Position numbers and translations under genes: made by a program | Assembly (NCBI GenBank): GCA_963759115.1 | Contig: CAVWXT010000002.1 | Coordinates: 373,557 to 437,556 of the forward strand | Origin: an uncultured Planctomycetaceae bacterium | GTDB taxonomy: Bacteria > Planctomycetota > Planctomycetia > Pirellulales > Thermoguttaceae | Length of the DNA: 64,000 nucleotides | Direction: 5' to 3' | Part shown: positions 1-64,000 of the stretch, in pieces | Position numbering within the stretch: position 1 is the first letter of the stretch | Layout of the letters: each line of letters begins with the position of its first letter | Notes under the pieces: model-generated | Told to the model about the DNA's origin: nothing | What the model saw: only the letters and a program-made list of their open reading frames with translations | The model's database searches: none

Positions 1-309
1 GACCAGATCTTCCTGGAGGCGTTTCCTCGCTTCCAGCGAGACGCCGCCAACTTCCATCACGCGCAGTTGATCATCAAAACGGAAGGGATGACGCCCTTCG
101 GTTTGATGCTGATGCAGCCCAACGGGAAGGACTACACGACGTACCAGTTCTACGACATCGTGGTGAACGATCCGTTGCGGCTGTTCAAGGGCGATCCGTT
201 CCGCCCGTTCACGCCCTTGGGCTGGCAGAAGGTGATCGACAACTCGGCGCTGGCGCCGCCCGTCACGCTGCAGCAGGCCCGCCGCCCGACCAACGGCGGT
301 CAGCGATGA
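1..309 (+). CDS. 3' fragment of a secreted hypothetical protein, truncated by the window start; paralog of the next gene
   Basis: The frame is open from nt 1. Its C-terminal 80 aa (LMLMQPNGKDYTTYQFYD...LGWQKVID...PVTLQQARRP) are closely similar to the C-terminus of the 395..1393 product. Confidence 0.5.
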   Translation, partial: DQIFLEAFPRFQRDAANFHHAQLIIKTEGMTPFGLMLMQPNGKDYTTYQFYDIVVNDPLRLFKGDPFRPFTPLGWQKVIDNSALAPPVTLQQARRPTNGGQR

Positions 310-394
310 GTTGAACCTTGCTGCGGGATGCGGACCGTTGCTGCTTAACGCCGACAACCGTCCCGGTAGGAGACTCTTGACAGGGGTCGATCCC

Positions 395-1393
395 ATGCTC
401 CAACGCATCGGTTTGCACACGTGGATTGTGGTGTTCTTGGCGGCTTCAACTGCGTACGCCGGGACGCCTGACCCGTCCGATGGCGCACCGGCAGCATCGC
501 AAACAACGGCGCCGCCACGACCGGCTCCTCCTGATCGCTCCGCCGATCAGCCGCTCCCGCCGCCCTTCCAATTGACCGCCCAAGAACAAGAGGAACTCGA
601 CCGCCTCTTGGACCGCTGGCAACAGTGGAACGCGCATGTGAAGACCTTCGACTGTCGGTTCAAGCGATGGACGTACGACACGGTGTTCGGACCGACCGGT
701 CAGCCCAAGTGGGTCGACTCCGGGATCATCAAGTACGCCGGGCCCGATCACGCGTTGTTTCGCCTCGAACGGGCTATAAAGGATGGCAAGGAGGCTCCGA
801 TCGAAGATTTCCGCGCCGAGCACTGGATGTTCGACGGCAAGTCGGTCTTCGAGTTGAACGCGGTAAAGAAACAATTGATCGAACACAAGCTACCGCCGAA
901 GTATCAAGGGGGCCGACTCGTCGATGGCCCACTTGCGTTTGGTTTTCCCGCTCCGTTGTTCTTCGAGCTGTTCGGGCTGCTTGGCGGCTCGCCGGCAAAG
1001 CTGCAACCCTTTCCCTTTGGCGCCAAAGCCAACGAGCTGAAGCAGCAGTCCTACATCCGCGCCATAGCCCCGCCGAACCAGCGGAACGGAATCTGGCTGG
1101 AAGCATATCCCCGATTCCGCCAAATGACGTGGTACTGCCAGAAGCTTCAATTGGTATTCAACGCCAAAGATGTGTCGCCCTTGGCCCTGATGATTGTCCA
1201 GCCCAACGGGAAGGACTACACGGCGTATCAGTTCTATGACGTTGTGTTGAACGGTCCGTCGTCGCCGGCGAACGACGATGTATTCCATCCGATGGCTCCG
1301 CTGGGCTGGCAGAAGGTCATCGACGAGCCACCCATCACTCCGCCCGTCACGCCGCAGCAGGCCCGCCGCCCGGCCGCCGGCAATCCGCGATGA
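395..1393 (+). CDS. hypothetical secreted protein (tandem paralog of the upstream fragment)
   Basis: ATG at 395 gives MLQRIGLHTWIVVFLAASTAYA, a signal-peptide-like N-terminus. The ORF is long and uninterrupted. The C-terminal motif QPNGKDYTAYQFYD...LGWQKVIDEPP is shared with the 1..309 product. Confidence 0.55.
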   Translation: MLQRIGLHTWIVVFLAASTAYAGTPDPSDGAPAASQTTAPPRPAPPDRSADQPLPPPFQLTAQEQEELDRLLDRWQQWNAHVKTFDCRFKRWTYDTVFGPTGQPKWVDSGIIKYAGPDHALFRLERAIKDGKEAPIEDFRAEHWMFDGKSVFELNAVKKQLIEHKLPPKYQGGRLVDGPLAFGFPAPLFFELFGLLGGSPAKLQPFPFGAKANELKQQSYIRAIAPPNQRNGIWLEAYPRFRQMTWYCQKLQLVFNAKDVSPLALMIVQPNGKDYTAYQFYDVVLNGPSSPANDDVFHPMAPLGWQKVIDEPPITPPVTPQQARRPAAGNPR

Positions 1394-1765
1394 GCGGACA
1401 TTCGCTGTGCCGTGCGGGCCGACGTACTGTCGGCGACTGAACCCACGCCACGGGCCGCGGTCATGGGTGCGGCAAGATTTCTTGGCACTGGTTGTGAGGG
1501 CCAAAGGCCCTTCCGTTCGCCCAGCCCACGGGCAACGCCCTGGGGAACGGAGGCGATCCTGCCGATCGTGCGGCCCAACGGGCCAATCACTCGACGAATG
1601 ATTGGTCCGTTGGGCCGACAACATTGGTTCCATTGGGCCAATTCTCCAGGGCGTTGCCCTGGCCTGGGTGAACTGAGCCCCTTCGGGGCAGGCAGACCGA
1701 CGCCAAGAAATCTTGCCACGCCCGCAGTCATTGCAGTGGCGCCACTTCTGGGCTATTCTGGGATC

Positions 1766-4129
1766 ATGCAAGATCTCGAAGAAGCGGTTGTTCGTCTCGT
1801 CCACGCCCCCGGCTATCGGCCCGTCAAGCCGCGGCTGATCGCCCAACAGTTGAAGCTGTCGAAAGAAGAGACGGTCGAACTGAAACGGGCCGTTAAACGG
1901 CTCGTACACGCCGGGCGGCTCTGCTACGGCTCAAACCATCTGGTCATGCCCGTCACGGCCGCCAAGGGAAAAAGGGGACAGTCCCCGACCAACCTTCGGT
2001 CGGGCACAAAAGGGGACAGTCCCCTTTTTCCCAAGCCGCCGAAGAGCAACCGCCTGATGGGCGTGTTTCAGCGGGCGCAAAAGGGCTTCGGATTCGTCCG
2101 GCTCCGCGGCGAAGGCGTGGCTGCCGACGCCAAAGACATCTACATCCCCGCCGACCGCACCGGTGACGCTGCCACCGGCGACATGGTGTTGGTGGAGATG
2201 AAGAAACGCGGGCGCGGCGATCCCGGCCCGCGCGGCGAGATCGTCGAGGTGATCGAGCGGCAGACGCAGCAGTTCGTGGGCACGTATTTCGAGTCGGAAG
2301 GGGCGGCCTACGTGAAGATCGACGGCCCGCTGTTCGCCCGGCCGATCTACGTCGGCGATCCGGGGGCGAAGAACGCCCGGGCCGACGACAAAGTGGTGAT
2401 CGAGATGATCCGCTTCCCGTCGCCGCTGCACGACGGCGAGGGGGTGATCGCCGAGGTGCTCGGCCCGCGGGGCAAGCCGGGCGTCGACACGCTGTCGATC
2501 ATCCGCGAGTTCAACCTGCCCGACCGCTTCGCCGAAGACGCCCTGGCCGAGGCCCGCGGAGAAGCCGAGAAGTTCGACGAGTCGCTCGGCCCGCGGCAGG
2601 ACTTCACCGGTGAGACGATCGTCACCATCGATCCGGTCGACGCCCGCGACTTCGACGACGCGATCTCGCTGGAGCAGCTCGACAACGGCCACTGGCGGCT
2701 CGGGGTCCACATTGCCGACGTGTCGCATTTCATCCGCCCGAACACCGCACTAGACCGCGAGGCCCTGGAGCGGGCCACGAGCGTGTATCTGCCCGATCGC
2801 GTGCTGCCCATGCTGCCGGAGGTGATCTCCAACGGCCTGGCCAGCCTTCAGCCGGGCAAGGTCCGCTACACGAAGTCGGCCATCATGGAGTTCACCGCCG
2901 ACGGGCTGCGGGTGGCGACCGACCTCTACTCCGCGGCCATCCGCAGCAGCAAACGCCTCACCTACGAACAGGTCGACGGGTTTCTGCAAGACCGGGAGAC
3001 TTGGCGGCGCAAGCTCGGCATCAAGGTGGCCGACCTGTTGGGCCGCATGCACACCCTGGCCATGATCCTCCGCAAGCGGCGGCTGGCCAACGGGGCGCTG
3101 GAGTTGAGCATGCCCGAGGTCAAAGTGGAACTCGATAAGCAGGGGCGCGTGGCGGGGGCCCACGTCGTCGAGAACACCGAGAGCCACCAGATCATCGAGG
3201 AGTTCATGCTGGCCGCCAACGAGGCCGTGGCCGAAGCGCTTCGCGACCGCGGGCTGCACTTCCTCCGCCGCATCCACCAGGCGCCCAGCCCGCAAAAGCT
3301 CGCCGTGCTCACCGAGTTCATGACGGAGTTGGGCTACAAGACGGAGAGCCTGCAAAGCCGCTTCGCCCTGCAAAAGCTGTTGGACGCGGCCACCGGCCGG
3401 CCCGAACAACATGCCGTCCACTTCGCCGTGTTGCGGTCGCTGCAACGGGCGATCTACAGCCCGATGGAAGAAGGCCACTATGCCCTGGCCAGCGACTGCT
3501 ATTGCCATTTCACCTCGCCCATCCGCCGCTATCCCGACCTGACGGTACACCGGTTGGTCGACGCGATTCTGCGCAGAAAAGGGGACAGGCCCCATTTGCC
3601 GGAACGGCCCGAAGGGTGCTTCGCACAAATGGGGCCTGTCCCCTTTTCCGCAAAACTGCGGAACGACTACGAAGAGTTGGTCGTCCTCGGCCGGCACTGC
3701 TCCGACCGCGAGCAACGGGCCGAAGCGGCCGAACGCAACCTCACCAAGCTCAAGCTGCTGGCCTATCTGAGCGACCGCATCGGCGAGGAGATGGAGGCCG
3801 TGGTGACGGGCGTGGAGAGCTACGGCATCTTCGTCCAGGGGATCAAGCTGCCGGCCGAAGGACTCGTCCGCGTGGAGACCCTGCGCGACGATTTCTACCG
3901 TTTCGACCGCGCCTCGCACACGCTTTCCGGCCACCGCGCCGGCAACAGCTACCGGCTGGGCGACTTGCTGCGCGTCGCCGTGGCGCGGGTGGACCTCGAA
4001 CGCCGCGAGTTGGATTTCCGCGTGGTGGAACGGGAGAAGAGGAAAACGACTGTATCGACGAAGGTGGCGAAGAGCGGCGCCAAGGCGAAGAAGGAAGGAG
4101 GCCACAAACGGCCGAAACGCCGATCATGA
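1766..4129 (+). CDS. rnr: ribonuclease R (RNB-family 3'-5' exoribonuclease)
   Basis: Intact 788-aa ORF with an N-terminal HTH region (MQDLEEAVVRLVHAPGYRPVKP), cold-shock domain (KGFGFV), RNB catalytic core (IDPVDARDFDDAISLE) and a C-terminal S1/basic tail. Two in-frame palindromic-element insertions are noted separately. Confidence 0.92.
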   Translation: MQDLEEAVVRLVHAPGYRPVKPRLIAQQLKLSKEETVELKRAVKRLVHAGRLCYGSNHLVMPVTAAKGKRGQSPTNLRSGTKGDSPLFPKPPKSNRLMGVFQRAQKGFGFVRLRGEGVAADAKDIYIPADRTGDAATGDMVLVEMKKRGRGDPGPRGEIVEVIERQTQQFVGTYFESEGAAYVKIDGPLFARPIYVGDPGAKNARADDKVVIEMIRFPSPLHDGEGVIAEVLGPRGKPGVDTLSIIREFNLPDRFAEDALAEARGEAEKFDESLGPRQDFTGETIVTIDPVDARDFDDAISLEQLDNGHWRLGVHIADVSHFIRPNTALDREALERATSVYLPDRVLPMLPEVISNGLASLQPGKVRYTKSAIMEFTADGLRVATDLYSAAIRSSKRLTYEQVDGFLQDRETWRRKLGIKVADLLGRMHTLAMILRKRRLANGALELSMPEVKVELDKQGRVAGAHVVENTESHQIIEEFMLAANEAVAEALRDRGLHFLRRIHQAPSPQKLAVLTEFMTELGYKTESLQSRFALQKLLDAATGRPEQHAVHFAVLRSLQRAIYSPMEEGHYALASDCYCHFTSPIRRYPDLTVHRLVDAILRRKGDRPHLPERPEGCFAQMGPVPFSAKLRNDYEELVVLGRHCSDREQRAEAAERNLTKLKLLAYLSDRIGEEMEAVVTGVESYGIFVQGIKLPAEGLVRVETLRDDFYRFDRASHTLSGHRAGNSYRLGDLLRVAVARVDLERRELDFRVVEREKRKTTVSTKVAKSGAKAKKEGGHKRPKRRS
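1966..2032. repeat. GGGGACAG-family palindromic element (copy 1), in frame inside rnr
   Basis: aaaaaGGGGACaGTCCCC-gaccaaccttcggtc-gggcacAAAAGGGGACaGTCCCCTTTTt; each GGGGAC-a-GTCCCC unit is a perfect palindrome. It encodes the extra peptide KGKRGQSPTNLRSGTKGDSPLFPK between the HTH and cold-shock domains. Confidence 0.65.
3583..3657. repeat. GGGGACAG-family palindromic element (copy 2), in frame inside rnr
   Basis: The 22-bp inverted arms AAAAGGGGACAGGCCCCATTTG / CAAATGGGGCCTGTCCCCTTTT flank a 27-bp core. It encodes RRKGDRPHLPERPEGCFAQMGPVPFSAK in a surface loop after the RNB domain. Confidence 0.65.
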
Positions 4130-4226
4130 GATTTTCGACGGCGGTCTTGCTTGTCCTGGCGGCCAGAAGCTGCCGACTTCCAAAACTCTCTTGACTTTAT
4201 GTCGCATGAACACTATAAGTAGCACG

Positions 4227-5079
4227 ATGCTGCACGACGCTCTGCTTTCGGACAAGATCTGCGATCTCTTGGGCAAACCCTATAGCGCCGGCGAAGGGTA
4301 CGCTATTTATTGTGCTGATTGTCTGCGAGTCCTGCAAAACATGCCCGGCGACATCTTCTCCCTCACGGTTACTAGCCCACCATACAACATTGGAAAAGAA
4401 TACGAGAACCCGCTGCCTCTTGAAAAGTACCTGAGTTGGTGCGAGCAATGGATGCAAGAGGTCTATCGCGTCACGCGACCAGATGGAGCGTTCTGGCTCA
4501 ACGTCGGATACGTTGAAATTTCGGGGAGGGCGAAAGCGATTCCGCTGCCGTATCTGCTGTGGGATAGATCGCCGTTCTATCTGATTCAGGAAGTGGTGTG
4601 GAACTATGGTGCAGGAGTGGCTGCCAGCAAGTCTTTATCGCCCCGGAATGAGAAGCTCCTCTGGTACGTGAAGGACCCAGGGAACTACACATTCAATCTC
4701 GACCTCATTCGGGACCCGGAGGTGAAGTATCCTCTCCAAAAAAAGAACGGCAAACTGAGGTGCAACACAATCGGGAAGAACCCATCGGATGTATGGCAGG
4801 TGGCAAAGGTGACTTCGGGAGAAGACCGCGCCTCACCGGAGAGGACACCCCACCCTGCACAGTTTCCTCTTGATCTTGTGAATCGTGTGGTGCTCGGATT
4901 CTCAAATCCGGGCGAGTTGGTGCTGGACCCCTTTATGGGTTCCGGCACCGTAGCTGTGTCTTGCCTTCAATCCGGGCGGAGGTTTCTCTGGAATCGAGAT
5001 CAAACCCGCCTATTGTGAAATCGCGGCGAAACGAGTTGAGAGGTTTCTGGCAGACAAACGATCACGGCTCTTCGATTAA
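4227..5079 (+). CDS. DNA methyltransferase (beta-class N4-cytosine / N6-adenine family), M subunit of a type II R-M system; 1-bp frameshift near 4990
   Basis: Motif IV SPPY (VTSPPYNIGKEY) precedes motif I (LVLDPFMGSGTVAVSCLQSGRRF), which is the beta-class order. After GRRF the frame breaks; the -1 frame reads the expected GIEIKPAYCEIAAKRVERFLADKRSRLFD*. TTGACT-N17-TATAAG lies immediately upstream, with ATG 4227 at about +7, so the mRNA is probably leaderless. Confidence 0.75.
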
Positions 5080-5850
5080 CGAGGCGGTATTTCCGTGCAT
5101 TCGTCCAAGAACTTCTGATTGTTCGGCTTGATCCTGCGCAAGCGCCGGGAAGTTCTCCCTCAAAGCGAAGGAGGTCCCCAATTGTGTTAATGCCAAGCTG
5201 AGCGAGACGTTCCGACGTAAACGGCCCAACTCCATCCAACAGCAAAACAGGCGCATGTTGTCGATATGGGCCGGGGATCGGAATGAGCTTGTTATCGTAA
5301 ACCGCTTGTTTCAACCCGGCCATCTGGCCGGTGGGCGCTTCTTGAGGATCCCAGTCGGAAGCGTCAATCCAGCCGAATCGGATCAGGGTCATGGTTTGAC
5401 TGAAGAAATTGACCGTGATGTAGAACCCCGATTTCTCCTTCTTGGGGACAACATCGCTTCCTGACTTCTGGCCGTAGCTCCGATTGCCATATACCTTGAA
5501 GCCTGCTTGGCCAGACGTTTTGATTTCGATTGAGAACGTGGATCGGGTACGTAGACAATATCCTTATCCTCTTTCGATTGGTTCCCGCGCCACTGCGTGG
5601 GTGCGCGTTGCTCCAGTTCGCGGGCCAGCAAGACCTCGAAGAAGTAACCGACAATTGTCGCAGGAACCTTGAGGTCCGAGAGTTTCACGGAGATCGAGCC
5701 CGTTCCTACAGTGGATTGCCAGAGCGTAGCCCACGCCGTGGTCGATGCGTCCAGCAACTCGGTTGACTTGAGCGGGTGACTGTTGACAAGCTGCCGGGTA
5801 ATGCTGAGCCAAGACGATTCTGGCTTTCCCGAATAGGGGCTGGTTGTCAT
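5062..5850 (-). CDS. putative type II restriction endonuclease (PD-(D/E)xK candidate), frameshifted; boundaries approximate
   Basis: It lies immediately downstream of and in the same orientation as the C-protein gene, convergent with and overlapping the MTase 3' end. Joining the 5389..5850 and 5000..5392 frames gives ...KDIVYVPDPRS/TFSIEIKTSGQAGFKVYGN..., a VPD-x7-E-x-K motif. No other similarity is recognisable, as is typical for REases. Confidence 0.4.
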
Positions 5851-6071
5851 CTTCCCTCCGGCCCGCCGAACAGATCGCGTGGATGAACGCCGAGGGCTTC
5901 GGCGAGACGGATGATATTTTTGAGGGCAATGTTTCGTTCACCGCGTTCCACGCCACCCATGTACGTGCGGTGTATTCCAGCTTTGGCGGCGAGAGCTTCC
6001 TGGCTCAATCCTGTTTTTTCTCGCAAGGCGTGTACGCGATCACCGAATCGTTTCAATTGGGCGTCTTTCAT
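5847..6071 (-). CDS. controller (C) protein, XRE-family HTH transcriptional regulator of an R-M system
   Basis: 74 aa: MKDAQLKRFGDRVHALREKTGLSQEALAAKAGIHRTYMGGVERGERNIALKNIIRLAEALGV, a classic C-protein HTH. Its stop abuts the start of the REase candidate. Confidence 0.7.
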   Translation of the reverse strand: MKDAQLKRFGDRVHALREKTGLSQEALAAKAGIHRTYMGGVERGERNIALKNIIRLAEALGVHPRDLFGGPEGR

Positions 6072-6227
6072 CGAAGTGCAGTTTGAGTAATTGAACACAA
6101 TGAGTCTACACCCTATGAGTAGCACACGCGTCGGACGTTCGGATGTTCCTCGCCTTGGTCGTTGCCTTGCCCGCGAGCAGAGCGTCTGCTACTATCAGTG
6201 TGGAAGCGGATTGATGGGAGCTGACCG

Positions 6228-6461
6228 ATGAGCTTCGTGATTCAAGCCATCTATGAGAATGGCGTTCTAAGGCCATTGGAAAAGCTGGCCTTACGCGAAC
6301 GCCAGCATGTCCGACTTGAGGTCGAGACGAACGTCGCGTCAAGCGGCGACGGCCCGGCGCAGGATCGTGCCGATCTCCTTGAAGGTGTTCAGGCAGCGAC
6401 GGGCATCCTCGATCTGGCAGAACACTTCGACGACTACCGGTTCGGCCGCCGCAAGCGATGA
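6228..6461 (+). CDS. DUF104-family antitoxin (VapB-like partner of a PIN toxin)
   Basis: MSFVIQAIYENGVLRPLEKLALRERQHVRLEV matches the DUF104 signature (IxAIYENGVLKPLE). Its stop overlaps the next ATG in an ATGA junction. Confidence 0.6.
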   Translation: MSFVIQAIYENGVLRPLEKLALRERQHVRLEVETNVASSGDGPAQDRADLLEGVQAATGILDLAEHFDDYRFGRRKR

Positions 6462-6571
6462 AGCCCGTACCCTCTGATTCCAACAGTTCGTCTCCGTACC
6501 CTCCGCGCCACCGCAGTGCGATTCCCGTGTGTCTGTTCCCCCCCACTAGCCCCCTTTCCGCTGCCTGCTAA
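6458..6571 (+). pseudogene. possible remnant of a vapC (PIN) toxin gene
   Basis: A 37-aa ORF (MKPVPSDSNSS...) starts with ATGA overlap on the antitoxin stop, at the position where a PIN toxin N-terminus (MK..LDTNV) would be expected. It runs into a C-rich non-coding stretch. Confidence 0.2.
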
Positions 6572-6640
6572 AATGGCGTTCTACGCGGCGGACAAATCCG
6601 CCCGGCTTAACGGAACATTCGCAAGCAGGAAAGGTCGGCA

Positions 6641-7816
6641 ATGGACGCGCCGCTCTCGCGGACCCCTCTATATGATTGGCATATTTCCCACGGCGGCCGG
6701 ATGGTGGACTTCGCCGGCTGGGCCATGCCCGTCCAATACAACTCGATCATCGACGAGCACCGCACGATCCGCTCCGCGGTGGGCATGGCCGACATCTCGC
6801 ACATGGGCCGGCTCCGCTTCGAGGGGCCCGGCGCGGCCGTCTTCCTGGCTGAACTACTCACCCGCCGCGTGGCCGACATGGAGTTGGGCCAGATCCGCTA
6901 CTCGCTGGTGACCAACGACGAGGGGGGCATCCTCGACGACGTGCTGGTGGGCTACTACCACAATTCCCACGGCCAGCCGTTCTTCCTCGTGGTGGTCAAC
7001 GCCAGCAATCGCGCCAAGATCGTCGACTGGGTCCACGCCCATCTGCCCAAAGAGCGCGCCGAGCGGCCCGGCCACGAAGTGATTTGGGCCGACGTCAGCC
7101 GGCTCTGGGCCATGTTCGCCATTCAGGGCCCGCGATCCGTGGAACTGTTGCAGCCGCTTATTGACGACGACCTGAAGTCGATGCGTTACTATCGCGGGGC
7201 GCAAGTCGCGCTGCTGCACCCGGCCGCCCAACGCCAGGGCGGCATCATCAGTCGCACCGGCTACACCGGTGAGGACGGCTTCGAGTTGAGCGTCGGGGCC
7301 AGCATCGCGCCGGGCGTTTGGGAAGCGCTGATGGAACTGGGCCGGCCCTTGGGCGTCGTGCCCGCCGGACTCGGCGCCCGCGACACGCTGCGGCTGGAGG
7401 CCGGCATGCCGCTGTATGGCCATGAGTTGTCGGAGCAGATCAACCCGTTTCAGGCGGGCCTGGGTTTCGCCTGCCATTTGGTCGGCTACGACTTCCCCGG
7501 CCGCAACGCCCTGCTGCGGATACAGAACGAGCCGCAGCGATCGGTTCGCATCGGCTTGGAGATGGCGGGCAAGCGGGCCGCCCGCCAAGGCTGCCCGATC
7601 CTCGTCGGCGGCCAGCCCATCGGCGAGGTCACCAGCGGCAGCTATTCGCCCACGCTCGACCGGCCGATTGCGATGGGTTACGTCGCCGCCGAGTTCGCCC
7701 GGCCGGGCACGGAGTTTCAGATTGACATCCGCGGCCGCCTCGAGCCGGCCCGTCTTGTCGAGCTGCCCTTTTATGGCCGCAAGAAGGCCGCGAAGAGTGG
7801 TCATGGCCCAACATAG
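6641..7816 (+). CDS. gcvT: glycine cleavage system T protein (aminomethyltransferase)
   Basis: 391-aa intact ORF: MDAPLSRTPLYDWHISHGGRMVDFAGWAMPVQY... Confidence 0.92.
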   Translation: MDAPLSRTPLYDWHISHGGRMVDFAGWAMPVQYNSIIDEHRTIRSAVGMADISHMGRLRFEGPGAAVFLAELLTRRVADMELGQIRYSLVTNDEGGILDDVLVGYYHNSHGQPFFLVVVNASNRAKIVDWVHAHLPKERAERPGHEVIWADVSRLWAMFAIQGPRSVELLQPLIDDDLKSMRYYRGAQVALLHPAAQRQGGIISRTGYTGEDGFELSVGASIAPGVWEALMELGRPLGVVPAGLGARDTLRLEAGMPLYGHELSEQINPFQAGLGFACHLVGYDFPGRNALLRIQNEPQRSVRIGLEMAGKRAARQGCPILVGGQPIGEVTSGSYSPTLDRPIAMGYVAAEFARPGTEFQIDIRGRLEPARLVELPFYGRKKAAKSGHGPT

Positions 7817-7870
7817 AACCGCGACCGGCGGTCGCGCCCCAACATAAAGCCGCGACCGGCGGTCGCGCCT
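7810..7870. terminator. two tandem GCGACCGGCGGTCGC hairpins (REP/terminator-like) between gcvT and gcvH
   Basis: aacataGAACCGCGACCGGCGGTCGCGCC is repeated twice. The same hairpin recurs at 19454..19483 after groEL. Confidence 0.5.
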
Positions 7871-7896
7871 CTTAGCAAGAAAGGATCACACGACTA

Positions 7897-8295
7897 ATGC
7901 CTCAAAATCTCCTCTACAGCAAGACGCACGAATGGGTCCGCGTGGAAGCCGGCTCGTCCGGCGAGAAGACGGCCACCGTGGGACTGACGGCCTTCGCCCT
8001 GGAGGCCCTCACGGATCTGGTACACGTCGAGTTGCCCGAGGTCGGCCGCCACGTCAGCGCCGGCAAGCCGTTCGGCGAGATCGAATCGGTCAAGGCCGTC
8101 AGCGATCTCTATAGCCCCGTGGATGGCGAGGTGGTGGCCGTCAACGCGGCGCTGGCCGAGAACCTCGAACACCTCGCCGACGATCCCTACGGCGCCGGCT
8201 GGTTCGTCAAGATCAAGATCGGCAACGAGGCGGGCCTGGCCCAGTTGCTCGACGAAGCGGCGTACAAGAAACAGTGTGAAGAGGAACCGCATTGA
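7897..8295 (+). CDS. gcvH: glycine cleavage system H protein
   Basis: 132 aa with a lipoyl-lysine context (GEIESVKAVSDLYSPVDGEV). Confidence 0.92.
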   Translation: MPQNLLYSKTHEWVRVEAGSSGEKTATVGLTAFALEALTDLVHVELPEVGRHVSAGKPFGEIESVKAVSDLYSPVDGEVVAVNAALAENLEHLADDPYGAGWFVKIKIGNEAGLAQLLDEAAYKKQCEEEPH

Positions 8296-8309
8296 AGGAA
8301 TGATGATGT

Positions 8310-8385
8310 ATGAATGATGAATGATGAATGGCGATTTCCCGGCAAGACATTCATCATTCAGCATTCATCATTCATCATTTCCCGG
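8310..8385 (+). promoter_or_regulatory. long AT-rich inverted repeat / stem-loop between gcvH and gcvPA
   Basis: ATGAATGATGAATGATGAATG pairs with CATTCATCATTCATCAT; the loop contains TTTCCCGG and the arm is followed by a second TTTCCCGG. GGAG lies 5 nt upstream of the gcvPA ATG. Confidence 0.4.
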
Positions 8386-8392
8386 AGCCACC

Positions 8393-9724
8393 ATGCCTTA
8401 TTTTCCCAACACCGATGCCGACCGCCGGGCGATGCTCGAAGCGATCGGCGTCCGGTCGATCGACGATCTGCTGGCCATGGTCCCGGCCGAGCTGCGGATG
8501 AAGCGCGAATTGTGCGTGCCGCCGGGCCTGGGCGAGATGGAGCTGACGGCCCACGTCGCCGGGCTGGCGGCGCAGAACACGCCCGCTACGGCCGCCGCCT
8601 GCTTCCTCGGCGGCGGCAGCTACGACCATTTCATCCCCGCCGTGGTCGACGCGGTGGCCGGCCGCAGCGAGTTCTACACCGCCTACACCCCCTATCAGCC
8701 CGAAGCCAGCCAGGGCAGCTTGCAGGCGTTCTTCGAGTACCAGACGCTGATCGCGCAACTGACCGGCATGGACGTCTCGAACGCCAGCCTCTACGACGGC
8801 GGCAGCGCCGTGGCCGAGGCCGTGCTGATGGCCATGCACGCCACGGGCCGCAACCAGGTCGTGACCGCCGCCAGCGTACACCCGGAGTATCGGCAGATTC
8901 TGGCCACGTACCTGGCCAACCTGAACGTTGAGCTCATCACCCTCGGCGCGCCCGAGGGGACAATTTCGCCGGCCGAACTGGCCGCTGCGGTCAACCCGGC
9001 GACGGCCTGCGTGCTGTTGCAGCATCCCAATTTTTTCGGCTGCCTGGAGGAAGTCGAGCAAGCGGCCGAGATCGCCCACAAGGCCGGATCTCTGTTCGTC
9101 GTCTCGGTCGATCCGATCAGCCTGGGGCTCTTGAAGCGGCCGGGCGAATACGGGGCTGACATCGTCGTCGCCGAGGGGCAGTCGCTGGGCAACCCGATGG
9201 CCTTCGGCGGCCCGTACCTGGGAATCATGGCCTGCCGCGAGCAGTTCGTCCGCCGCATGCCCGGCCGGCTGGTCGGCCAGACGGTCGACCGCCGCGGCCG
9301 CCGCTGCTGGGTGCTGACGCTGCAAACCCGCGAGCAGCACATCCGCCGCGAAAAGGCCACGAGCAACATCTGCACCAACCAGGGCCTGTATGCGCTTCGG
9401 GCGACGGTCTACCTGTCGCTGATGGGGCCGGCCGGCATGCGCGACGTGGCCGAGTTGTGTCTGCAAAAGTCTCGCTATGCCGCCGAGCGGCTGGCCGCCG
9501 CGCCGTCGTTCTCGCTCAAGTTCGACCGGCCGACGTTCAAGGAGCTCGTCGTGCGCGTCGAAGGCCGATCCGTGGATGAACTGATTGAGCGCGCCCGGCA
9601 GCGCAACATTTTCGCCGGCGTGCCCTTGGGCCAGTGGTATCCGCACCTGGCCGATTGCCTGTTGGTGGCGGTGACGGAGAAACGAACCAAGGACGAGATC
9701 GATCGGTTGGCGGCCTGTGGTTAG
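8393..9724 (+). CDS. gcvPA: glycine dehydrogenase (decarboxylating) subunit 1, P-protein N-terminal subunit
   Basis: MPYFPNTDADRRAMLEAIGVRSIDDLL... 443 aa, intact. No gcvPB follows. Confidence 0.9.
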   Translation: MPYFPNTDADRRAMLEAIGVRSIDDLLAMVPAELRMKRELCVPPGLGEMELTAHVAGLAAQNTPATAAACFLGGGSYDHFIPAVVDAVAGRSEFYTAYTPYQPEASQGSLQAFFEYQTLIAQLTGMDVSNASLYDGGSAVAEAVLMAMHATGRNQVVTAASVHPEYRQILATYLANLNVELITLGAPEGTISPAELAAAVNPATACVLLQHPNFFGCLEEVEQAAEIAHKAGSLFVVSVDPISLGLLKRPGEYGADIVVAEGQSLGNPMAFGGPYLGIMACREQFVRRMPGRLVGQTVDRRGRRCWVLTLQTREQHIRREKATSNICTNQGLYALRATVYLSLMGPAGMRDVAELCLQKSRYAAERLAAAPSFSLKFDRPTFKELVVRVEGRSVDELIERARQRNIFAGVPLGQWYPHLADCLLVAVTEKRTKDEIDRLAACG

Positions 9725-9864
9725 CCTTCCGTACTCGTCACGCTCCGCGTGACGTTTTCCCTCTCGCGGAGCGAGAGGAGTACGCGGGAAATGCAGAACT
9801 CGTTGATCGATCCTTAGTCGGCAATCGGTTTCGATCAGCGTCGATTAGTGGCAATTAGCGGCGA

Positions 9865-11240
9865 TCAGCGTTCCCTTGACTGCTTCGTAGGTTCTGCATC
9901 GTTCTGCAAGCCGGCCGCGGGCTCGGCAGGCTTTCCCGGATCGGGACTGTGAACATTCGCTGGTCCCGCCGCTGGCGGAGCGTTTTTCGCCTTGAACGGC
10001 TTGGGGGCGAAGGGGTTGTCAGTCTCGCCGCTCGGCTGCCCGGCGGCGGCCTCGCCCACGACCACTTCCGTCCCTTCGTTCACGTCCGGGCCGCTGACCT
10101 CGGTGCGCGTCCCGTCGGTCATACCCACTTGAACCTCGATCGGCCGGACATGCTGCCCGTCCGGTTCCTTCACCCAGAGGCGGCCGAGAATGAGTCGATC
10201 CTTGGCGTCTTTGGCAGCTTCCGGTGTCCCGAGCACTGCCAGCTCCGGCCGCGACGGTTTCCATCGCAGCGCCGCATTGGGCACGCGCAGCACATTGGGC
10301 CGCGTCTCGAAGATGAACTCAAGGTTCGCCGTCATGTAGGGCATCAATTTGCGGCCCGGGTTCTCGCAGGCGACCACCACCGTATACGTGACCACGTTCT
10401 GCGTCATCGCCGCGTTCAGGCGGATCTGCGCCACTTTGCCCTTGAACGTCTCCCTGGGAAACGCATCGACGGTGAACCGCACGTCCATCCCGTTCTTGAT
10501 CCGGGCGATGTCGGCCTCGTTGACCGCAGGCCAGACCTGCAGCTTGCCGAGGTCCGTGGCGATCAGGAAGAGGCTCGGCCCACCGGGCGCCACGTTCTGG
10601 CCCACGTTGACGCGGCGATCAATAATCACGCCTTTCACCGGCGATATGATGGTCGTGAAGTCAAGATTGGTCTCGGCTCGCGTGAGAACGATCTTCGCTT
10701 GTTCGACGGCCGCTTCGCCGCCGGTCACGCCGGCCTTGGTCGTCTTGTAATCGGTCTCGGCCTGGTCATAATCAATGTCGTTGATGGCCTTGGTATTGCG
10801 CAAGACCTGCACCGCTTCCATCCCTTCTCGGCTTGATCGAGTTTGGCCTTGAGTTGCAGCAAATCGGCCTTGGCGCGCAGCAGGGCCGCCGCGGCCTCGT
10901 CGCGCGCCCCCTGATACACAGTTGGGTCGATCCTCGCCAGAATCATGTTCTTCTCGACCGGCGAATTGTAGTCGATTGTCTTGCCCTTGTAGTTCGGATC
11001 GGTCTGGCCGCGGGGATCAAGGCCGAACTGGATGACTCGCCCGGCCACTTGGGCCCCCACGTCAATCACCTCTTCGGGCTCGACCGTTCCCGTAGCGCTG
11101 ATCGTGGCCACGATATCGCCGCGGGTTACGGCGGCCGTGCGGAAGGTGGTTGGTTCTGAAGCTCCCTTACTGGTCGGCGGCGTCAGAGTCGGAGCTTTCT
11201 TGCCAGTCGGCGGAGGCGACGTCGGGCTTGACTCTGGCTC
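9865..11240 (-). CDS. HlyD/MFP-family efflux periplasmic adaptor (MacA-like), copy 2; frameshift near 10800
   Basis: An N-terminal part (TRGDIVATISATGTVEPEEVIDVGAQVAGRV...coiled coil LRAKADLLQLKAKLDQAEK) in the 10725..11897 frame continues into the C-terminal beta-barrel part (NLDFTTIISPVKGVIIDRRVNVGQNV...RFTVDAFP) in the 9865..10821 frame. Confidence 0.6.
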
Positions 11241-12400
11241 CAGTGCGACCGGCTTGACGGTCATCCCCGGCCGCAGGTTCTGGATGCCGGACGTGACAAC
11301 CCAATCATCGGCGGTCAACCCGTCCGTCACGATATGCAGTCTGTCGTCCTGTAGCGGTCCCACCTGCACTTCGTGGTACTCGACGATGTTCTTGTCACTT
11401 ACGACGTACACGAACCTCTGTCGTTGGTCGCGTCCGATCGCTCTCTCTGGCACCAGCAGCGCCTTGTGGGGCGCGCTGGTCACGAGCCGCACGCGGGCGA
11501 ACAGGCCGGGCATGAGAACGCCATCGGGGTTCGGCAGCAACGCCCGCCAATGGGCCGAGCCGGTGTTCGGATCAATTTGATTCGCCGTTGACTCCAACTT
11601 GCCGTGGCGCGGAAAGCCCTTCTCGTCGCCCACCCCGCATTGGACCGATAGTTTCGACTCCGGGCCAGCCTTGTTATCGCCCGCGCGACGGAGTTTCAGA
11701 ATGGTGCGCTCATCGACGGCAAAGGTGACGCACATCGGATCGACCAAGACGATCGTGGCCAATAGCGTCTTCTCCGCCGTCACGAGGTTGCCTGCGTCGA
11801 CCTGGGAGCGGCTGATCCGACCGCCGATCGGCGCAGACACTTTGGTGAAGTCCAAGTTCAGTGCGGCGAGGCTCAACGCGGCCTTCGCCGCTCGCACGGC
11901 CTCCGCGGCCTCTTGCGCTGACTGGCGATCCGATCGACTTCCGGCTGTGCGACGGTGCCGGGCGTTTTCTCGTTCGCCTGCTTTGCCCGCTTCAGGTCGG
12001 CGTCGGCCCGATCCAATCGGAGTTGCGCAACCCGCTCCTCTCCCGTACGTTGGTCGACTTCAAGCAGATACTGTCGCGGGTCGATCTCGAACAACAGTTC
12101 GCCCGGCTTGACCGTCGTCCCGTCCTTGAAGAGGGTCTTGATGAGATGGCCGGTAGCGCGGCGCGGACCTCGACGACTCGGGCCGCTTCGATCCGGCCCG
12201 CGAAATCCTCGTGATCGGTGACTTCGCGGAGCACCGGCCGCGCGACGGTAACCGTGGGCGGCGTTTCGGTGGTTTTGGCCGGCGCGGATTGGCGCGAGGG
12301 GTCTCACTCATTTTCATTTTGGTTACCGGGGGCGGCTCGGTGGACTTCGATTGGCCGGGCAACTTAATGTCGATTCGACCGTCGTCGCCGACGGTCGCAC
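11240..12400 (-). CDS. HlyD/MFP-family efflux periplasmic adaptor, copy 1; several frameshifts near the N-terminus; start uncertain
   Basis: Across three frames it reads PVLREVTDHEDFAGRIEAARVVEVRA, then LFKDGTTVKPGELLFEIDPRQYLLEVDQ...AQLRLDRADADLKRAK, then LNLDFTKVSAPIGGRISRSQVDAGNLV...VKPVALEPE. Confidence 0.5.
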
Positions 12401-12546
12401 TGCTACCGTCGGGGATTTCGACGCTGGATTTCTGCCCGTCTCTCGTGATGGTGATTATGATCCCCAGAGCGAAGCCAAAACCGCCGACGAACAGCAGCAG
12501 CACGATGAGTGTTACAATACGAACGCCAACCGTGCAACGCCGCGAG

Positions 12547-12650
12547 CGGCTGCGGTGAACTTTTGCCCTCACCCCGACCCTCTCCCGGCGGGAGAGGGGA
12601 CCGAGGCGCGCCGCCCTCACCCTGGCCCTCTCCCGGCGGGAGAGGGGACG
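12547..12650. repeat. two tandem copies of the CCCTCACC...CCCTCTCCCGGCGGGAGAGGG palindromic repeat (family E)
   Basis: The same element occurs in the opposite orientation at 19513..19560. Here it lies in the junction or C-terminal tail region of the kinase gene. Confidence 0.55.
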
Positions 12651-12659
12651 ATTCTCTTG

Positions 12660-14033
12660 TTTCGACCGCTTGTCGCAACAGCGCCGGCAAATCCGCGCCG
12701 GCGCAGAACGGAGCCAATGCCTCGGCCACTTCGGCCGGCGTGGCGTATCGCGATTCGGCGCGGGTCTTTGGCCAACATGCGATCCAGCACGGCCGCCAAG
12801 CCCGTCGGGAATCTCCGGGCAAAACTGGCGGATCGGCGGGATCGGCTCCTGGCGATGGGCCAGCATCTTGTCGAACGTGCCCTGGTACTCCGGCCCGCTG
12901 AACGGGGCCCGGCCGGAAAGCAGCTTGTAGAGCGTGGCCCCGAGGCTGTAGATGTCGGCGCGGATATCGACCGCCCGGCTGTCGGAGGCCTGCTCGGGGG
13001 CCATGTAGTCGGCCGTGCCCATCGCCTGGCCCGTGCCGGTCATATCGTCTTCGGGCGGCTCAAAGGCTGAAGGGGACAGTCCCATTTTTGCGGCGGCTCG
13101 GATCCGTTGGAGAAGCAACGTTGCTGGGCCGGCAAATTGGGACAGTCCCCCGTTGCGAATCGGGCCAGCCCCAGGTCGAGCAGCTTCACTTGGCCCTCGG
13201 GCGTGAGCATCAGGTTCGAGGCTTGAGTCGCGGTGGACCAGGCCGTGTTCGTGGGCGGCCTGCAGGCCCAGGGCCGCTTGCCGGGCCAGCTCGCAGGCGT
13301 CGGCCACGGGGATCGGGCCGGAAAGGGGACAGCCTTGTGCGCAGCACCCTCGGGTCGTTCCGGCAAATGGCGCTGTCCCCTTTTCCGGCCCAGCCGGCGG
13401 ACGATTTCCGCCAGGTCGAGCCCCTCGACGAACTCCATGACCAGCACCAGCCGGCCTTCGATTTCGCGGGCGTCGTAGGCGCGGACGATGTGGGGATGAT
13501 CGAGCCGGCCGATGGCCTTCATCTCCCGCTCGAAGCGGACGACCGCCCGCGGGTCGTCGGTCCGGCCGCGCGGCAGGACCTTCAGGGCGACGACCCGATC
13601 GAGCCGGTTGTGCAGGGCCTTGTAGACCGTGCCCATGCCGCCGCTGCCCAGCCGCTCGATCAAGCTGGTACTCGCCGAGTTGCTGGGGCAACGAGGGCTC
13701 GGAAGTGCCCGGCAACGTTTCGTCGCGGGGGGCGGCAGTGCCGCCGCCACTCCAACGCTGCGAATCGGCGGCCGCCTCGACTCCACCCAACGCCGCCTTC
13801 GCCCGGGCAACGGCCTGGCCGCACTCGGGCTCATCCAGAACGGGTCCGGCGCGATCGGCGCCGCGAAGCCGGGCGACCAGCGTGTCGTCGGCGTCGGCCA
13901 GCGTGGCCAACTCGGCCTGGCAATCCGGGCAGGATTCCAGGTGGCCGGCCAAGGAGTCGGAGGCGTCGTCGGGCAGCTTGCCGACGAGATAATCCATCAG
14001 TTGCTCGCGGCTCGGGCAGGTTGCGGTTGGCAT
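12660..14033 (-). CDS. Ser/Thr protein kinase with N-terminal anti-sigma-like zinc-finger domain; at least 5 frame changes plus repeat insertions; possibly a pseudogene
   Basis: The N-terminus MPTATCPSREQLMDYLVGKLPDDASDSLAGHLESCPDCQAEL is anti-sigma-factor-like. The kinase motifs LGSGGMGTVYKA, HEHGLVHRD, NLMLTPEGQVKLLDLGLARF, GTADYMAPEQ and LDRMLAKDP are spread over three frames. GGGGACAG elements sit at 13068..13153 and 13313..13372. Confidence 0.55.
13068..13153. repeat. GGGGACAG-family palindromic element inside the kinase gene
   Basis: GAAGGGGACAGTCCCATTTTTGC ... GCAAATTGGGACAGTCCCCC; the reading frame changes across it. Confidence 0.55.
13313..13372. repeat. GGGGACAG-family palindromic element inside the kinase gene
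   Basis: CCGGAAAGGGGACAGCC ... GGCGCTGTCCCCTTTTCCGG. On the coding strand it translates to GRKRGQRHLPERPEGAAHKAVPFPA, the same peptide family as rnr copy 2. Confidence 0.55.
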
Positions 14034-14241
14034 GGCGCAGTTCCTTGGGAAGAGCGGTATCTGTAGGACAGGTTGCTAACCTGTCGGGACAGGGCTTTGG
14101 GCTTTGGTCTTGGGGCTTCGGTCTTTGGGCTTAGACCCAAGGTCCAAGGCCGAAGTCCGAAGGCCCAAGCTCGAAGACCCCTCTATAAGGACTAACGGAG
14201 TCATTTGACACCATTTTCCCACCACCCCTTCACGGAACCAA

Positions 14242-14874
14242 TCACTCCAGCAGCCCCTGCAACTGCTCGCGGAGCCGCCGCAGCACGCGGGACTTCGCCT
14301 TGTAGACCGCCATGAGGCTGAGGCCCAAGGCGGAGGCAACCTCGTCGGGCGACTGGCCGTCGACCACGATCCGCCAAAAGGCATCCCAGGTGCGGTTCTC
14401 GAACTCGACCCGCACCAGATCCAACATGCGGCGGAGGAAGCCGGCGTCGGTTTCCATGCGCTCGGCCCGACTGCCCGAGACCGATTCGTCGACTGCTTCG
14501 GCCAGGTTCAGGAGTTGCTCGTAGGCGTGCGTGCCCCCTTCGGCATCGGGTTGGCAAAGGCGCTGGCGGTAGAGATCGCAGACCTTGTTGCGGGTGATCG
14601 TCCGCAGCCAGGCCCCGAAACTGTCGTCCGGCCGGTCGCGGCGGAACTGATCGAGATGGGCCGCGACGGCGCCAAAAACCTCTTGGGCGACGTCGGCGGC
14701 GTCGGTGCGATCCACCCCCAGTTGGCGACACCAGCGATAGACGACCGGTCCGTAGAGATCGACCAGCCGCTGCCAGGCCTCGGGCCGCCGGGCGCGAATC
14801 CGCTCCAGCAGCGTCGAGGAGATCGAACTCGGCTGCGATCCGCCGTTCCGGCTGCTGTCGATCCGCGCGTTCAT
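14242..14874 (-). CDS. ECF (sigma-70 family group 4) RNA polymerase sigma factor
   Basis: MNARIDSS...LERIRARRPEAWQRLVDLYGPVVYRWCR (region 2) ... SPDEVASALGLSLMAVYKAKSRVLRRLREQL (region 4 HTH). The longer GTG-initiated extension would include the family-B palindrome at 14917..14941. Confidence 0.8.
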   Translation of the reverse strand: MNARIDSSRNGGSQPSSISSTLLERIRARRPEAWQRLVDLYGPVVYRWCRQLGVDRTDAADVAQEVFGAVAAHLDQFRRDRPDDSFGAWLRTITRNKVCDLYRQRLCQPDAEGGTHAYEQLLNLAEAVDESVSGSRAERMETDAGFLRRMLDLVRVEFENRTWDAFWRIVVDGQSPDEVASALGLSLMAVYKAKSRVLRRLREQLQGLLE

Positions 14875-14996
14875 TGGCCCCCCGTCCGTCCACAATAGAG
14901 CGGATTTCAATCCGCTTGAACGGAACGAATTCCGTTCTACCAGGCTTCTAAGCCTCCTTCGATTGTAATGCGGGGGAAGACGGAGGCCAAGCGCGC

Positions 14997-16427
14997 TCAC
15001 TCGCCCAACTGCGACTTTCGCCGCAAGAGGTGATGATAGTGTTGGGCGAAACGGTGGGCCTCGTCGCGGACGTATTGCAGCAGCCGCAGGGCATAACTGT
15101 GCCGGCTCAGACGCAACGGCTCGTCGGCCTCCGGCGTGAAGACCAGTTCTTCGCGCTTGGCCAAGGAAATCACGATCGTTCGGCCTTCCCGTGTGCCACT
15201 GCCGGCTTGCCCAGCAGTGTTCGTACGAGGACGGAATCCGGCGTCGCTTTCGGCACTGCCGGACAAGCCGGCAGCTGGCACGCCAGCGCCGCCAGCGCCG
15301 CGTTGAGTTGCCCCTGGCCGCCGTCGATCAACAGGATGTCGGGCGGCGTTTCGCCTTCCTGCCGGATGTGCTGGAACCGCCGGGCGACGGCCTCGTGGAT
15401 GCTGGCCACGTCGTCGGGCCCTGCCACGCTGCGAATCTTCATCCGCCTGTAGCCCGGCTTGAACGGCAGGCCGTCGATGAACTGCACCACGCTGGCCACC
15501 GTCTCCGTGCCGGCCAGTGTGGGCGATGTCGATGCCTTCGATCGTCCGCGGCCGCTTCTCCAGGTGCAGCACCTTCTTGCAGCCCGGCCAGCCCGCGCTT
15601 CGGGTCGATCGGGAAAGACCTCGGGCTGGACGTGCGTTTCCAGTTCGCCGCGGTCGTCGAGCGATTCGAGCATGTCGATTTCGTCGCGCAGCCGGCCGGC
15701 CTCCTCGAATCGCAGCTCCTTGGCCGCGGCGGCCATCTCCTCGCGCATCTCGCCGAGCAGCCGGTTCTTGCCGCCTTCGAGAAACCGCTGGAGGCGGTGG
15801 ATGTCTCTTGCGATATTCTTCCTTCGAGATTCGCAAATTGCACGGCGCCGTGCATTGGCCGATCGAGTGCAGCAGGCAGGGGCGGAACCACCGCCAGCGC
15901 TTGTCGCTCTCGTCGATATCCAGCGTGCAGGTGCGGAACTTGAAAATCTTCTGCAACACCTGGATCGCCCCGCGCAGGCCGCGGGGATTGGCGAACGGCC
16001 CGTAGAGCTTCGTGCCCCGCGCCTTCGGCTCGCGGGTGAAACGCACGCGGGGAAAATCCTCGTGCGTGAAAATCTCCAGGTAAGGAAACGTCTTGTCGTC
16101 GCGCAGGTCGCGGTTGAACTTCGGCAGGATGTCCTTGATCAGCCGGGCTTCCATCAGCAGGGCGTCGATTTCGCTCTCGGCGTCGAGATAGTCGATGTCG
16201 CGGATTTCCAGGACGAGCTTGGCGGTCCGCGGGTCTTCGGCGGCCGCCTTCAAGAAGTAGCTGCCCGCCCGGGCGCGGAGGTTCTTCGCCTTGCCCACGT
16301 AGATCACCCGGCCGGCGTCGTCCTTCATCAGGTAGACGCCGGGCGTCTGCGGGAAGGAGCGGACCTTCTCGGCAGCCAAGGAGTTGTCGGCGGGGGGAAG
16401 GGTTTCAGCCATCTCTTTCATTTTCAC
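14997..16427 (-). CDS. uvrC: excinuclease ABC subunit C (UvrC), several 1-bp frameshifts clustered at 15540-15600 plus about 15190 and about 15830
   Basis: GIY-YIG N-terminus (GVYLMKDDAGRVIYVGKAKNLRAR); the middle part (RLRDEIDMLESL..FPIDPKRGLAGLQKVLHLEKRPRTIEGIDIAHLAGTETVASVV) is spread over three frames; the C-terminal HhH (HSYALRLLQYVRDEAHRFAQ) is in the first frame again. Confidence 0.75.
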   Translation of the reverse strand: MKMKEMAETLPPADNSLAAEKVRSFPQTPGVYLMKDDAGRVIYVGKAKNLRARAGSYFLKAAAEDPRTAKLVLEIRDIDYLDAESEIDALLMEARLIKDILPKFNRDLRDDKTFPYLEIFTHEDFPRVRFTREPKARGTKLYGPFANPRGLRGAIQVLQKIFKFRTCTLDIDESDKRWRWFRPCLLHSIGQCTAPCNLRISKEEYRKRHPPPPAVSRRRQEPAARRDARGDGRRGQGAAIRGGRPAARRNRHARIARRPRRTGNARPARGLSRSTRSAGWPGCKKVLHLEKRPRTIEGIDIAHTGRHGDGGQRGAVHRRPAVQAGLQADEDSQRGRARRRGQHPRGRRPAVPAHPAGRRNAARHPVDRRRPGATQRGAGGAGVPAAGLSGSAESDAGFRPRTNTAGQAGSGTREGRTIVISLAKREELVFTPEADEPLRLSRHSYALRLLQYVRDEAHRFAQHYHHLLRRKSQLGE

Positions 16428-16451
16428 TCGAGTCGCGCGTGAAAGAAAGGC

Positions 16452-16486
16452 TTGACGGGAATCTGTTTCGACAGATACAATTACAA
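16452..16486 (+). promoter_or_regulatory. sigma-70-like promoter (TTGACG-N18-TACAAT) for the small gene at 16508
   Basis: cTTGACGggaatctgtttcgacagaTACAATgctatcgacGGAGGcatccc ATG. Confidence 0.45.
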
Positions 16487-16507
16487 TGCTATCGACGGAG
16501 GCATCCC

Positions 16508-16741
16508 ATGCGAGCCGAGGAAATCCGCAATGCCCAACGGGCGCAGCCGTTTCTCCCCTTCACCATGCACTTGGCCGATGGTCGGGAATTCACGGTAGTT
16601 CATCCTGACTTTCTTTGGGTTAGCAGAGGCGGCCGCTTTGCCATTGTCGAGGACTTGGCCGGCAATTCGGAGCATATCGACCCGCTGATGGTCGTCAGTT
16701 TGACCATCCCGACAGGGCGAGCGGAATCGCCGACCACTTGA
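16508..16741 (+). CDS. small hypothetical protein (77 aa)
   Basis: MRAEEIRNAQRAQPFLPFTMHLADGREFTVVHPDFLWVSRGGRFAIVEDL...; GGAGG RBS and a good promoter upstream. Confidence 0.5.
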   Translation: MRAEEIRNAQRAQPFLPFTMHLADGREFTVVHPDFLWVSRGGRFAIVEDLAGNSEHIDPLMVVSLTIPTGRAESPTT

Positions 16742-16799
16742 GCGTCGCACCTCCCGCAAGGCTGCCTGTTCCGCTTCCCTGGTGAAACGCACGGTAAAC

Positions 16800-17063
16800 G
16801 GCTTCGCGCGTCGTCTCCCAGCACTTCTTCCAAGGAGAGCACGTCGCCGCGTTTCACTTGGGCTATCGAACGTTTCATGCCGGCGCGAAGGCCGGGGATC
16901 GAGAGCAATTCGAGCGACTCGATGAGACTCTCGTAGTCTTCCTCGGACATCAGCACCACCGACCCTTTGGGATCGCGGATGCGATAGACCGTGTGCCCCG
17001 CGTGGTGCGCCTAACCAAGGCGAAGAACCTCCTTCGCGCGTCGGTGGCCGATATCGTTGTCAT
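16800..17063 (-). CDS. Phd/YefM-family antitoxin, frameshifted near 16985; no intact toxin downstream
   Basis: MTTISATDARRRF.. then frame +1 gives GHTVYRIRDPKGSVVLMSEEDYESLIESLELLSIPGL; AAGGAG RBS. Confidence 0.45.
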
Positions 17064-17358
17064 GACGGGCTCCTTTAATGTATGCGGACAGCCAATTATT
17101 TTCTGACATGGGGACTACCACGTCAACCTGTCAAATTGGCAGATGCTCAGCCGCCTTCCCGAGGCCTTTTGCCAGCCTTGGCGAGCGACAACGGGCGACA
17201 AACCCGCACAAATCGGTCTAACTCCCATACTCCAAGCGGGTTACGCCAACCGCCGGCGTTTTGGCGCGCCAATTGCTTCGCTTGCTGCGCGGCGTTATCG
17301 TGCGCGCCGCTTTGGCAGACGGAATCCCCTTACCGAGCAGTTTCGGAGACAACCACGC

Positions 17359-17682
17359 ATGGCAAAGAAGAAAGAATCATCGGACCCAGGCAAGATCAAG
17401 CTTCAGCCGTTGGGCGACCGGGTGGTCGTCGAGCGCGACGAGTCGGAGAAGGTCACCGCCGGCGGCATCGTCCTGCCCGACACCGCCAAGGACAAGCCCA
17501 CCCGCGGCAAGGTGGTCAGCGTCGGCGACGGCCGCCTGCTGGACAACGGCCAGCGCAGCCCGCTGCAAGTCAAGGTCGGCGATCACGTATTGTTCACCTC
17601 CTACGCCGGCGACACGTTCAAGCTGGGCACCCGCGAACTGCTGCTGTTGCGCAAAGAGGACATCCTGGCCGTCATCAAGTAA
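17359..17682 (+). CDS. groES: co-chaperonin GroES
   Basis: MAKKKESSDPGKIKLQPLGDRVVVERDESEKVTAGGIVLPDTAKDKPTRGKVVSVGDG... Confidence 0.92.
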   Translation: MAKKKESSDPGKIKLQPLGDRVVVERDESEKVTAGGIVLPDTAKDKPTRGKVVSVGDGRLLDNGQRSPLQVKVGDHVLFTSYAGDTFKLGTRELLLLRKEDILAVIK

Positions 17683-17693
17683 TCCACAACCTG

Positions 17694-19453
<1,760 letters not shown>

Positions 19454-19454
<1 letters not shown>

Positions 19455-19560
19455 CACAAAGCCGCGACCGGTGGTCGCGTCAGAGGGATTAGGGATTAGG
19501 GATTAGGGATTGGCTTCGCTCTCTCCCCTCTCCCTCCGGGAGAGGGGCAGGGGGTGAGGG
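19454..19560. repeat. composite repeat cluster after groEL: GCGACCGGTGGTCGC hairpin, (GGGATTA)x4 heptamer array, and a family-E palindrome
   Basis: aaagccGCGACCGGTGGTCGCgtcaga / gggattagggattagggattagggattgg / cccctctccctccgggagaggggcagggggtgaggg. Confidence 0.6.
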
Positions 19561-20282
19561 TCGGTTGCGGCGGCGAGATGCCGCGACAGTTCGTTGGGGT
19601 GGTAGGTACAATGCCACCCCTCGCGGCCATACACAACATCACCTTGGATTTGCACCTTGAAACGCCCCGGGACTCCGGTCCCTGGGCGTTTTTCGCGCAA
19701 TTGAGTGAATCGGGAGTCGAAGCGGGGACGGGGGGGCGAAAGAGGACGCAGCTAATTTCCTTGTCCAACATCTCGCGTCACGCATCGTTGGTCATTCCTG
19801 AAAGAGCCTCTGGAGTCAAGGGCCTTCCGGTGAGTTGTTGGTGGTTGGATTTTGTTTTTGGGCACGTACATTCCCCGACAAAGCCACAAAGGGGCTTTTC
19901 TTGGTAGTTTGAATTGGTTGGGGGGATCGATGGCAGAGTTCAGTTGTCACGGTCATATGCGAGGTTGTTCGCGCCGTTCTTTTCCGTGCGGCGGCACCCC
20001 TACCCATTCCTTCGTGAATCCGTCTGCCGCTAGCGGCAGCCGTTCAGACCCCAACGGGCCTGACACCGAATATGCTTTGCGACCGTCTCGCAGAACACCA
20101 GCCGTCCCAATCAACAAAACGCTCGACAACAAGGCCGAGTCCATTGACCAACTCGGACTGACCAAGTGTCCGCGAGGGCCTCTCCTCGCTGCGAGGAGGG
20201 CCGATGCAACCGCTACTCTCCCTTCTGGCCTCCCTTGTTTTCTGTAACAGGTTCCCCGCCCACCTCTTCCTTCCTATAATTC

Positions 20283-21650
20283 CGCTGCTTGGTGAAGCGG
20301 AGTCGGGCTCTGCGGGGACGCAACCCGACAAGGAATAGCCAAGTCAAGGTGCGCCAAGAGCGTGCGGGGCCTCTGACGAGGGCTTCTCGCCAGGGGCCGT
20401 TTTCTTACCCCTTGGACACCTTGCCATCCCTCCGAAAATCCGCTGCCGCAAAGCACCATCGGGCGATCCTTTCGTGTTCAGCCGGATACGGCCATTCCCT
20501 CGCGTTGCTCTTGCCGGAGCCCGCCGACGGCATACGCCTCGTGGTACTTGACCATGTGCCAGATGATCGTCGCCAGTCGACGCATCACCGCCACGCGACC
20601 GATTTTCGCTCCCCGACGCTTCTTGATCCTCTGATACCAGGCCCTCATGCGCACATCCCGCCGCAGGACGTGCAGCGTGATCTGGGCCAGGATGAAGCGC
20701 ACTGTGGCACTGCCTTGCTTGGTGATCGAGCCCAGCCGGTCGGTCGCCTCGCCGGAATTCCGGCATCCGGGCGTCAGGCCCCAATAGCTGGCCAGACTCT
20801 TCGATCGCGGGAACCGATCAATGTCGCCGATCCGCGAAGCCAAGGCCAGGCTGCCGTAGGCCCCGGCACCCGGAATGCTGGCGATGACCGCCGCCGCCAC
20901 GTTCTCCGCCTGCCGCCGGCGAATCTCCGCCCCCATCTGCTCGATCTGCTCGTCGCACAGCTTCCACTCCCCCAAGAGTTGATCCATCTCCCGCCGGTCG
21001 ATCGGACTGAAGCACACCTGGGTCAGCCATTTCTTCCCCGCGATGGTGTCAATCCCCTTGGTGGGACACTCCTGCTCCAGATTGTGTTTTCGCAACAAAC
21101 GCTTGACGCGGTTGATGATTCGGGTGCGGGACTGCCCCAGACGCTGACGCCGGGCGGTGAGTTGGCGGTCCTGCGCGTCTTGCTCCGTGGGCGGCACCAC
21201 CCGGCGAATGCCTTGCACCTTCGTGCCCGCCAGCAACCGATGACGATTGACCCAGAGGATCTCGCCCAGGGCATTGGCGTCGCGGCGATCGGTCTTCTTC
21301 TTCGACTGCTTCTCGGGCTGAATGAGGATCGTCTCACGGCAGCCATATCCCGGCAACAGTTTCAACAGCCAGTCGTTAAAGCCGCAGACCTCCAAAATGG
21401 CGATGAAGCCGCCTTCCGGTTGGCTCTTCTGTCGCAACTCGGTGAAGAAGGCATGCACCCGTTTCCACTCCGTGCTCACCTGCCGTTTGTCGATCACGTC
21501 ACCGGTCTCCTGGCGAACATTCACGGTCAACTGCTTGCGGTGCTGGTCGATGGAAAGGTATAACATCTCTCGGTCCTCCTGTTTGTACTTTTGGTGGGTT
21601 CACCACGAACCACACCGTGAATAGTACCGGGAGGACCGCTCTTTCATAGA
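20283..21650 (-). mobile_element. IS110-family insertion sequence, copy 1 (boundaries approximate)
   Basis: Transposase gene plus 5' hairpin (GTGGTTCgtggtGAACCAC) upstream of the ATG. The 52-bp terminal block TGGTGAAGCGGAGTCGGGCTCTGCGGGGACGCAACCCGACAAGGAATAGCCA at 20290..20341 is identical to the block at 23321..23372. Confidence 0.7.
20478..21566 (-). CDS. IS110-family transposase (DEDD recombinase)
   Basis: 362 aa: MLYLSIDQHRKQLTVNVRQETGDVI... RDANALGEIL ... GAGAYGSLALASRIGDIDRFP...YWGLTPGCRNSGE, typical IS110/IS1111 N-terminal RuvC-like plus C-terminal domain. Confidence 0.85.
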   Translation of the reverse strand: MLYLSIDQHRKQLTVNVRQETGDVIDKRQVSTEWKRVHAFFTELRQKSQPEGGFIAILEVCGFNDWLLKLLPGYGCRETILIQPEKQSKKKTDRRDANALGEILWVNRHRLLAGTKVQGIRRVVPPTEQDAQDRQLTARRQRLGQSRTRIINRVKRLLRKHNLEQECPTKGIDTIAGKKWLTQVCFSPIDRREMDQLLGEWKLCDEQIEQMGAEIRRRQAENVAAAVIASIPGAGAYGSLALASRIGDIDRFPRSKSLASYWGLTPGCRNSGEATDRLGSITKQGSATVRFILAQITLHVLRRDVRMRAWYQRIKKRRGAKIGRVAVMRRLATIIWHMVKYHEAYAVGGLRQEQREGMAVSG

Positions 21651-21727
21651 ATCAACAAGAGCCTACTGCGGTAACGAAAACGATCCGCACGGCGGATCCC
21701 ACTTTACTTGCTTCCGTGGGGTGACTC

Positions 21728-22165
21728 GTGCATGGGCAATTTATAGAAATTGCGAAGAGCGCATTGTGGCCTTTCGTCGTTCTTTTTCTAAGTTGGCAGT
21801 ACAAGGATAATATTCGGCGCTCCTTCGAGCGCGTTTCTTCCGCGAAGCTACCGGGGGCGGAGTTCGGTTTTGGAGACCTGCCGCCTACGGCGACAAGCGC
21901 GGTGGCAGACAAAACGCCGGTCACACCATCCAATGCGACGGCAACGGTCGCGAATTGCGCGCCGTCGAAGGACGTCCGGCGATGGAGCTACTACTGGCTC
22001 GGCCACGATCTCATGTGGACCGAGGACGGACTTTACCGGGGTGCCTCGAAAGAGTTCATTGTTCACGGCTTGAGTACATCGCTTTCTCATTTGGGGTCTT
22101 CGGCAAAATCTGTGGGTGAAAAATGGGCCTACGGGGGATTCGTCCTGGCAAGGTGGATTTTCTGA
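21728..22165 (+). CDS. hypothetical protein in a low-GC island between the two IS copies
   Basis: 145-aa ORF; local GC is about 50% versus about 68% for the flanks. Confidence 0.3.
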   Translation: MHGQFIEIAKSALWPFVVLFLSWQYKDNIRRSFERVSSAKLPGAEFGFGDLPPTATSAVADKTPVTPSNATATVANCAPSKDVRRWSYYWLGHDLMWTEDGLYRGASKEFIVHGLSTSLSHLGSSAKSVGEKWAYGGFVLARWIF

Positions 22166-22824
22166 GGGATGGCAGGGCAAATAAATGACGGTGGAAACAG
22201 CCGCAAAACCGGGGTTTTCTTGTTGTGTAACGGCCCTCGTCGGGTCTCCCACATCTGCAACGCACGGACCTTTGCCACGGAAAAACGGGGATGGAATCTA
22301 TGAATCAGATCGTTGAGGCTCCCGAAATCACGAAAACCCCTGAAAATCCAGATTCAAACTGAGTTTCACGGCCCAAATCAACCCACAGATTCTGCCGAGG
22401 AGGCCTCATTTGGAGGCTATCGAGGTGCCGGATACCGATTTTAAGTCTAAGCTATCTACACTTCGCGAACGGGTCTCCGCGATGCTCGAAGTCGATCTCA
22501 ACCAAGGAACCAGAGGTCTCTTGCGCACGATATTGCGGAACTCAAGGTGCGCCTCGGCAAGTATATCAATGAAACCAATCGAGAGTGATTTTCCGGCAGC
22601 CGCCGGGACGGCTAAAGGATTGGGAGTGGAAGTGGGAACGGGGGACCAAGAGATGTCAGGAACCGACTCTCGGGAGATATCAGGTGATTCATTCCGGAAA
22701 TGGTTCCTGACACCTATTTCCGCTCCTGACACGTGTTTCCACTCCAGTTATGCCGCGGCCATAATTTCCCGCGGCACACGCCCCCGCGCGAAAAGGGAGT
22801 CAAGATTACGTGGAGCGCTAGGTT

Positions 22825-23229
22825 TTGTCACATAACGACGGGAGGGATCGAATGAGGCTCATGCGGAATCCACATAAGTGCGCTGCTTGCGGTCGCGAAC
22901 TTGATGGCCACCATAGGCACTGCATATCCTGTCGGTCAAAACTGCGGGCCACCGGTAAGTGTGAGTGGTGTGGCATGCTGCTGCCGTCCATCGGCGACGA
23001 CTACCGGCGCACACAGCCACGTGCGCTGAAGCGGAACGCGCGGAGATCGCGCGGCTTGATTTGGGCGACGAGCATTTCTCCGCGCGGGAGCGCGACGCCA
23101 ATGCGCGGGAGAACATCAGGGAGACCAAATTCGGGAGGGATGGCTGATGGGGTGTCCTCGTTCAGCGGAGTCGAGACAGGGACGGGGCTAGTCTCTAACC
23201 AAGCGGAGGAACAACGGGGTCGCCCATAA
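22825..23229 (+). CDS. hypothetical zinc-ribbon protein (low-GC island)
   Basis: CAACGRELDGHHRHCISCRSKLRATGKCEWCG, a 4-Cys-plus ribbon. Confidence 0.3.
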   Translation: MSHNDGRDRMRLMRNPHKCAACGRELDGHHRHCISCRSKLRATGKCEWCGMLLPSIGDDYRRTQPRALKRNARRSRGLIWATSISPRGSATPMRGRTSGRPNSGGMADGVSSFSGVETGTGLVSNQAEEQRGRP

Positions 23230-23314
23230 CCGCCGGCGTGTCAAGGCCCAGGCCAACGGATTTCTTGGGAAACTGCTAATTCGCTTGTCTCGCTGTTATA
23301 ATGTGTGTGCCTGG

Positions 23315-24800
23315 TGAAGCGGAGTCGGGCTCTGCGGGGACGCAACCCGACAAGGAATAGCCAGGTTAGGGCGGGTGAATGACCCGTGATGCCCTGGCGG
23401 TATCCACTGCCAGGGCAGTTTTGTCTCACCGACTCATTCATTTGCTCTACTATGCCTCCGAAAATCCGACCCTGCCAAACACCAGCACACCCGCCGCAAT
23501 TGGCAACGGCTTGTCACTCGTCGTCGCGCACCTAGTAGTCACCCATTCGTGCCGTCCGAGCCGAAGCCCGTCGCATATTGTATTGTTCACCGGTCACAGT
23601 GCCCAATCAGGAGGACAGTGCAGACTTGCGTCTCACGAGAACCCCTTTGCGGGCCAGCCGCGACCGTACTCGTGCGCGATATCGTGTTGCTCTCTACGCC
23701 GCCTGGTGGGCGTGCTCACGCTGCCAACGACGCAGCCGCTTCCAACATATCTCCGCCAGTTTGCGGGCCACCGCCACCCGTGCAATCTTTGCGCCGGATC
23801 GCTTCCGCACCCGCGTGTAAAAGTTCTTCAAGGCCGCGTCCTCGCGGATCGCCTTGATGGCCGCCTCCACGAGAATCCATCGCAACCACGTCGACCCTTG
23901 CCGTGTAATCGAACCGCGGTAGCAGTGTCCGCCCGACTGATGCACACGGCAGGTCAGCCCGGCGTACGCGCCGACCTGTTTTGCCATGCGGAAACGCTCC
24001 ACTTCGCCGATTTCCGCCACGATCAACAACGCCGAGTACAGGCCGATGCCGTGAATCTCGGTCAAGGCTTCCGCTTGCGGAAAAGCCGCCGACATCCGCG
24101 CGATGTGCCGGTCGATGATCGTCGCTTGCCGTCCGAAATGTTTCAATCGCGCCAGTAGTTCGTCGCGGACCAGATTCTCGATCCAGCCGAAGTCTTGCCC
24201 ACGAAACCAAGCTAAGCCGCGGACGCCGAAAGGAACCCGATAAGGGGCTTGCCGATTTTGCCTGGCCAACAAGGCCCGCAAGTGGATTTTCGCCTCGGCC
24301 AACTCGCGGCCCAGACGTGCCCGGCGGCGTGTCAGCTCGCGGAGTTGCTGGTACGGCTCCGGCGGAATGTAGGCCAGCGGAATCTGGTTGATCCGCAACA
24401 GGTTCGCCAACAATTGGGCGTCCAGCTTGTCCGTTTTGGTGCGTTGTTGTACCATAGCCCGCAGACGAAACGGATGGGCCAATAAGATCGTACCGTACGG
24501 TCGGAGCAGGTCGTACAGCCAGCGATACGTTGCGCTGGCCTCGATGACCGCCCGAAAGGATCCCAACGCCTGGACGACGTTCACGATGCTGGCGGTGTCT
24601 TCACAGCGAACGGTGACGGGCTTGATAACTTCGCCCGTGTCGTTCACGGCGGCAATCACCACGGTCTCACGGTGCAAATCGATACCCACGTGCCACATGA
24701 ATAGGTCTCCTTGTTTGGTGGAGGAAAGATGGATTCGTTACTGCTTCCATCCTACTCCACCAGCAAGGGGCCTATCACGCGGCGGTTATAGTATCAGGAG
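23315..24800 (-). mobile_element. IS110-family insertion sequence, copy 2 (divergent transposase, identical 52-bp end block)
   Basis: TATAAT then 9 nt then the conserved 52-bp block at 23321..23372; a longer 3' non-coding region with the cctccgaaaatccg motif shared with copy 1; hairpins upstream of the transposase ATG. Confidence 0.7.
23694..24698 (-). CDS. IS110-family transposase
   Basis: 334 aa: MWHVGIDLHRETVVIAAVNDTGEVI...KTDKLDAQLLANLL...IHGIGLYSALLIVAEIGEVERF... Confidence 0.85.
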   Translation of the reverse strand: MWHVGIDLHRETVVIAAVNDTGEVIKPVTVRCEDTASIVNVVQALGSFRAVIEASATYRWLYDLLRPYGTILLAHPFRLRAMVQQRTKTDKLDAQLLANLLRINQIPLAYIPPEPYQQLRELTRRRARLGRELAEAKIHLRALLARQNRQAPYRVPFGVRGLAWFRGQDFGWIENLVRDELLARLKHFGRQATIIDRHIARMSAAFPQAEALTEIHGIGLYSALLIVAEIGEVERFRMAKQVGAYAGLTCRVHQSGGHCYRGSITRQGSTWLRWILVEAAIKAIREDAALKNFYTRVRKRSGAKIARVAVARKLAEICWKRLRRWQREHAHQAA

Positions 24801-24825
24801 TCTTTAATTGCTCCCCTCACTCGGC

Positions 24826-24975
24826 GCGGCTCAGCTAACTTAGCTCAGGCACTCGCGTGCCTGACCACTCCCTCACGTGGCGTCCCGGACGGCCGTTCGA
24901 TCCCATTTGGCACAATTTCTGCCCTAGACAACGCCCGGCGACCAGCGCATCATAACGAGCGCGGGACGCTGTAGC
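24826..24975. repeat. about 140-bp repeat (copy A) flanking the ParE-Phd cassette
   Basis: About 88% identical to 25748..25880; contains GGCACTCGCGTGCC and ACGAGCGCGGGACGCTGTA. Confidence 0.6.
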
Positions 24976-24985
24976 CACAGCCACA

Positions 24986-25048
24986 GAAAAGGGGACATCA
25001 CTGATTACGGGACGTGATGTTCAGACATATCAGTGATGTCCCCTTTTG
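24986..25048. repeat. GGGGACA-family palindromic element (intergenic copy)
   Basis: AAAAGGGGACATCACTGAT ... ATCAGTGATGTCCCCTTTT. Confidence 0.6.
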
Positions 25049-25182
25049 TCTCGCCCGACGGGGGGACCGAACTGTTTCCAATTCTTGGGAGAACGCCATT
25101 GCCGCTACAGAGGAGTCGCGGCCCTGTGCTGGCGTGCGCGTCCTTACTGGACTGCCCGCACGGAGTATAATCGTATACAGGA

Positions 25183-25486
25183 GTGAGAGCCGTGCGATTC
25201 CAGGTGACCCTGACGCCCAGCGCGGATGAAGACCTCAAACATTACCGTGCATTCGAGCAACGAGCCATTGTCGACGCGATGAAGATTCACTTGAGGGCCG
25301 ATGCGAACGTCGAGACCAAGCGCCGAAAGAGATTGGCCGGACATCCGGTTGCACCCCTGGGAACTGCGAGTCGGCAACTATCGCGTCTTCTACGAATTGG
25401 AAGCGGAAACTCGCGTCAAGGTCGTTGCCGTTGGACACAAAGAACACAACGACCTGTTCATACGGGGAAAGATGGTGAATTTATGA
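25183..25486 (+). CDS. ParE/RelE-family toxin, frameshifted at about 25350
   Basis: MRAVRFQVTLTPSADEDLKHYRAFEQRAIVDAMKIHL.. in one frame, then WELRVGNYRVFYELEAETRVKVVAVGHKEHNDLF in the next. Confidence 0.5.
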
Positions 25487-25737
25487 CCAAAGTGGACGTG
25501 CGTCAAAGACCCGTCAGCGTCGATGAACTGCTGCAATTGGCCAGCGATGACGCAGTGCTCGTCGTCAGCCGCGACGGCCACGAGTTCGTCGTCGAGGCCG
25601 CGGATGCCTTCGACCGCGAGGTCGCTCGACTGGCCGAGAGCAGGAACTTCATGTCGTTCCTGGCCGAACGTTCCCGAGAATCCGGCAGCGTGCCGCTCGA
25701 AGAGATTGAACAACGCTTTGGCGCCGAGCCGCAATGA
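25483..25737 (+). CDS. Phd/YefM-like antitoxin located downstream of the toxin
   Basis: MTKVDVRQRPVSVDELLQLASDDAVLVVSRDGHEFVVEAADAFDREVARLAESRNFMSFL; ATGA overlap with the toxin stop. Confidence 0.5.
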   Translation: MTKVDVRQRPVSVDELLQLASDDAVLVVSRDGHEFVVEAADAFDREVARLAESRNFMSFLAERSRESGSVPLEEIEQRFGAEPQ

Positions 25738-25747
25738 CAGCCAACGT

Positions 25748-25880
25748 AGATCAGGCACTCCCGTGCCTGACATCTCCCTCACGTGACGTCCCGGACGGTC
25801 GTCCGATCCGCTTTGGCCCAATTTCTGCCCTAGACAACGCCCGCCGCCCGGCGCATCATAACGAGTGCGGGACGCTGTAT
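25748..25880. repeat. about 140-bp repeat (copy B)
   Basis: See 24826..24975. Confidence 0.6.
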
Positions 25881-25960
25881 CGGCAGCTTCTGCGGGGGCC
25901 TGCGGCGACGAACGTGAAATTGGAAATCTATCGCGTTGTTGAACAACGCAAGCGACGGCC

Positions 25961-26578
25961 ATGAACAAGAAACAACTGCTCGCTTCGCTCGAAGGGCAGG
26001 ACTCGTCCACGTTGATCGAGTTCCTGGAAGCGGCCTACGACCAAATGAACACCGACCAGCGGCGGGCGGTCTTCGGCAAAGCGGTGAAGAAGGCCAAGCC
26101 GCCGGCTGTCGACGGCAAGTCCCTGTTGGCAGACGTGAAGCATTTCCAACGCGATTCCCTGGCCCGCGCCTACTACGCCCCATTCGACATCAACTCGAAG
26201 AACTTCAGCCACGTTCCCGAGCAGACGAACGCCTGGTTTGACCGCCTCGGCGATTTGTTGAACGATTGCGCCCGCCTGTCGCAACAGGGCGACCACGCGG
26301 GCGCCGTGGAGTGCTTCCGAATCCTGTACGAGTTGGTCGAGGCGATGGGGCGCGGCGAGGAGATCGTATTCGCCGACGAATATGGCACGTGGATGATCCC
26401 CGTGGATGAAAGGAAGATCATCGCCGCGTATCTGGCGTCTCTGGCGGCGATCTCGACGCCCGAGCAATACGCCGCCGCCGCCCTGCCACTGGTGCGACGG
26501 GACAGCATGGAGTCGTTCAGCAAGAAGACGTACAGCGCGGCATCCGTGCCGCCAACAAGGCCCAGAAGGCGCGATTGA
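25961..26578 (+). CDS. hypothetical protein
   Basis: 205-aa ORF (MNKKQLLASLEGQDSSTLIEFLEAAYDQMNTDQRRAVFGK...); no recognisable domain. Confidence 0.4.
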   Translation: MNKKQLLASLEGQDSSTLIEFLEAAYDQMNTDQRRAVFGKAVKKAKPPAVDGKSLLADVKHFQRDSLARAYYAPFDINSKNFSHVPEQTNAWFDRLGDLLNDCARLSQQGDHAGAVECFRILYELVEAMGRGEEIVFADEYGTWMIPVDERKIIAAYLASLAAISTPEQYAAAALPLVRRDSMESFSKKTYSAASVPPTRPRRRD

Positions 26579-26754
26579 AAGCGGAGGTGCAGCCCGACGA
26601 CATTCCGCCGCGGCGGTGTGGCAATGACGAAGCGAACTGAAACGGCGTGCCGCTGGCTTTGCCAATGCTGTGGGCGTTTCACGGTCCCATCGAGGCTTGA
26701 GCAAGGATGGGAAACCGGCAGGGCAGACAGGAGGCAGAGCGACCGGCAGGGAGG

Positions 26755-26960
26755 AAGAAGTACGGAGTACGGAGTACGGAGTGCCAGGCAAGCAGCGCAG
26801 AGAGGGCAAGTGGTCGCTTCCTACTCCGTACTCCGTACTGGGTACTCGGTACCTGAGTGTTTCTCCCCCTTGTCAAAACGGCCCTCACTTGCTAGCCTGA
26901 CCCTGCACTTTACTTCACCTTGTATCCGCAGCACTCCGTACTTGGTACTCCGTACTCTTT
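26755..26960. repeat. inverted arrays of heptamer AGTACGG / CCGTACT tandem repeats upstream of the four-helix-bundle gene
   Basis: gaAGTACGGAGTACGGAGTACGGAGTgcc (26755-26790), then CTCCGTACTCCGTACTGGGTACTCGGTAC (26815-26850), then CACTCCGTACTTGGTACTCCGTACTC (26930-26960). Confidence 0.6.
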
Positions 26961-26978
26961 CTCGCCAAGGAGCCGCAC

Positions 26979-27461
26979 ATGCCCGCCGCACGGAGCTTTA
27001 CGGAGCTTCTGTTCTGGCAGCGGGCAAGACAATGGTCGAAACGGATCTTTCAGTGTACCGGCCGCGAACCGTTTCATGGCGACCGGCGCCTGACGGTGCA
27101 AATTAACGATTCCTCCGAATCGATCACGGCCAACATCGCCGAAGGGTTCGGCCGCGGCACACAGGGAGAGTTTGTCTTGTTTCTCGGCTATGCGATCGGG
27201 AGCCTCGACGAGACCCAATCGCATCTTTGCACCGCTTACGACCGCGAGTATCTGACAAAGACCGAGTTCGGCGAGCTTTTTCAGGAGGGGACGGAGATTC
27301 GCAAGATGACCGTCGGCTTCATTGGCTCGATGGTCAAGCCAGGGTCGGGCGTCAAGCACTTGCGCAAGATGCCGAGTTGGACCGAACAGGTTTGGGAGTT
27401 GTATGAGCGGACCACCGGCAAGCCTCGTCCGCCGCTATTTCAGCAACCGAAGCAGGAGTGA
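26979..27461 (+). CDS. four-helix-bundle protein (23S rRNA intervening-sequence protein family, TIGR02436-like)
   Basis: FTELLFWQRARQWSKRIFQ...SITANIAEGFGRGTQGEFVLFLGYAIGSLDETQSHLCTAYDREYLTKTEFGELFQEGTEIRKM. Confidence 0.7.
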   Translation: MPAARSFTELLFWQRARQWSKRIFQCTGREPFHGDRRLTVQINDSSESITANIAEGFGRGTQGEFVLFLGYAIGSLDETQSHLCTAYDREYLTKTEFGELFQEGTEIRKMTVGFIGSMVKPGSGVKHLRKMPSWTEQVWELYERTTGKPRPPLFQQPKQE

Positions 27462-27474
27462 GAGGGCGGCGTGG

Positions 27475-27600
27475 CGAGAACGAAGTACGGAATGAAGAGT
27501 ACGAAGTACGGAGTACGGAGCAGAAGAGTACGAAGTATGAAGTACGGCGCAGAGAGGTACGAAGCACGGAGTACAAAGCACGGGCAAAGAGTACGGAGTG
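27475..27600. repeat. degenerate AGTACGG/AGTACGA heptamer array downstream of the four-helix-bundle gene
   Basis: gaAGTACGGAATGAAGAGTACGAAGTACGGAGTACGGAGcagaAGAGTACGAAGTATGAAGTACGG... Confidence 0.55.
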
Positions 27601-27642
27601 CGCAGTACGGATGGTGCAAGTAGTCTCGTATGGGAGGATGCT

Positions 27643-28446
27643 ATGGACAAACTGACTCGAAGATCAATGTTGCGACGGTCGTCCGCTCTGGCGGGAGCGG
27701 CGCTGCTGCCGTCGGCGACGGCCCAGGCGCAAGAGAAACCCGCCGCGGCCGACCGGAAGCTGACGATCGTTGCCGTGGGTGGTCACTTCGACAACCCCCA
27801 GTCCTGTGCCGGCGGAACCTTGACTCTATTCGCGGACCAAGGGCACGAAGTGGTGGGGCTGTCGATCACCGGCGGACCGCCTCCTGCCCCCGGCGCAAAT
27901 CCCGAAGACCGCTCCGTCAAGAACCGTTTGAACGCCATGCGGATGGCGGAAATCCTGAAGATTCGGCTGGAGTGCCTGGACTATGTCGGCTCGAACAGCG
28001 GCCAGTTTTCGCCTTCCGTCGGCTACGCGACCGGTTGTGAAGTCTCGGGACAGCGGTATAAGGAATTCACGGAGATCCTGCTGGACAAGTACAAGCCGGA
28101 CCTAGTCTTCACCCACTGGCCGATTGATTTCCACATGGACCATCGGGCCGCTTCGCTGTTGACTTTTGAGGCCTGGTTGCGGGGCGGGAGGAAGTTCCCG
28201 CTCTATTACATGGAAGCGGAACTGGGGACCCAGACGCAGAACTTCTACGCCACGCATTACGTGGACATCACCTCCGTGGAGGAGCGCACGCACGAGGCGT
28301 GGAAGGCCGACACCTTGTGGTACGACGCCTGCTGGCCTCTCCACGACCGGATGCGGCGGATCCGGGGCGGCGAACACGGCTGCAAGGTGGCCGAGGCCTT
28401 CAACCACCACCCCCAAAGTCCGCGGGCGCCGGCGTTGCCGGCGTGA
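27643..28446 (+). CDS. PIG-L/LmbE-family N-acetylglucosaminyl deacetylase, TAT-secreted
   Basis: MDKLTRRSMLRRSSALAGAALLPSATAQA twin-arginine signal; HWPIDFHMDHRAAS; GGGAGG RBS. Confidence 0.7.
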   Translation: MDKLTRRSMLRRSSALAGAALLPSATAQAQEKPAAADRKLTIVAVGGHFDNPQSCAGGTLTLFADQGHEVVGLSITGGPPPAPGANPEDRSVKNRLNAMRMAEILKIRLECLDYVGSNSGQFSPSVGYATGCEVSGQRYKEFTEILLDKYKPDLVFTHWPIDFHMDHRAASLLTFEAWLRGGRKFPLYYMEAELGTQTQNFYATHYVDITSVEERTHEAWKADTLWYDACWPLHDRMRRIRGGEHGCKVAEAFNHHPQSPRAPALPA

Positions 28447-28486
28447 GCAGATTCGCATGATTTCACATTGCCTGGAGATGCCGAAC

Positions 28487-30700
28487 ATGAGCGTCAAAAC
28501 ACTTTTCGCGTCGGTCTTGGCCGCGTTCGCGTTGGCTTGTTCCCTGGCCGCCGCCGCCGACAAAGACGACGGCTTCACGCCGCTGTTCGACGGCAAAACG
28601 CTGCAAGGATGGAAGCAACTGGGCGGAAACGCCAAGTTCACCGTGGAAGACGGCCAGATCGTCGGGGCCTCAGTGCCCAACTCGAAGAACAGCTTCCTCT
28701 GCACCGAGAAGACCTACCGCGACTTCATCCTCGAATTGGAGTTCAAGGTCGACGACGAGTTGAACTCGGGCGTCCAAATCCGCAGCGAGAGCACGCCGGA
28801 ATACCAGAAGGGGCGGGTCCACGGCTACCAGGTCGAGATCGATCCCGAGTCGCGGGCGTGGAGCGGCGGCATCTACGACGAAGGCCGCCGCGGCTGGCTC
28901 TGCGACCTCAAGAACAACGAGCCGGCCCGAAAGGCCTTCCGCCACAACCAGTGGAACAAGTTCCACATCGAGTGCGTGGGCGACTCGATCAAGACGTGGA
29001 TCAACGGCGTGCCGGCCGCCGAACTGAAAGACGGCATGACCAAGGAGGGCTTCATCGGCCTCCAGGTCCACGCCGTCGGCAAGCTTGAGAAGCCGCTCTA
29101 CATCCGCTTCCGCGAGATCCGGCTGAAAGAGCTGCACCCGCAGGCGAACACACCAGCGAAACCGCACGTCCTGGTGACGATCTCCAAGGAGACGACCTAT
29201 ATCACCGAGCCGCTGCGGGCCGACGGCTATCCGGATTACGTGGCGGCCTTGAACCAGCGGGCCAGCGAGGGCGTGACGCCCGAGAACAACGCGGCTGTGC
29301 TTTTCTGGAAGGCGATCGGGTGGCCAGAGTGGGTCGCTGCCCAGGATCGCGACCAGTTCTTCAAGATGCTCGGCATCCAGACGCTGCCGGAAAAGGGAGA
29401 CTATTACGTCGCGTTCTATGAGTACGCCGGTCCGCCGAGTGACACGAAAAAGCTTGTGGACGAACAGGCGGCGAGCAACAAGGCAATGGGAACCTTGGAC
29501 GACCAGATGGATCAGGCGGCCAAGCGGCCCTGGTCCAGACGCGAGTTCCCCGCGTTTGCCGGTTGGCTTGAGGCCAATGAGAAACCGCTGGCACTGTTGG
29601 TCGAGGCCTTCAAGCGACCGCGGCGGTATGATCCGGAGATTGGCGAGAAGAACGGCTTGGCGTTTCCGCTCGTCCCGCCGGCCCTCCCGCCGGAGCGCGA
29701 GGCGTGCCGCGCGTTACTCCCCCGGGCGATGCTCCGCGCACACGACGGGCAGGTTGACCAGGCGTGGGCGGACCTGCTGAGTTGCCATCGGCACGCGCGG
29801 CTGGTCGCTCAGGGCCCCTGGTTCATCGAAACCTTGGTGGCTTATGCAATCAACGCGCAAGCCGATGCGGGGAATCAAGGTATGCTGCAACATGCGAAAC
29901 TCAGCGCAGCGCGGCTCATGAGGATGCGCGACGAACTCGACAAACTGCCGCCCATGCCCAGGATGGCCGACAAGATCGACGTGGGCGAGCGGTTTACGTA
30001 TCTTTCCATCGCGTCGTACGGAGCAAGGTCCGGAATCGCGTCAATGATGGAGTCCCTCGGTAGCGAAGCGCCCAAGTACAAGGACGGAATCTTCAAGAAA
30101 ATGGCCGATTCGCTGGCCGAAGGGGCGATCGACTGGGACGTGGTGCTCCGCACGGGCAACTCCTGGTACGACCGGCTGGTCGAGGCGTTTCGCAAGCGCA
30201 CCCGCGGCGAACGGAAGGCGGCTCTGGACAAGATCGCCGACGGTCTTCGCAAGGCAGGAAAGGAAGCCGAGGACTGGAAATCATTGCCCCTGTCGGTTTT
30301 CGGCGAGCCCCGACGGGACATCTCGGAGCGGGTCGGCAAAGCCCTTGTGTCGTTGTGCTGTTCGGGCATCCCACGATGCGTCGATTCGGAGGATCGCGCG
30401 GCGATGCAGTTCGAGTTGACCAAACTGGCCTTCACCCTGGCGGCATACCGTGCCGATCATGGCTCGTATCCGGCGAAGCTGGCCGGCTTAGCGCCGAAGT
30501 ACGTCGCCGAAGTCCCTAAAGACATCTTCATTGATGCAGAGTTGCGCTACAAACAGGAAGGCGACGGCTACTTGCTTTATAGCGTCGGCCCCAACGGCAA
30601 AGATGATGGGGCAAGAGGCTTCGACGACCGCAAGGAGGACGAAGACTGGGACGACCTGGTTGTCCGCATGCCGGCAGCCGTAGAGCAGAAACAGAAGTAG
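28487..30700 (+). CDS. secreted DUF1080 (laminin-G-like 3-keto-disaccharide hydrolase fold) domain protein with a long C-terminal extension
   Basis: Signal peptide MSVKTLFASVLAAFALACSLAAA, then DGFTPLFDGKTLQGWKQLGGNAKFTVEDGQIVG...NSGVQIRSE...GYQVEIDP...WNKFHIECVGDSIKTWINGV. Confidence 0.7.
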   Translation: MSVKTLFASVLAAFALACSLAAAADKDDGFTPLFDGKTLQGWKQLGGNAKFTVEDGQIVGASVPNSKNSFLCTEKTYRDFILELEFKVDDELNSGVQIRSESTPEYQKGRVHGYQVEIDPESRAWSGGIYDEGRRGWLCDLKNNEPARKAFRHNQWNKFHIECVGDSIKTWINGVPAAELKDGMTKEGFIGLQVHAVGKLEKPLYIRFREIRLKELHPQANTPAKPHVLVTISKETTYITEPLRADGYPDYVAALNQRASEGVTPENNAAVLFWKAIGWPEWVAAQDRDQFFKMLGIQTLPEKGDYYVAFYEYAGPPSDTKKLVDEQAASNKAMGTLDDQMDQAAKRPWSRREFPAFAGWLEANEKPLALLVEAFKRPRRYDPEIGEKNGLAFPLVPPALPPEREACRALLPRAMLRAHDGQVDQAWADLLSCHRHARLVAQGPWFIETLVAYAINAQADAGNQGMLQHAKLSAARLMRMRDELDKLPPMPRMADKIDVGERFTYLSIASYGARSGIASMMESLGSEAPKYKDGIFKKMADSLAEGAIDWDVVLRTGNSWYDRLVEAFRKRTRGERKAALDKIADGLRKAGKEAEDWKSLPLSVFGEPRRDISERVGKALVSLCCSGIPRCVDSEDRAAMQFELTKLAFTLAAYRADHGSYPAKLAGLAPKYVAEVPKDIFIDAELRYKQEGDGYLLYSVGPNGKDDGARGFDDRKEDEDWDDLVVRMPAAVEQKQK

Positions 30701-30749
30701 ATCGCGGCTGGTCGAAGTTCACCACCGGCAACGATTGGCGTTTTTCGTT

Positions 30750-30788
30750 CCCAATTCCCAATCTCAAATCCCTAATCCCCAATCCCTC
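30750..30788. repeat. CCCAAT/CCCTAAT heptamer array after the DUF1080 gene
   Basis: cccaattcccaatctcaaatccctaatccccaatccctc. Confidence 0.5.
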
Positions 30789-31004
30789 TTCGTCGCACAC
30801 GGAACCTCCGCCCCATTGTAGGCAATTAGCCCCCCCATCATAATGGAGGAGCAGGCCGGACATCGTAGAACGGAAGTCATTCCGTTCGTTTTTCGGGTGG
30901 GTCCGTTCTTCTTTGCAGGACCAAATAGGTTTCGTCCTATACTTTCCAAGATGGAGCGAATTACCTACTAGTGTCCAGGCGTTCCGCGTTGAGGAGGTGC
31001 GATC

Positions 31005-32996
31005 ATGGCGTTCCTGACGTTCTTGGCGACGCATTGGCTTCTGACGGCCGTGGTGGCCATCATCGCGGTGCTGGTGATTCCCTCGATCCGCATCATCGGC
31101 CCGACCGAAGTGGGCCTGGTCACGAAACGATTCTCGAAGGAGAAGCTGCCCGAGGACAACCCGATCGCCTTCCTCGGCGAGGCGGGCTACCAGGCCGACC
31201 TCCTGATGCCCGGCTGGCGTTTCAAGTTTTGGGTGCTCTACGCGGTGGAAAAGCATCCCTGGGTGCAAGTCCGGGCCGGCGAGATCGGCGTGGTGGTGGC
31301 CCAGACGGGCAAGCCGTTGCCCGTGGGCGCCAAGTCGGCCGAATCCGTCAGCGAATTGAACCTCATCACGGACCTCCGCGCGTGGCTCAAGGCCGGCGGA
31401 CAGAAGGGCGTGCAGCGCCCCGTGCTGCCGCCCGGCAGCCTCATGCCGGTTCATCCGGTGGGCTTTCTGATCATTACCCGGGAACGCGTGTACGGCGTGC
31501 CGGTGGCCCAGGAGTTCCAGCGCTTGCAGGCCCACGGCAAGTTCACCTTCCAATCGTTCGGGCTGACGGAGGAGCAACTCAAGGTTACGGTGATCACGCC
31601 GCGCACGGCGGGCAGCGGCGGCGTGTTGGATACGTGCGGCATCGTCACGGTGCTCGACGGCCAGCCGCTGCCGGGCGGCGCCATCGCCAGCCGCCTCGGC
31701 GAGTTCGACGACATCAAGCGGCTCGAATCGGAGGATGCCACCGATCAGGCGCGCATCGAGGCCCTGATCGGGTCGAAGTCGGTCGAACACAACAACTACC
31801 AGGACTTCGACGCGTTTCTGAAGGCCGGCGGCCGCATCGGGCTCCAGCACGACCCGCTGCTCTACGGGGCCTACCTGCTCAATCCGTTCCTGGTGCGGGT
31901 CGAAGAAGTCCCCATGCTGGTCGTCAAGCAGGGCGAAGTGGCGGTCATCAAGGCCTACGTGGGGCTGCCCACCCAAGACACTTCCGGAGCGGCCTTCAAG
32001 TTCGGCTCGATCGTGCGGCCGGGCCACCGCGGCATCTGGCAGGAACCGCTGCGGACCGGCAAATACGCCATCAACCCCCGCTGCTACGAAGCCGAACACG
32101 TGCCTACCGCCATCCTCAGCCTGAACTGGTCGGAGGCGGTCAGCGAGGCCCATAAACTCGACGAGCGACTGTCGAAGATCGTCGCCAAGAGCCGGGAAGG
32201 CTTCGTCTTCAGCATCGAACTGGTCGTGCAGATCCACGTGCCCGATACGACGGCTCCGCGAGTCATCAGCATGGTGGGCACGATTGCCAACCTGGTCAAC
32301 GAGGTGTTGCAGGCGGCCGTGGGAAACCACTTCCGCGACACGCTCCAGAGCATGCCGGCGGTCCAGTTCATCGAGACCCGCCGAGAGGTGCAGCAGAGCG
32401 CGCTGGACCACATCCGCGAGCAACTGAACCAGTACGAGGTGGAAACCCGCGGCGTGTTCATCCAGGACGTGATCCTGCCGCAAGAACTGGTCCAGGTGCT
32501 CACGCAGCGCGAAATCGCCAACCAGGAGAAGGCCACCTACCGGATGCAGCAGGAGGCCCAACAACTGCGAATCGACATGGAGAAGGCCAAGGGCACGGCC
32601 GACATGCAGGCCAAGTTGGCCCAGGCCCAGGTGGGTGTGGCCATCGCCACGCAGACCGCCGAAGCCCGCAAGAAGCAAGCCGACGGCGAGGCGACCTACA
32701 TCGCCGAAACGGGACGCGCCAAAGGGGCCGAGGTCGAGGCGGTGGGACTCGCCCGCGCCAAGGGCTTTGAGGCCCAGGTCCGTGCGTTGGGCCAGGGGCC
32801 CACGGCGGTCATCAACGTGGCCACCGCGCTGGCCGAGCGGGGCATCAAGATCATGCCGGAGATTCTGGCCCTCGGCGGTGGATCGACGCTGGAAGGAGTC
32901 GGCGCGACCCTGATGAAGTTCCTGGCAGAGCGGACGGGGGCGTCGGCCAGCCCCAGCGCCGCACCGCCTGTTGCCGAAACTCCTGCACAAACGTGA
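31005..32996 (+). CDS. flotillin-like SPFH/Band-7 domain membrane protein
   Basis: N-terminal TM (LLTAVVAIIAVLVIPSI), SPFH domain, long coiled-coil region (QQEAQQLRIDMEKAKGTADMQAKLAQAQ...), 663 aa. Confidence 0.8.
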   Translation: MAFLTFLATHWLLTAVVAIIAVLVIPSIRIIGPTEVGLVTKRFSKEKLPEDNPIAFLGEAGYQADLLMPGWRFKFWVLYAVEKHPWVQVRAGEIGVVVAQTGKPLPVGAKSAESVSELNLITDLRAWLKAGGQKGVQRPVLPPGSLMPVHPVGFLIITRERVYGVPVAQEFQRLQAHGKFTFQSFGLTEEQLKVTVITPRTAGSGGVLDTCGIVTVLDGQPLPGGAIASRLGEFDDIKRLESEDATDQARIEALIGSKSVEHNNYQDFDAFLKAGGRIGLQHDPLLYGAYLLNPFLVRVEEVPMLVVKQGEVAVIKAYVGLPTQDTSGAAFKFGSIVRPGHRGIWQEPLRTGKYAINPRCYEAEHVPTAILSLNWSEAVSEAHKLDERLSKIVAKSREGFVFSIELVVQIHVPDTTAPRVISMVGTIANLVNEVLQAAVGNHFRDTLQSMPAVQFIETRREVQQSALDHIREQLNQYEVETRGVFIQDVILPQELVQVLTQREIANQEKATYRMQQEAQQLRIDMEKAKGTADMQAKLAQAQVGVAIATQTAEARKKQADGEATYIAETGRAKGAEVEAVGLARAKGFEAQVRALGQGPTAVINVATALAERGIKIMPEILALGGGSTLEGVGATLMKFLAERTGASASPSAAPPVAETPAQT

Positions 32997-33006
32997 GAGA
33001 AGCCCA

Positions 33007-33270
33007 ATGACATCCTCCGATCCTTCCCAGCCGCCGCCCAGCCCGCAAGAACTCAAAGCGGCGCTCAAGGCCTTCAAGAAACGCCTGAAACTGACCTGCC
33101 TCGACGACCAATCGCGGATTGGCGTGGGGCCGATGAGCAGCGGCCGCGCCTCGGGCATTGTGGCCATCACGCCGCCCGACCAGTATCCGCCGGCCGTTTG
33201 GGAGGAGTTGGCGCGGCAGGGAAAGCTCAAGCGGGCCGGCAGCGGCCTTTACGAACTGGGGCAGCCGTAG
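33007..33270 (+). CDS. small hypothetical protein downstream of flotillin
   Basis: MTSSDPSQPPPSPQELKAALKAFKKRLKLTCLDDQSRIGVGPMSSGRASGIVAITPPDQYPPAVWEELARQGKLKRAGSGLYELGQP. Confidence 0.4.
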   Translation: MTSSDPSQPPPSPQELKAALKAFKKRLKLTCLDDQSRIGVGPMSSGRASGIVAITPPDQYPPAVWEELARQGKLKRAGSGLYELGQP

Positions 33271-33327
33271 CAGCCCCCGCTTGACAAGCAGCCACGTGGC
33301 GGCTATTTTCTCGTGCATTGTGTCGTC

Positions 33328-33451
33328 GTAGAACGGAATTCATTCCGTTCCAGCGGATTGATACTACCAGCGTTCGAGCCCAACACTAACCCGAAGCGCA
33401 AACGAGGGATCGTAACGCACTGCCTCGCTTGCGCTTCGGGTTAGTGTGGGC
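33328..33451. repeat. family-B palindrome (GTAGAACGGAATTCATTCCGTTC) plus a 28-bp-stem hairpin (CCCAACACTAACCCGAAGCGCAAACGAGG / CCTCGCTTGCGCTTCGGGTTAGTGTGGG)
   Basis: Family B also occurs at 14917..14941 and 30865..30887. Confidence 0.55.
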
Positions 33452-33524
33452 CAGTGAGCAAATGTGCCATCCTTAGCCGCTCGCAGTAAAAATCCGCTCT
33501 ACGACGCAAACGTGAGGATCAAAG

Positions 33525-34004
33525 ATGAACCGAGAAGACTTCGTCAAGTTGGTCGGGACGGCAGCCGACGAATCGCAGTACCTGCCTGTCGCCTTTCTGT
33601 TGTGCAACGGCTATGCCTGCGCGGGATACTACCACGCGGCGGTCAATGAAGGCATGGCGAGCACGTGCGTCCTGCTGAACGCGCGGCTGATCGAGATGCA
33701 GGGCGAAGGCAAGCTCAGCGGCCGGCCGAGCATCAACGACTTCAACGATTTCCTGGAAGAAGTGGTGGTCGACTTCTGCGAACCCAGCGGCGAGAACGGG
33801 GCGTCGCACCACAGCGACACCTACGGCAAAAGCATTCCCCTGACGGCCATTCCATACGACCAGATTGCGGTCGTCTATCCCGTGGCGCATATCGGCGCGT
33901 TGATGCGCCGGGCCGGCGAGCAACAAGAGCAGCGCCGATCGCCAAGCTTCTTGGATCTCAACAAGAGCGAGATTCTCAACTTGATTCGGACGAAGCTGTG
34001 GTAA
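33525..34004 (+). CDS. hypothetical protein
   Basis: 159-aa ORF: MNREDFVKLVGTAADESQYLPVAFLLCNGYACAGYYHAAVNEG... Confidence 0.4.
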   Translation: MNREDFVKLVGTAADESQYLPVAFLLCNGYACAGYYHAAVNEGMASTCVLLNARLIEMQGEGKLSGRPSINDFNDFLEEVVVDFCEPSGENGASHHSDTYGKSIPLTAIPYDQIAVVYPVAHIGALMRRAGEQQEQRRSPSFLDLNKSEILNLIRTKLW

Positions 34005-34010
34005 TCCGTC

Positions 34011-34090
34011 GTAGAAGCGGCATCCTGCCGCTTCATGCGTCTTCCGCGACCGACGATTCCCGATCCGGCGCGGCAAGATGCCGCGTCTAC
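34011..34090. repeat. family-C MITE-like element with terminal inverted repeats GTAGA(A/C)GCGGCATC(C/T)TGCCGC
   Basis: A second copy at 51597..51684 has the same ends (GTAGACGCGGCATCTTGCCGCG ... GCGGCAAGATGCCGCGTCTAC). Confidence 0.55.
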
Positions 34091-35784
34091 TGTGTCCGTT
34101 TCCCGAAGCCCGGCGGGAATAGCGGCTCCCGCCATTTCGCTTGCATGGCCAGCAGCCGCTCGTAAGACGGCTTCGGCGAGCAGTCGGCACGCAGGAAACC
34201 GCCGTTTGGGATGAAGCCCGGATCGGTGAAGTCCCACCAGGTGACGGCGTCGACGTAGGGCTTGCTAAAGGCGATCGTGTAGAGCCACTCGACCCACTGG
34301 GCCTGATTCTCTTCGGTGAATCGCTCGTGCCAGACCATCTTGGCCCCGCCCACGCCGCCGCCCCACCACTCGCTGGGCCGGGCAATTTCCGGCGACGACG
34401 AGATGCCCAACTCGGTAATGTGGATCGGCTTGCCGAATCCCTTGAACGACTCCAGGTTGCGCTCGAACTCCAGCAGGTCGCGGCCGGAGTGGTAATACTG
34501 CAAGCCCACGGCGTCGTACTCGGCCCCGGCGTCTTTCAGCCGCTCGAGATAGTCGTAGACGCTCTGTTGCCAGGGCTGCGGCTTGCGGCCCATGTAATAG
34601 TCGCACCAGGTGCCGGTTGAGTTGACCACGCGGAAGCAAGTGGGATCGGCCAACCGGGCCTCCTTGAGCGCGGCCAACGTGAGGTCAACGTTCTCGTCCT
34701 TGCCGAACCACTTCATCTCGTTTCCCGGCTCGTTATCCGGCTGCACGTGGGCTTCGTTGATGACGTCCCAAATGTGGATTCGGCTGCGAAACTTCAGGAT
34801 CGACCGGCGGATATGCTCCATGCAGTGCTTCTTGGTCTCCTCATACGACAGGTTGCGGAGCCATTTGGGCGTCGAGGCCGGCACCAGGAAAATAAGCGGA
34901 TGGCCCTTGACCATGATGTCGGTGCGGGCGAGGGCTTCCAGGACGCCCTCGGCGCCCGAGTAATCCGGCTTGCCCAATTCGCGCTCGGTCTGCCCGCGAT
35001 AGAAGGGCAGCGTGGCGAAGTTGAAGGCGGCGTCAAATCGTTCGATGTACTTCTTGCGTCGGTCGGCCGATTTGTCCGTGTCTTCTGCCGCCTGGCCGCG
35101 GCGCTGGCGGCTCCGCCCGTAACCGAAGGCCTGGCAGCCGAAGAGGAAGCCGGGCCGGGGGCCGTTTCGCGAGATCGCCAGATTGGCCCGCTCGACGACC
35201 AACATCTCACCGGCCCACAGCGATTCGCACAACGAGGACATGAGCGTGGCGACGTACGCCGGGCGGTCCTGCTCCTCCGCCTTCTTCAGCAAGGCGTCGG
35301 CCTTCTCGGCGCGCCCGACGGCGGCCGTCGAGACGGCGATGCCAGAACGTCGACATTCTTCCAACAGCTTGCGGACCGTCGCCAGGCGGTCGGCCGCGAA
35401 TTCATAATTCAGCAACATCGGCTTCTCGGAGAAGGATTGCGCGGTGTAGCCGCGGCCCCGGTTGTCGGCATAGACGAAGACCTCACCGAAGCCCGGAACG
35501 GTCATCGGCAAGGAAATGCGAAACGGCCGTTCGGGGGCCTGGAAGGCGGCGGTGCCCGGCTCGAACTTCGGGTCGATCGTAAACGGCCGCATCTGCAGGT
35601 CGCAGGTGTGGAAGCGGGCGAACTGCTCGACGGGCAGGGGCTCGCCGCGCGAGTTCAGCACGGTACACCGGGCCGTCGCCGGGGCAACGGCGGCCTTCGC
35701 GGTCGCCGCCAAAAGCTCGCTCCCGGCAATGACCCCCAACGAAAGCGACTGCAACATCTCTCGGCGGTTCCAATGGCGACTCAT
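34087..35784 (-). CDS. glycoside hydrolase family 10 (endo-beta-1,4-xylanase-like), TAT signal
   Basis: MSRHWNRREMLQSLSLGVIAGSELLAATAKA; WDVINEA (acid/base) and ITELG (nucleophile) motifs. Confidence 0.75.
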   Translation of the reverse strand: MSRHWNRREMLQSLSLGVIAGSELLAATAKAAVAPATARCTVLNSRGEPLPVEQFARFHTCDLQMRPFTIDPKFEPGTAAFQAPERPFRISLPMTVPGFGEVFVYADNRGRGYTAQSFSEKPMLLNYEFAADRLATVRKLLEECRRSGIAVSTAAVGRAEKADALLKKAEEQDRPAYVATLMSSLCESLWAGEMLVVERANLAISRNGPRPGFLFGCQAFGYGRSRQRRGQAAEDTDKSADRRKKYIERFDAAFNFATLPFYRGQTERELGKPDYSGAEGVLEALARTDIMVKGHPLIFLVPASTPKWLRNLSYEETKKHCMEHIRRSILKFRSRIHIWDVINEAHVQPDNEPGNEMKWFGKDENVDLTLAALKEARLADPTCFRVVNSTGTWCDYYMGRKPQPWQQSVYDYLERLKDAGAEYDAVGLQYYHSGRDLLEFERNLESFKGFGKPIHITELGISSSPEIARPSEWWGGGVGGAKMVWHERFTEENQAQWVEWLYTIAFSKPYVDAVTWWDFTDPGFIPNGGFLRADCSPKPSYERLLAMQAKWREPLFPPGFGKRTQ

Positions 35785-35993
35785 CGTGGGTGTTCCTTTC
35801 TGAGCGGCCGCGCTGCGGCCCACCTGCGGCAATCATGGCCCATGCCCGGATACGCTCCGAGCGGCAACTTGGCACCATGTTACCGGAGACCGGCGGGTTT
35901 CGCAAACGGGGCACCCAGAAAAAAAGGCCGCGCCGACACGTCGGCGCGGCCCTCTTCGGGAGCCGCAGCGGGGGACTGCGGACATTCCCTCGT

Positions 35994-37003
35994 CTACTTT
36001 TCCCCGTGCTCCTCGGGGGCCTTGGAGCGGGAACGGCCCGTCCGCACGTCTTCGATCGTTTGCATCAGCTTATCCATGCGGCGCTCCATCGCCTCCAGCC
36101 GCTTCTCCAACCGGTTCTCCAGCGTGCTGACCGCCCCCTGCGGTGCGCCGGCAGACTCCGCGGTCGGCGCTTGGGCGCGGCCTCGGGCGGTGCGCCCGGC
36201 GGCGGCGGAGCCGGCATGTCATGCAGCACCGTGCCGAACAAATTGCGGCCGAGCATGTGCTCGACGTGCGGCCGAACGTCGGCCGGCAGCTTGTCCAACT
36301 CCTTTTCCGTCACTTCCCACTTCTCGTCGCCGCGTTTGACCACGATCTTTGCCGGCTGGTTGCCTTCCTTGCTGATGACCACGCTCATGTTCGGCGGCAA
36401 CGGCGATTCGACGCCGGCGTCAACGAAGACGCCGGGCGGCACGATCGCCCCGGGACGGACGAACCGGAAATGCATCGGCGGCATGTGACCTTCGCCCTCC
36501 GGCATGTGCTCCAACCACTTGCGCATCGTCTCCCAATCGCCCGGCGCAGGCATGACGCTGATTTGATGTCGGGCCTCTTCGGGCCGCTTGACCGGCGTCG
36601 CCTCGATCGTCTTGCGCTGGCCGCCGTGGATCACTTCGATGGCCAGCTTCTCGCCCTTGGCCGCGTCGACGGCCTGAACCAGGTCGCGCAGTTCCGTCAA
36701 CGGCTTGTCGCCGGCACGCAGCAAAACGTCGTATTGCACGATGCCGGCCTTCGCCGCCGGACTCTCGGGCATGACGCTCTCGACGAAGATCCCCTCGTTC
36801 TCGGGCAAGTTCAACTGCGCCCGCACCGCCGGCGGCACGGGGACACATTGAATCCCCAGCCAGTAGTCGCGGGCTTCCGTGGCCGGATCAGCGATCAAAT
36901 AGCTGCGCCACGTCCGGGGTCGCTCGGAATTGGGTTGTGCCATTGCCAAGGCTGCGCCCAACAGCACCAGCGACACGCCACCTATCCACGATGCTCTTGA
37001 CAT
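35994..37003 (-). CDS. secreted PDZ-domain protein, frameshift near 36170
   Basis: MSRASWIGGVSLVLLGAALAMA signal; PDZ (GIFVESVMPESPAAKAGIVQYDVLLRAGDKPL); the C-terminal coiled coil is in another frame (STLENRLEKRLEAMERRMDKLMQTIEDV). Confidence 0.6.
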
Positions 37004-37058
37004 ACCACGCGCTCCTTTCCGGAAAAAGGCGGAGAAGATCGGCCTCTCCAATTCTCGT

Positions 37059-37781
37059 TCAATAGCTTGTATCCGGGACGTATTTCACGTCGACCTGATC
37101 GACGGGCACCACCAATCGCCGCCCGTCCTTCAATGGAATATGCACCAATTCGCGCCGCTGCTGGACGCGGTGGCCGGTGCGGCTGAGGGCCTGCACAACG
37201 TTGTCGGGGATGGGCGACGGCAGGCTTTGCAGCCACTGCGGATCGACCTTCTCGCGTTCCACGGCGGGCACGTCAAACGATACTCCCGCGTCTTGCGTCC
37301 CCGGCGGCCCGGAGACTGTGACGATTCGCCACGGATTGGCGTCCGGATGAATCGGCAAGGCGCCACGCGGCTGATCGACCGCGCGGTCGGCGAGGTCGGC
37401 AACGCTCGTTGCCCCCGGCCCGTCTACAGGCGCGGTCGGAGTTTCGATACGAGTCGGCTGAAACAGCGTTCCCAACCACAGCGCCAAGAGGAAACTGGCC
37501 GCTACGGCCAACGGCGTCCATAAGCGACCGAGCCAAACCGTGCGACGCGAGCCAGTCGTCCTGGAGGCGATTGCCGCGGGCTCGCTTGCCTCTACGATCG
37601 GGGCGAGTTCTTTTCTCCAGCACTGGGCCTCAAGGAACGCCAGGGCGCAGCGCCGCCAGCCGCCCGGCTCCTTGTCGAGACTGGCCAGCAACTCCCGCCG
37701 CTCCTCTTCGCTCAATTCGCCGTCGACCAGCCGGTCACAGCGGGAATCATCCACCGGCATCTTTCCAGCGTTCGTGTTCAT
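37059..37781 (-). CDS. anti-sigma factor (membrane-anchored, cognate of the upstream ECF sigma)
   Basis: MNTNAGKMPVDDSRCDRLVDGELSEEERRELLASL... TM WTPLAVAASFLLALWLGTLF. Confidence 0.65.
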   Translation of the reverse strand: MNTNAGKMPVDDSRCDRLVDGELSEEERRELLASLDKEPGGWRRCALAFLEAQCWRKELAPIVEASEPAAIASRTTGSRRTVWLGRLWTPLAVAASFLLALWLGTLFQPTRIETPTAPVDGPGATSVADLADRAVDQPRGALPIHPDANPWRIVTVSGPPGTQDAGVSFDVPAVEREKVDPQWLQSLPSPIPDNVVQALSRTGHRVQQRRELVHIPLKDGRRLVVPVDQVDVKYVPDTSY

Positions 37782-37797
37782 GACCGTCTGCTTCCCG

Positions 37798-38376
37798 TTA
37801 GACTTCGGCCGGCGTTACGTCGAGCGCCGCCAATTCCGCCCGCAATCGCTGCCGCGCACGGTGCAGCCGTGCCTCCACGGCGCTGTGGCTGACGCCCAAG
37901 TGCTCGGCCAACGCTTGATAGTTCCAGTCCTCGGTGTACTTCAACAACAGGATTTCCCTGTCGCGTTTGGGCAAGCGGCTCATGGCCGCCCGCACCCGGG
38001 CGCGACGCTCCTCGGCCAGCAACCAGCCCAAGGGGTCAGCCTGGCGCTGATCGGCCACGCTGGGCCGGTTTCGCTCAGCGTAGCGGTCGATGAGTTTTCG
38101 CCGCCGTCCCTGCTTCCGGCGATACAACAGCGACTGCCGCACCGCCAGCCGGTAGAGCCACGCCCCGACTTTCGCCGGATCAGTCAACGGCGCCTGTTGC
38201 CGCACGGCCGCCAGCGAAATGTCCTGCATCACCTCGTCGATCGCCTGCGGCTCGCCCAGCCGGGCGCAGACCACCGTCCGCAGCCAACGGCCGTGCTCGG
38301 CCAAGACGCTAGGCCAGTCGATACTGGCCGCGCCCGCTCCGGCATCGGGCTGTCGGCGAGGGTGAGGCATAGTCAT
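37798..38376 (-). CDS. ECF RNA polymerase sigma factor
   Basis: MTMPHPRR...WLYRLAVRQSLLYRRKQ...DREILLLKYTEDWNYQALAEHLGVSHSAVEARLHRARQRLR. Confidence 0.8.
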   Translation of the reverse strand: MTMPHPRRQPDAGAGAASIDWPSVLAEHGRWLRTVVCARLGEPQAIDEVMQDISLAAVRQQAPLTDPAKVGAWLYRLAVRQSLLYRRKQGRRRKLIDRYAERNRPSVADQRQADPLGWLLAEERRARVRAAMSRLPKRDREILLLKYTEDWNYQALAEHLGVSHSAVEARLHRARQRLRAELAALDVTPAEV

Positions 38377-38493
38377 GGCCAAAAGAATAGTTTCCACGGC
38401 CGGCCGAATCTTGCACGAGCCGCTGCATGTGGCTATTCTAACATTAGTTACGATACGCGAGTTGTCTACCCCCAACAAAGGGACGCGATAGCG

Positions 38494-39057
38494 ATGGAAC
38501 CGTGGGTCTGGGCCGTATTGCTGCTGGTGCTGGGAACCGGCTTGGCGCTGCTGGAGGTCTTCTTTCCGTCGGCCGGCATCTTGGGCTTCCTTTCGGCCGT
38601 GGCGTTGTTGTCGGCCGTGGTGATGGGCTTCAACCAAGGCCCGATCACCGGAATTCTGATCCTCTTGGGGGCATTCGTGGGCCTGCCGACTACGGTCGTG
38701 CTGGGCTTCAAGTACTGGCCGAAAACCGCGATGGGCAGACGAGTCCTGTTGATGGCCCCCCAAAGCGAGGACGTCTTGCCCGACGACCCCGAGAGGAAGA
38801 TGCTGAAGGGCCTGATCGGCCGGACGGGCCGGGCGAAGAGCAAGATGCTGTTGAGCGGCGTCATCACAATCGACGGCCGCACCGTCGACGCCGTCAGCGA
38901 AAGCATGCCCATCGAGGTAGGGCAGGCGGTCCAGGTGGTGCAGGTTCGCGGCCGCGAGGTCGTGGTCCGGCCGGTGGAAGCGGAGCCGGCGGCGGAACGC
39001 CCCATTGACCCCCTACAGCGGGCTTACGACGAGCCCTTCGATGTTCCCCCGGCTTGA
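38494..39057 (+). CDS. NfeD-family membrane protein (SPFH partner)
   Basis: MEPWVWAVLLLVLGTGLALLEVFFPSAGILGFLSAVALLSAVV...; C-terminal OB/beta domain (VITIDGRTVDAVSESMPIEVGQAVQVVQVRGREVVVRPV). Confidence 0.65.
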   Translation: MEPWVWAVLLLVLGTGLALLEVFFPSAGILGFLSAVALLSAVVMGFNQGPITGILILLGAFVGLPTTVVLGFKYWPKTAMGRRVLLMAPQSEDVLPDDPERKMLKGLIGRTGRAKSKMLLSGVITIDGRTVDAVSESMPIEVGQAVQVVQVRGREVVVRPVEAEPAAERPIDPLQRAYDEPFDVPPA

Positions 39058-39273
39058 CACTTGCCCCCACCAGGCCGAAGATAGGCTGGGAGCGAAGACC
39101 GAGGAACTAGAGACAATAGTAGAAGCCCGGTGGTTGATCGCTCCTAGCTTTCGTCCCTGGTTTTCCTTTCGGAGCCGCCCATGTATCGCCTCGCTTTGGT
39201 TCCTATAGGCCAAGCCATCCAACGTCTAAGCCTTTTCGGTGCGGCCGCGGAGGCGCCGGATGCCGCCGGGCGG

Positions 39274-40326
39274 ATGAGCGGCCAAGCGATCTCGATGCTG
39301 ATCATCATCGGCAGCGTGATCGGTCTTGTGTTGGCGTTGATCGTGGCAGCCGTCTTCGCCAGGTACTTTCGCCTGTGGATCCAGTCGGTCACCACGGGGG
39401 CGGGCATCGGCATCTTCGATCTGCTGGGCATGACTTTTCGCAAGGTCAACCCGACGGTGATCGTCCGCAGCAAGATCATGGCGGTGCAGGCGGGAATCGG
39501 CGAGGAGCAGGGCGTCACCTCGAAGGCCCTGGAGGCCCATTATCTAGCCGGCGGCAATGTCCCGCTGGTGATCCGTGCCCTGATCGCCGCCGCCAAGGCC
39601 AAGCTCGTGGACCTCAACTTCAAGCTGGCCACGGCCATCGATCTGGCCGGCCGCAACGTCCTGGAAGCCGTGCAAACGAGCGTCAATCCCAAGGTAATCG
39701 ACTGCCCCGCCCGCGGCAGCGGCAGCAAGGAATCGTTGGACGGCGTGGCCCAGAACGGCATACAATTGAAGGTGAAGGCGCGGGTGACCGTGCGGGCGAA
39801 CCTGCGGCAGTTGATCGGCGGCGCTACGGAGGAAACGATCATCGCCCGGGTGGGCGAGGGGATCGTCAGCGCCATCGGCTCGGCCAAGTCGCACCTGGAA
39901 GTGCTGGCGAACCCCGATCGCATCTCCAAAACCGTGCTCGCCCGCCGGCTCGACTCCCAAACGGCCTTCGAGATCGTCTCGATCGACATCGCCGACGTCG
40001 ACGTGGGCGAGAACATCGGGGCCCGGTTGCAAGCCGATCAGGCCGAGGCCGACGTGCGCGTCGCCCGGGCGAACGCCGAGGGCCGCCGGGCCATGGCGGT
40101 GGCGGAGGAACAGGAAATGATCGCCCAGATCGAGGAGAACCGGGCGAAGGTGGTCGAGGCCGAGGCCGAGGTGCCCAAGGCCATCGCCCACGCCTTCCAT
40201 TCGGGCAAGCTCGGACTGATGGACTACTACCGGCTCCGCAACATTCAGGCCGACACCGACATGCGGTCGTCGATCGCCAAGGCCGGCATGACCTCGGCCG
40301 GCCGAAAAACGAGTGCCACGGCATGA
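39274..40326 (+). CDS. floA: flotillin-like protein FloA (UPF0365/YqfA SPFH family)
   Basis: Collinear with B. subtilis FloA: ...[23 protein letters not shown]...[22 protein letters not shown]...[32 protein letters not shown]...[25 protein letters not shown]. Alternative start at 39181. Confidence 0.75.
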
Positions 40327-40994
40327 ACCCCTTTGCTCCGCTACTGGCCGCCGGCGATTTCGAGATGTGGATGCGGGTGGCGTTGCCCCTGCTTATCTTC
40401 ATTGCCCTCGGGATTCGGCAACTGCTGGCCAATGTGCGGCAGGTTCGGCCGCCGGGCGGCGCGCCGCCTCAGCCGGTCCAGCCGCGGCCCGTGCCCCGCG
40501 ACGTGGCCGACGAGATTGGCGAGTTCCTGCGTCGCGCCGCAGAGCGCCGCCGCGCCTTGAACGCGCCGCCAGCCGCCGCACAGCCGCCGCAGTTGCCGCC
40601 GCTTCCGTCCGCCGAAGCGCCGGTTCAGGCCGAGGTGGTCGCCACGGCGCCCGTCGGTGGACTGGTCGCCCAGCACGTCGACAAGTATCTCGACGAGCAA
40701 GAATTCGGCCGGCGGGAGGTCGAGCTGGGCAAGGAGGTCGCCCAGGCCGATAAGGAGATCGACCAGCATCTGCGTCAGGTGTTCGAGCACCGCGTGAGCA
40801 AGTTGGAAGCGGTGCCAGGCGAAGCCGCAGCGCCGCCCGTGGCCTATGAGCCCCCGGACCTCGTCGGCACGGGGGCCGAGATCCCCGCCACGTTCGCCAC
40901 CGGCTTGCTCGACCTCGTGAGCAGCCCTGACTCGCTCCGCCAGGCGATCGTGCTCAACGAGATCCTCCATCGGCCCGAAGAGCGATGGGGATAA
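40323..40994 (+). CDS. hypothetical membrane protein (ATGA-coupled to floA)
   Basis: [35 protein letters not shown]...; Pro/Ala-rich middle, conserved C-terminal tail. Confidence 0.5.
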
Positions 40995-41342
40995 AGTCGC
41001 GGGGGCGAGAGTGCAACCCACGTTGGGGTGGCAGTTCTCAATCGGCTCCATTGCGACGTAACGGTACGTTCGATTGGCCGGAGATCGTTGTCGTACCCAA
41101 AGGACGTGTGCGATTGCCTTGTGTCCCATCTCCACCAGCCCACATGAAAGCTCTATTCAGGCCGCGCATCGATGGGGCCGAAGCGCCGCTCCGCTGTCCA
41201 CGGCACCTCCACTGGATACCCTCGCCAAACGTACATTCCTAATACAGCGGCCCGGCAACGGCGGCAATCGGATGCAGCCATTGCGAGCACTGCCGGCCCT
41301 GGGCGTCCCGGATAGTCGCCTTCAACACGTAGTCGCGCGGCT

Positions 41343-44107
41343 TTAGCTCCGGCAAAGCCAACGCGATCCGATTCGCCGTGAGCACGTCCTGTTGAGCCTC
41401 GGCACAGGCCGTCCCTTCGGCCGTCTCCAGCGTGGCGGTGATTGTGTGACTTCCCTGGGAGATCGACTTGTGCCCGCCACGTCAAACGTGAAGCTCAGGG
41501 TGTGCCGAGGCAACAGCACGAGGCCAGGGGCTTCCAGTCCGACGAGCGTCGGCTCCCGCAATCGCTGGACCATCGCCTCGCCTACGTCGAAGGTCAGTTG
41601 CGTGCCGTGCGGATAGTCTCCCTCGGAGACAAAGAGCTGCACGAGGCTGATCGACTTCCACGGCTCCAGGCCGCCGCCGGCCGCCTCGATCATTTCCGGC
41701 ACGGAGAACCGCAGGGGGACCCAAGTGTGCTGCCGGCGGCCCAAGTCGATGGTCTTCTCGTACAGCGGCCTTTTCAGGGCGTGCGACCGAATGACCACGC
41801 CGATGGGCGTCCGGCTGATGCCCGCCTCATCGCGGCTGGAGTCCACCCGTATCCAGAACACGAGCGACTCGTACCGGCTCAGGTCGAGTTCTCCGGCTTT
41901 GAAGCTCCGGCTGATTCTCGGCCAGCCGATCGGATACTTGCCGCCTTCCCCACCATCGTGCTCCCAGTCGACGGCAACTGTCCAGCGAAGTCCCGTCCTT
42001 CCCTCGTGCCGCGCCTTTTCGGTGGTCTCGATCTTGCCCTCGGCGGTGCCGTTGACCCAGGAAGTGAAGCCGCCGCCAAGGTCGAGGGTTTCGAGTTTCC
42101 CGGAGTTGGCGGGCTGCTCAAACGGCGAAGGAGCCTCCGTCTTGGCCGGCGGCGTAATCGTCGAGTCGATCAAGACCGACGGAGCGATTGCCTTGTTCGT
42201 GGCGGGGTACTTCAGCAACTCTTGCGTCGCGGTCGCCAGGCGCCAACGGATGGCGTGAAACTCCTCGGAAGGCCACATGCCGCCGGCTAGGTACTTGGGT
42301 TGAACGTGGATGGCGTCCCACGTCTCTTGCAGGGTCTTCCGCCCCGCGCGAACGGCTGCCTGGCAGGCCGCCGGATCGCCGGAGTCTTGGCGCTCGACGA
42401 TCGCTTGCTCCAGCGTGTAGATATAGCGGGCGTCATCGTAGCCCTCGCGGAAGCAGGACCAATACACGGCGGGAATAACCTCGCCCTCGTCGTCCATCCG
42501 CTGTCCGCAACCCGATTGCCTCCCGCCCAGATAGTCGAACGGGTCCGGCGCGGCCGTCCAGTTCCAGTTCCAGGGTATCAAGGTGGTGTAACCGCTTCGC
42601 CAGAAGCCGAAGCCATAGGTCATCCGCCCCCCTTTGCACATCGTCAAGCGATCTTTGATTTCGCCCGCGTTGTGGTTCGGGTAGCACCAGTATTCGTACC
42701 TTTTCTGGGCCGGGATTCGCTCGAAGGGGACGGAGTACGGCTGCGAGCACCAGATGTCCAGGTAGGGGGCGTAGGCAGCCGCATCCGGGGCCGCGGGGTC
42801 TTTGGTCGCATACGTTCTCACTCCGGCGGCCTTCACCGCGGCATAGACCTTTACGCCGAAGTCCCGGCACGAGGCATCGACCTCATCCATGGGACAGTAG
42901 ATGAACTCCGGCCAGCCCTTGGCCTTGCGTTGGACCTCGAACTCCCGAAACATGCTGGTGATGCGGTCGTAGAACTCTGGCGGCGGCATGGGGTCGATCT
43001 GCCAATGATTGCCGCGCTTTCCGTGAGGCGTGGTGTCGCGATAGACCCGATCGATGACCCCGTCCGCGGTCACCGGTGCCGGCCCTCGCAATCCGGCCGC
43101 CAGCATTCGCTGGATTTCGTCGGCGTGACGCACCACGATCGCGCGGCCGTCTTCGCAGCCCAGATAAAGCGTCGGCAGCATGTCCAGGCCGAAGTCCACC
43201 ATGGCTCGATAGTCGTTGTCGGCAGCCCGGCGGACGAAGGCCTCGCTCCGCCCTTGGTAGAAAGACTTATTCCTCACGTAGAAATAGGTCGAGTAGTGCT
43301 TGGCGGGGTCTTTGGTCAAACGGAAGCCCAAGACCCGGAGGGCAATCGGGATGCTGAGCGCGCGGTCGAACCCCTCGTCCCATAGCATCACGGTTCCCTG
43401 GTAGAGGCCCGGCTTAGCGTCTTCGGGGACGTGGATGGTCAGCCAGTATCGTTGGCACTCGCCGGCCGGGGAGGAGTTGACCGTCACGCGCTCGAGGAGT
43501 TCCGGCGTACGTCGATACGTCTTGACGGTCGTGTAGGACGGGTAGCCGACGTTCCAATAGGTGGCCAATCGCACGTCAACCCGCTCGGCGGGAATCTCCC
43601 CCGCGGGGCACTTGAGCGACGATGCCCGGATCTTCAGGTTCACCAAAGGACGCACCGGATAGAGGGCCAGGTTGACCGACTCAAATTGGCCCGGTGCGGC
43701 GAATGCGACCAGCGCCTCCAGCCGTTCGTCCGCCGACGGACGGGTGCTGGGATAGACGGGTTCCACGGCGGAACGAGTAAACAGCAGGTATCCCCGTTGC
43801 TTCTCGGCGGCCGTCAGCACGGGCTCGGGCGCCGTCTCCACGTAGGGAAGCTCCGTAGCGCCCGCCGGCACCGTGGGCTGAGCGTGTGGCGCCGCTCCGG
43901 GACGCCATCGACCGGCTTCACAGTGAGCTTGGGTGGCGGCAATTCCGCGGGCGATGCCCCACGCTCAACCTCGTCTACGGACTTCCCATCCATCGCTCGC
44001 GGCAGCGGTCCTCGCGGCGCCGGCTGACTGCCCTTAGCCGCCGTTGCCGTGCCGACCAGCACGAGAGAAACGATGATGGCACTTGTGAGTGGCCCGTGAC
44101 GGTGCAT
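41343..44107 (-). CDS. large secreted glycoside-hydrolase-like protein (DUF4091-type), frameshift at about 43880 between the signal peptide and the body
   Basis: Signal peptide MHRHGPLTSAIIVSLVLVGTATA in the 43814..44107 frame; body 41343..43871 (842 aa). Confidence 0.5.
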
Positions 44108-44566
44108 GGTATCAACTCCTTACGCAGGGTTGGTTACTCGGCTCCTGTTTTTCCGCCAACACGAGACGACTGTTCGCCGGCGGGGCGATGCGGCCAGCGA
44201 GACTGTCTCCGCGCCCAGATCTCGGAAAGGTCCCAGCCAGCGGAGGAAGATGGGCCGTGCCGCCTCGTCGCCTTGCAGGTAGATGCCGCGGAACTTGTCC
44301 GCCCTCAATGTAGTGGGTTGCCGCCACATGTCAAGAATCGTTCCATTCTACCTCCACGGTCAGGCCCAGCAGGACCTCGCCGCGGGCGAGTACGATCTCA
44401 CACGGCTGTTGAGCACCGTGGACATCCGCGGCGAGCAAGGCCAAGCCCGCTACCTCCGCGATTTTCTTACGGCCGTCTTCAGCCATCCGGCCGCCGATGC
44501 CATCGTGCCGAGGCCCTCGACTTTCGGTAGAATGGATGGCGAAAATTGACCCCAAGGAGGTGAGCT

Positions 44567-45527
44567 ATGCGGACCCATAAGTCTCACGCCACCGTTGCGG
44601 GAACCCTGTCGGGACTTGACCCCGCCTATCTCATGGCAAAGGAGAAGCTGGCGGCGGGCAAGGCCGCTCGACGGCCCATCGCCCGGCGGCCGTACGGGCG
44701 GACCAAGGAACGGCTTTCGATCATCGGCTTCGGCGGCATGGTGGTGAAGGACGTGACGCCCAAGGAGGCGGCCAATTACGTGGCCGAGGCCGTGGATCGG
44801 GGGGTGAACTATTTCGACGTGGCCCCCTTCTACGGCAACGCCCAGCGGCGACTCGGCCCGGCGCTCAAACCCTATCGCGCCAACAGCTTCCTGGCCTGCA
44901 AGACCCTGGAACGGGATGCCGCCGGTTTCGGCGAAGGAACTTCGAGAGTCGCTCAAATTGCTGCGAACCGACTACTTCGACCTGTACCAGCTTCACGCGC
45001 TTTGCGACGTGGAAGAGGTCGAACAGGCCTTCGGCCCCGGCGGAGCGATGGAGACGCTCGTGAAGGCCAAGCAGGAGGGCACGGTGCGGTATCTCGGTTT
45101 CTCGGCGCACAGCGAGGAGGCGGCCCACGCGGCTCTCGCTCGCTTCGACTTCGATTCGATCCTGTTCCCCTTGAGTTTTCCCATCTGGTTCAAGACAGAC
45201 TTCGGTCCGTCCGTCTACAAACGGGCGAAGAAAGCGGGCATGGGCATTATGGCCCTCAAGGCGATGGCCCATCGGCAGTGGCCCAAAGGCAAGCCGCACC
45301 GCTGGAAGAAGACGTTCTATGAGCCTTTCGACGAGATCGACCGGGCCGCCTTGGGGCTGCGCTTCACGCTTCACCTGCCCGTCAACGCCATGTTTCCGCC
45401 GGGTCATTGGGAGCTGTTCCAGATGGCCCTGGGATTGGCCCAGGCAGGCGCACTTACGCCGTTGAGCGCGAAGGAGCGGACGCTCATCAAGCAGATCGCC
45501 GAGGATTCCGACCCGATCTTCCCGTAA
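44567..45527 (+). CDS. aldo/keto reductase, frameshift near 44925
   Basis: ERLSIIGFGGMVV...GVNYFDVAPFYGNAQRRLG in frame 1; LRTDYFDLYQLHAL...VRYLGFSAHSEE in frame 2; AAGGAGG RBS. Confidence 0.7.
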
Positions 45528-45546
45528 CCGTGTAACGCAGCGAAAT

Positions 45547-45655
45547 TGTTGGGTGGCACGGGCAGCTTGGCTGCCCGTGTCGGGTGGTGCAGGCACTTTG
45601 TCCCTCCTCTCGCCTCACGGGCAGACAAGCTGCCCGTGCCACCCAACCCAACAAT
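45547..45655. repeat. family-I nested palindrome (TTGGGTGG-CACGGGCAGC..GCTGCCCGTG ... CACGGGCAG..CTGCCCGTG-CCACCCAA)
   Basis: 22-bp perfect inverted arms, each arm itself a hairpin. Confidence 0.55.
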
Positions 45656-45796
45656 GCGTGTCAGAATACTGTCCGGCGAGGCATCGCGTGCGGAAGAGGC
45701 GACGGCCGGGCGACTGGACGCGGCGGGCGCACCGCGGTACGATGGCTGCTTTCAGCAACCCGTGTTCGTTGGCTCACTGTTCGAAGGAGGATTCTA

Positions 45797-46767
45797 TCGT
45801 GCGCACACTCGACTGGGTCCTGGCGGCGATTGTCGCGGGCGTGGTTTTTGGCGGCGAACTGAGCCGGGTCGGACAGTCGGCGGCCAGCGGCGCCGAGGCA
45901 ACGCCGACCGTTGTCGCGGCCAAACGCCCCGACGACGGCAAACTGCGGGTCATCGTCTTCGGGGCCCACCCGGACGACTGCGAGATCCGCGCCGGCGGCG
46001 CCGCCGCGATGTGGGCCGCCCAAGGGCACCACGTGAAACTCGTCTCCGTCACCAACGGCGACGTGGGCCATTATCGCATGTCGGGCGTGGCGTTGGCCCA
46101 GCGCCGCAATGCCGAAGTCCAGGCGGCCGCCAAAATCCTCGGCACCACCACCCAGGTGCTCGACATCCACGACGGCGAACTCATGCCGACGCTGGAGAAC
46201 CGCCGTACGATCACGCGGTTGATCCGCGACTGGAAGGCCGACGTTGTCATCGCCCACCGGCCCAACGACTATCATCCCGACCACCGCTACGTGGGCGTGC
46301 TCATGCAGGATTCGGCTTACATGGTGACGGTGCCCTTCTTCTGCCCCGACACGCCTTACCTCCGCGATAATCCCGTGTTCCTCTACTCGGCGGACAATTT
46401 CCAGCGGCCGAATCCCTTCCGCCCCGACATCGTCGTGGCGATCGACAGCGTGATCGACAAGAAGGTTGACGCCCTGGTGGGCCTGGAGTCGCAGTTCGTC
46501 GAGGGCGGGGCCAACGGGTATGCGATCTCGTTGCCCGACAACGATCCCGCCGCACGGGACGCCCGGCGCAAGCAGGTGCGAGAGAATTTTCAAGCCCGCT
46601 TCGCGGAGACGGCCGACCGCTACCGCGCCAAGCTCGTCGAACTATACGGAGAGGAGCAGGGGAAGAAGGTTCGCTACGCCGAGGCGTTCGAGATCTGCGA
46701 ATACGGGCGTCGCCCCAACGCCGACGAGGTGCGACGACTCTTCCCATTCTTCCCCAAGAGCAATTGA
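45797..46767 (+). CDS. PIG-L/LmbE-family deacetylase (second copy), GTG start
   Basis: GAHPDDCEIRAGG...HRPNDYHPDHRY; AAGGAGG 8 nt upstream of the GTG; signal-like N-terminus VRTLDWVLAAIVAGVVFG. Confidence 0.7.
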
Positions 46768-46896
46768 ACGACGCACCGCTTTCAAGAAGTGTGCCACTGC
46801 TCCGCAGGAGCAGTGCCCGGCGGGATCTGGCCCTGGGTCTTGGGTCTTGGTGCGAAGGCCAAAGACCCAAGACCCAAGGCCGAAGAGCTAAAATCC

Positions 46897-49800
46897 TCAC
46901 TTCCGCTGCTCGCCGGCGACGCCCTTGGTGTACTCGCGGAACTGCTCGGCGAAATCCGGCGGCGGGGGCGACTGGCCGCCATCGTGGAGATTCTGAAGCT
47001 TGTCGCGTTGCACTTCGCCCAGGGCCAGTCCCGTGCCGCGGGGGCGGAGGCCGAGGCTCTTCAGCGCGTCGTTGAACTGCCTTCTCGCGGCGTCGCCTAC
47101 GGGCCCCTTCTGCGCCGCGGATTGCCTCATCTTCTCCCAGTGTTCGAGGAACTTTCGCGCGTCTTCCTTGGTCCATCCGAGTCGTTCCAACAGCGCGGGC
47201 TTCTCCTTGGCCAGTTGATCGCGGAGGTGCTCCAGGGCCAACTCGGTCTGCTGGCGGCTGTACTCGCCATTTGCGTCATCGGCCGCGTCGTCGACGGGCT
47301 CCGGCGGCGGTGACGCCTGGGGGCGTTCGCGGGCCTTGCTGCCAGGCGTCGGATTGCCCGTGCCGCGGGCGGCCGGGCCCTCGGAGGTCTGCTGGCCCGG
47401 CGTGCCGCCATTGGCCGGCTTCTCTTGCGGCGCCGCCCTCCGCGGAGTCGTCTTGCGACGACGGTTTCTCGGCGGCTTCTTTGCCGTCGGCCTGTTTCTT
47501 CTCGCCGGTTCCGCCGCCCTTCCCGGCGGGCGTTTTCGCCGTGCTGCCGGTGGGCTGTTTCGAAGCGGCTTTGTCGCCGGCCTTGCTGCCGATTTCGCCT
47601 TGGCCCGGTTCATCGGCCTTTGAGCCGCCTTGGTCGGCAGGGGTCTGCGTGCCGGGGCCGCCGATGCCCTTCTGATTGGTCTGTTGACCGCCGCCCTCCT
47701 GGCCCCCGCCGGAGCGGTCGCCGGCGGTGTCGCCCCGCGAATCCGACTGATTCTTGCTCGTGCTGGGCGACTGAGGTTGCTCGCCTTTCCGCTCGCCCGG
47801 CGCCGAGCCCGACTCGCCGGGCTTCTTCTCACGCGGCTGGTTGTCTCCCTGCGGCATTGGAGCGGCGGCATTATCGCCGGTCTTCTGGCCGGCGCCGGGC
47901 GATTGCTTGGCGATGGGCTGTTGTTCGCCCGGCTTCTTATCGCTGGGTGCCTGATTGTCGGCGGGCTGCTCTTGCTTCTGCCCATCCGCCTTCGAGCCTG
48001 AGTTCTCCGCACCAGCCTTTTCCGCGCCAGCCTTCTCAGCACCGGCCTTCTCAGCACTCGCCTTCTGATCGCCGCCAGCCTTTTGATCGCCGCCGGCCTT
48101 CTGATCGCCGCCAGACTTCTGATCGCCGCCGGCCTTCTGATCGCCGCCAGACTTCTGATCGCCGCCGGCCTTCTGATCGCCACCAGACTTCTGATCGCCA
48201 CCAGACTTCTGATCGCCACCAGACTTCTGATCGCCACCAGACTTCTGATCGCCGCCAGACTTCTGATCGCCGCCAGACTTCTGATCGCCACCAGACTTCT
48301 GATCGCCGCCAGACTTCTGATCGCCACCCGCCTTCTGATCGCCACCCGCCTTCTGATCGCCACCCGCCTTCTGATCGCCACCCGCCTTCTGATCGCCACC
48401 GGCCTTCTGATCGCCGCCAGCCTTCTGATCGCCGCCGGACTTCTGATCGCCACCAGCCTTTTGATCTCCGGACTTCTGATCCCCCGCCTTCTGATCGCCA
48501 GACTTATCGGCACCCGACGGCGGTTGGTTGCCCTGCTGGTTGTCGGAGGTGGATTGCTCGGTCTTCGACTGCTTTTGCTGTTCCTGTTGGCGATCCTTGA
48601 TGATTTCCTGCATGGCGTCGCCGTCGTTGACGCCCGGCTCGATGCGCTCGTTGGGCTTCTCCGACGGTTCATTGCCCTGTTGTCCGCCGGACGTTTGTTC
48701 GGGACCTTGTTGCTTGCCCTTGTCTTGGCCCGATTTGCCAGACTCCGACTTGCCGCCGTCCTGGCCGGACTTGGCGGAATCCGATTGGCCGCCATTCTTC
48801 CCGGCGTTTTGGCCGCCCTGGGAGGAATCGGACTGTCCCTTGGTCCCACCCTTGCCAGGTTCCTCTTGGCGCTGCTGGTCCGGTTGGCCCTCTTTGGGCG
48901 GTTGCTCCTCGGGGGGCTGCTGCCTGTTCGCTAAAATGTCTTTCGGCCGTTCCTGCGATGGTCGCTCCGGGCTAGCCTGTTCGTTCGGCGGTTGTCCCTT
49001 GTTGGGCTGTGCCTGATCGCCCTGCGCTCCCTCGGGCGTCTTCTTTGGTTGCCGAGGGCCATCGGAAACAACCACGGTGATCCACTGCCTTTCGGTGGCG
49101 GAATGGCCCGCCGTTGGCTCCTTGTTGTCATCCGCCTCGGCCCAATACGGCACGCGGTCGCCGGCCTTCAGCCCCAACTTGGCAGGTTCCAACGTGTACG
49201 CCGCTGCGAATTCACCGGGCCACGCCTTCTCCGGTTTCTTCTTGTCCAACAGCGGGGTATTGAGCACGCTCCGGCCGTCGCGTTCGGCCCGCAAGGTCAC
49301 GCGCCGCAACGCAAAATCCGGGTCCTCTGCCCGCACGCCGATGGTGAGCTTGCCATTTTCCGGCACCTGCACCTCTGCCTTCTGCGGCTCGGTCAGTCGC
49401 ACGTCCGGCGGCAAGTCGCGGATCACGTCGATGTGGTAGCGGATCGGGTGGGTATTGTCGCGGCCGTGGGTGTCGGTGAAGCGAAGCTGGTACGAATCGT
49501 AGGCGGCGCCGGCGGCGTCCTTGGCACTCGCCCGCAAAGTGATGCGGCCGATGGCCGTGGCGCCGTCAACGGTCATTCCCAGGCCGCGGCGGCCGGTGCA
49601 ACCGACGTCGATCTCCGCCGTGCCGGGTTTGATGTTGGTGTTGGCGGTCGCATAAAGCGTGACTTCGGTCCCTTCGATCGCCCGCAAATCGCCCTGCCGT
49701 TGGACCGTTTGGTCGGCGATGCCCGTGTAAGCCGGGTAGCGGTACGAAACCTTGTCGACCACGATGGCGGGCGCGATCTGCGCATCGATGCGGTAACGGC

Positions 49801-50698
49801 GGGTGCGATAGTCGCCGGCGGTCAGATAGTATTCGCAGTCCTGCTGCAAGCCCAGGTTGCCCGGCGGAAAACGGCATTGATAGCGATACTCGCCAGGGGA
49901 CCGCGTCAGAGGAATCATCTGATCGATGGTCTGGCCATCGGCCGTGCTGTAGATCAACAGGGGCGACTCGCCCTCGCGCAGGCCGGTCACCTCGGCCGAG
50001 ACGGGAATCGAATCGCCGAGGAAGGCGGGGGCATCGCCCGGCTGCACGTCGCGGATCGTGACTCGGGTGGGCGCTTCGACCGACGACCACGGGAAAAGCA
50101 CCCGGATGGCCGAGCGGATCGGGTTCTTGGGCGAGATCGCCAGGTACAGAATGGACACGGCCAGCAATCCCAACAGGATGCAGCCCAGCCGGACTACATG
50201 CGCTCGGTCTACCGCTGTGTCGATGGGCACTCGGGAGATGTCGGCAGCGGCGCGGTACTCCACCGCCCGATACACGGGCGGCGCGATTTCCTGGCGTCGC
50301 CCCCGGAGCAGCAGGAAATTGACGAGGCTGTTCTTCAGCGTGGGCTGGCTCTTTTCGATGGTGGCCGCGGCGAAGATTGGATTGATCCGACGGACCAACG
50401 GCCGCCACAGGTGCGCGGCGAAGTAGGTTCCGGCCGTGACCACGAGCACCAGCCACAGCACCAACCGCCCCCAGAACCCCAGCCCGCCCGTGATGAGCCA
50501 GTGGTCGATCGTCGCAGCCGCCAGCAAATAGGCCAGCACTCCGATCGCAAGCGTGATGAACCCCCCGACGATGTCCACCGATTTGACATGGTGACGAGTC
50601 TTCTCGAGCCGCCGATCAATGACAACCTCGTACTCGGTCCGCGGCGCGGCCACGTCTTCTGGCGGCAATGATGGAGGGGGTCCAATTCCACTCGACAT
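46897..50698 (-). CDS. large membrane protein (about 1270 aa) with N-terminal TM helices, beta-rich ectodomain, about 30 tandem GGDQK(A/S) repeats and a conserved C-terminal domain; one frameshift near 47350
   Basis: MSSGIGPP..., TM segments, then (GGDQKA/GGDQKS) x about 30 encoded by 15-bp repeats; C-terminus ...EYSRQQTELALEHLRDQLAKEKPALLERLGWTKEDARKFLEHWEKMRQS in the 46897..48849 frame. Confidence 0.6.
48008..48505. repeat. 15-bp tandem repeat array (GCCTTCTGATCGCC[AG]CC[AG]), about 30 units, coding
   Basis: Perfect or near-perfect 15-mers; Ala/Ser alternation comes from a single-nucleotide variation. Confidence 0.85.
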
Positions 50699-50785
50699 AG
50701 GGGGTGCTCCGGGCACTTTCACGGCTCTCTCTGTATTATAGACGCGATTGGGCCTGCGAGGTTCCCCTCGCCGCGCATTTCCGCG

Positions 50786-51511
50786 TCAGCTTGCCCTCGC
50801 GGGCCGGCACATCTCGGCGAACCGCCCGAAAATCTGCCTCGCCAGTGCCTGTAGCGGCGGCAATTCTTGCGGCGTTTGCCGGCGAATCCTGTCCGGGTCG
50901 ATGTAGTCCAGGTGGGCCATTTCGCCGCCGTTCTCAGAATCGGCCAACCAGGTATCGATCATGGCGGCTGTCATCTCGACGTGGAATTGCAGCCCGTACG
51001 CACTCGGGCCGTAGCGAAACGCCTGGTTCTCACACAGCGGGCTGCGGGCCAGGTGGACCGCCCCATGCGGCAGGTCGAACGTGTCGCCGTGCCACTGAAA
51101 GACCGTTCTCGTGCCGGTCTGGGCCAGCAGCGGATCGTCGGCCGCTGCCGGCGTCATTTCAATCGAATACCAGCCGATCTCCTTGAAATCGGCCGGGTAC
51201 ACCCGCGATCCCAGCGCCTTTGCCAACAATTGCGCCCCCAGGCAGATCCCCAGCGTGGGCACTCGGTTTTCGACCGCCTGTCGAATCCAAGACACTTCGG
51301 GGCCGAGGAATGGATATCGGTCGACCTCGTCGACGTTCATCGGCCCGCCGAGGATCACCAGTCCCGCGGCCCGATCAAGCGGCAGTCGAGCGGGGATCTC
51401 CTGGTACAGGTCGACGTAGCGATAGGCCAGTCCCGCGGCGTCGATCACGGTTTCGAGTGTTCCCCCCGATTCATGAGCGGCCTGGCGAAGGATGACGATG
51501 GTGTTTTTCAT
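50786..51511 (-). CDS. class I glutamine amidotransferase-like protein
   Basis: MKNTIVILRQAAHESGGTLE...GLVILGGPMNVDE...PTLGICLGAQLLAKALG (Cys nucleophile context). Confidence 0.7.
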   Translation of the reverse strand: MKNTIVILRQAAHESGGTLETVIDAAGLAYRYVDLYQEIPARLPLDRAAGLVILGGPMNVDEVDRYPFLGPEVSWIRQAVENRVPTLGICLGAQLLAKALGSRVYPADFKEIGWYSIEMTPAAADDPLLAQTGTRTVFQWHGDTFDLPHGAVHLARSPLCENQAFRYGPSAYGLQFHVEMTAAMIDTWLADSENGGEMAHLDYIDPDRIRRQTPQELPPLQALARQIFGRFAEMCRPARAS

Positions 51512-51596
51512 AGGCGCTCCCGTCCCGTGCGGTGTATCATATCCGTCAAGCAAAGCGGCGGCAGTCCCCTTTTCCCGGTTATCCCGGTTTGCTAGG

Positions 51597-51684
51597 CTGT
51601 AGACGCGGCATCTTGCCGCGTCATGCCTATTTTAGGAACAACGAACCGTTTCGAGATAATGCGGCAAGATGCCGCGTCTACTTA
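51597..51684. repeat. family-C MITE-like element (copy 2)
   Basis: GTAGACGCGGCATCTTGCCGCG ... GCGGCAAGATGCCGCGTCTAC. Confidence 0.55.
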
Positions 51685-52193
51685 GGCTATGCATGGTGAT
51701 GGAAGCGGAAATACTGCCTGGAGCAAATCTCATGCCCGAAGCTGCCCTGCCGACCATCTCACACCCCGCCGGCCGGTGCAAGCCGCGCCGCCAGGACCTT
51801 CGGCCGGGCGAAAGACTCTGCGACCACTGCACGGCTAAGTGCTGCCGCTACTTTGCCTTGCCCATCGACGAGCCCAAGGATTGGCAGGACTTCGATTATA
51901 TCCGCTGGTACCTGTTGCACGAGCAGGCGGCCGTGTTCGTCGAAGAGGATTGCTGGTACCTCTTGGTGCAGAACGGCTGCAAGCATCTCCGCGACGACCA
52001 CCTCTGCGACATCTATGAGACCCGGCCGCAAATTTGCCGCGACTACACCACCCGCAACTGCGAATACGAAGACGACTGGGTCTACGACAAGCTTTGGGAG
52101 ACCCCGGAACAGGTCGAGGAATATGCCGAGGCCGTGCTCGGCCCGCGCGAAGGAGAGAACGCACGTAGCGCGAAACCGCCAGCGGCTCTCTAA
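51669..52193 (+). CDS. YkgJ/UPF0153-family Fe-S/zinc cluster protein (CxxCxxCC); start uncertain
   Basis: CDHCTAKCCRYF ... CKHLRDDHLCDIYETRPQICRDY. Confidence 0.55.
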   Translation: MPRLLRLCMVMEAEILPGANLMPEAALPTISHPAGRCKPRRQDLRPGERLCDHCTAKCCRYFALPIDEPKDWQDFDYIRWYLLHEQAAVFVEEDCWYLLVQNGCKHLRDDHLCDIYETRPQICRDYTTRNCEYEDDWVYDKLWETPEQVEEYAEAVLGPREGENARSAKPPAAL

Positions 52194-52234
52194 TCCCTAA
52201 CCCCCAATCTCTAATCCCAAATCCCCAATCCCCC
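52191..52234. repeat. CCCTAAT/CCCAAT heptamer array between ykgJ and hisS
   Basis: taatccctaacccccaatctctaatcccaaatccccaatccccc. Confidence 0.5.
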
Positions 52235-52241
52235 GTCACCC

Positions 52242-53675
52242 GTGACTGAAGCGAAACGCATTACTCCCCGCACGCTGAAGGGTTTCCGCGATTATCTGCC
52301 GGAAGCGATGATACCGCGCGAGCGGCTGATCGACACGGCCCGGCGGGTCTACCGTTCGTACGGCTTCAGCCCCATCGACACGCCGGCGCTGGAGTACCTG
52401 GAAATCCTGGCCGGCAAAGGGAGCGAGGAGACCGACAAGCAACTCTACAAGTTTCAGGACCACGGCGGGCGGTGGGTCGGTTTGCGGTTCGACCTGACGG
52501 TGCCGCTGGCCCGCTTTGCGGCAGAGCACGTCAACGAGTTGGGCACGCCGTTTAAGCGCTACCACATTGCCACGGTCTGGCGCGGCGAGAACACGCAGCG
52601 CGGCCGCTACCGCGAGTTCATGCAGTGCGACTTCGATACCATCGGCACCCGCAGCGTGGCCGCCGACATTGAAACAATATTGGTCGTCGACGACCTTATG
52701 CGCGCATTAGGGTTTACGAGATCCAAGATCGAGGAAAAACCGCGCTTTCAGATACAGTTGAACAACCGGATGCTTTTGAGTGGCCTACTGGAAACGATCG
52801 GTTTAGCGGATCAAGCCATGGCGGTACTCCGCGTGCTCGATAAAGCGAACAAGATTGACCGTGCAACCTTTTTGGGCGAGTTAGGGTCAGTTCACGGCGT
52901 AACGGATAAGCAACTTGACGTAATCGACAAGTTCGCACTGATACAACAAGGGCCGTACGACAACGAGGACGCGCTAATGGAAGCGGAGAAGCTTGTCCGC
53001 AATAGCGAGTTGGGGCGGCAAGGAATAGAGTGCCTCCGCGAGGTGCTTCGGGGCGTAAGCGCGGCTGGTGTCCCCGTCGCCGGCAAGGGTGAAGAGCCAG
53101 TCGTGCGTGTAAAGCTGTCAATCGCGCGCGGCTTGGACTACTACACCGGCACAGTTTTCGAGACAGAGCTAGTCCATCATCGCCTGCCTGGCGGCATCGG
53201 CAGCGTCTGCTCCGGCGGACGGTACGACAACCTGGCCGAGTTGTTCACGTCGCAGGGATTGCCGGGCATCGGGGCCTCGTTGGGTCTGGATCGGCTGCTG
53301 GCGGCGATGGAAGAGTTGGGCATGATCGAGAAGATCGCCACGCCTGCCCCGGTCTTCATTCCTTTCTTCGACAAGGACCGCTTGCACGACTATCTGCGGC
53401 TGGCCGCGTCGCTGCGCGCGGCGGGCATTGGGGTCGAGGTATTTTGCGATCCGAAGAAACTCGGCCAACAACTGAAATATGCCGACCGCCGCGGCTTCCG
53501 CGTCGCCCTGATCGCCGGCCAAAGCGAGTTCGAGTCGGGCGTGTGCCAAGTGAAGGATCTGCAAACCGGCACGAAGCAGGACGTCCCCCTGGAGGCCGAC
53601 GCGGCCAGCGTCATTGCGGCGGTGAAGGTAATCCTGGATGGCCAACCGCGACAACCACTACGAAGCGGCCTTTGA
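52242..53675 (+). CDS. hisS: histidine--tRNA ligase (GTG start)
   Basis: Class II aaRS motifs (GFRDYLP, RFDLTVPLARF, YHIATVWRGENTQRGRYREFMQCDFD, GGRYDNL). The insertion-domain segment 52680-53000 is markedly lower in GC. Confidence 0.9.
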   Translation: MTEAKRITPRTLKGFRDYLPEAMIPRERLIDTARRVYRSYGFSPIDTPALEYLEILAGKGSEETDKQLYKFQDHGGRWVGLRFDLTVPLARFAAEHVNELGTPFKRYHIATVWRGENTQRGRYREFMQCDFDTIGTRSVAADIETILVVDDLMRALGFTRSKIEEKPRFQIQLNNRMLLSGLLETIGLADQAMAVLRVLDKANKIDRATFLGELGSVHGVTDKQLDVIDKFALIQQGPYDNEDALMEAEKLVRNSELGRQGIECLREVLRGVSAAGVPVAGKGEEPVVRVKLSIARGLDYYTGTVFETELVHHRLPGGIGSVCSGGRYDNLAELFTSQGLPGIGASLGLDRLLAAMEELGMIEKIATPAPVFIPFFDKDRLHDYLRLAASLRAAGIGVEVFCDPKKLGQQLKYADRRGFRVALIAGQSEFESGVCQVKDLQTGTKQDVPLEADAASVIAAVKVILDGQPRQPLRSGL

Positions 53676-54162
53676 GCAGTTCCTTCGCAGCCGCGGCGTT
53701 CCCTACGTGGCGGTGGACGAGGCGAAGCGGAGCCTGATGAGCGACGGCGCCTCGATCAAGAGCCTCGACTTCATCGTGTCCTCGCCTGGCCCTACGACGT
53801 GGCTGGTCGACGTGAAGGGGCGTCGCTTTCCCTCCGGGGACGTGCAGAAGCAATATTGGAAAAACTGGTCGACGCGCGACAACCTGCAAAGCCTGGCGCA
53901 GTGGCAGGAGCTGTTTGGGGCCACTTTCCGCGGGCTGTTCGTTTTCGCCTATGACGTGTTGGGCGACCGCGCTCCCTTGCCGGCCGAAGAACTGTTCGAG
54001 CACCGCGGTAGCCTGTACGGTTTTGTTGCGGTGCCGCTCTCGGACTATGCGGCCCACGCCCACCCCATCTCGCCGCGTTGGGGCACCTGGGCGATGTCGG
54101 CGGGCGATTTTCGCCGGCTGGCGCGACCGTTGGCGGAGTTGTTGGGATTGTCCGCCGGGTAG
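53638..54162 (+). CDS. HYExAFE-motif hypothetical protein
   Basis: MANRDNHYEAAFEQFLRSRGVPYVAVDEAKR...; overlaps the hisS 3' end. Confidence 0.45.
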   Translation: MANRDNHYEAAFEQFLRSRGVPYVAVDEAKRSLMSDGASIKSLDFIVSSPGPTTWLVDVKGRRFPSGDVQKQYWKNWSTRDNLQSLAQWQELFGATFRGLFVFAYDVLGDRAPLPAEELFEHRGSLYGFVAVPLSDYAAHAHPISPRWGTWAMSAGDFRRLARPLAELLGLSAG

Positions 54163-54296
54163 GATACTGCTTGTGGTGCAGCGAGTACCATCCCGATAAC
54201 TGCCCAACGAACGAAGAAAGGGGCGGCAGCACAACTGCCGTCCCTTGTTCGTGACAATGTCCCGGCGTTGGCTGCCGGCGCCTCGCCGCCTGCCCG

Positions 54297-55439
54297 CTAG
54301 AACCGGCACTCGATGCCCAGACCGCCGCCGTAGTAGAACACGCCGCCGTTGGTGATGACCGAGGTCGTGCCGGCCGTGAAATCGTTCGCGCCGATCTGCT
54401 CGGGCGCCAGGGCCACGCCCTCCAACCAGGCCATGTCGACCGAGGCCCGGAAGGCCACGTGGCGGGTCAAGGCGTAGACGGCCACAACGCCCGCCTCGCC
54501 CAAAAACGCCGCACGCTGGCCCTTCGCCGCCAGCGTCTGGTCCGTGAAGTTGTCGGGGTCGGTATTGACCTGATGACTATTCTGGCTGGCGACGTTGCCG
54601 TAGATGCCGGCCCGGCACAGGGCGCTGATCTGCAACGGGCCGCCGAAGTCGATCACCCGCACGTCGGCCCCAAGCTGGAAGCCGTAGAGGTGGTTGAACG
54701 CGTTGGCGTCGAAGGCGATCTGCGTGTCCGGCACGTTGGCACCCGGGCCCGCCACCGAATAGTGCTCGTTCAGTTGGACCATGCGGAAGCCGGCCAGCAG
54801 CGTCAGCCAGTCGGTGTATTCGTGCCGCACGTTCACCTCGCCGCTATAGAGGGCCGAGGCGTAGCGGGCCGCCGCGTCGTCGATGGCGAAGTTCGCCCCG
54901 TTGACGTCGGTCACCAGGAACGACGTGCCGGGCACGGCGAAGTGGGCGGCAAAGCCATTGACCTGGAAGTAGGCGACCTCCAAATCCCAATCGCACCCGC
55001 CGCGAAAGATGCCGCTGAGCTTGGGGCCATAACCGACGGGAAAGTCGACGAACTTTGAGTCGACCAACACGTTGGAATCCAGACCGAAGTTATCGCGGAA
55101 CAAGGCTTGGGTTCGCGTGGTCGAGCGTTGCAGGGCCACGGCCTCGGCAGTGAAGACCCAACGGGGGCCGCCGTCGCCGGGGTCGCAGAGCCCGGCCAGG
55201 ATGTTGTCGAAGACACCCGGCTCCTCGCCCTGTTCCTGGCCTGCTTGGCCTTGGTCTGCGCCCTGGCCCTGGCCCACGTTCTGGCCTTGGCCCCCATAGG
55301 CCAAGTTGCCCGCATAGGCCAAGTTATTGGAATATGGGTACCCAGCCGGGGCTTGGGCCTTGACCGGAAGGGCCGACCCGCCGAACCATGTCACGGCGGC
55401 GGCAAGCGACAGGATTACGGTTGGCAGGGAAGCACGCAT
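54297..55439 (-). CDS. outer-membrane beta-barrel protein (BBP7-like), C-terminal Phe
   Basis: Signal peptide MRASLPTVILSLAAAVTWFGGSALPVKAQA; Gly/Gln-rich linker; alternating beta strands; ends ...GGGLGIECRF. Confidence 0.55.
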   Translation of the reverse strand: MRASLPTVILSLAAAVTWFGGSALPVKAQAPAGYPYSNNLAYAGNLAYGGQGQNVGQGQGADQGQAGQEQGEEPGVFDNILAGLCDPGDGGPRWVFTAEAVALQRSTTRTQALFRDNFGLDSNVLVDSKFVDFPVGYGPKLSGIFRGGCDWDLEVAYFQVNGFAAHFAVPGTSFLVTDVNGANFAIDDAAARYASALYSGEVNVRHEYTDWLTLLAGFRMVQLNEHYSVAGPGANVPDTQIAFDANAFNHLYGFQLGADVRVIDFGGPLQISALCRAGIYGNVASQNSHQVNTDPDNFTDQTLAAKGQRAAFLGEAGVVAVYALTRHVAFRASVDMAWLEGVALAPEQIGANDFTAGTTSVITNGGVFYYGGGLGIECRF

Positions 55440-55777
55440 GTCCGAATCTCCTTGCTAGGACGATCGTACGCAATGGGCAAAGAACGAGGGCGCTTTTTTT
55501 CCCTATCGACCCCTGTAGACGGCAGGATTGGCACAAGTGGAAAGCGCGGAAAGACCATCGCCATTCCCCGCAGCCTTCCTAATATTCGCACATTACCTCG
55601 GTAAGGGGAGTCGACCGGCCGACTGAAGGCCGGAAGAGCCGACCGGGGCGTCAGGGGATAGGTCTGCGGGCTCCTTTCGGGTGTTACGTTTGCACGAAGG
55701 TGGGCAAACGCGAAGTTGACCGTGGACGGCCAGCCAACCGTCATTCGGCCCGCACAAGTCCCTGCCGAGAGCGCCGG

Positions 55778-57069
<1,292 letters not shown>

Positions 57070-57073
<4 letters not shown>

Positions 57074-57519
57074 GAAGCTTCCTCTGCCGACGGCGCCGGC
57101 GTGCCGGCTGCGCCGTTGCCTGCCGCGGGCGAATAGATGGCCGCCTGCAACACCCGCCACGACAGCAGACAGCACTTCTGCCGGTTGGGCGTCAGCCGCA
57201 CGCCGAACAGATCGAGCATGTCCTTGGCGGTGAACTTCTTGACGTCGTCGACGCGGCTGGCCGTCGAACTTCTCGACCAGCATCGACGCCGCCGCCTGGC
57301 TGATGCAGCAGCCGTCGCCGTTGAAGTACACCTCCTTGAGCGTCCCCTGGTCGTCGATTTGCAGTTCCAGGCGGATCACGTCGCCGCACAGCGGGTTGGT
57401 GTCCTCATGCGCGTGCGTGCAGTGCGGACACCGCCCGCGATGGTACGGGTCTTCGTAGTGGTCCTGGATCCGCTCCTGGTAGATATTCTTCTTCGTCGGG
57501 GGCCATAGCGTCGCCCAAC
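57070..57519 (-). CDS. sufU: SufU/NifU-like Fe-S scaffold protein, two 1-bp frameshifts (CCCCC homopolymer at about 57505; about 57270)
   Basis: (MAP)TKKNIYQERIQDHYEDPYHRGRCP..NPLCGDVIRLELQIDDQGTLKEVYFNGDGCCISQAAASMLVEKFDG, then in frame +1 VDDVKKFTAKDMLDLFGVRLTPNRQKCCLLSWRVLQAAIY. The stop TGA overlaps the sufS ATG (ATGA). Confidence 0.7.
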
Positions 57520-57638
57520 TGTCAATGGGAATCTCCCTACTAGAGTTTACGGCGGGAGGCCACCCCCGGCAAGGGGAGGAATCGACTGGGGGACGAGGCG
57601 ATATTGGCCAGTCGAGCACGGGTGCCCCTCAACCGTGA

Positions 57639-58199
57639 TTAGTCGCGTACAATGTTGCAAGGAATTCCGGCTCCGGAAAATCCCACATCCAGTCGCTGGA
57701 GAAACGATGCGTCATCAGGCGCGCCCTTATCAACGATTTTGACCGAAGTCTGCCGTGAGAAGAGGCTGCACGGCCGAGAGCAAATGATCTCCACATCAAT
57801 GCGTTTGTCGTATTGAAGCTTGAAAGGAATCTGAGAGAAGTCTGTCTCAGCCGAGAGATGCGGTTGTGATAGGCACACCCTCCATGAGTGATCTGATCCA
57901 AAGTAGTCTCCTGCCTGAGCCTCACTGGAACCTTGGTTGCCAACGAAAGCTTCTGGATATAAGAGTTCCTTGGGAATCGTCGAAAAGGTCGGGTTGCTCT
58001 TCGCTACATCCATCCAGCGAGTGAAAAGCTCTCGCCTAAGTTCCGGAACCGCTTGATTTATCAGTGACCGCGCTACTGCCGTTTTCGATAAGAAATCAAA
58101 TTGCGCGTTCATCTCCAGCTTCATCAGAGCAAACGCCACTGCGAAGCCTGCGAGAAAGGCCAGAACCGTCGCGGTACTGAACAGTGACCGAAGCTTCAT
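57639..58199 (-). CDS. hypothetical membrane protein in a low-GC islet
   Basis: MKLRSLFSTATVLAFLAGFAVAFALMKLEMN...; local GC is about 50%. Confidence 0.35.
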   Translation of the reverse strand: MKLRSLFSTATVLAFLAGFAVAFALMKLEMNAQFDFLSKTAVARSLINQAVPELRRELFTRWMDVAKSNPTFSTIPKELLYPEAFVGNQGSSEAQAGDYFGSDHSWRVCLSQPHLSAETDFSQIPFKLQYDKRIDVEIICSRPCSLFSRQTSVKIVDKGAPDDASFLQRLDVGFSGAGIPCNIVRD

Positions 58200-58253
58200 G
58201 ATAAGTATTCCCACGTAATGCGGTTCTAATTGTACCACACCTTCCACGGGGGC

Positions 58254-58743
58254 TCAACATCCCAGCACTTTTGCCGTCACCAGCCATTGCAGTTCGCCGA
58301 CGCCGAGGATGGGCAAACCATCGAAACGGATGGCGGCGATGGCCCCCTTGGCAAAACGGATCATGCCATCCGGCTGGCCAATCAGTGTGGCAGCCATGCG
58401 GTCCACGTCCGGGGCGTGGCCTACCCACGCCACCTGCTGATGCTTGTGGTTTTGCCGCGCCGTCCAGGTCAGCAGTCCCTCCAGGTCGCTGCCCGGCCGC
58501 AGCTCGTCGAGTTCAATCACCTTCGGCTCGTCCTGAGCGCCCGCGGCCAAGAGCTGCGCGGTTTGCAGGCAGCGGACCAACGGGCTGGTGCCCACCACCT
58601 GCGGCGTCATGCCGCGCCCGGCCAGCTTCGCCACCACTTGAGCAAACCGCCGCTGGCCTTCTTCGGTGAGCGGCCGCAGGTCGTCGTTGGGCCATTCCGG
58701 GCCGCGCTCGGCGGCCCACGCGTGACGAACAATGTAGAGGTCC
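58254..58743 (-). CDS. phosphohistidine phosphatase SixA-like (histidine phosphatase superfamily)
   Basis: MDLYIVRHAWAAERG...RPLTEEGQRRF (RHG motif context). Confidence 0.65.
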
Positions 58744-58985
58744 ATGAGAGTCACCAGGGGGCAGGGGGCAGAGATCAGGGAACTGGAAAAACGCATAGCC
58801 GCATCCAATATGGCTCACTTTGAACATGAGGAAACGGAGAAAACGGAGGATTGGCCTGTCTCAGTTGCCTCTGTTATCTCCTGTTCAAACCCATCCCAGA
58901 AACTTCTTTGAGGATATTTTCTCAATCCCGAAGGCTAATGGCATAACGAATCCGCCAACCAGGGTGCGTCATGCTGAAGCATGGC

Positions 58986-59956
58986 CTACTTCATTCGCCA
59001 AAGAACTCGGTCGTCAATGTGCAGCCTGGCTTGGGTCTCCGCGATGTCGGCGCGGAACCGCTTGGCGTCTTGCGGGTAGCCCGCCGTGGGCGCCAGGTTG
59101 GGCACGCGGCGGCGCCAGTAGTCGTTCAGCGCCCGCATCGCCAGCTCGCGGAGATACTTGGAGGCCATCGAAGCCAGCGCGGCCGGCAGGCACGATTCGG
59201 CCTTCGTGCGGAAACAGACCTCCACGCGCCGCTCCGCCGGCCCGAAGCGGTAGGTGCTTCTCTGCGCCCTTCGCCGCGGATTTCGACGAGCCACTCCGGA
59301 AAATGCTCGGCCAGCAGCGGCGCGTAGCGATTTCGCCCGCCGTGCTTGTCGCAAACGAGCGAGATCGGCGCCCGCGGCAGCGTTTCGACCATTTGGGCTG
59401 CCAAGGCGAGCGTTTGCTGCGAGAGCGCGGTTCCTTTCGACCCGTAGCGATCGATCAACGCATTGAATCGGTCGGCGAAGATCGCCCGGCTCCGCACGGC
59501 CACCAACCGAACTCCGGCCGCAGCCAGGCCCATCTGCAAAGCCTCGACGAACGATTCGATTTCCTCCGCGTCGCAGTCCAAGGGCGCCGGTGCGTCATAA
59601 TTGACGTACCAGGGAATCGACGGCATGTCGTCCAGCGCATCCGGTGCGAGGCAGTGCCAGACGTTACGCCAGGTGCGCGGGCGGAATTCCAACAATCCCA
59701 AGGCGGCCCACAGCCCGCGTTCCAGGTTCCGCAGGCTGCCGCCCGATTGGTAGAGCACTTTCGAGTCGGCCATCGCGATGCGCGGGCCGCCGTCGGCTGA
59801 AACGCGACTGAGTTCCCGCGCGATGACGTGTCCGACCTGATCGAACAGGTCTTCGCCGCTCACGCCGTCGGGCGCCTCCCAAACCGTAGCCGAAATCACC
59901 AGCGGCCCCAAGTTGGGCCCGTAGCCGGCCTCGTCGGTTCCGATCAGGTATCCCAT
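58986..59956 (-). CDS. hypothetical protein with a GxDEAGxGP N-terminus (RNase-H-like fold?), frameshift near 59300
   Basis: MGYLIGTDEAGYGPNLGPLVISATVW...; C-terminus in the 58986..59354 frame (..YLRELAMRALNDYWRRRVPN..). Confidence 0.35.
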
Positions 59957-59963
59957 GCGCAGC

Positions 59964-61037
59964 CTATTCGCGCGGTTTGTCGCTCGCCGACGCGCGGATC
60001 ATCTCGCCTGCCTTGTGCAACGTCTTCACGTCAACCTCGCGCAACCGGCCGGCGCGATCGGGAGCCACGTCGAGCGTGAAGATGTTGCCAACCTTCACCG
60101 CGCCTTGATAGAGCTGAACGATGTCCTCCGCGGGCATGGCCTGATCGTCGTATTCAGGGCCGGCGTAGAACCAGCGGCCCGCCTTCCGCCCGCCCAGAAT
60201 GGGAACGCAAAACTCGGCCGCCAGGAATCCCGTGTAGTTGCGAATCTCCGGCTGCTTCGCGCCGACGCCGGCCCCGCGCGGATCGTCCAATGGCGTGGGA
60301 CTGCCCATTTCGCCGAGGCGCAAGTCGCCGGCCGGCGGGCCGTGGTTGAAGCCCACGAAGCAGCCTGGCTGGAGACTCTTCACGAAGGCCGCGGTGGCCG
60401 GCTGGTCCAATCCGCCGTCGCCCAACGCGTGCTCGAACCAGATGAACTCCACCGGGCCATACTGGGTGAGCAGCTCTTTGAGTTGGGCCTTCTTGACTTC
60501 GGGATTGCTGCCGCCGCCCTGATCTACGCCGCTGGTCATGCCGCCGGGGTACTTCTTGCCCTTGGTGGCGCCGGGCCAATTGGCGCCGCCATCGATGGCG
60601 TCCGGCCAGGTCCAATCGCCCTGACCGTAGTAAAGGGCCAGCTTCAGGCCGTGCTTGTCGCATGACCTCCGCACCTCGGCCAATACGTCCTTTCCCAGAG
60701 GGCTGTTGGTCACTTTGCGGTCGGTCGTTTTGGTGTCCCAGAGGCACATGCCATCGGCGTGCTTGGTGACGAACAGCAGGTAGCCCATGCCGGCCTCTAT
60801 GGCTACGCTGGCCCATTGGTCGGTGTCGCACCCGCCGGGGTTGAAGAGCGATATCTTGGTGCTGCCCAACGCGATGTCGCTGCCGGTGAACGTGGCCAGC
60901 GACCAATGGATGAACATGCCGAACTTCAGGGCCTTGAGTTCCTCGGCCCGTTTCGTCATTTCAACCTCCGCCGATCGGGCCGTCGGGGCGGCTATAACAG
61001 CAGCGCACAACGCAACCGCAACACAAACTCGTAACAT
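59964..61037 (-). CDS. alpha-L-fucosidase (GH29), secreted
   Basis: MLRVCVAVALCAAVIAAPTARS signal; ...GMGYLLFVTKHADGMCLWDTKTTDRKVTNSPLGKDVLAE... Confidence 0.7.
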   Translation of the reverse strand: MLRVCVAVALCAAVIAAPTARSAEVEMTKRAEELKALKFGMFIHWSLATFTGSDIALGSTKISLFNPGGCDTDQWASVAIEAGMGYLLFVTKHADGMCLWDTKTTDRKVTNSPLGKDVLAEVRRSCDKHGLKLALYYGQGDWTWPDAIDGGANWPGATKGKKYPGGMTSGVDQGGGSNPEVKKAQLKELLTQYGPVEFIWFEHALGDGGLDQPATAAFVKSLQPGCFVGFNHGPPAGDLRLGEMGSPTPLDDPRGAGVGAKQPEIRNYTGFLAAEFCVPILGGRKAGRWFYAGPEYDDQAMPAEDIVQLYQGAVKVGNIFTLDVAPDRAGRLREVDVKTLHKAGEMIRASASDKPRE

Positions 61038-61054
61038 GCAGCACCTCCCTCCGG

Positions 61055-62112
61055 TTATTTCTCTGAAGGCAGCTCTCGAATCAGTCGCCCGACCTCGCGG
61101 AGCGTCTTGACGTCGATCTCGCGCAGCGCCTGGCGATTGGGGGCCACGCTGAGCGAGAAGATGTTGCCGTACTTCACCGCGCCTTGGTAGAGTTCGAGAA
61201 TATCGGCCGCCGACATGGCCCTGTCTTCGTTCTCCGGGGTATAGAACCAACGGGCCGGCTGCTTGGGGAGATTCTGGATCGGCTTGACGAACTCCGCCAC
61301 CAAATACCCTTTATAGTCGGCAATCCCCTTCTGTTTGAAGTTGACGCCGGCGCCCTTGGGGTCATCGAGCGCGGAGGGGCGGCCGCCTTCGCCCAGCCGC
61401 AGGTCGCCGCCCGGCTCGCCCGAGTTGTAGCCGACGAAACAGCGGGGCTGGAGACTCTTGACGAAGGCCGTGGTCGCGGCGTGATCCAAGCCGCCGTTTC
61501 CCAACGCATGATCGAACCAGATGAACTCCACCGGTCCGTATTGAGTCAACAGCTCACGAAGTTGCGCTTTCTTGACTTCGGGATTGCGGCCGCCGGCCTG
61601 CGGGATGCCGGCGATCATGCCACTGGGATATTTCTGCCCCTTGGTCGCACCCGGCCAGTCGGCCCCGCCCTCGATGGCCTCGGGCCAGGTCCAGTCGCCC
61701 TCCTCATAGTAGAGGGCGAACTTCACGCCGTACTTTTCGCACGACTTCCGCGCCGCGGCCAGGATGTCCTTGCCCCACGGGCTGTTGGTCACCTTCCGGT
61801 CGGTCGTCTTGGTGTCCCACTCGCAGAAGCCGTCGCAGTGTTTTGCGCAAAAGACACAGTAGCCCATCCCTGCTTCTTTCGCCACGCTGGCCCATTGGTC
61901 GATCTCGCAGCCCGTGGGGTTGAAAAGGGACAAGTCCTTGGCCCCGATGGTCTCGTCCTTGCCGGAGAAGGTGCTCAATCCCCAGGGGATGAACATGCCG
62001 AACTTGAGGTTCTTCAGTTCCTCCGCCCGTTTGACTGCATCGGCATCGGCCGATCGGGCGGCAGGCACGGCAGTGAGACTCGCACACACGGCGAGAACAA
62101 GGGTTCGGAACA
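61055..62112 (-). CDS. alpha-L-fucosidase (GH29), tandem paralog
   Basis: MFRTLVLAVCASLTAVPAARS signal; about 65% identical to the downstream copy. Confidence 0.7.
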
Positions 62113-62215
62113 TGTGACGCCTCCGTTTCGCGTGGTTCGCCCGTATCTTGGGCGATCCGACTGCGAATGTCAACATGCGGGGTTCTCGCCGCAGGGCCAA
62201 TGAGTTCTTCGATGT

Positions 62216-62278
62216 GGGAGGCGACTCCAGTCGCCGATTGTCCGAAATCAGCCGCAAATCGGCGACTGGAGCCGCCTC
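62216..62278. repeat. family-G palindromic repeat, copy 2 (GGAGGCGACTCCAGTCGCCGA ... CGGCGACTGGAGCCGCCTCC)
   Basis: The hairpin ends 3 nt before the group II intron 5' end. Confidence 0.6.
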
Positions 62279-62281
62279 CTA

Positions 62282-63067
62282 GTGCGCTTGTGAGTGTATC
62301 GAATCAGCAAGGTGCAAGTCCTTGTCGAAATTGGGTTTGAACTTCGTAACCGAAAGTAACTGCGTCCTCGTGAGAGGGGGTGGAGAGCAACTGAAGGTGA
62401 ACGGCTGGTCCGCAGGATGACGAACTCGATTCGGCCGGTTGTCGTGGCGAGCCTGCTAGGAAAAGGCGAAGCCCAAGTGACGCTGTGGTCCTCGCAAGGG
62501 ATGCGGTCGGCAGACCGCGCGGTAAGCTCCGGGGGGAAACCAAACCAAGCCCCAGAGGCGGCAACAGGTGGTTGGAGGCGGAACGGTCGGAAGGTTTGAT
62601 ACATGAAGCAAGGAGACCTGGGCGGGTACAAGGACGAAGTTCATTGTCCCTGATAAGGATACGAAGAATCGACCGCCCAGGAGTCAGAGCGTCCATACGA
62701 GCGAGGAAGCGGGGCAATGCCCGTCGAGCAAAGGGACGCAGGAAAGTGGATGAAACATGACGCACGGCCAAAACCACACCGTACCGCGAGTGTCGGCAAC
62801 GACTAGCCACGACGGACTGCGTCAGGCACACGTAACTTGGCTCAGATTGGCCGCACCGTCGATGTTGCATGTTGGTGGCCTTCCCGTGAAGGTCAGGGCC
62901 TTTCGCTTCTGCCGATCCCGAGAAGGAACCTTGTTTCCTTCCCGCGCTCGGTTCACCAATCCTCTACGAGGTAACACCACTAACCGGAGAGCCGGATGCG
63001 GGAAATCCGCCAGTCCGGTTCGGAGGGAGGGGAGGCCGGGAACTTAACCGGCCTTCCCTACCCTTAT
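62282..63067 (+). ncRNA. ORF-less group II intron (about 786 nt)
   Basis: 5' GUGCG; canonical domain V GAGCCGGAUGCGGGAAAUCCGCCAGUCCGGUUC at 62969..63001 (AGC triad, 9-bp lower helix, CA bulge, GAAA loop); domain VI with a bulged A at 63060, 7 nt before the ..UUAU 3' end. No RT-like ORF; the only ORFs inside are short and Arg-rich. Confidence 0.7.
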
Positions 63068-63353
63068 CAAGTCCCGGTTGGGAAGGACTGATCGGCCCTC
63101 GTTCTCGCCGCACGCCGAACCTGGGCGCCTCAACATAACGCGCCAACACGCCCATTTTGCCAAATCAACCGTGTTTCGCGCGTTTGCGCATGCATGAAAA
63201 GCTATTCAGCCGTAAGGGTTTGCTCAAGCCGCAGCGTCAATTCGACGAAGTAGGAGGGAGAAGGCCCCGTCCGAACCGCGCGGGCGGTCTGGACGTAGGT
63301 TCCAACTGCCTGGCGCCGCGCCGACGCGCCACCCCAACGCAAGCGCAATGGTA

Positions 63354-64000
63354 TGGCTCAACGAAGCAGCCCCATTCCGAATCCCGACTGGTCCGACCTG
63401 GGCCCGCAGCCCGGGGGACTGCTGCTGGCGGTGGCCGACTGGATCGCCGACTTCGGCGGCGTGGTGATGGATTGGATCGTCGGCCTGGGCAACATCTCCA
63501 CGTTCTCCCTGCGGACCTTCGGCTGGATGCTGACGCGGCTGCCGCGCAGGGAGACGATCCTGCCGAACTTCTACCAGATCGGCGTCTTGAGCCTGCCGGT
63601 GGTGGCCCTGACGGGCACCTTCATCGGCATGGTGCTGGTGGTGCAGAGCTACGTGCAGTTCCGCAATCTGCACCTGGAGGCGAAGCTGGGGGCGGTCATC
63701 AACATGTCGCTGGTCCGCGAGCTGGGGCCGGTGCTGGCGGCCACGATGCTGGCCGGCCGGGTGGGCAGCGCCATGGCCGCCGAACTGGGCACCATGCGCG
63801 TCACCGAGCAGATCGACGCCCTGGTCACGCATGGGCGCCAATCCGATCCATTACCTGGTCGTGCCGCGGTTCCTCGGCTGCCTGCTGCTGATCCCGGCGC
63901 TGACGATCATGGCCGACTTCATGGGCGTGGTCGGGGCGCTTGTTCTACGCCGTGCAGCTGCTGGGCATCGACTCCCATCATTACCTGGAGAACTCGCAGC
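63354..64000 (+). CDS. mlaE: MlaE-family ABC transporter permease (partial, runs off the window), two or more 1-bp frameshifts near 63840 and 63945
   Basis: [13 protein letters not shown]...[22 protein letters not shown]...[37 protein letters not shown], then in other frames [35 protein letters not shown]. Confidence 0.65.

Follow-up and report, generated by a model that had tools for sequence, protein, structure and literature searches.

Intervening sequences (IVSs) that contain an open reading frame (ORF) interrupt the 23S rRNA at helix 9, 25 or 45 in Leptospira, Coxiella burnetii, Brucella and Haemophilus. Cleavage by RNase III has been demonstrated for the IVSs of Coxiella, Leptospira and Salmonella. 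The S23p/'four helix bundle' (4HB) family is very abundant and its structures have been solved since 2006, and to our knowledge it has no known role. A gene of this type was recognized in the 64,000-nucleotide stretch of DNA analyzed here (the window), bracketed by arrays of the heptamer AGTACGG. This raises the question of what an IVS-type gene represents outside rRNA, and whether the repeats around it belong to it.

A 4HB gene bracketed by inverted heptamer arrays

The sequence-only reading had assigned the gene to the 23S-IVS type, and profile HMM searches of its product agreed, with matches above the cut-offs to PF05635 (23S_rRNA_IVP; E 5.8e-27, 94.4 bits, cut-off 33.8) and TIGR02436 ('four helix bundle protein'; E 1.6e-27, 95.9 bits, cut-off 24). 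PF05635 was the sole Pfam match, with no HUH/Y1 transposase domain. PADLOC and PHROGs gave no match for the protein, and an exact-protein look-up returned no identical sequence on record. An AlphaFold2 model (pLDDT 86.8) contained helices at residues 11-27, 36-57, 62-88 and 94-119, and Foldseek ranked 2GSC and 2RLD at the top, followed by 4DWL, the accessory protein Avd of diversity-generating retroelements (DGRs). Against 2GSC, the TM-score normalized to the target was 0.91 and the rmsd 1.4-2.4 Å. The protein is predicted to adopt the up-down four-helix-bundle fold of XCC0516 (2GSC) and BT_0352 (2RLD). Work by Lin in 2006 is reportedly the source of the family motif. It has been published as GxxRxxxSxxxNxxE (Zhang 2013, PMC3936711). 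S48, N52 and E55 of the motif are all found and do not vary, and the Arg position is D44 in the subfamily of the window (NDSSES). The dN/dS of 0.09-0.16 indicates that the protein is strongly conserved and under purifying selection.

Exact AGTACGG occurred 18 times in the window, compared with 2.7 ± 1.6 times (maximum 6) in shuffles. Thirteen of these copies were located within 26759-27610, in four arrays around the 4HB gene with the layout G1-C1-spacer-C2-ORF-G2 (Table 1). The direct and inverted arrays of the sequence-only reading were confirmed and, within the window, are confined to this locus; the positions given for them were right within a few bases. The downstream array ends 33 nt before the start codon of a PIG-L family gene (ATG at 27643).

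Table 1 Features of the 4HB locus in the window (L001 and L002 are related loci)
Feature	Position	Strand	Description
4HB gene	26979-27461	+	160 aa; PF05635 core plus a C-terminal extension particular to the subfamily, in which residues 134-146 form a fifth helix
Shine-Dalgarno-like AAGGAG	26967-26972	+	Read from sequence; 6 nt before ATG; kept in L001 and L002
G1 array, AGTACGG x3.4	26754-26784 (core 26759-26782)	+	100% matches; flanks GAAGAAG... / ...GAGTGC unique; 5' arm of upstream hairpin
G1 inverted-repeat pairs			I1/I8 with C1; I3 with C2 (31 nt, 87% complementary)
C1 array, TACTCCG x4.4	26822-26852	+	Complement orientation; 3' arm of G1:C1 hairpin; can also pair with G2; inverted-repeat pairs I1, I2, I4
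C1-C2 spacer	26853-26932	+	Non-repeat; weak motif common to window and L001 (CCCCC.CTTG.C ... CTG.TAGC.T); putative, possible promoter
C2 array, ACTCCGT x3.6	26931-26961 (core 26933-26957)	+	Complement orientation; 18 nt upstream of start codon; 5' arm of ORF-enclosing stem
C2 inverted-repeat pairs with G2			I6, I7 (26 nt, 88% complementary)
G2 array, degenerate AGTACGG/AGTACGA, ~18 units	27480-27610	+	3' arm of enclosing stem; period 7/14/29 rows

The minimum-free-energy fold of 26740-27625 included a hairpin between G1 and C1 and a long-range stem of 26-34 bp around the ORF, in which C2 pairs with G2 at 27495-27520 and in other registers. The z-score of the fold was -3.4, and none of 20 shuffles was equally stable. 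An extended stem enclosing the gene, which had been proposed before any RNA was folded, was thus present in the prediction. The duplex energy of C2 with G2 was -48.0 kcal/mol (-30.2 ± 3.1 for shuffled G2) and that of G1 with C1 -50.4 kcal/mol. The strongest duplex in the window, G1 with C2 at -61.3 kcal/mol, would leave the ORF outside the hairpin. These energies indicate that alternative pairings exist.

Rfam searches at gathering thresholds found no rRNA in the 64-kb window, in line with the earlier statement that none lies near the gene. At the locus itself, Rfam gave only sub-threshold miRNA-precursor matches to the hairpin at permissive E-values, and no described RNA family fits; a consensus promoter scan of the locus had no match. 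The Pfam-scanned neighbors encoded an IS110 transposase (23694-24698), a ParE-like toxin, a PIG-L family protein and a 3-keto-disaccharide hydrolase. The cassette has no transposase, and the IS110 gene is a separate element.

The structural matches bear on whether the gene could be the Avd gene of a DGR. The 4HB protein is predicted to share its fold with Avd, a nucleic-acid-binding accessory protein, and the two four-helix bundles are homologous, with five chains each in the structures 2GSC, 2RLD and 4DWL. Foldseek TM-scores to the Avd structures 4DWL and 8UBE were ~0.8 when normalized to the target, and PF05635 is the commonest Pfam family in DGR loci (PMC10053308). However, the window protein is only 11-12% identical to Avd and has an extra C-terminal helix. 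The Pfam-scanned neighbors included no reverse transcriptase, repeat searches around the locus returned heptamer arrays only and no template/variable repeat pair, and the sole retroelement signal in the window was a group II intron 35 kb from the 4HB gene. A DGR accessory role is effectively refuted for this locus, and we assign it a negligible chance.

Likeness to the IVSs of 23S rRNA

The comparison with IVSs excised by RNase III, already drawn in the sequence-only reading, proved apt. The Coxiella IVS contains a 4HB-family ORF and a terminal stem of 28 bp that RNase III cleaves, and the heptamer GACAGAT is tandemly repeated at the 5' cut site in two to three copies, the number varying among strains (PMC4990558). 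The window cassette similarly carries an S23p/PF05635 ORF in the loop and terminal inverted repeats as the stem. It differs from the 23S IVSs in its position outside rRNA among protein-coding neighbors, in its variant layout (G1-C1-C2-ORF-G2), and in its arms, which are long tandem arrays of up to ~18 units in place of a ~28-bp stem. Moreover, the ORF of the Coxiella IVS is decaying and probably untranslated, whereas the 4HB ORF of the window is under purifying selection.

Association of heptamer arrays with 4HB genes across phyla

A family-wide set was assembled from 80 metagenomic 4HB loci with protein identities of 31-68%. Over these ~80 diverse loci, period-7 arrays were ~12 times denser in the 4HB flanks than elsewhere. 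One count gave 74 period-7 arrays in 58.8 kb of flank versus 47 in 330.6 kb of remainder. Tandem Repeats Finder counted 71 period-7 arrays in 41 kb of flank versus 58 in 422 kb of remainder, with period-8 arrays being fewer. Reverse-complementary arrays were found on both sides of 18 of 67 4HB genes, in contrast to none of 162 neighboring ORFs at the same loci. The complementarity of the two flanks was assessed by local alignment of the upstream flank with the reverse complement of the downstream flank; RNAduplex on 200-nt flanks over-pairs long GC-rich arms and was dropped. Relative to a control of mismatched loci, 57 of the 82 loci had a complementarity above the 95th percentile, 36 above the 99th percentile and 18 above the control maximum. 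By loop length, inverted array pairs fell into two classes, one of at most 100 nt and one of 300-700 nt, and the longer loops correspond to a 4HB gene in size. The heptamer unit varied from locus to locus, and both arms nevertheless remained complementary. A clear bracket was present at only ~45-70% of the 4HB loci. Three members of the window's own subfamily (L001, L003 and L213) had no good downstream arm. In distant taxa, the loci L072 and L092 had an inverted-array bracket. The architecture is found around 4HB genes of many bacterial phyla, with units that differ between loci and arms that stay complementary, and it is specific to the 4HB family relative to neighboring genes. No published account of a family-wide link between 4HB genes and heptamer arrays was found.

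The unit itself followed the protein. Units of two loci matched at 6.1 of 7 positions when the proteins were at least 70% identical, at 4.4 of 7 between 50% and 70%, and at 3.8 of 7, the baseline, below that; none of 300 permutations reached the observed correlation. The heptamer unit is thus co-inherited with the 4HB gene among close relatives. The sequence-only reading had named as contrary evidence that the arrays be common and unrelated to the gene family. Heptamer arrays are indeed common in the window (10, with other units), but the lack of relation to the family did not hold, since the association is strong and specific.

Mismatches in the stems had no sense-strand G-U bias (42 versus 48), and transversions were as common as transitions (94), so the sense RNA is not singled out as the selected structure. 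The same covariation would be expected from homogenization of the arms at the DNA level.

The view that the family usually resides inside 23S rRNA was not borne out. No rRNA was found around the family loci checked, either by a motif search or, for 15 long loci, by Rfam. In Xanthomonas, homologs of XCC0516 are located between accB and accC with GGGAATC arms, and the predicted fold of this accB-4HB-accC region contains four units, each with 6 bp and one mismatch (z = -4.7). Copies within cas operons have also been published (PMC3936711). Given these loci, the free-standing copy is the norm of the family and not an anomaly. Reported 'associations' of 4HB genes with CRISPR loci may accordingly be insertions and not functional links.

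Loss and possible mobility of the cassette

In L206, a syntenic relative of the window locus, the missing segment comprised exactly C2, the ORF and the beginning of G2, and both breakpoints lay at GTAC. Its junction relative to L002, another syntenic locus, showed 4-bp GTAC microhomology and not a duplication. The arm-ORF-arm segment can thus be lost precisely at the DNA level, which gives the earlier proposal of an excisable cassette one direct support. The genomic contexts of the 4HB gene differ between the window and L001, and homology between the two starts exactly at 26932, in C2. GTAC-type arrays accompany close homologs in at least five unrelated contexts. The cassette is unlike an insertion sequence or MITE in having no transposase and in showing microhomology in place of a target-site duplication; no target-site duplications and no recombinase were found for it. 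The different contexts and the single deletion event suggest that the window copy may be mobile, and it may also be selfish. Against mobility, the P0104 copy was fixed in a single context in 24 contigs.

The synonymous divergence between the window and L002 was much higher for the 4HB gene (dS 0.60) than for the adjacent antitoxin-like ORF (dS 0.017). Replacement of the cassette was rejected as a claim, because the low-dS flank, comprising IS110 and the ParE module, could be an island that has itself spread recently, and because the PIG-L gene has a dS of 0.33-0.40.

Heptamer repeats without 4HB genes

The window contained 10 tandem arrays of period 7 and none of periods 5, 6 or 8-11, and 20 shuffles contained none. 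Every period-7 array was located between ORFs. Gene-less heptamer hairpins occupied operon spacers at 8302-8383 (between gcvH and gcvP) and 14091-14165. Arrays of RGGGATT, similar to the Nostoc unit, were observed at 19479-19516, 30758-30787 and 52204-52243. Arrays away from the 4HB locus also had the units GAATGAT, GGGCTTT and AGGGTCT. Heptamer repeats in intergenic spacers are known as cyanobacterial STRRs (short tandemly repeated repetitive sequences), Xanthomonas GGGAATC, Nostoc GGGGAYT and Beggiatoaceae TAACTGA. They have been described as free-standing elements for which G-quadruplexes or translational control were proposed, and S23p/4HB genes are not mentioned in either account (PMC4692102, PMC4679880; 0 text matches). 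The window resembles this class in its intergenic tandem 7-nt units, its heptamer-specific excess and its frequent inverted (convergent) pairs, and differs from it as published in that the arrays are tied to a 4HB gene. The G-quadruplex explanation of heptamer repeats is reportedly due to Rehm in 2015. We rejected it as a general explanation of the arrays because G runs are too scarce in most units; most 4HB-flanking units, including AGTACGG, are poor G-quadruplex formers, and their common denominator is the complementarity of the arms.

Gene-less hairpins of this kind could be generic intergenic structures (terminators, insulators or mRNA stabilizers, formed by polymerase slippage), in whose loops small, horizontally acquired 4HB genes insert or survive, the stem having no role for the gene. 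Many genomes carry an excess of heptamer repeats, for which polymerase slippage has been suggested as the origin (PMC4692102); IVSs, too, are located at helix tips of the 23S rRNA. In a reciprocal scan, only 4 of 120 GTAC-array loci contained a 4HB gene, which was adjacent in three, a result consistent with landing sites that also led us to reject the proposition that GTAC arrays mark 4HB genes. When the 300-700 nt loops of GTAC loci were checked for overlooked 4HB genes, they contained a gene judged from its sequence to encode a Bcp-like peroxiredoxin (L104) and an ORF for a predicted 80-aa membrane protein (L040), the former being an example of the rare inverted heptamer pairs around non-4HB genes. 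However, the Coxiella IVS brings its heptamers into 23S helix 45, which natively has none. The at least five unrelated contexts in which GTAC-type arrays accompany the window's subfamily, together with the tracking of the unit with protein identity, indicate that arrays travel with the gene, and the absence of brackets from all 162 other ORFs indicates that small genes are not bracketed in general. We consider the landing-site explanation unlikely.

The same repeats could instead be products of the 4HB protein, acting in trans to create, spread or maintain heptamer arrays in the manner of a REPIN/RAYT system, with its own flanks as the 'home' copy and the gene-less hairpins as non-autonomous derivatives. 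RAYT genes are reportedly flanked by REPs (Nunvar in 2010; Bertels and Rainey in 2011), and inverted repeat copies flank the 4HB gene similarly. In both systems a single conserved gene lies between inverted repeats that are also found gene-less as intergenic hairpins, as in Xanthomonas, and gene and repeat family are inherited together. GGGAATC, the unit bracketing the 4HB gene in the Xanthomonas loci L209 and L210, occurs at ~186 intergenic sites including ~70 inverted pairs (PMC4692102). Among distant arrays in the family-wide loci, 13 of 33 shared the unit of the 4HB-flanking arrays of the same locus, compared with 7.6% in the control across loci. Dispersal of the flanking unit was seen at 7 of 12 other loci. 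The strong conservation of the protein and the restriction of the window's 10 arrays to period 7, with no such tandem arrays in a 50-kb stretch of E. coli K-12, also fit this scheme. Against it, AGTACGG was absent from all 8 other arrays, and thus from every other array site in the 64-kb window, which is unlike REPs. The repeats are tandem heptamer arrays and not single palindromes, and the four-helix bundle has no known catalytic motif and no HUH/Y1 or recombinase domain, nor a PADLOC or PHROGs match. We know of no transposition activity of 4HB proteins. Furthermore, proteins with 40-50% identity retain one conserved surface motif (S..xN..E) but have unrelated units, which argues against sequence-specific recognition. 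On balance, we consider a RAYT-like role of the protein rather unlikely.

Alternatively, the arrays could be operator or iteron sites that bind the 4HB protein or a host factor and regulate transcription or translation, by autoregulation or by copy-number-dependent phase variation through array slippage. In many loci the arrays adjoin the start codon or run across it, the first 8 codons of the Xanthomonas 4HB gene are array sequence, and purine-rich 5' arms resemble ribosome-binding sites. The heptamer copy number varies between Coxiella strains, and array length differs among the syntenic loci of the window, L002 and L206. In contrast, no variation in array copy number or length was seen at the P0104 locus in 9 samples. 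The protein has no recognizable DNA-binding domain, and the reverse-complementary downstream arm would be left unexplained, making this a distinctly improbable account.

A cassette model for 4HB genes

The window locus probably belongs to a conserved and widespread type of cassette that is the free-standing equivalent of those 23S rRNA IVSs that carry an ORF. In such a cassette, a PF05635 4HB gene would be flanked by tandem arrays of a short unit, mostly of 7 nt, in inverted orientation, and these two arms would pair into a stem of 20-150 bp with the ORF in the loop. The neighbors of 4HB genes were mostly co-oriented (50 of 68 upstream and 57 of 72 downstream), with median gaps of ~70 nt. As such gaps leave no room for a promoter of its own in most copies, the cassette would be transcribed as part of host transcripts, placing both arms in one RNA. 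By analogy with the Coxiella, Leptospira and Salmonella IVSs, RNase III may cut the double-stranded stem, at the window locus as well, releasing the ORF RNA and separating the flanking RNAs; in an uncut stem, the ribosome-binding region would be occluded. The arrays may also serve as DNA sites of cassette gain and loss, through slippage or recombination at the hairpin base or through a dedicated activity of another kind. In the Thermoguttaceae-type subfamily, with its 160-aa protein and GTAC-core units, the variant layout G1-C1-spacer-C2-ORF-G2 would allow alternative pairings.

A broader, speculative extension, which we regard as rather unlikely, would unite 4HB (S23p/Avd-like) proteins with tandem heptamer arrays in a single genetic system. 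Acting in trans, the protein would seed, spread or maintain the array hairpins genome-wide, as RAYT does for REPINs but through an unrelated protein, and the ORF-bearing rRNA IVSs, the cyanobacterial STRRs and the heptamer repeats of Xanthomonas and Nostoc would be its products.

Annotation of genomes and assembly of metagenomes are affected by these elements, as contigs often break at such arrays. Three loose ends have so far been treated apart, namely the function of S23p/4HB proteins, the origin of ORF-containing rRNA IVSs, and the excess of heptamers in Xanthomonas, cyanobacteria and other bacteria. That the 4HB gene and the repeats belong together links the heptamer excess of some bacteria to the elements that split rRNA.

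A four-helix-bundle gene enclosed by heptamer arrays

The 160-aa product of the four-helix-bundle (4HB) gene matched Pfam PF05635 ('23S rRNA-intervening sequence protein', E 5.8e-27) and NCBIfam TIGR02436 ('four helix bundle protein'), upholding the family assignment made in the sequence-only reading. Its closest homologues carried Thermoguttaceae/Planctomycetota names. An AlphaFold2 model (pLDDT 86.8) consisted of a four-helix bundle with a C-terminal helix, and its structural matches were, best first, 2GSC and 2RLD, followed by Avd, the accessory protein of diversity-generating retroelements (DGR). A DGR avd gene was ruled out because the Pfam-scanned neighbours of the locus included no reverse transcriptase. 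As that reading had also stated, no rRNA lay nearby: Rfam detected none anywhere in the 64-kb window, and the 4HB locus matched none of the described RNA families.

Exact AGTACGG copies numbered 18 in the window, compared with 2.7 +/- 1.6 in shuffles, and 13 of them fell in 26759-27610. Direct sequence reading, Tandem Repeats Finder and an inverted-repeat search together defined four arrays, G1 and G2 in AGTACGG orientation and C1 and C2 in complement orientation, so that the direct and inverted bracketing had been described accurately. The proposed stem was also recovered: the minimum free energy fold of 26740-27625 paired G1 with C1 in a hairpin and, over a long range, C2 with G2 in a stem around the ORF (z = -3.4). 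The isolated C2xG2 duplex was predicted at -48 kcal/mol, against -30 +/- 3 with shuffled G2, while G1xC1 and G1xC2 reached -50 and -61 kcal/mol; alternative pairings among the four arrays are therefore possible.

Features of the window and of the compared Xanthomonas loci
Feature	Position	Strand	Remarks
4HB gene	26979-27461	plus	
G1 array	26759-26782		AGTACGG orientation
C1 array	26822-26852		Complement orientation
C2 array	26933-26957		Complement orientation
G2 array	27480-27610		AGTACGG/AGTACGA orientation, ~18 degenerate units
IS110 transposase	23694-24698	minus	Pfam
ParE-like toxin module			Pfam; neighbour of 4HB locus
ORF	25961-26578		No Pfam match
PIG-L deacetylase	27643-28446		Pfam
3-keto-disaccharide hydrolase			Pfam; neighbour of 4HB locus
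~150-nt sequence, two copies	24832-24981; ~25739-25890		
gcvH	7897-8295		
Gene-less hairpin	8298/8302-8383		GAATGAT x4.7 / ATCATTC x4.6; fills whole 98-nt gcvH-gcvP spacer
gcvP	8393-9724		
Protein-kinase-like ORF	12060-14033	minus	Flanks next hairpin
Gene-less hairpin	14091-14165/14180		GGGCTTT-type arm and complement
ECF sigma-factor-like ORF	14242-15000	minus	Flanks preceding hairpin
RGGGATT/complement arrays	19479-19516; 30750-30787; 52190-52243		One unit family, dispersed; first is (AGGGATT)x4 directly 3' of groEL
Small inverted heptamer pair	46834-46886		TGGGTCT x2.4 and AAGACCC x3.6
Long ORFs	46897-48849; 47276-50722	minus	Contain the 15-nt and 18-nt repeats
15-nt repeat	48003-48066		
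18-nt tandem repeat	48060-48499		24.8 copies, 90% matches
ORF	61184-62203		Upstream of group II intron region; no Pfam match
Group II intron 3' catalytic region	62987-63067	plus	Rfam RF00029, 56.5 bits, E 2e-08
Xanthomonas 4HB gene, L209	3001-3390		
Xanthomonas 4HB genes, L210 and L211	3001-3378		

Heptamer arrays across the window

When a single threshold was applied to every period, the window contained ten tandem arrays at period 7 and none at periods 5, 6, 8, 9, 10 or 11. No period-7 array occurred in 20 dinucleotide shuffles of the window or in 50 kb of E. coli K-12 sequence. This restriction points towards a process, specific to heptamers, by which repeats arise or are kept in the genome of this planctomycete. 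The other arrays used other units (AGTACGG in 0/8). Arrays of heptamers are thus a common feature of the genome, but those built on AGTACGG occur only at the 4HB locus. The RGGGATT unit resembled the Nostoc GGGGATT repeat (Rehm et al. 2015) and was matched by an AATCCCC unit 3' of the 4HB gene in L003, one of the loci fetched for comparison. Units like the TGGGTCT/AAGACCC pair surrounded 4HB genes in two further loci, L182 and L201 (AGGGTCT, AAGGTCT). The 18-nt repeat probably encodes a repetitive hexapeptide region.

Association of arrays with the 4HB family

The association was assessed in 80 diverse 4HB-family loci from metagenomes, with 31-68% identity to the window protein. In the 400 nt on either side of the 4HB gene, the density of period-7 arrays was ~9 times that of the remaining locus sequence (74 in 58.8 kb vs 47 in 330.6 kb). 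Tandem Repeats Finder gave a ~12-fold enrichment in the flanks (71 in 41 kb vs 58 in 422 kb); it also reported periods that are multiples of 7 and, as a minority, arrays of period 8. Among 67 4HB genes flanked on each side by 200 nt or more, arrays lay upstream of 26, downstream of 29 and on both sides of 19, and in 18 of these 19 the downstream unit was the reverse complement of the upstream one. By comparison, 162 other ORFs of the same loci had an array at one end in 12 and 8 cases and at both ends in none. The objection that heptamer arrays might be common and unrelated to this family thus stood in its first part, with other units, and failed in its second. The premise that the family normally resides in 23S rRNA was mistaken, as no rRNA surrounded the family loci checked.

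Local alignment of each upstream flank with the reverse complement of the downstream flank, using mismatched loci as control, placed 57, 36 and 18 of 82 loci above the control 95th percentile, 99th percentile and maximum, respectively. The arms stayed complementary even as the units varied among loci (GGTTTCA, GAGTAAC, GAGTGCT, GGTTCAA, AGGGTCT, GGGAGGC, AGGGTTT and others), which represents covariation of entire arrays. Loops of inverted array pairs were either up to 100 nt or 300-700 nt long, the larger class being of 4HB-gene size. Two loci, L186 (flanks of 311-706) and L184 (flanks of 1372-1743), had ~20 heptamers per arm around the 4HB gene, and their arm alignments contained 133 and 74 Watson-Crick pairs, respectively. 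Of the stems, 30 had a G-rich 5' arm and only 4 a C-rich one; the window and L126, a close-homologue locus, are among these four. Gene-less hairpins of the window, including that in the gcvH-gcvP spacer, likewise had the G-rich arm first; because arm polarity is identical on both strands of a hairpin, it is uninformative on gene orientation. Transition mismatches in the stems showed no sense-strand G-U preference (42 vs 48) and therefore did not demonstrate selection on the sense RNA. The 4HB genes were co-oriented with the upstream neighbour in 50/68 cases and with the downstream neighbour in 57/72, and median gaps were ~70 nt, mostly array sequence, leaving scant space for a promoter of their own and implying that the cassette would be co-transcribed with host genes.

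In the reverse direction, when species-representative genomes were searched for heptamer arrays with a GTAC core, at least 120 loci were returned, from Planctomycetota, Gemmatimonadota, Acidobacteriota, Acidimicrobiia, Chloroflexia, Bacteroidota, Omnitrophota, Nostoc and others. Only four held a 4HB gene, three of them array-adjacent; the arrays are thus mostly gene-less, whereas many 4HB genes are array-bracketed. In L072 and L092, a ~120-aa 4HB gene was directly bracketed by heptamer arrays. Other small genes occasionally occupied such loops, namely a 161-aa Bcp-like peroxiredoxin, assigned from sequence (L104, 2698-3297), and an 80-aa predicted membrane ORF (L040, 2274-2705).

Joint inheritance and precise loss of the cassette

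Homologues at 64-94% identity to the window 4HB gene occurred in at least five unrelated contexts (the mutually syntenic window and L002; L001; L003-L005; L126; L213-L221). Upstream GTAC-core arrays (AGTACGG, AGTACTG, GGTACCG, GTACTGA) were present in every context; a downstream array was present in the window, L002 and L126, and absent or a remnant in L001, L003 and L213. Nucleotide homology between the window and L001 spanned exactly the C2 start to the stop codon (26932-27462). Mean unit match was 6.1/7 for 4HB proteins at least 70% identical, 4.4/7 at 50-70% and 3.8/7, the baseline, below 50%, a correlation matched by 0/300 permutations. Therefore, arrays and gene are inherited as one and apparently relocated together, with unit turnover over longer times. 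Passive hairpins that merely receive 4HB genes as landing pads are disfavoured, because the arrays move along with the gene. The dN/dS among close homologues was 0.09-0.16, so the protein is functional and under purifying selection.

A locus located via the downstream PIG-L gene, L206, was syntenic with the window and L002 on both sides and lacked the 4HB ORF. Relative to L002, whose flanks were near-identical, it was missing precisely L002 3933-4527, a segment that starts at the first GTAC of C2 and runs through the 5' UTR and the ORF into the initial part of G2. The junction read TTGCC|GTACGGAGTACGG, with GTAC at both breakpoints. Cassette loss is the most parsimonious reading, because the window and L002 both carry the gene there and L206 has the L002 spacer. 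The junction bears the signature of deletion at a hairpin or cruciform base, in which the palindromic GTAC core creates the short direct homology between arms used for deletion. This single event fits rare site-specific excision and replication slippage alike. More generally, the arrays may take part in cassette gain and loss.

Upstream, 25056-26775 was 94.4% identical to L002, and synonymous divergence was 0.017 for the antitoxin-like ORF, 0.60 for the adjacent 4HB gene and 0.33-0.40 for the PIG-L gene against relatives. The flank with IS110 and the ParE-like toxin/antitoxin may be a recently spread island. Both ~150-nt copies matched L206 1912-2059, and the first also L002 2665-2814.

Relation to known repeats and intervening sequences

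Intergenic simple-sequence repeats of Xanthomonas and Nostoc have been described in which only heptameric ones are strongly over-represented; the units are GGGAATC (~186 sites, ~70 convergent pairs) and GGGGAYT, respectively (PMC4692102). TAACTGA heptamers are known from Beggiatoaceae, cyanobacteria and Bacteroidetes (PMC4679880). Neither report mentions the 4HB/S23p family. The protein of structure 2GSC, XCC0516, has homologues in Xanthomonas arboricola and X. sacchari whose genes sit between accB and accC, with GGGAATC-type arrays upstream and a complementary array downstream. Four repeats of 6 bp plus one mismatch were predicted to enclose the whole ORF (z = -4.7), and the opening eight codons of the annotated protein consist of array sequence. 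Since this copy lies inside accB-accC, the 23S_rRNA_IVP genes noted within cas operons of all types (PMC3936711; also PMC10910872) look like operon insertions rather than CRISPR functions.

The identity of this flanking unit with the genus' dispersed GGGAATC repeat favours the main rival, a RAYT/REPIN-like relationship (a transposase with dispersed inverted repeats) in which the 4HB protein acts in trans on the heptamer arrays of the genome. Distant arrays of the same locus also shared the 4HB-flanking unit in 13/33 cases, against 7.6% in the cross-locus control. However, the protein has no catalytic signature, and the orphan array units of the window are unrelated to AGTACGG. The two models could be complementary.

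The analogy with ORF-bearing rRNA IVSs drawn in the sequence-only reading is sound. Coxiella burnetii carries a 428-nt IVS with an S23p ORF in helix 45 of 23S rRNA; RNase III cuts within its 28-bp terminal stem, as found in vitro and by RACE, and two to three tandem GACAGAT heptamers of strain-variable copy number lie 5' of the ORF, the 5' cut falling at the first repeat (PMC4990558). In the literature searched, heptamers and an IVS appeared together only in that report. The window cassette shares the 4HB ORF in a stem loop and the heptamers, but is free-standing, without rRNA; by analogy with true IVSs, RNase III may cleave its stem. The finding is real, and the locus belongs to a large class that, in the literature searched, was not found described as such. 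The locus is best interpreted as a conserved cassette in which a stem encloses the 4HB gene, a counterpart of the ORF-bearing IVSs of rRNA that stands on its own.

Follow-up and report, generated by a model that had tools for sequence, protein, structure and literature searches.

An ORF-less group II intron placed in the tag of a REP stem-loop, with RT-encoding relatives in other genomes

The 64-kb stretch of DNA analysed here (the window) contains on its plus strand a 786-nt group II intron (62282-63067) that is complete in its six domains, has no protein ORF and splits the GTAG tag of a REP stem-loop. We consider it highly probable that this is a non-autonomous intron of a widespread lineage, sited in the REP tag by a class C-like rule. 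This reading is built on the anatomy of the intron, the loss of its ORF, the covariation of two pairings (EBS1-IBS1 and alpha-alpha'), its placement in the REP tag and the empty state of orthologous sites.

A preliminary description of this DNA had proposed a group II intron of about 786 nt from a GUGCG 5' end, a domain V and a bulged A 7 nt from the 3' end, and this identification is confirmed. Searching the window with Rfam revealed a single match, to Intron_gpII (RF00029), at 62987-63067 (56.5 bits; gathering score 40; E 2e-8). The intron ends, GUGCG at 62282 and AU at 63066-63067, agree with the 5' GUGYG and 3' AY consensus, and ends of this type are common to all its relatives. The minimum free energy (MFE) fold showed six domains. 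Domains I (62287-62612), II (62613-62685) and III (62689-62739), together 458 nt, were delimited by the MFE fold and by RNAalifold with 10 sequences. Most helices of domain I contain compensatory changes, as do 62 of the 92 consensus pairs of domains I-III (covariation term -19.2 kcal/mol); a failure of these domains to fold, which had been named as grounds for abandoning the intron, was not observed. Domain IV (62741-62985) measures 245 nt. The 33-nt domain V (62989-63021) consists of an AGC triad within a 9-bp lower helix, a CA bulge, a 4-bp upper helix and the 5-nt loop GAAAU, and its fourth upper, closing pair is A-U instead of G-C in the relative L046. In domain VI (63023-63065) the branch-point A bulges at 63060, and the 3' end follows 7 nt later, at 63067. 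An Rfam D1-D4 match, also envisaged in the preliminary description, was not obtained: all such models stayed below their gathering scores in both the window and five relatives, and the best one, group-II-D1D4-3, scored 27.2 bits in the window and 19.8 bits in L055 (gathering score 32). Of 100 positions at which nine relatives do not vary, the intron differs at three, compared with a range of 0-13 among the relatives themselves, and the ribozyme is probably still able to splice.

Alignment with the relatives identified the residues that are likely to read the exons. EBS1 (UAGGA, 62457-62461) lies in the loop of the hairpin GAGCCUGC-UAGGAAAA-GGCGAAGCC, in the same loop register in all relatives, and pairs with IBS1 (UCCUA, 62277-62281), the last 5 nt of the 5' exon. 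EBS1 covaries with exon positions -1 to -5 in nine of ten lineage members, the EBS1/IBS1 combinations being UAGGA/UCCUA, UGGUA/UACUA, UAGGU/GCCUA, CAGGG/CCCUG, ACCCU/GGGGU, UCAUUC/GAAUGA, UCAUUC/GGAUGA and UAGCGA/UCGCUA. The IBS1 pairing comprises 5 bp in the present intron and 3-6 bp across the relatives, with an EBS1 of 5-6 bp in most members. The preliminary description had located the exon-binding interaction elsewhere, in an octamer GGAGGCGG complementary to CCGCCUCC in the 3' arm of the hairpin upstream. The octamer does exist in the intron, but at 62574-62581 and not at 62573-62580, and the proposed pairing was rejected: the octamer belongs to the conserved core block GGUGGUUGGAGGCGGAA, which is kept in relatives with unrelated 5' exons. 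Judged by covariation, the true exon-binding site is predicted to be EBS1 UAGGA, pairing with UCCUA.

The first nucleotide of the 3' exon, IBS3 (C, 63068), is the complement of the G in the GTAG tag, and a C is found at 17 of 21 lineage-type 3' junctions. A tentative EBS3 is the G at 62571, the sole alignment column with G where IBS3 is C and with U where IBS3 is A (L064), which amounts to a single covariation event. No EBS2 signal was detected, the duplex energies with the intron's own exon (-13.5 kcal/mol) and with other exons (-12.4 kcal/mol) indicating no cognate preference. All second stretches complementary to the exon are conserved core sequences; one of these, GGCGGC (62557-62562) facing GCCGCC in the exon, was examined as EBS2 and rejected, being conserved without covariation. 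The tertiary pairing of alpha (GGUUUG, 62334-62339) with alpha' (CAAACC, 62541-62546), the latter in the terminal loop of a domain I stem-loop, is also maintained by covariation, reading UUGGUCAG/CUGACCAA in L055 and GAGUUUG/CAAACUC in L099.

RT-encoding relatives, which had been postulated earlier, do exist and were found in other genomes. Full-length relatives (e.g. L055, L046, L138 and L141) measure 1.9 kb, are 71-76% identical to the present intron in D1-D3 and encode an intact RT/maturase of 445-452 aa with matches to TIGR04416, RVT_1 and GIIM and without an endonuclease domain. More than 8000 protein homologs of this RT/maturase were detected, and the lineage is spread over MAGs of Planctomycetota, Acidobacteriota, Verrucomicrobiota and Proteobacteria. 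Nucleotide alignment of the intron with the relatives ends at intron nt 471-535 and picks up again at nt 647-676. Domain IV retains a Shine-Dalgarno-like AGGAAAGUGGAUG, the ATG at 62757 and, from the ancestral RT ORF, about 28 N-terminal and 8 C-terminal codons; approximately 1.15 kb of this ORF are deleted. The intron is therefore non-autonomous, having lost its RT/maturase by this internal deletion. In agreement with the earlier statement that it has no protein ORF, no intron ORF on either strand has a Pfam match, blastx aligned only the ORF termini, and blastx and tblastn found no RT similarity in the intron or the rest of the 64-kb window. None of the 120 best IEP homologs is located on the 595,001-bp source contig.

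The intron lies between divergent genes, as described before, and Pfam supports both: the minus strand encodes a GH29 fucosidase (PF01120) and the plus strand mlaE, which starts near 63428 (PF02405 in aligned orthologs). Its position just 3' of a palindromic-repeat hairpin, in a class C-like arrangement, likewise held up. This 'family G' hairpin (62217-62279) has 23-nt arms (62217-62239 and 62257-62279; 96% complementary) and a 17-nt loop, and only 2 nt (UA) separate it from the intron. Folding of the 70 nt that precede the intron gave -47.9 kcal/mol (z = -9.0). The hairpin is an inverted pair of REP units. Unit 1 (62214-62237, plus strand) reads GTGG-GA-GGCGAC-TCCA-GTCGCC-GA, with a degenerate GTAG tag, a 6-bp stem and a 4-nt loop. 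Unit 2 (62259-62281) is on the minus strand and its GTAG tag is split by the intron; with 63068 joined, the reverse complement of the ligated exons reads G|TAG-GA-GGCGGC-TCCA-GTCGCC. In the window, the hairpin arm sequence occurs only here and at 17696-17787 (four matches, 0.01 expected). The second REP pair (17692-17791) lies between groES and groEL with the tags GTAG at 17693 (plus strand) and GCAG (minus strand). It carries no intron, as noted previously, and offers a perfect UCCUA|C target on the minus strand at 17693|17694. The family-G REP was absent from 143 other loci examined.

Comparison of the insertion sites revealed a similar placement in most relatives. In 11 of 12 relatives a hairpin lies upstream of the intron and ends within 0-5 nt of it, and so it does at two further sites, fetched later as a test. 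Joining the exons restored G|TAG plus a stem-loop at seven of the 12 independent sites and a split CG|TC tag at two more, the latter in a proteobacterial subgroup; L055, L099 and L138 moreover contain intact GTAG copies of the same REP units near the intron. As far as aligned junctions can tell, the target rule would comprise a REP stem-loop, a short IBS1 of 3-6 nt and a one-nucleotide IBS3 (C), with entry at CTA|C (G|TAG when read on the REP strand). Whether the whole lineage is a widespread, endonuclease-less one specialised for homing into REP tags (G|TAG, or CG|TC in Proteobacteria), with IIE/IIF-type ribozyme traits and not the canonical IIC domain V, is in our judgement evenly balanced. 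If so, REPs would form a third class of structured-DNA targets, after intrinsic terminators and integron attC sites, and REP families would serve as landing pads on which introns and their ORF-less derivatives spread without harm to genes.

The present copy might be an inert fossil, an ORF-less intron that neither moves nor splices usefully and persists because its intergenic site is neutral. It is the only ORF-less member among about ten assessable members of the lineage, there is no RT in the window, and the perfect target 45 kb away is empty. No second copy of the 786-nt intron was found by the Rfam scan of the 64 kb or by a metagenome junction scan. This junction scan, made with GGAGCCGCCTCCTRGTGCG for further occupied family-G sites, returned 14 matches, all due to chance (no hairpin, no intron), and thus gave no evidence of movement after the ORF deletion. 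Against an inert fossil, the ribozyme core is preserved to the same degree as that of the RT-bearing relatives, with the three changes at 100 invariant positions mentioned above, and the 5-bp EBS1-IBS1 pairing, alpha-alpha', domain V and the branch site are intact. The 5' stem of domain IV with the Shine-Dalgarno region, which is the usual place of IEP binding, has also been retained. We regard a fossil as rather unlikely.

The intron could instead be an ordinary class C (IIC) intron behind a terminator-like hairpin. Like the IIC introns B.h.I1 and O.i.I1, it is inserted within a few nucleotides of a DNA stem-loop, on its 3' side, and would read its 5' exon through a short IBS1 plus the stem-loop and its 3' exon through IBS3-EBS3 (IBS3 = C); no EBS2 signal was found. 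The IEP of the full-length relatives lacks an endonuclease domain, as in IIC introns, and among RTs in the PDB, a comparison that covers solved structures only, is most similar to IIC enzymes (GsI-IIC 218 bits and 7uim 211 bits, versus 141 for TeI4h and 137 for LtrA). The best D1-D4 model was also D1D4-3, albeit below its gathering score in the window and the five relatives. The hallmarks of IIC introns are, however, a domain V whose stem is 2 bp shorter than that of IIA/IIB, CGC instead of AGC and an 11-nt epsilon' bulge with a conserved AGGAA (PMC1702495). The present domain V has AGC and 9 + 4 bp, hence 13 bp, with a 5-nt loop in 33 nt; the epsilon' bulge is GGAGAGCAA, and every lineage member has GGUGGAGAGCAAC at the aligned position. 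The ribozyme is larger than in IIC introns (458 nt in D1-D3), EBS1 comprises 5-6 bp in most members and the present copy has no IEP. The stem-loops entered are GTAG- or CGTC-tagged REP units in contrast to the U-tract terminators of IIC introns: a terminator consensus scan of the family-G hairpin found no U tract and nothing terminator-like. Because it lacks a U tract and stands between divergent genes, the hairpin is taken to terminate nothing. A consensus scan also detected no sigma-70-like promoter upstream of the intron. An ordinary IIC intron is thus improbable; on sequence criteria the choice of DNA site appears class C-like and the ribozyme appears to fall outside the strict IIC definition of domain V.

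Introns of classes IIE and IIF share with the present one a 5-nt domain V loop instead of a tetraloop and an alpha' on the terminal loop of the DId3 stem-loop (PMC3753933). Here the loop GAAAU follows the 4-bp upper helix, and alpha', within a hairpin loop, shows covariation with alpha in L055 and L099. The compact ribozyme is a further likeness to IIE/IIF introns such as Cl.be.I2, Pe.th.I2 and Ge.ur.I1, for which 450-700 nt without the ORF are stated (PMC3753933), and the host ranges overlap, Solibacter and Kuenenia introns being placed under F/g5 (PMC4244168). In contrast, IIE/IIF introns have a conserved, covarying EBS2-IBS2 and sequence-specific homing, whereas the present intron shows no exon-specific complementarity at EBS2 and its lineage occupies hairpin sites. 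Insertion behaviour comparable, by description, to that of the present lineage is known for the IEP types g6, U1 and U2, which are not class C, lie near class C in the tree and have 5' ends directly after predicted Rho-independent terminators (PMC8919778); REP tags as a target are not reported there. IIC-attC introns such as S.ma.I2 (PMC4424553) similarly enter a folded repeat on which another single-strand-specific recombination enzyme acts, at or next to the conserved core sequence of that enzyme. Their target is the integron attC site, whereas here it is a REP unit, the substrate of RAYT/TnpA-REP. Other ORF-less introns, namely trans-spliced cyanobacterial copies and C.te.I1 of Clostridium tetani, likewise have no IEP, contain ORF remnants in domain IV and presumably depend on the IEP of a related copy, but they belong to a different lineage with a different type of target; known ORF-less bacterial introns are, in almost all cases, found in genomes with related full-length introns (PMC4424553).

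At the orthologous loci L134 and L136 both the REP pair and the intron are missing, and the window becomes collinear with L134 once 62194-63112 is removed. These two related genomes lack the 121-nt palindromic element to which the REP pair belongs. The whole insert is bordered by a 12-nt direct repeat GTTCTCGCCGCA (62182-62193 and 63101-63112), which looks like a target-site duplication; it has exactly these two copies in 64 kb (0.03 expected) and a single, diverged copy in L134. Directly inside it are imperfect 18-nt terminal inverted repeats, AGGGCCAATGAGTTCTTC at 62193-62210 and GAAGGACTGATCGGCCCT at 63082-63099, with 83% complementarity. Since direct and inverted repeats border the entire 907-nt unit, the REP element and the intron may have arrived together. 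In that case the intron would be cargo of a MITE-like element (62194-63100) and would have come by DNA transposition rather than by reverse splicing; that neither L134 nor L136 displays a REP-only intermediate fits this as well. On the other side, EBS1 fits the flanking UCCUA, and the junction falls at G|TAG, the customary site of the lineage; both would be predicted if this REP unit was selected by the intron itself. The inverted repeat occurs elsewhere in the window at chance level (three matches, 1.4 expected), the groES-groEL REP pair has no such borders and no direct repeat around it in an ungapped search, and a sequential history, first the element and then the intron, accounts for all observations. 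Transport as cargo therefore seems very unlikely to us.

In the preferred history, the 121-nt palindromic REP element would have arrived first and the intron second. The intron would have reverse-spliced into the single-stranded REP hairpin, entering the right-hand unit of the inverted pair, and reverse transcription would have been performed by an RT supplied in trans from a full-length copy. This trans step is unsupported for the present genome, because there is no RT copy in the 64 kb and none of the 120 best IEP homologs is on the contig. The idea that the domain V-like sequence belongs to a protein-coding gene or is a chance match, which could draw on two overlapping ORFs of 96 aa (62757-63047, plus strand) and 188 aa (62304-62870, minus strand), has a negligible probability and is refuted by the lack of Pfam matches for either ORF, the covariance-model E of 2e-8, the extensive base-pair covariation and the absence of the whole segment from the orthologous loci.

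As a natural example of a non-autonomous ribozyme the intron is a clean one: it is well preserved, has clear parents and a precise insertion, and its orthologous sites are empty. The target rule, a REP stem-loop followed by CTA|C, connects REP/REPIN elements with retro-mobile introns, both of them selfish DNA, and broadens structure-based targeting past terminators and attC sites. It predicts that further introns would be located at REP tags in REP-rich genomes. Annotation pipelines miss the lineage if they depend on finding the RT ORF or a match to the Rfam D1-D4 models. Being compact and having a short, well-defined recognition motif, the ribozyme could also be of use in targeting.

REP units are defined by a GTAG (or GYAG/GTRG) tag at one end, a stem of 6-9 bp and a short loop, often in inverted pairs (PMC3733652). 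The family-G units have this layout. The window contains four of them, in two inverted pairs, with the tags GTAG, GCAG, GTGG and GTAG, the stem GGCGAC/GTCGCC and the loop TCCA. They resemble GTAG-tagged REP and REPIN sequences in the tag or its GTGG/GCAG variants, the optional dinucleotide, the 6-bp stem and short loop, and in the inverted pairs with variable spacers, with only four units in 64 kb; the 12-nt direct repeat and the inverted-repeat borders of one pair are, in contrast, no described feature of REPINs (PMC3733652, PMC3116915). On the reverse-complement (REP) strand, the tag corresponds to the motif recognised and cleaved by REP-associated transposases.

The GUGCG 5' end at 62282, the 33-nt domain V (62989-63021) and the domain VI (63023-63065), with a bulged A at 63060 that lies 7 nt from the 3' end at 63067, had led the preliminary description to propose a group II intron, and all of these features were confirmed. 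An Rfam scan detected Intron_gpII at 62987-63067 over the full length of the model (56.5 bits, gathering score 40; E 2e-8) and no second match at or above the gathering score across the whole 64 kb. A relaxed scan placed group-II-D1D4-3 in domain I below threshold (27.2 bits vs 32), and none of the Rfam D1-D4 models reached threshold in the window or in five relatives. The minimum-free-energy fold of the 786 nt displayed six domains: D1 (intron nt 6-331), D2 (332-404), D3 (408-458), D4 (460-704), D5 (708-740) and D6 (742-784).

A search of a species-representative genome collection with a degenerate pattern of this unusual 33-nt domain V returned 119 loci. Nine of them (L055, L099, L046, L064, L080, L019, L048, L014 and L115) could be aligned, with 70-76% identity in D1-D3 and 80-91% in the 3' ~110 nt. 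Two further loci, L006 and L073, are copies from a single Planctomycetota MAG with 88% identity in the last 140 nt, both cut by contig ends. RT-encoding introns with a similar domain V, which had been expected elsewhere in the same genome, were found in other genomes, e.g. L055 and L046. The introns at these two loci are 1.92 kb long, and each carries in domain IV an ORF of 445-452 aa that matches TIGR04416 (368-372 bits), RVT_1 and GIIM; a domain search of these ORFs revealed no endonuclease domain. The intron-encoded protein (IEP) of L055 has at least 8000 homologs at E <= 1e-60, the best 120 of which are at least 72% identical and lie nearly all on ~2-kb contigs. The lineage is abundant. 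Contig ends are no more than 250 nt away from about half of the lineage-type domain V hits (L010, L006, L073, L011, L025, L036, L059 and others), and in L010 intron fragments bound both ends. Multi-copy elements that fragment assemblies should give just such short contigs and contig-end positions. The full-length relatives L099 (2503-7186) and L080 (3307-7685), both on minus strands, measure 4.4-4.7 kb because an insertion interrupts the RT ORF. The L099 insert contains a 688-aa ORF on the opposite strand (4201-6267), whose N-terminus may be serine recombinase-like. On the minus strand of L033 (4572-4616 and 6446-6478), a domain V match precedes a domain III-like match; this could represent two separate introns or a circularly permuted one.

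RNAalifold analysis of the window intron and its nine relatives predicted 92 pairs in the D1-D3 consensus, with pairing kept despite changes on both sides in 62 of them and a covariation term of -19.2 kcal/mol. The tertiary pairing alpha/alpha' also covaries (GGUUUG/CAAACC in the window, UUGGUCAG/CUGACCAA in L055, GAGUUUG/CAAACUC in L099). At 100 alignment positions invariant among the nine relatives the window ribozyme shows 3 changes, and the same measure with each relative left out in turn gave 0-13; the window RNA is thus not more decayed than the RT-bearing copies.

As first described, the intron has no IEP ORF. No ORF on either strand matched Pfam, no RT similarity was detected between the retained ORF ends, and tblastn with the relatives' IEPs revealed no RT anywhere in the 64-kb window. 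The alignment with the relatives reaches intron nt 471-535 and restarts at nt 647-676. Absence of the ORF is the result of a deletion, and pieces of the ancestral ORF persist. The retained 5' part comprises a Shine-Dalgarno-like AGGAAAGUGGAUG, an ATG at 62757 and ~28 codons, with the N-terminal sequence MTHGQNHTVPRV... compared to MTRHTEDTPAAVP in L099. The last codons (...RARFTNP) correspond to IEP ends ...AHARFVNP and AAHVRFVQS (blastx E 3.6e-5). Among 21 hits with the lineage domain VI, every member with enough upstream sequence has an RT, which makes the ORF-less window copy exceptional for its lineage. In bacteria, group II introns without an ORF have been described before; they are called rare and usually occur alongside related full-length copies in the genome (PMC4424553). 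MAGs of Bryobacterales, Acidobacteriota and Pirellulaceae (L007 with two copies, L029, L031, L040, L042, L035, L012) also contain compact group II introns from another lineage; these introns have a domain III-like motif 120-340 nt before domain V, no RT within 3 kb, and GAUGAGCGGG... after domain V, replacing the usual domain VI. Of 77 assessable matches to the 33-nt domain V pattern, 24 lacked an upstream RT. Together with this count, the compact introns suggest that, in MAGs, introns that combine such a domain V with the absence of an ORF may not be as rare as published accounts imply.

EBS1 was assigned to the loop of the hairpin GAGCCUGC-UAGGAAAA-GGCGAAGCC because of EBS1/IBS1 covariation among the relatives. 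Loop positions 3-7 (UAGGA, 62457-62461) pair with UCCUA (62277-62281), the final five exon nt before the splice site; the counterpart of this hairpin in group-II-D1D4-3 is presumably the EBS1 loop of the O. iheyensis intron. In the same register, the relatives showed UGGUA/UACUA, UAGGU/GCCUA, CAGGG/CCCUG, ACCCU/GGGGU, UCAUUC/GAAUGA, UCAUUC/GGAUGA and UAGCGA/UCGCUA; L046 retained four of five pairs, and L115 was the sole relative that did not fit. This covariation fixes the 5' boundary of the intron, and the 3' boundary follows from the invariant lineage end ...CCCUACCCCUAU|C (vertical bars mark insertion points), which reads CCCUACCCUUAU|C in the window. The first 3'-exon base is C at 17 of 21 junctions. 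The alignment column of G62571 holds G in combination with C as this base, and U in L064, whose first 3'-exon base is A, so G62571 is tentatively a candidate EBS3. Three nt downstream lies GGAGGCGG, which the preliminary description had put forward as a possible exon-binding site at 62573-62580. The octamer exists, at 62574-62581 (the sole coordinate slip); it belongs to the block GGUGGUUGGAGGCGGAA, conserved whatever the exon sequence, and is therefore not an exon-binding site. When each exon (-17 to -6) was compared with its own and every other domain I, no EBS2 signal was obtained (mean duplex energies -13.5 vs -12.4 kcal/mol).

The hairpin noted upstream of the intron was recovered with 23-nt arms at 62217-62239 and 62257-62279 (96% complementary), and UA separates it from the intron start. 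Its arm sequence occurs in the 64 kb only at 17696-17787 and 62217-62279 (4 matches vs 0.01 expected). The former copy of this hairpin family (family G), between groES and groEL, indeed contains no intron. Every relative except L046 has 0-5 nt between hairpin and downstream intron, a class C-like behaviour. Read as ligated exons on the strand opposite to the intron, the sites are G|TAG-GA-GGCGGC-TCCA-GTCGCC in the window, G|TAG-TA-GGCACAC-TCC-GTGTGCC in L055, G|TAG-GCGAGTCUC-TCC-GAGACTCGC in L099, G|TAG-CGACGGTG-TCCC-CACCGTCG in L014, G|TAG-GCCG... in L046 and CG|TC-A-TCCCCGC-GCAG-GCGGGGA in L048; L019 shows TC-A and a stem as in L048, the base before G being beyond the locus end. GTAG and CGTC are the tags that define large REP superfamilies (PMC3733652), and the insertion point falls between the G and the T of the tag at every one of these sites. 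New lineage members fetched via their IEPs, independently of the sites behind the REP-tag idea, provided test sites. One site present in two samples (L138/L139; CTG|TAG-GGAACGCC-CTCCGT-GGCGTTCC) and L141 (G|TAG-CA-GGCACAC-GCC-GTGTGGG) fit the tag rule, and L140, with only 2 nt of visible exon, is compatible with it. L055, L099 and L138 contain, elsewhere in the locus, intact copies of the occupied unit with a full GTAG, so the target hairpins are real repeats; in L138 the copy and the occupied unit face each other as an inverted pair, which is also the arrangement seen in the window. There, family G comprises four units with the tags GTAG, GCAG, GTGG and GTAG. They make up two inverted pairs whose spacers differ, which is a REP-pair (REPIN-like) layout.

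The empty groES-groEL pair carries on its minus strand a perfect, unoccupied UCCUA|C site at 17693|17694, preceded as at the occupied target by the stem GGCGAC-UGGA-GUCGCC; on the plus strand, an unused UCCUG|C would pair with one G-U wobble. The loops of the target hairpins are alike in the window, L055, L099 (both copies), L010 and L138, from different MAGs and with different stems (CGGAG, C-UGGA-G and C-ACGGA-G on the intron strand; TCC/TCCA/TCCGT on the REP strand). Kinship among the REP families, or a preference of the intron for such loops, might explain this likeness.

Class C introns are known to insert after terminators, 'other inverted repeats' and attC sites (PMC4424553, PMC1702495), and one table entry lists two of nine Pseudomonas putida introns as REP-associated (PMC1525189). 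Beyond this entry, the literature searched contained no other link between group II introns and REPs and no description of insertion into a REP tag.

As hallmarks, class IIC RNAs have a domain V stem shortened by 2 bp, CGC in place of AGC, AGGAA in the epsilon' bulge, an IBS1 of 3-4 bp and no EBS2 (PMC1702495). The mechanism of the lineage resembles that of class C; however, the window intron has an AGC triad, a domain V of 9 + 4 bp with a 5-nt loop and GGAGAGCAA at the epsilon' position, and IBS1 is mostly 5-6 bp in the lineage. Its membership in class C is doubtful. The 5-nt domain V loop and an alpha' on a terminal loop are IIE/IIF traits (PMC3753933) which the intron shares, but those classes have an EBS2 and none was seen in the lineage. 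Among solved RTs, which include no class D, E or F structure, the relatives' IEP scored highest with IIC (218 and 211 bits), followed by TeI4h (141) and LtrA (137). IEP types g6, U1 and U2 neighbour class C in the tree and lie directly after terminators (PMC8919778); the lineage may be one of these. The intron itself is of already known kinds, and the lineage is new in its target choice and combination of RNA traits.

Placed between divergent genes, the intron has the same orientation as mlaE, which follows after 360 nt; no consensus promoter was detected for the intron. A protein search for close GH29 fucosidase homologs identified two contigs (L134, L136) with the same divergent fucosidase-mlaE order. 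Window positions 61077-62189 and 63194-64000 align to L134, with a gap of 85 nt in L134 vs 1004 nt in the window; without 62194-63112 the window is collinear with L134. Hairpin and intron are both missing from L136. The insertion is recent enough for empty orthologs to exist. Exact copies of the 12-nt direct repeat GTTCTCGCCGCA (62182-62193 and 63101-63112; two copies only in the 64 kb vs 0.03 expected) flank the insert, and imperfect 18-nt inverted repeats (62193-62210 and 63082-63099) lie just inside them, borders that resemble those of a MITE with target-site duplication. Once the intron is subtracted, 121 nt of the element remain and are predicted to fold into a single long hairpin (-76 kcal/mol). 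In the simplest history, a palindromic element with a REP pair would have inserted at the locus, and the intron would then have entered the GTAG tag of this element; REP element and intron could also have been inserted jointly in one event.

A weaker direct similarity (18/23 identical) was observed between the hairpin loop region (62232-62254) and 63149-63171, with a start-to-start distance of 917 nt vs 919 for the 12-nt repeat, for which we found no explanation. The intergenic blocks 62140-62177, which includes GTTGACAT on the minus strand, and 63198-63265 are conserved among the window, L134 and L136 and probably serve the divergent fucosidase and mlaE genes as promoters or leaders. Both blocks are left intact by the insert, which sits in the stretch that separates them. 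The GH29 fucosidase genes form a tandem paralogous pair on the minus strand (59964-61250 and 61055-62113; ~67% protein identity), which is also kept in L136.
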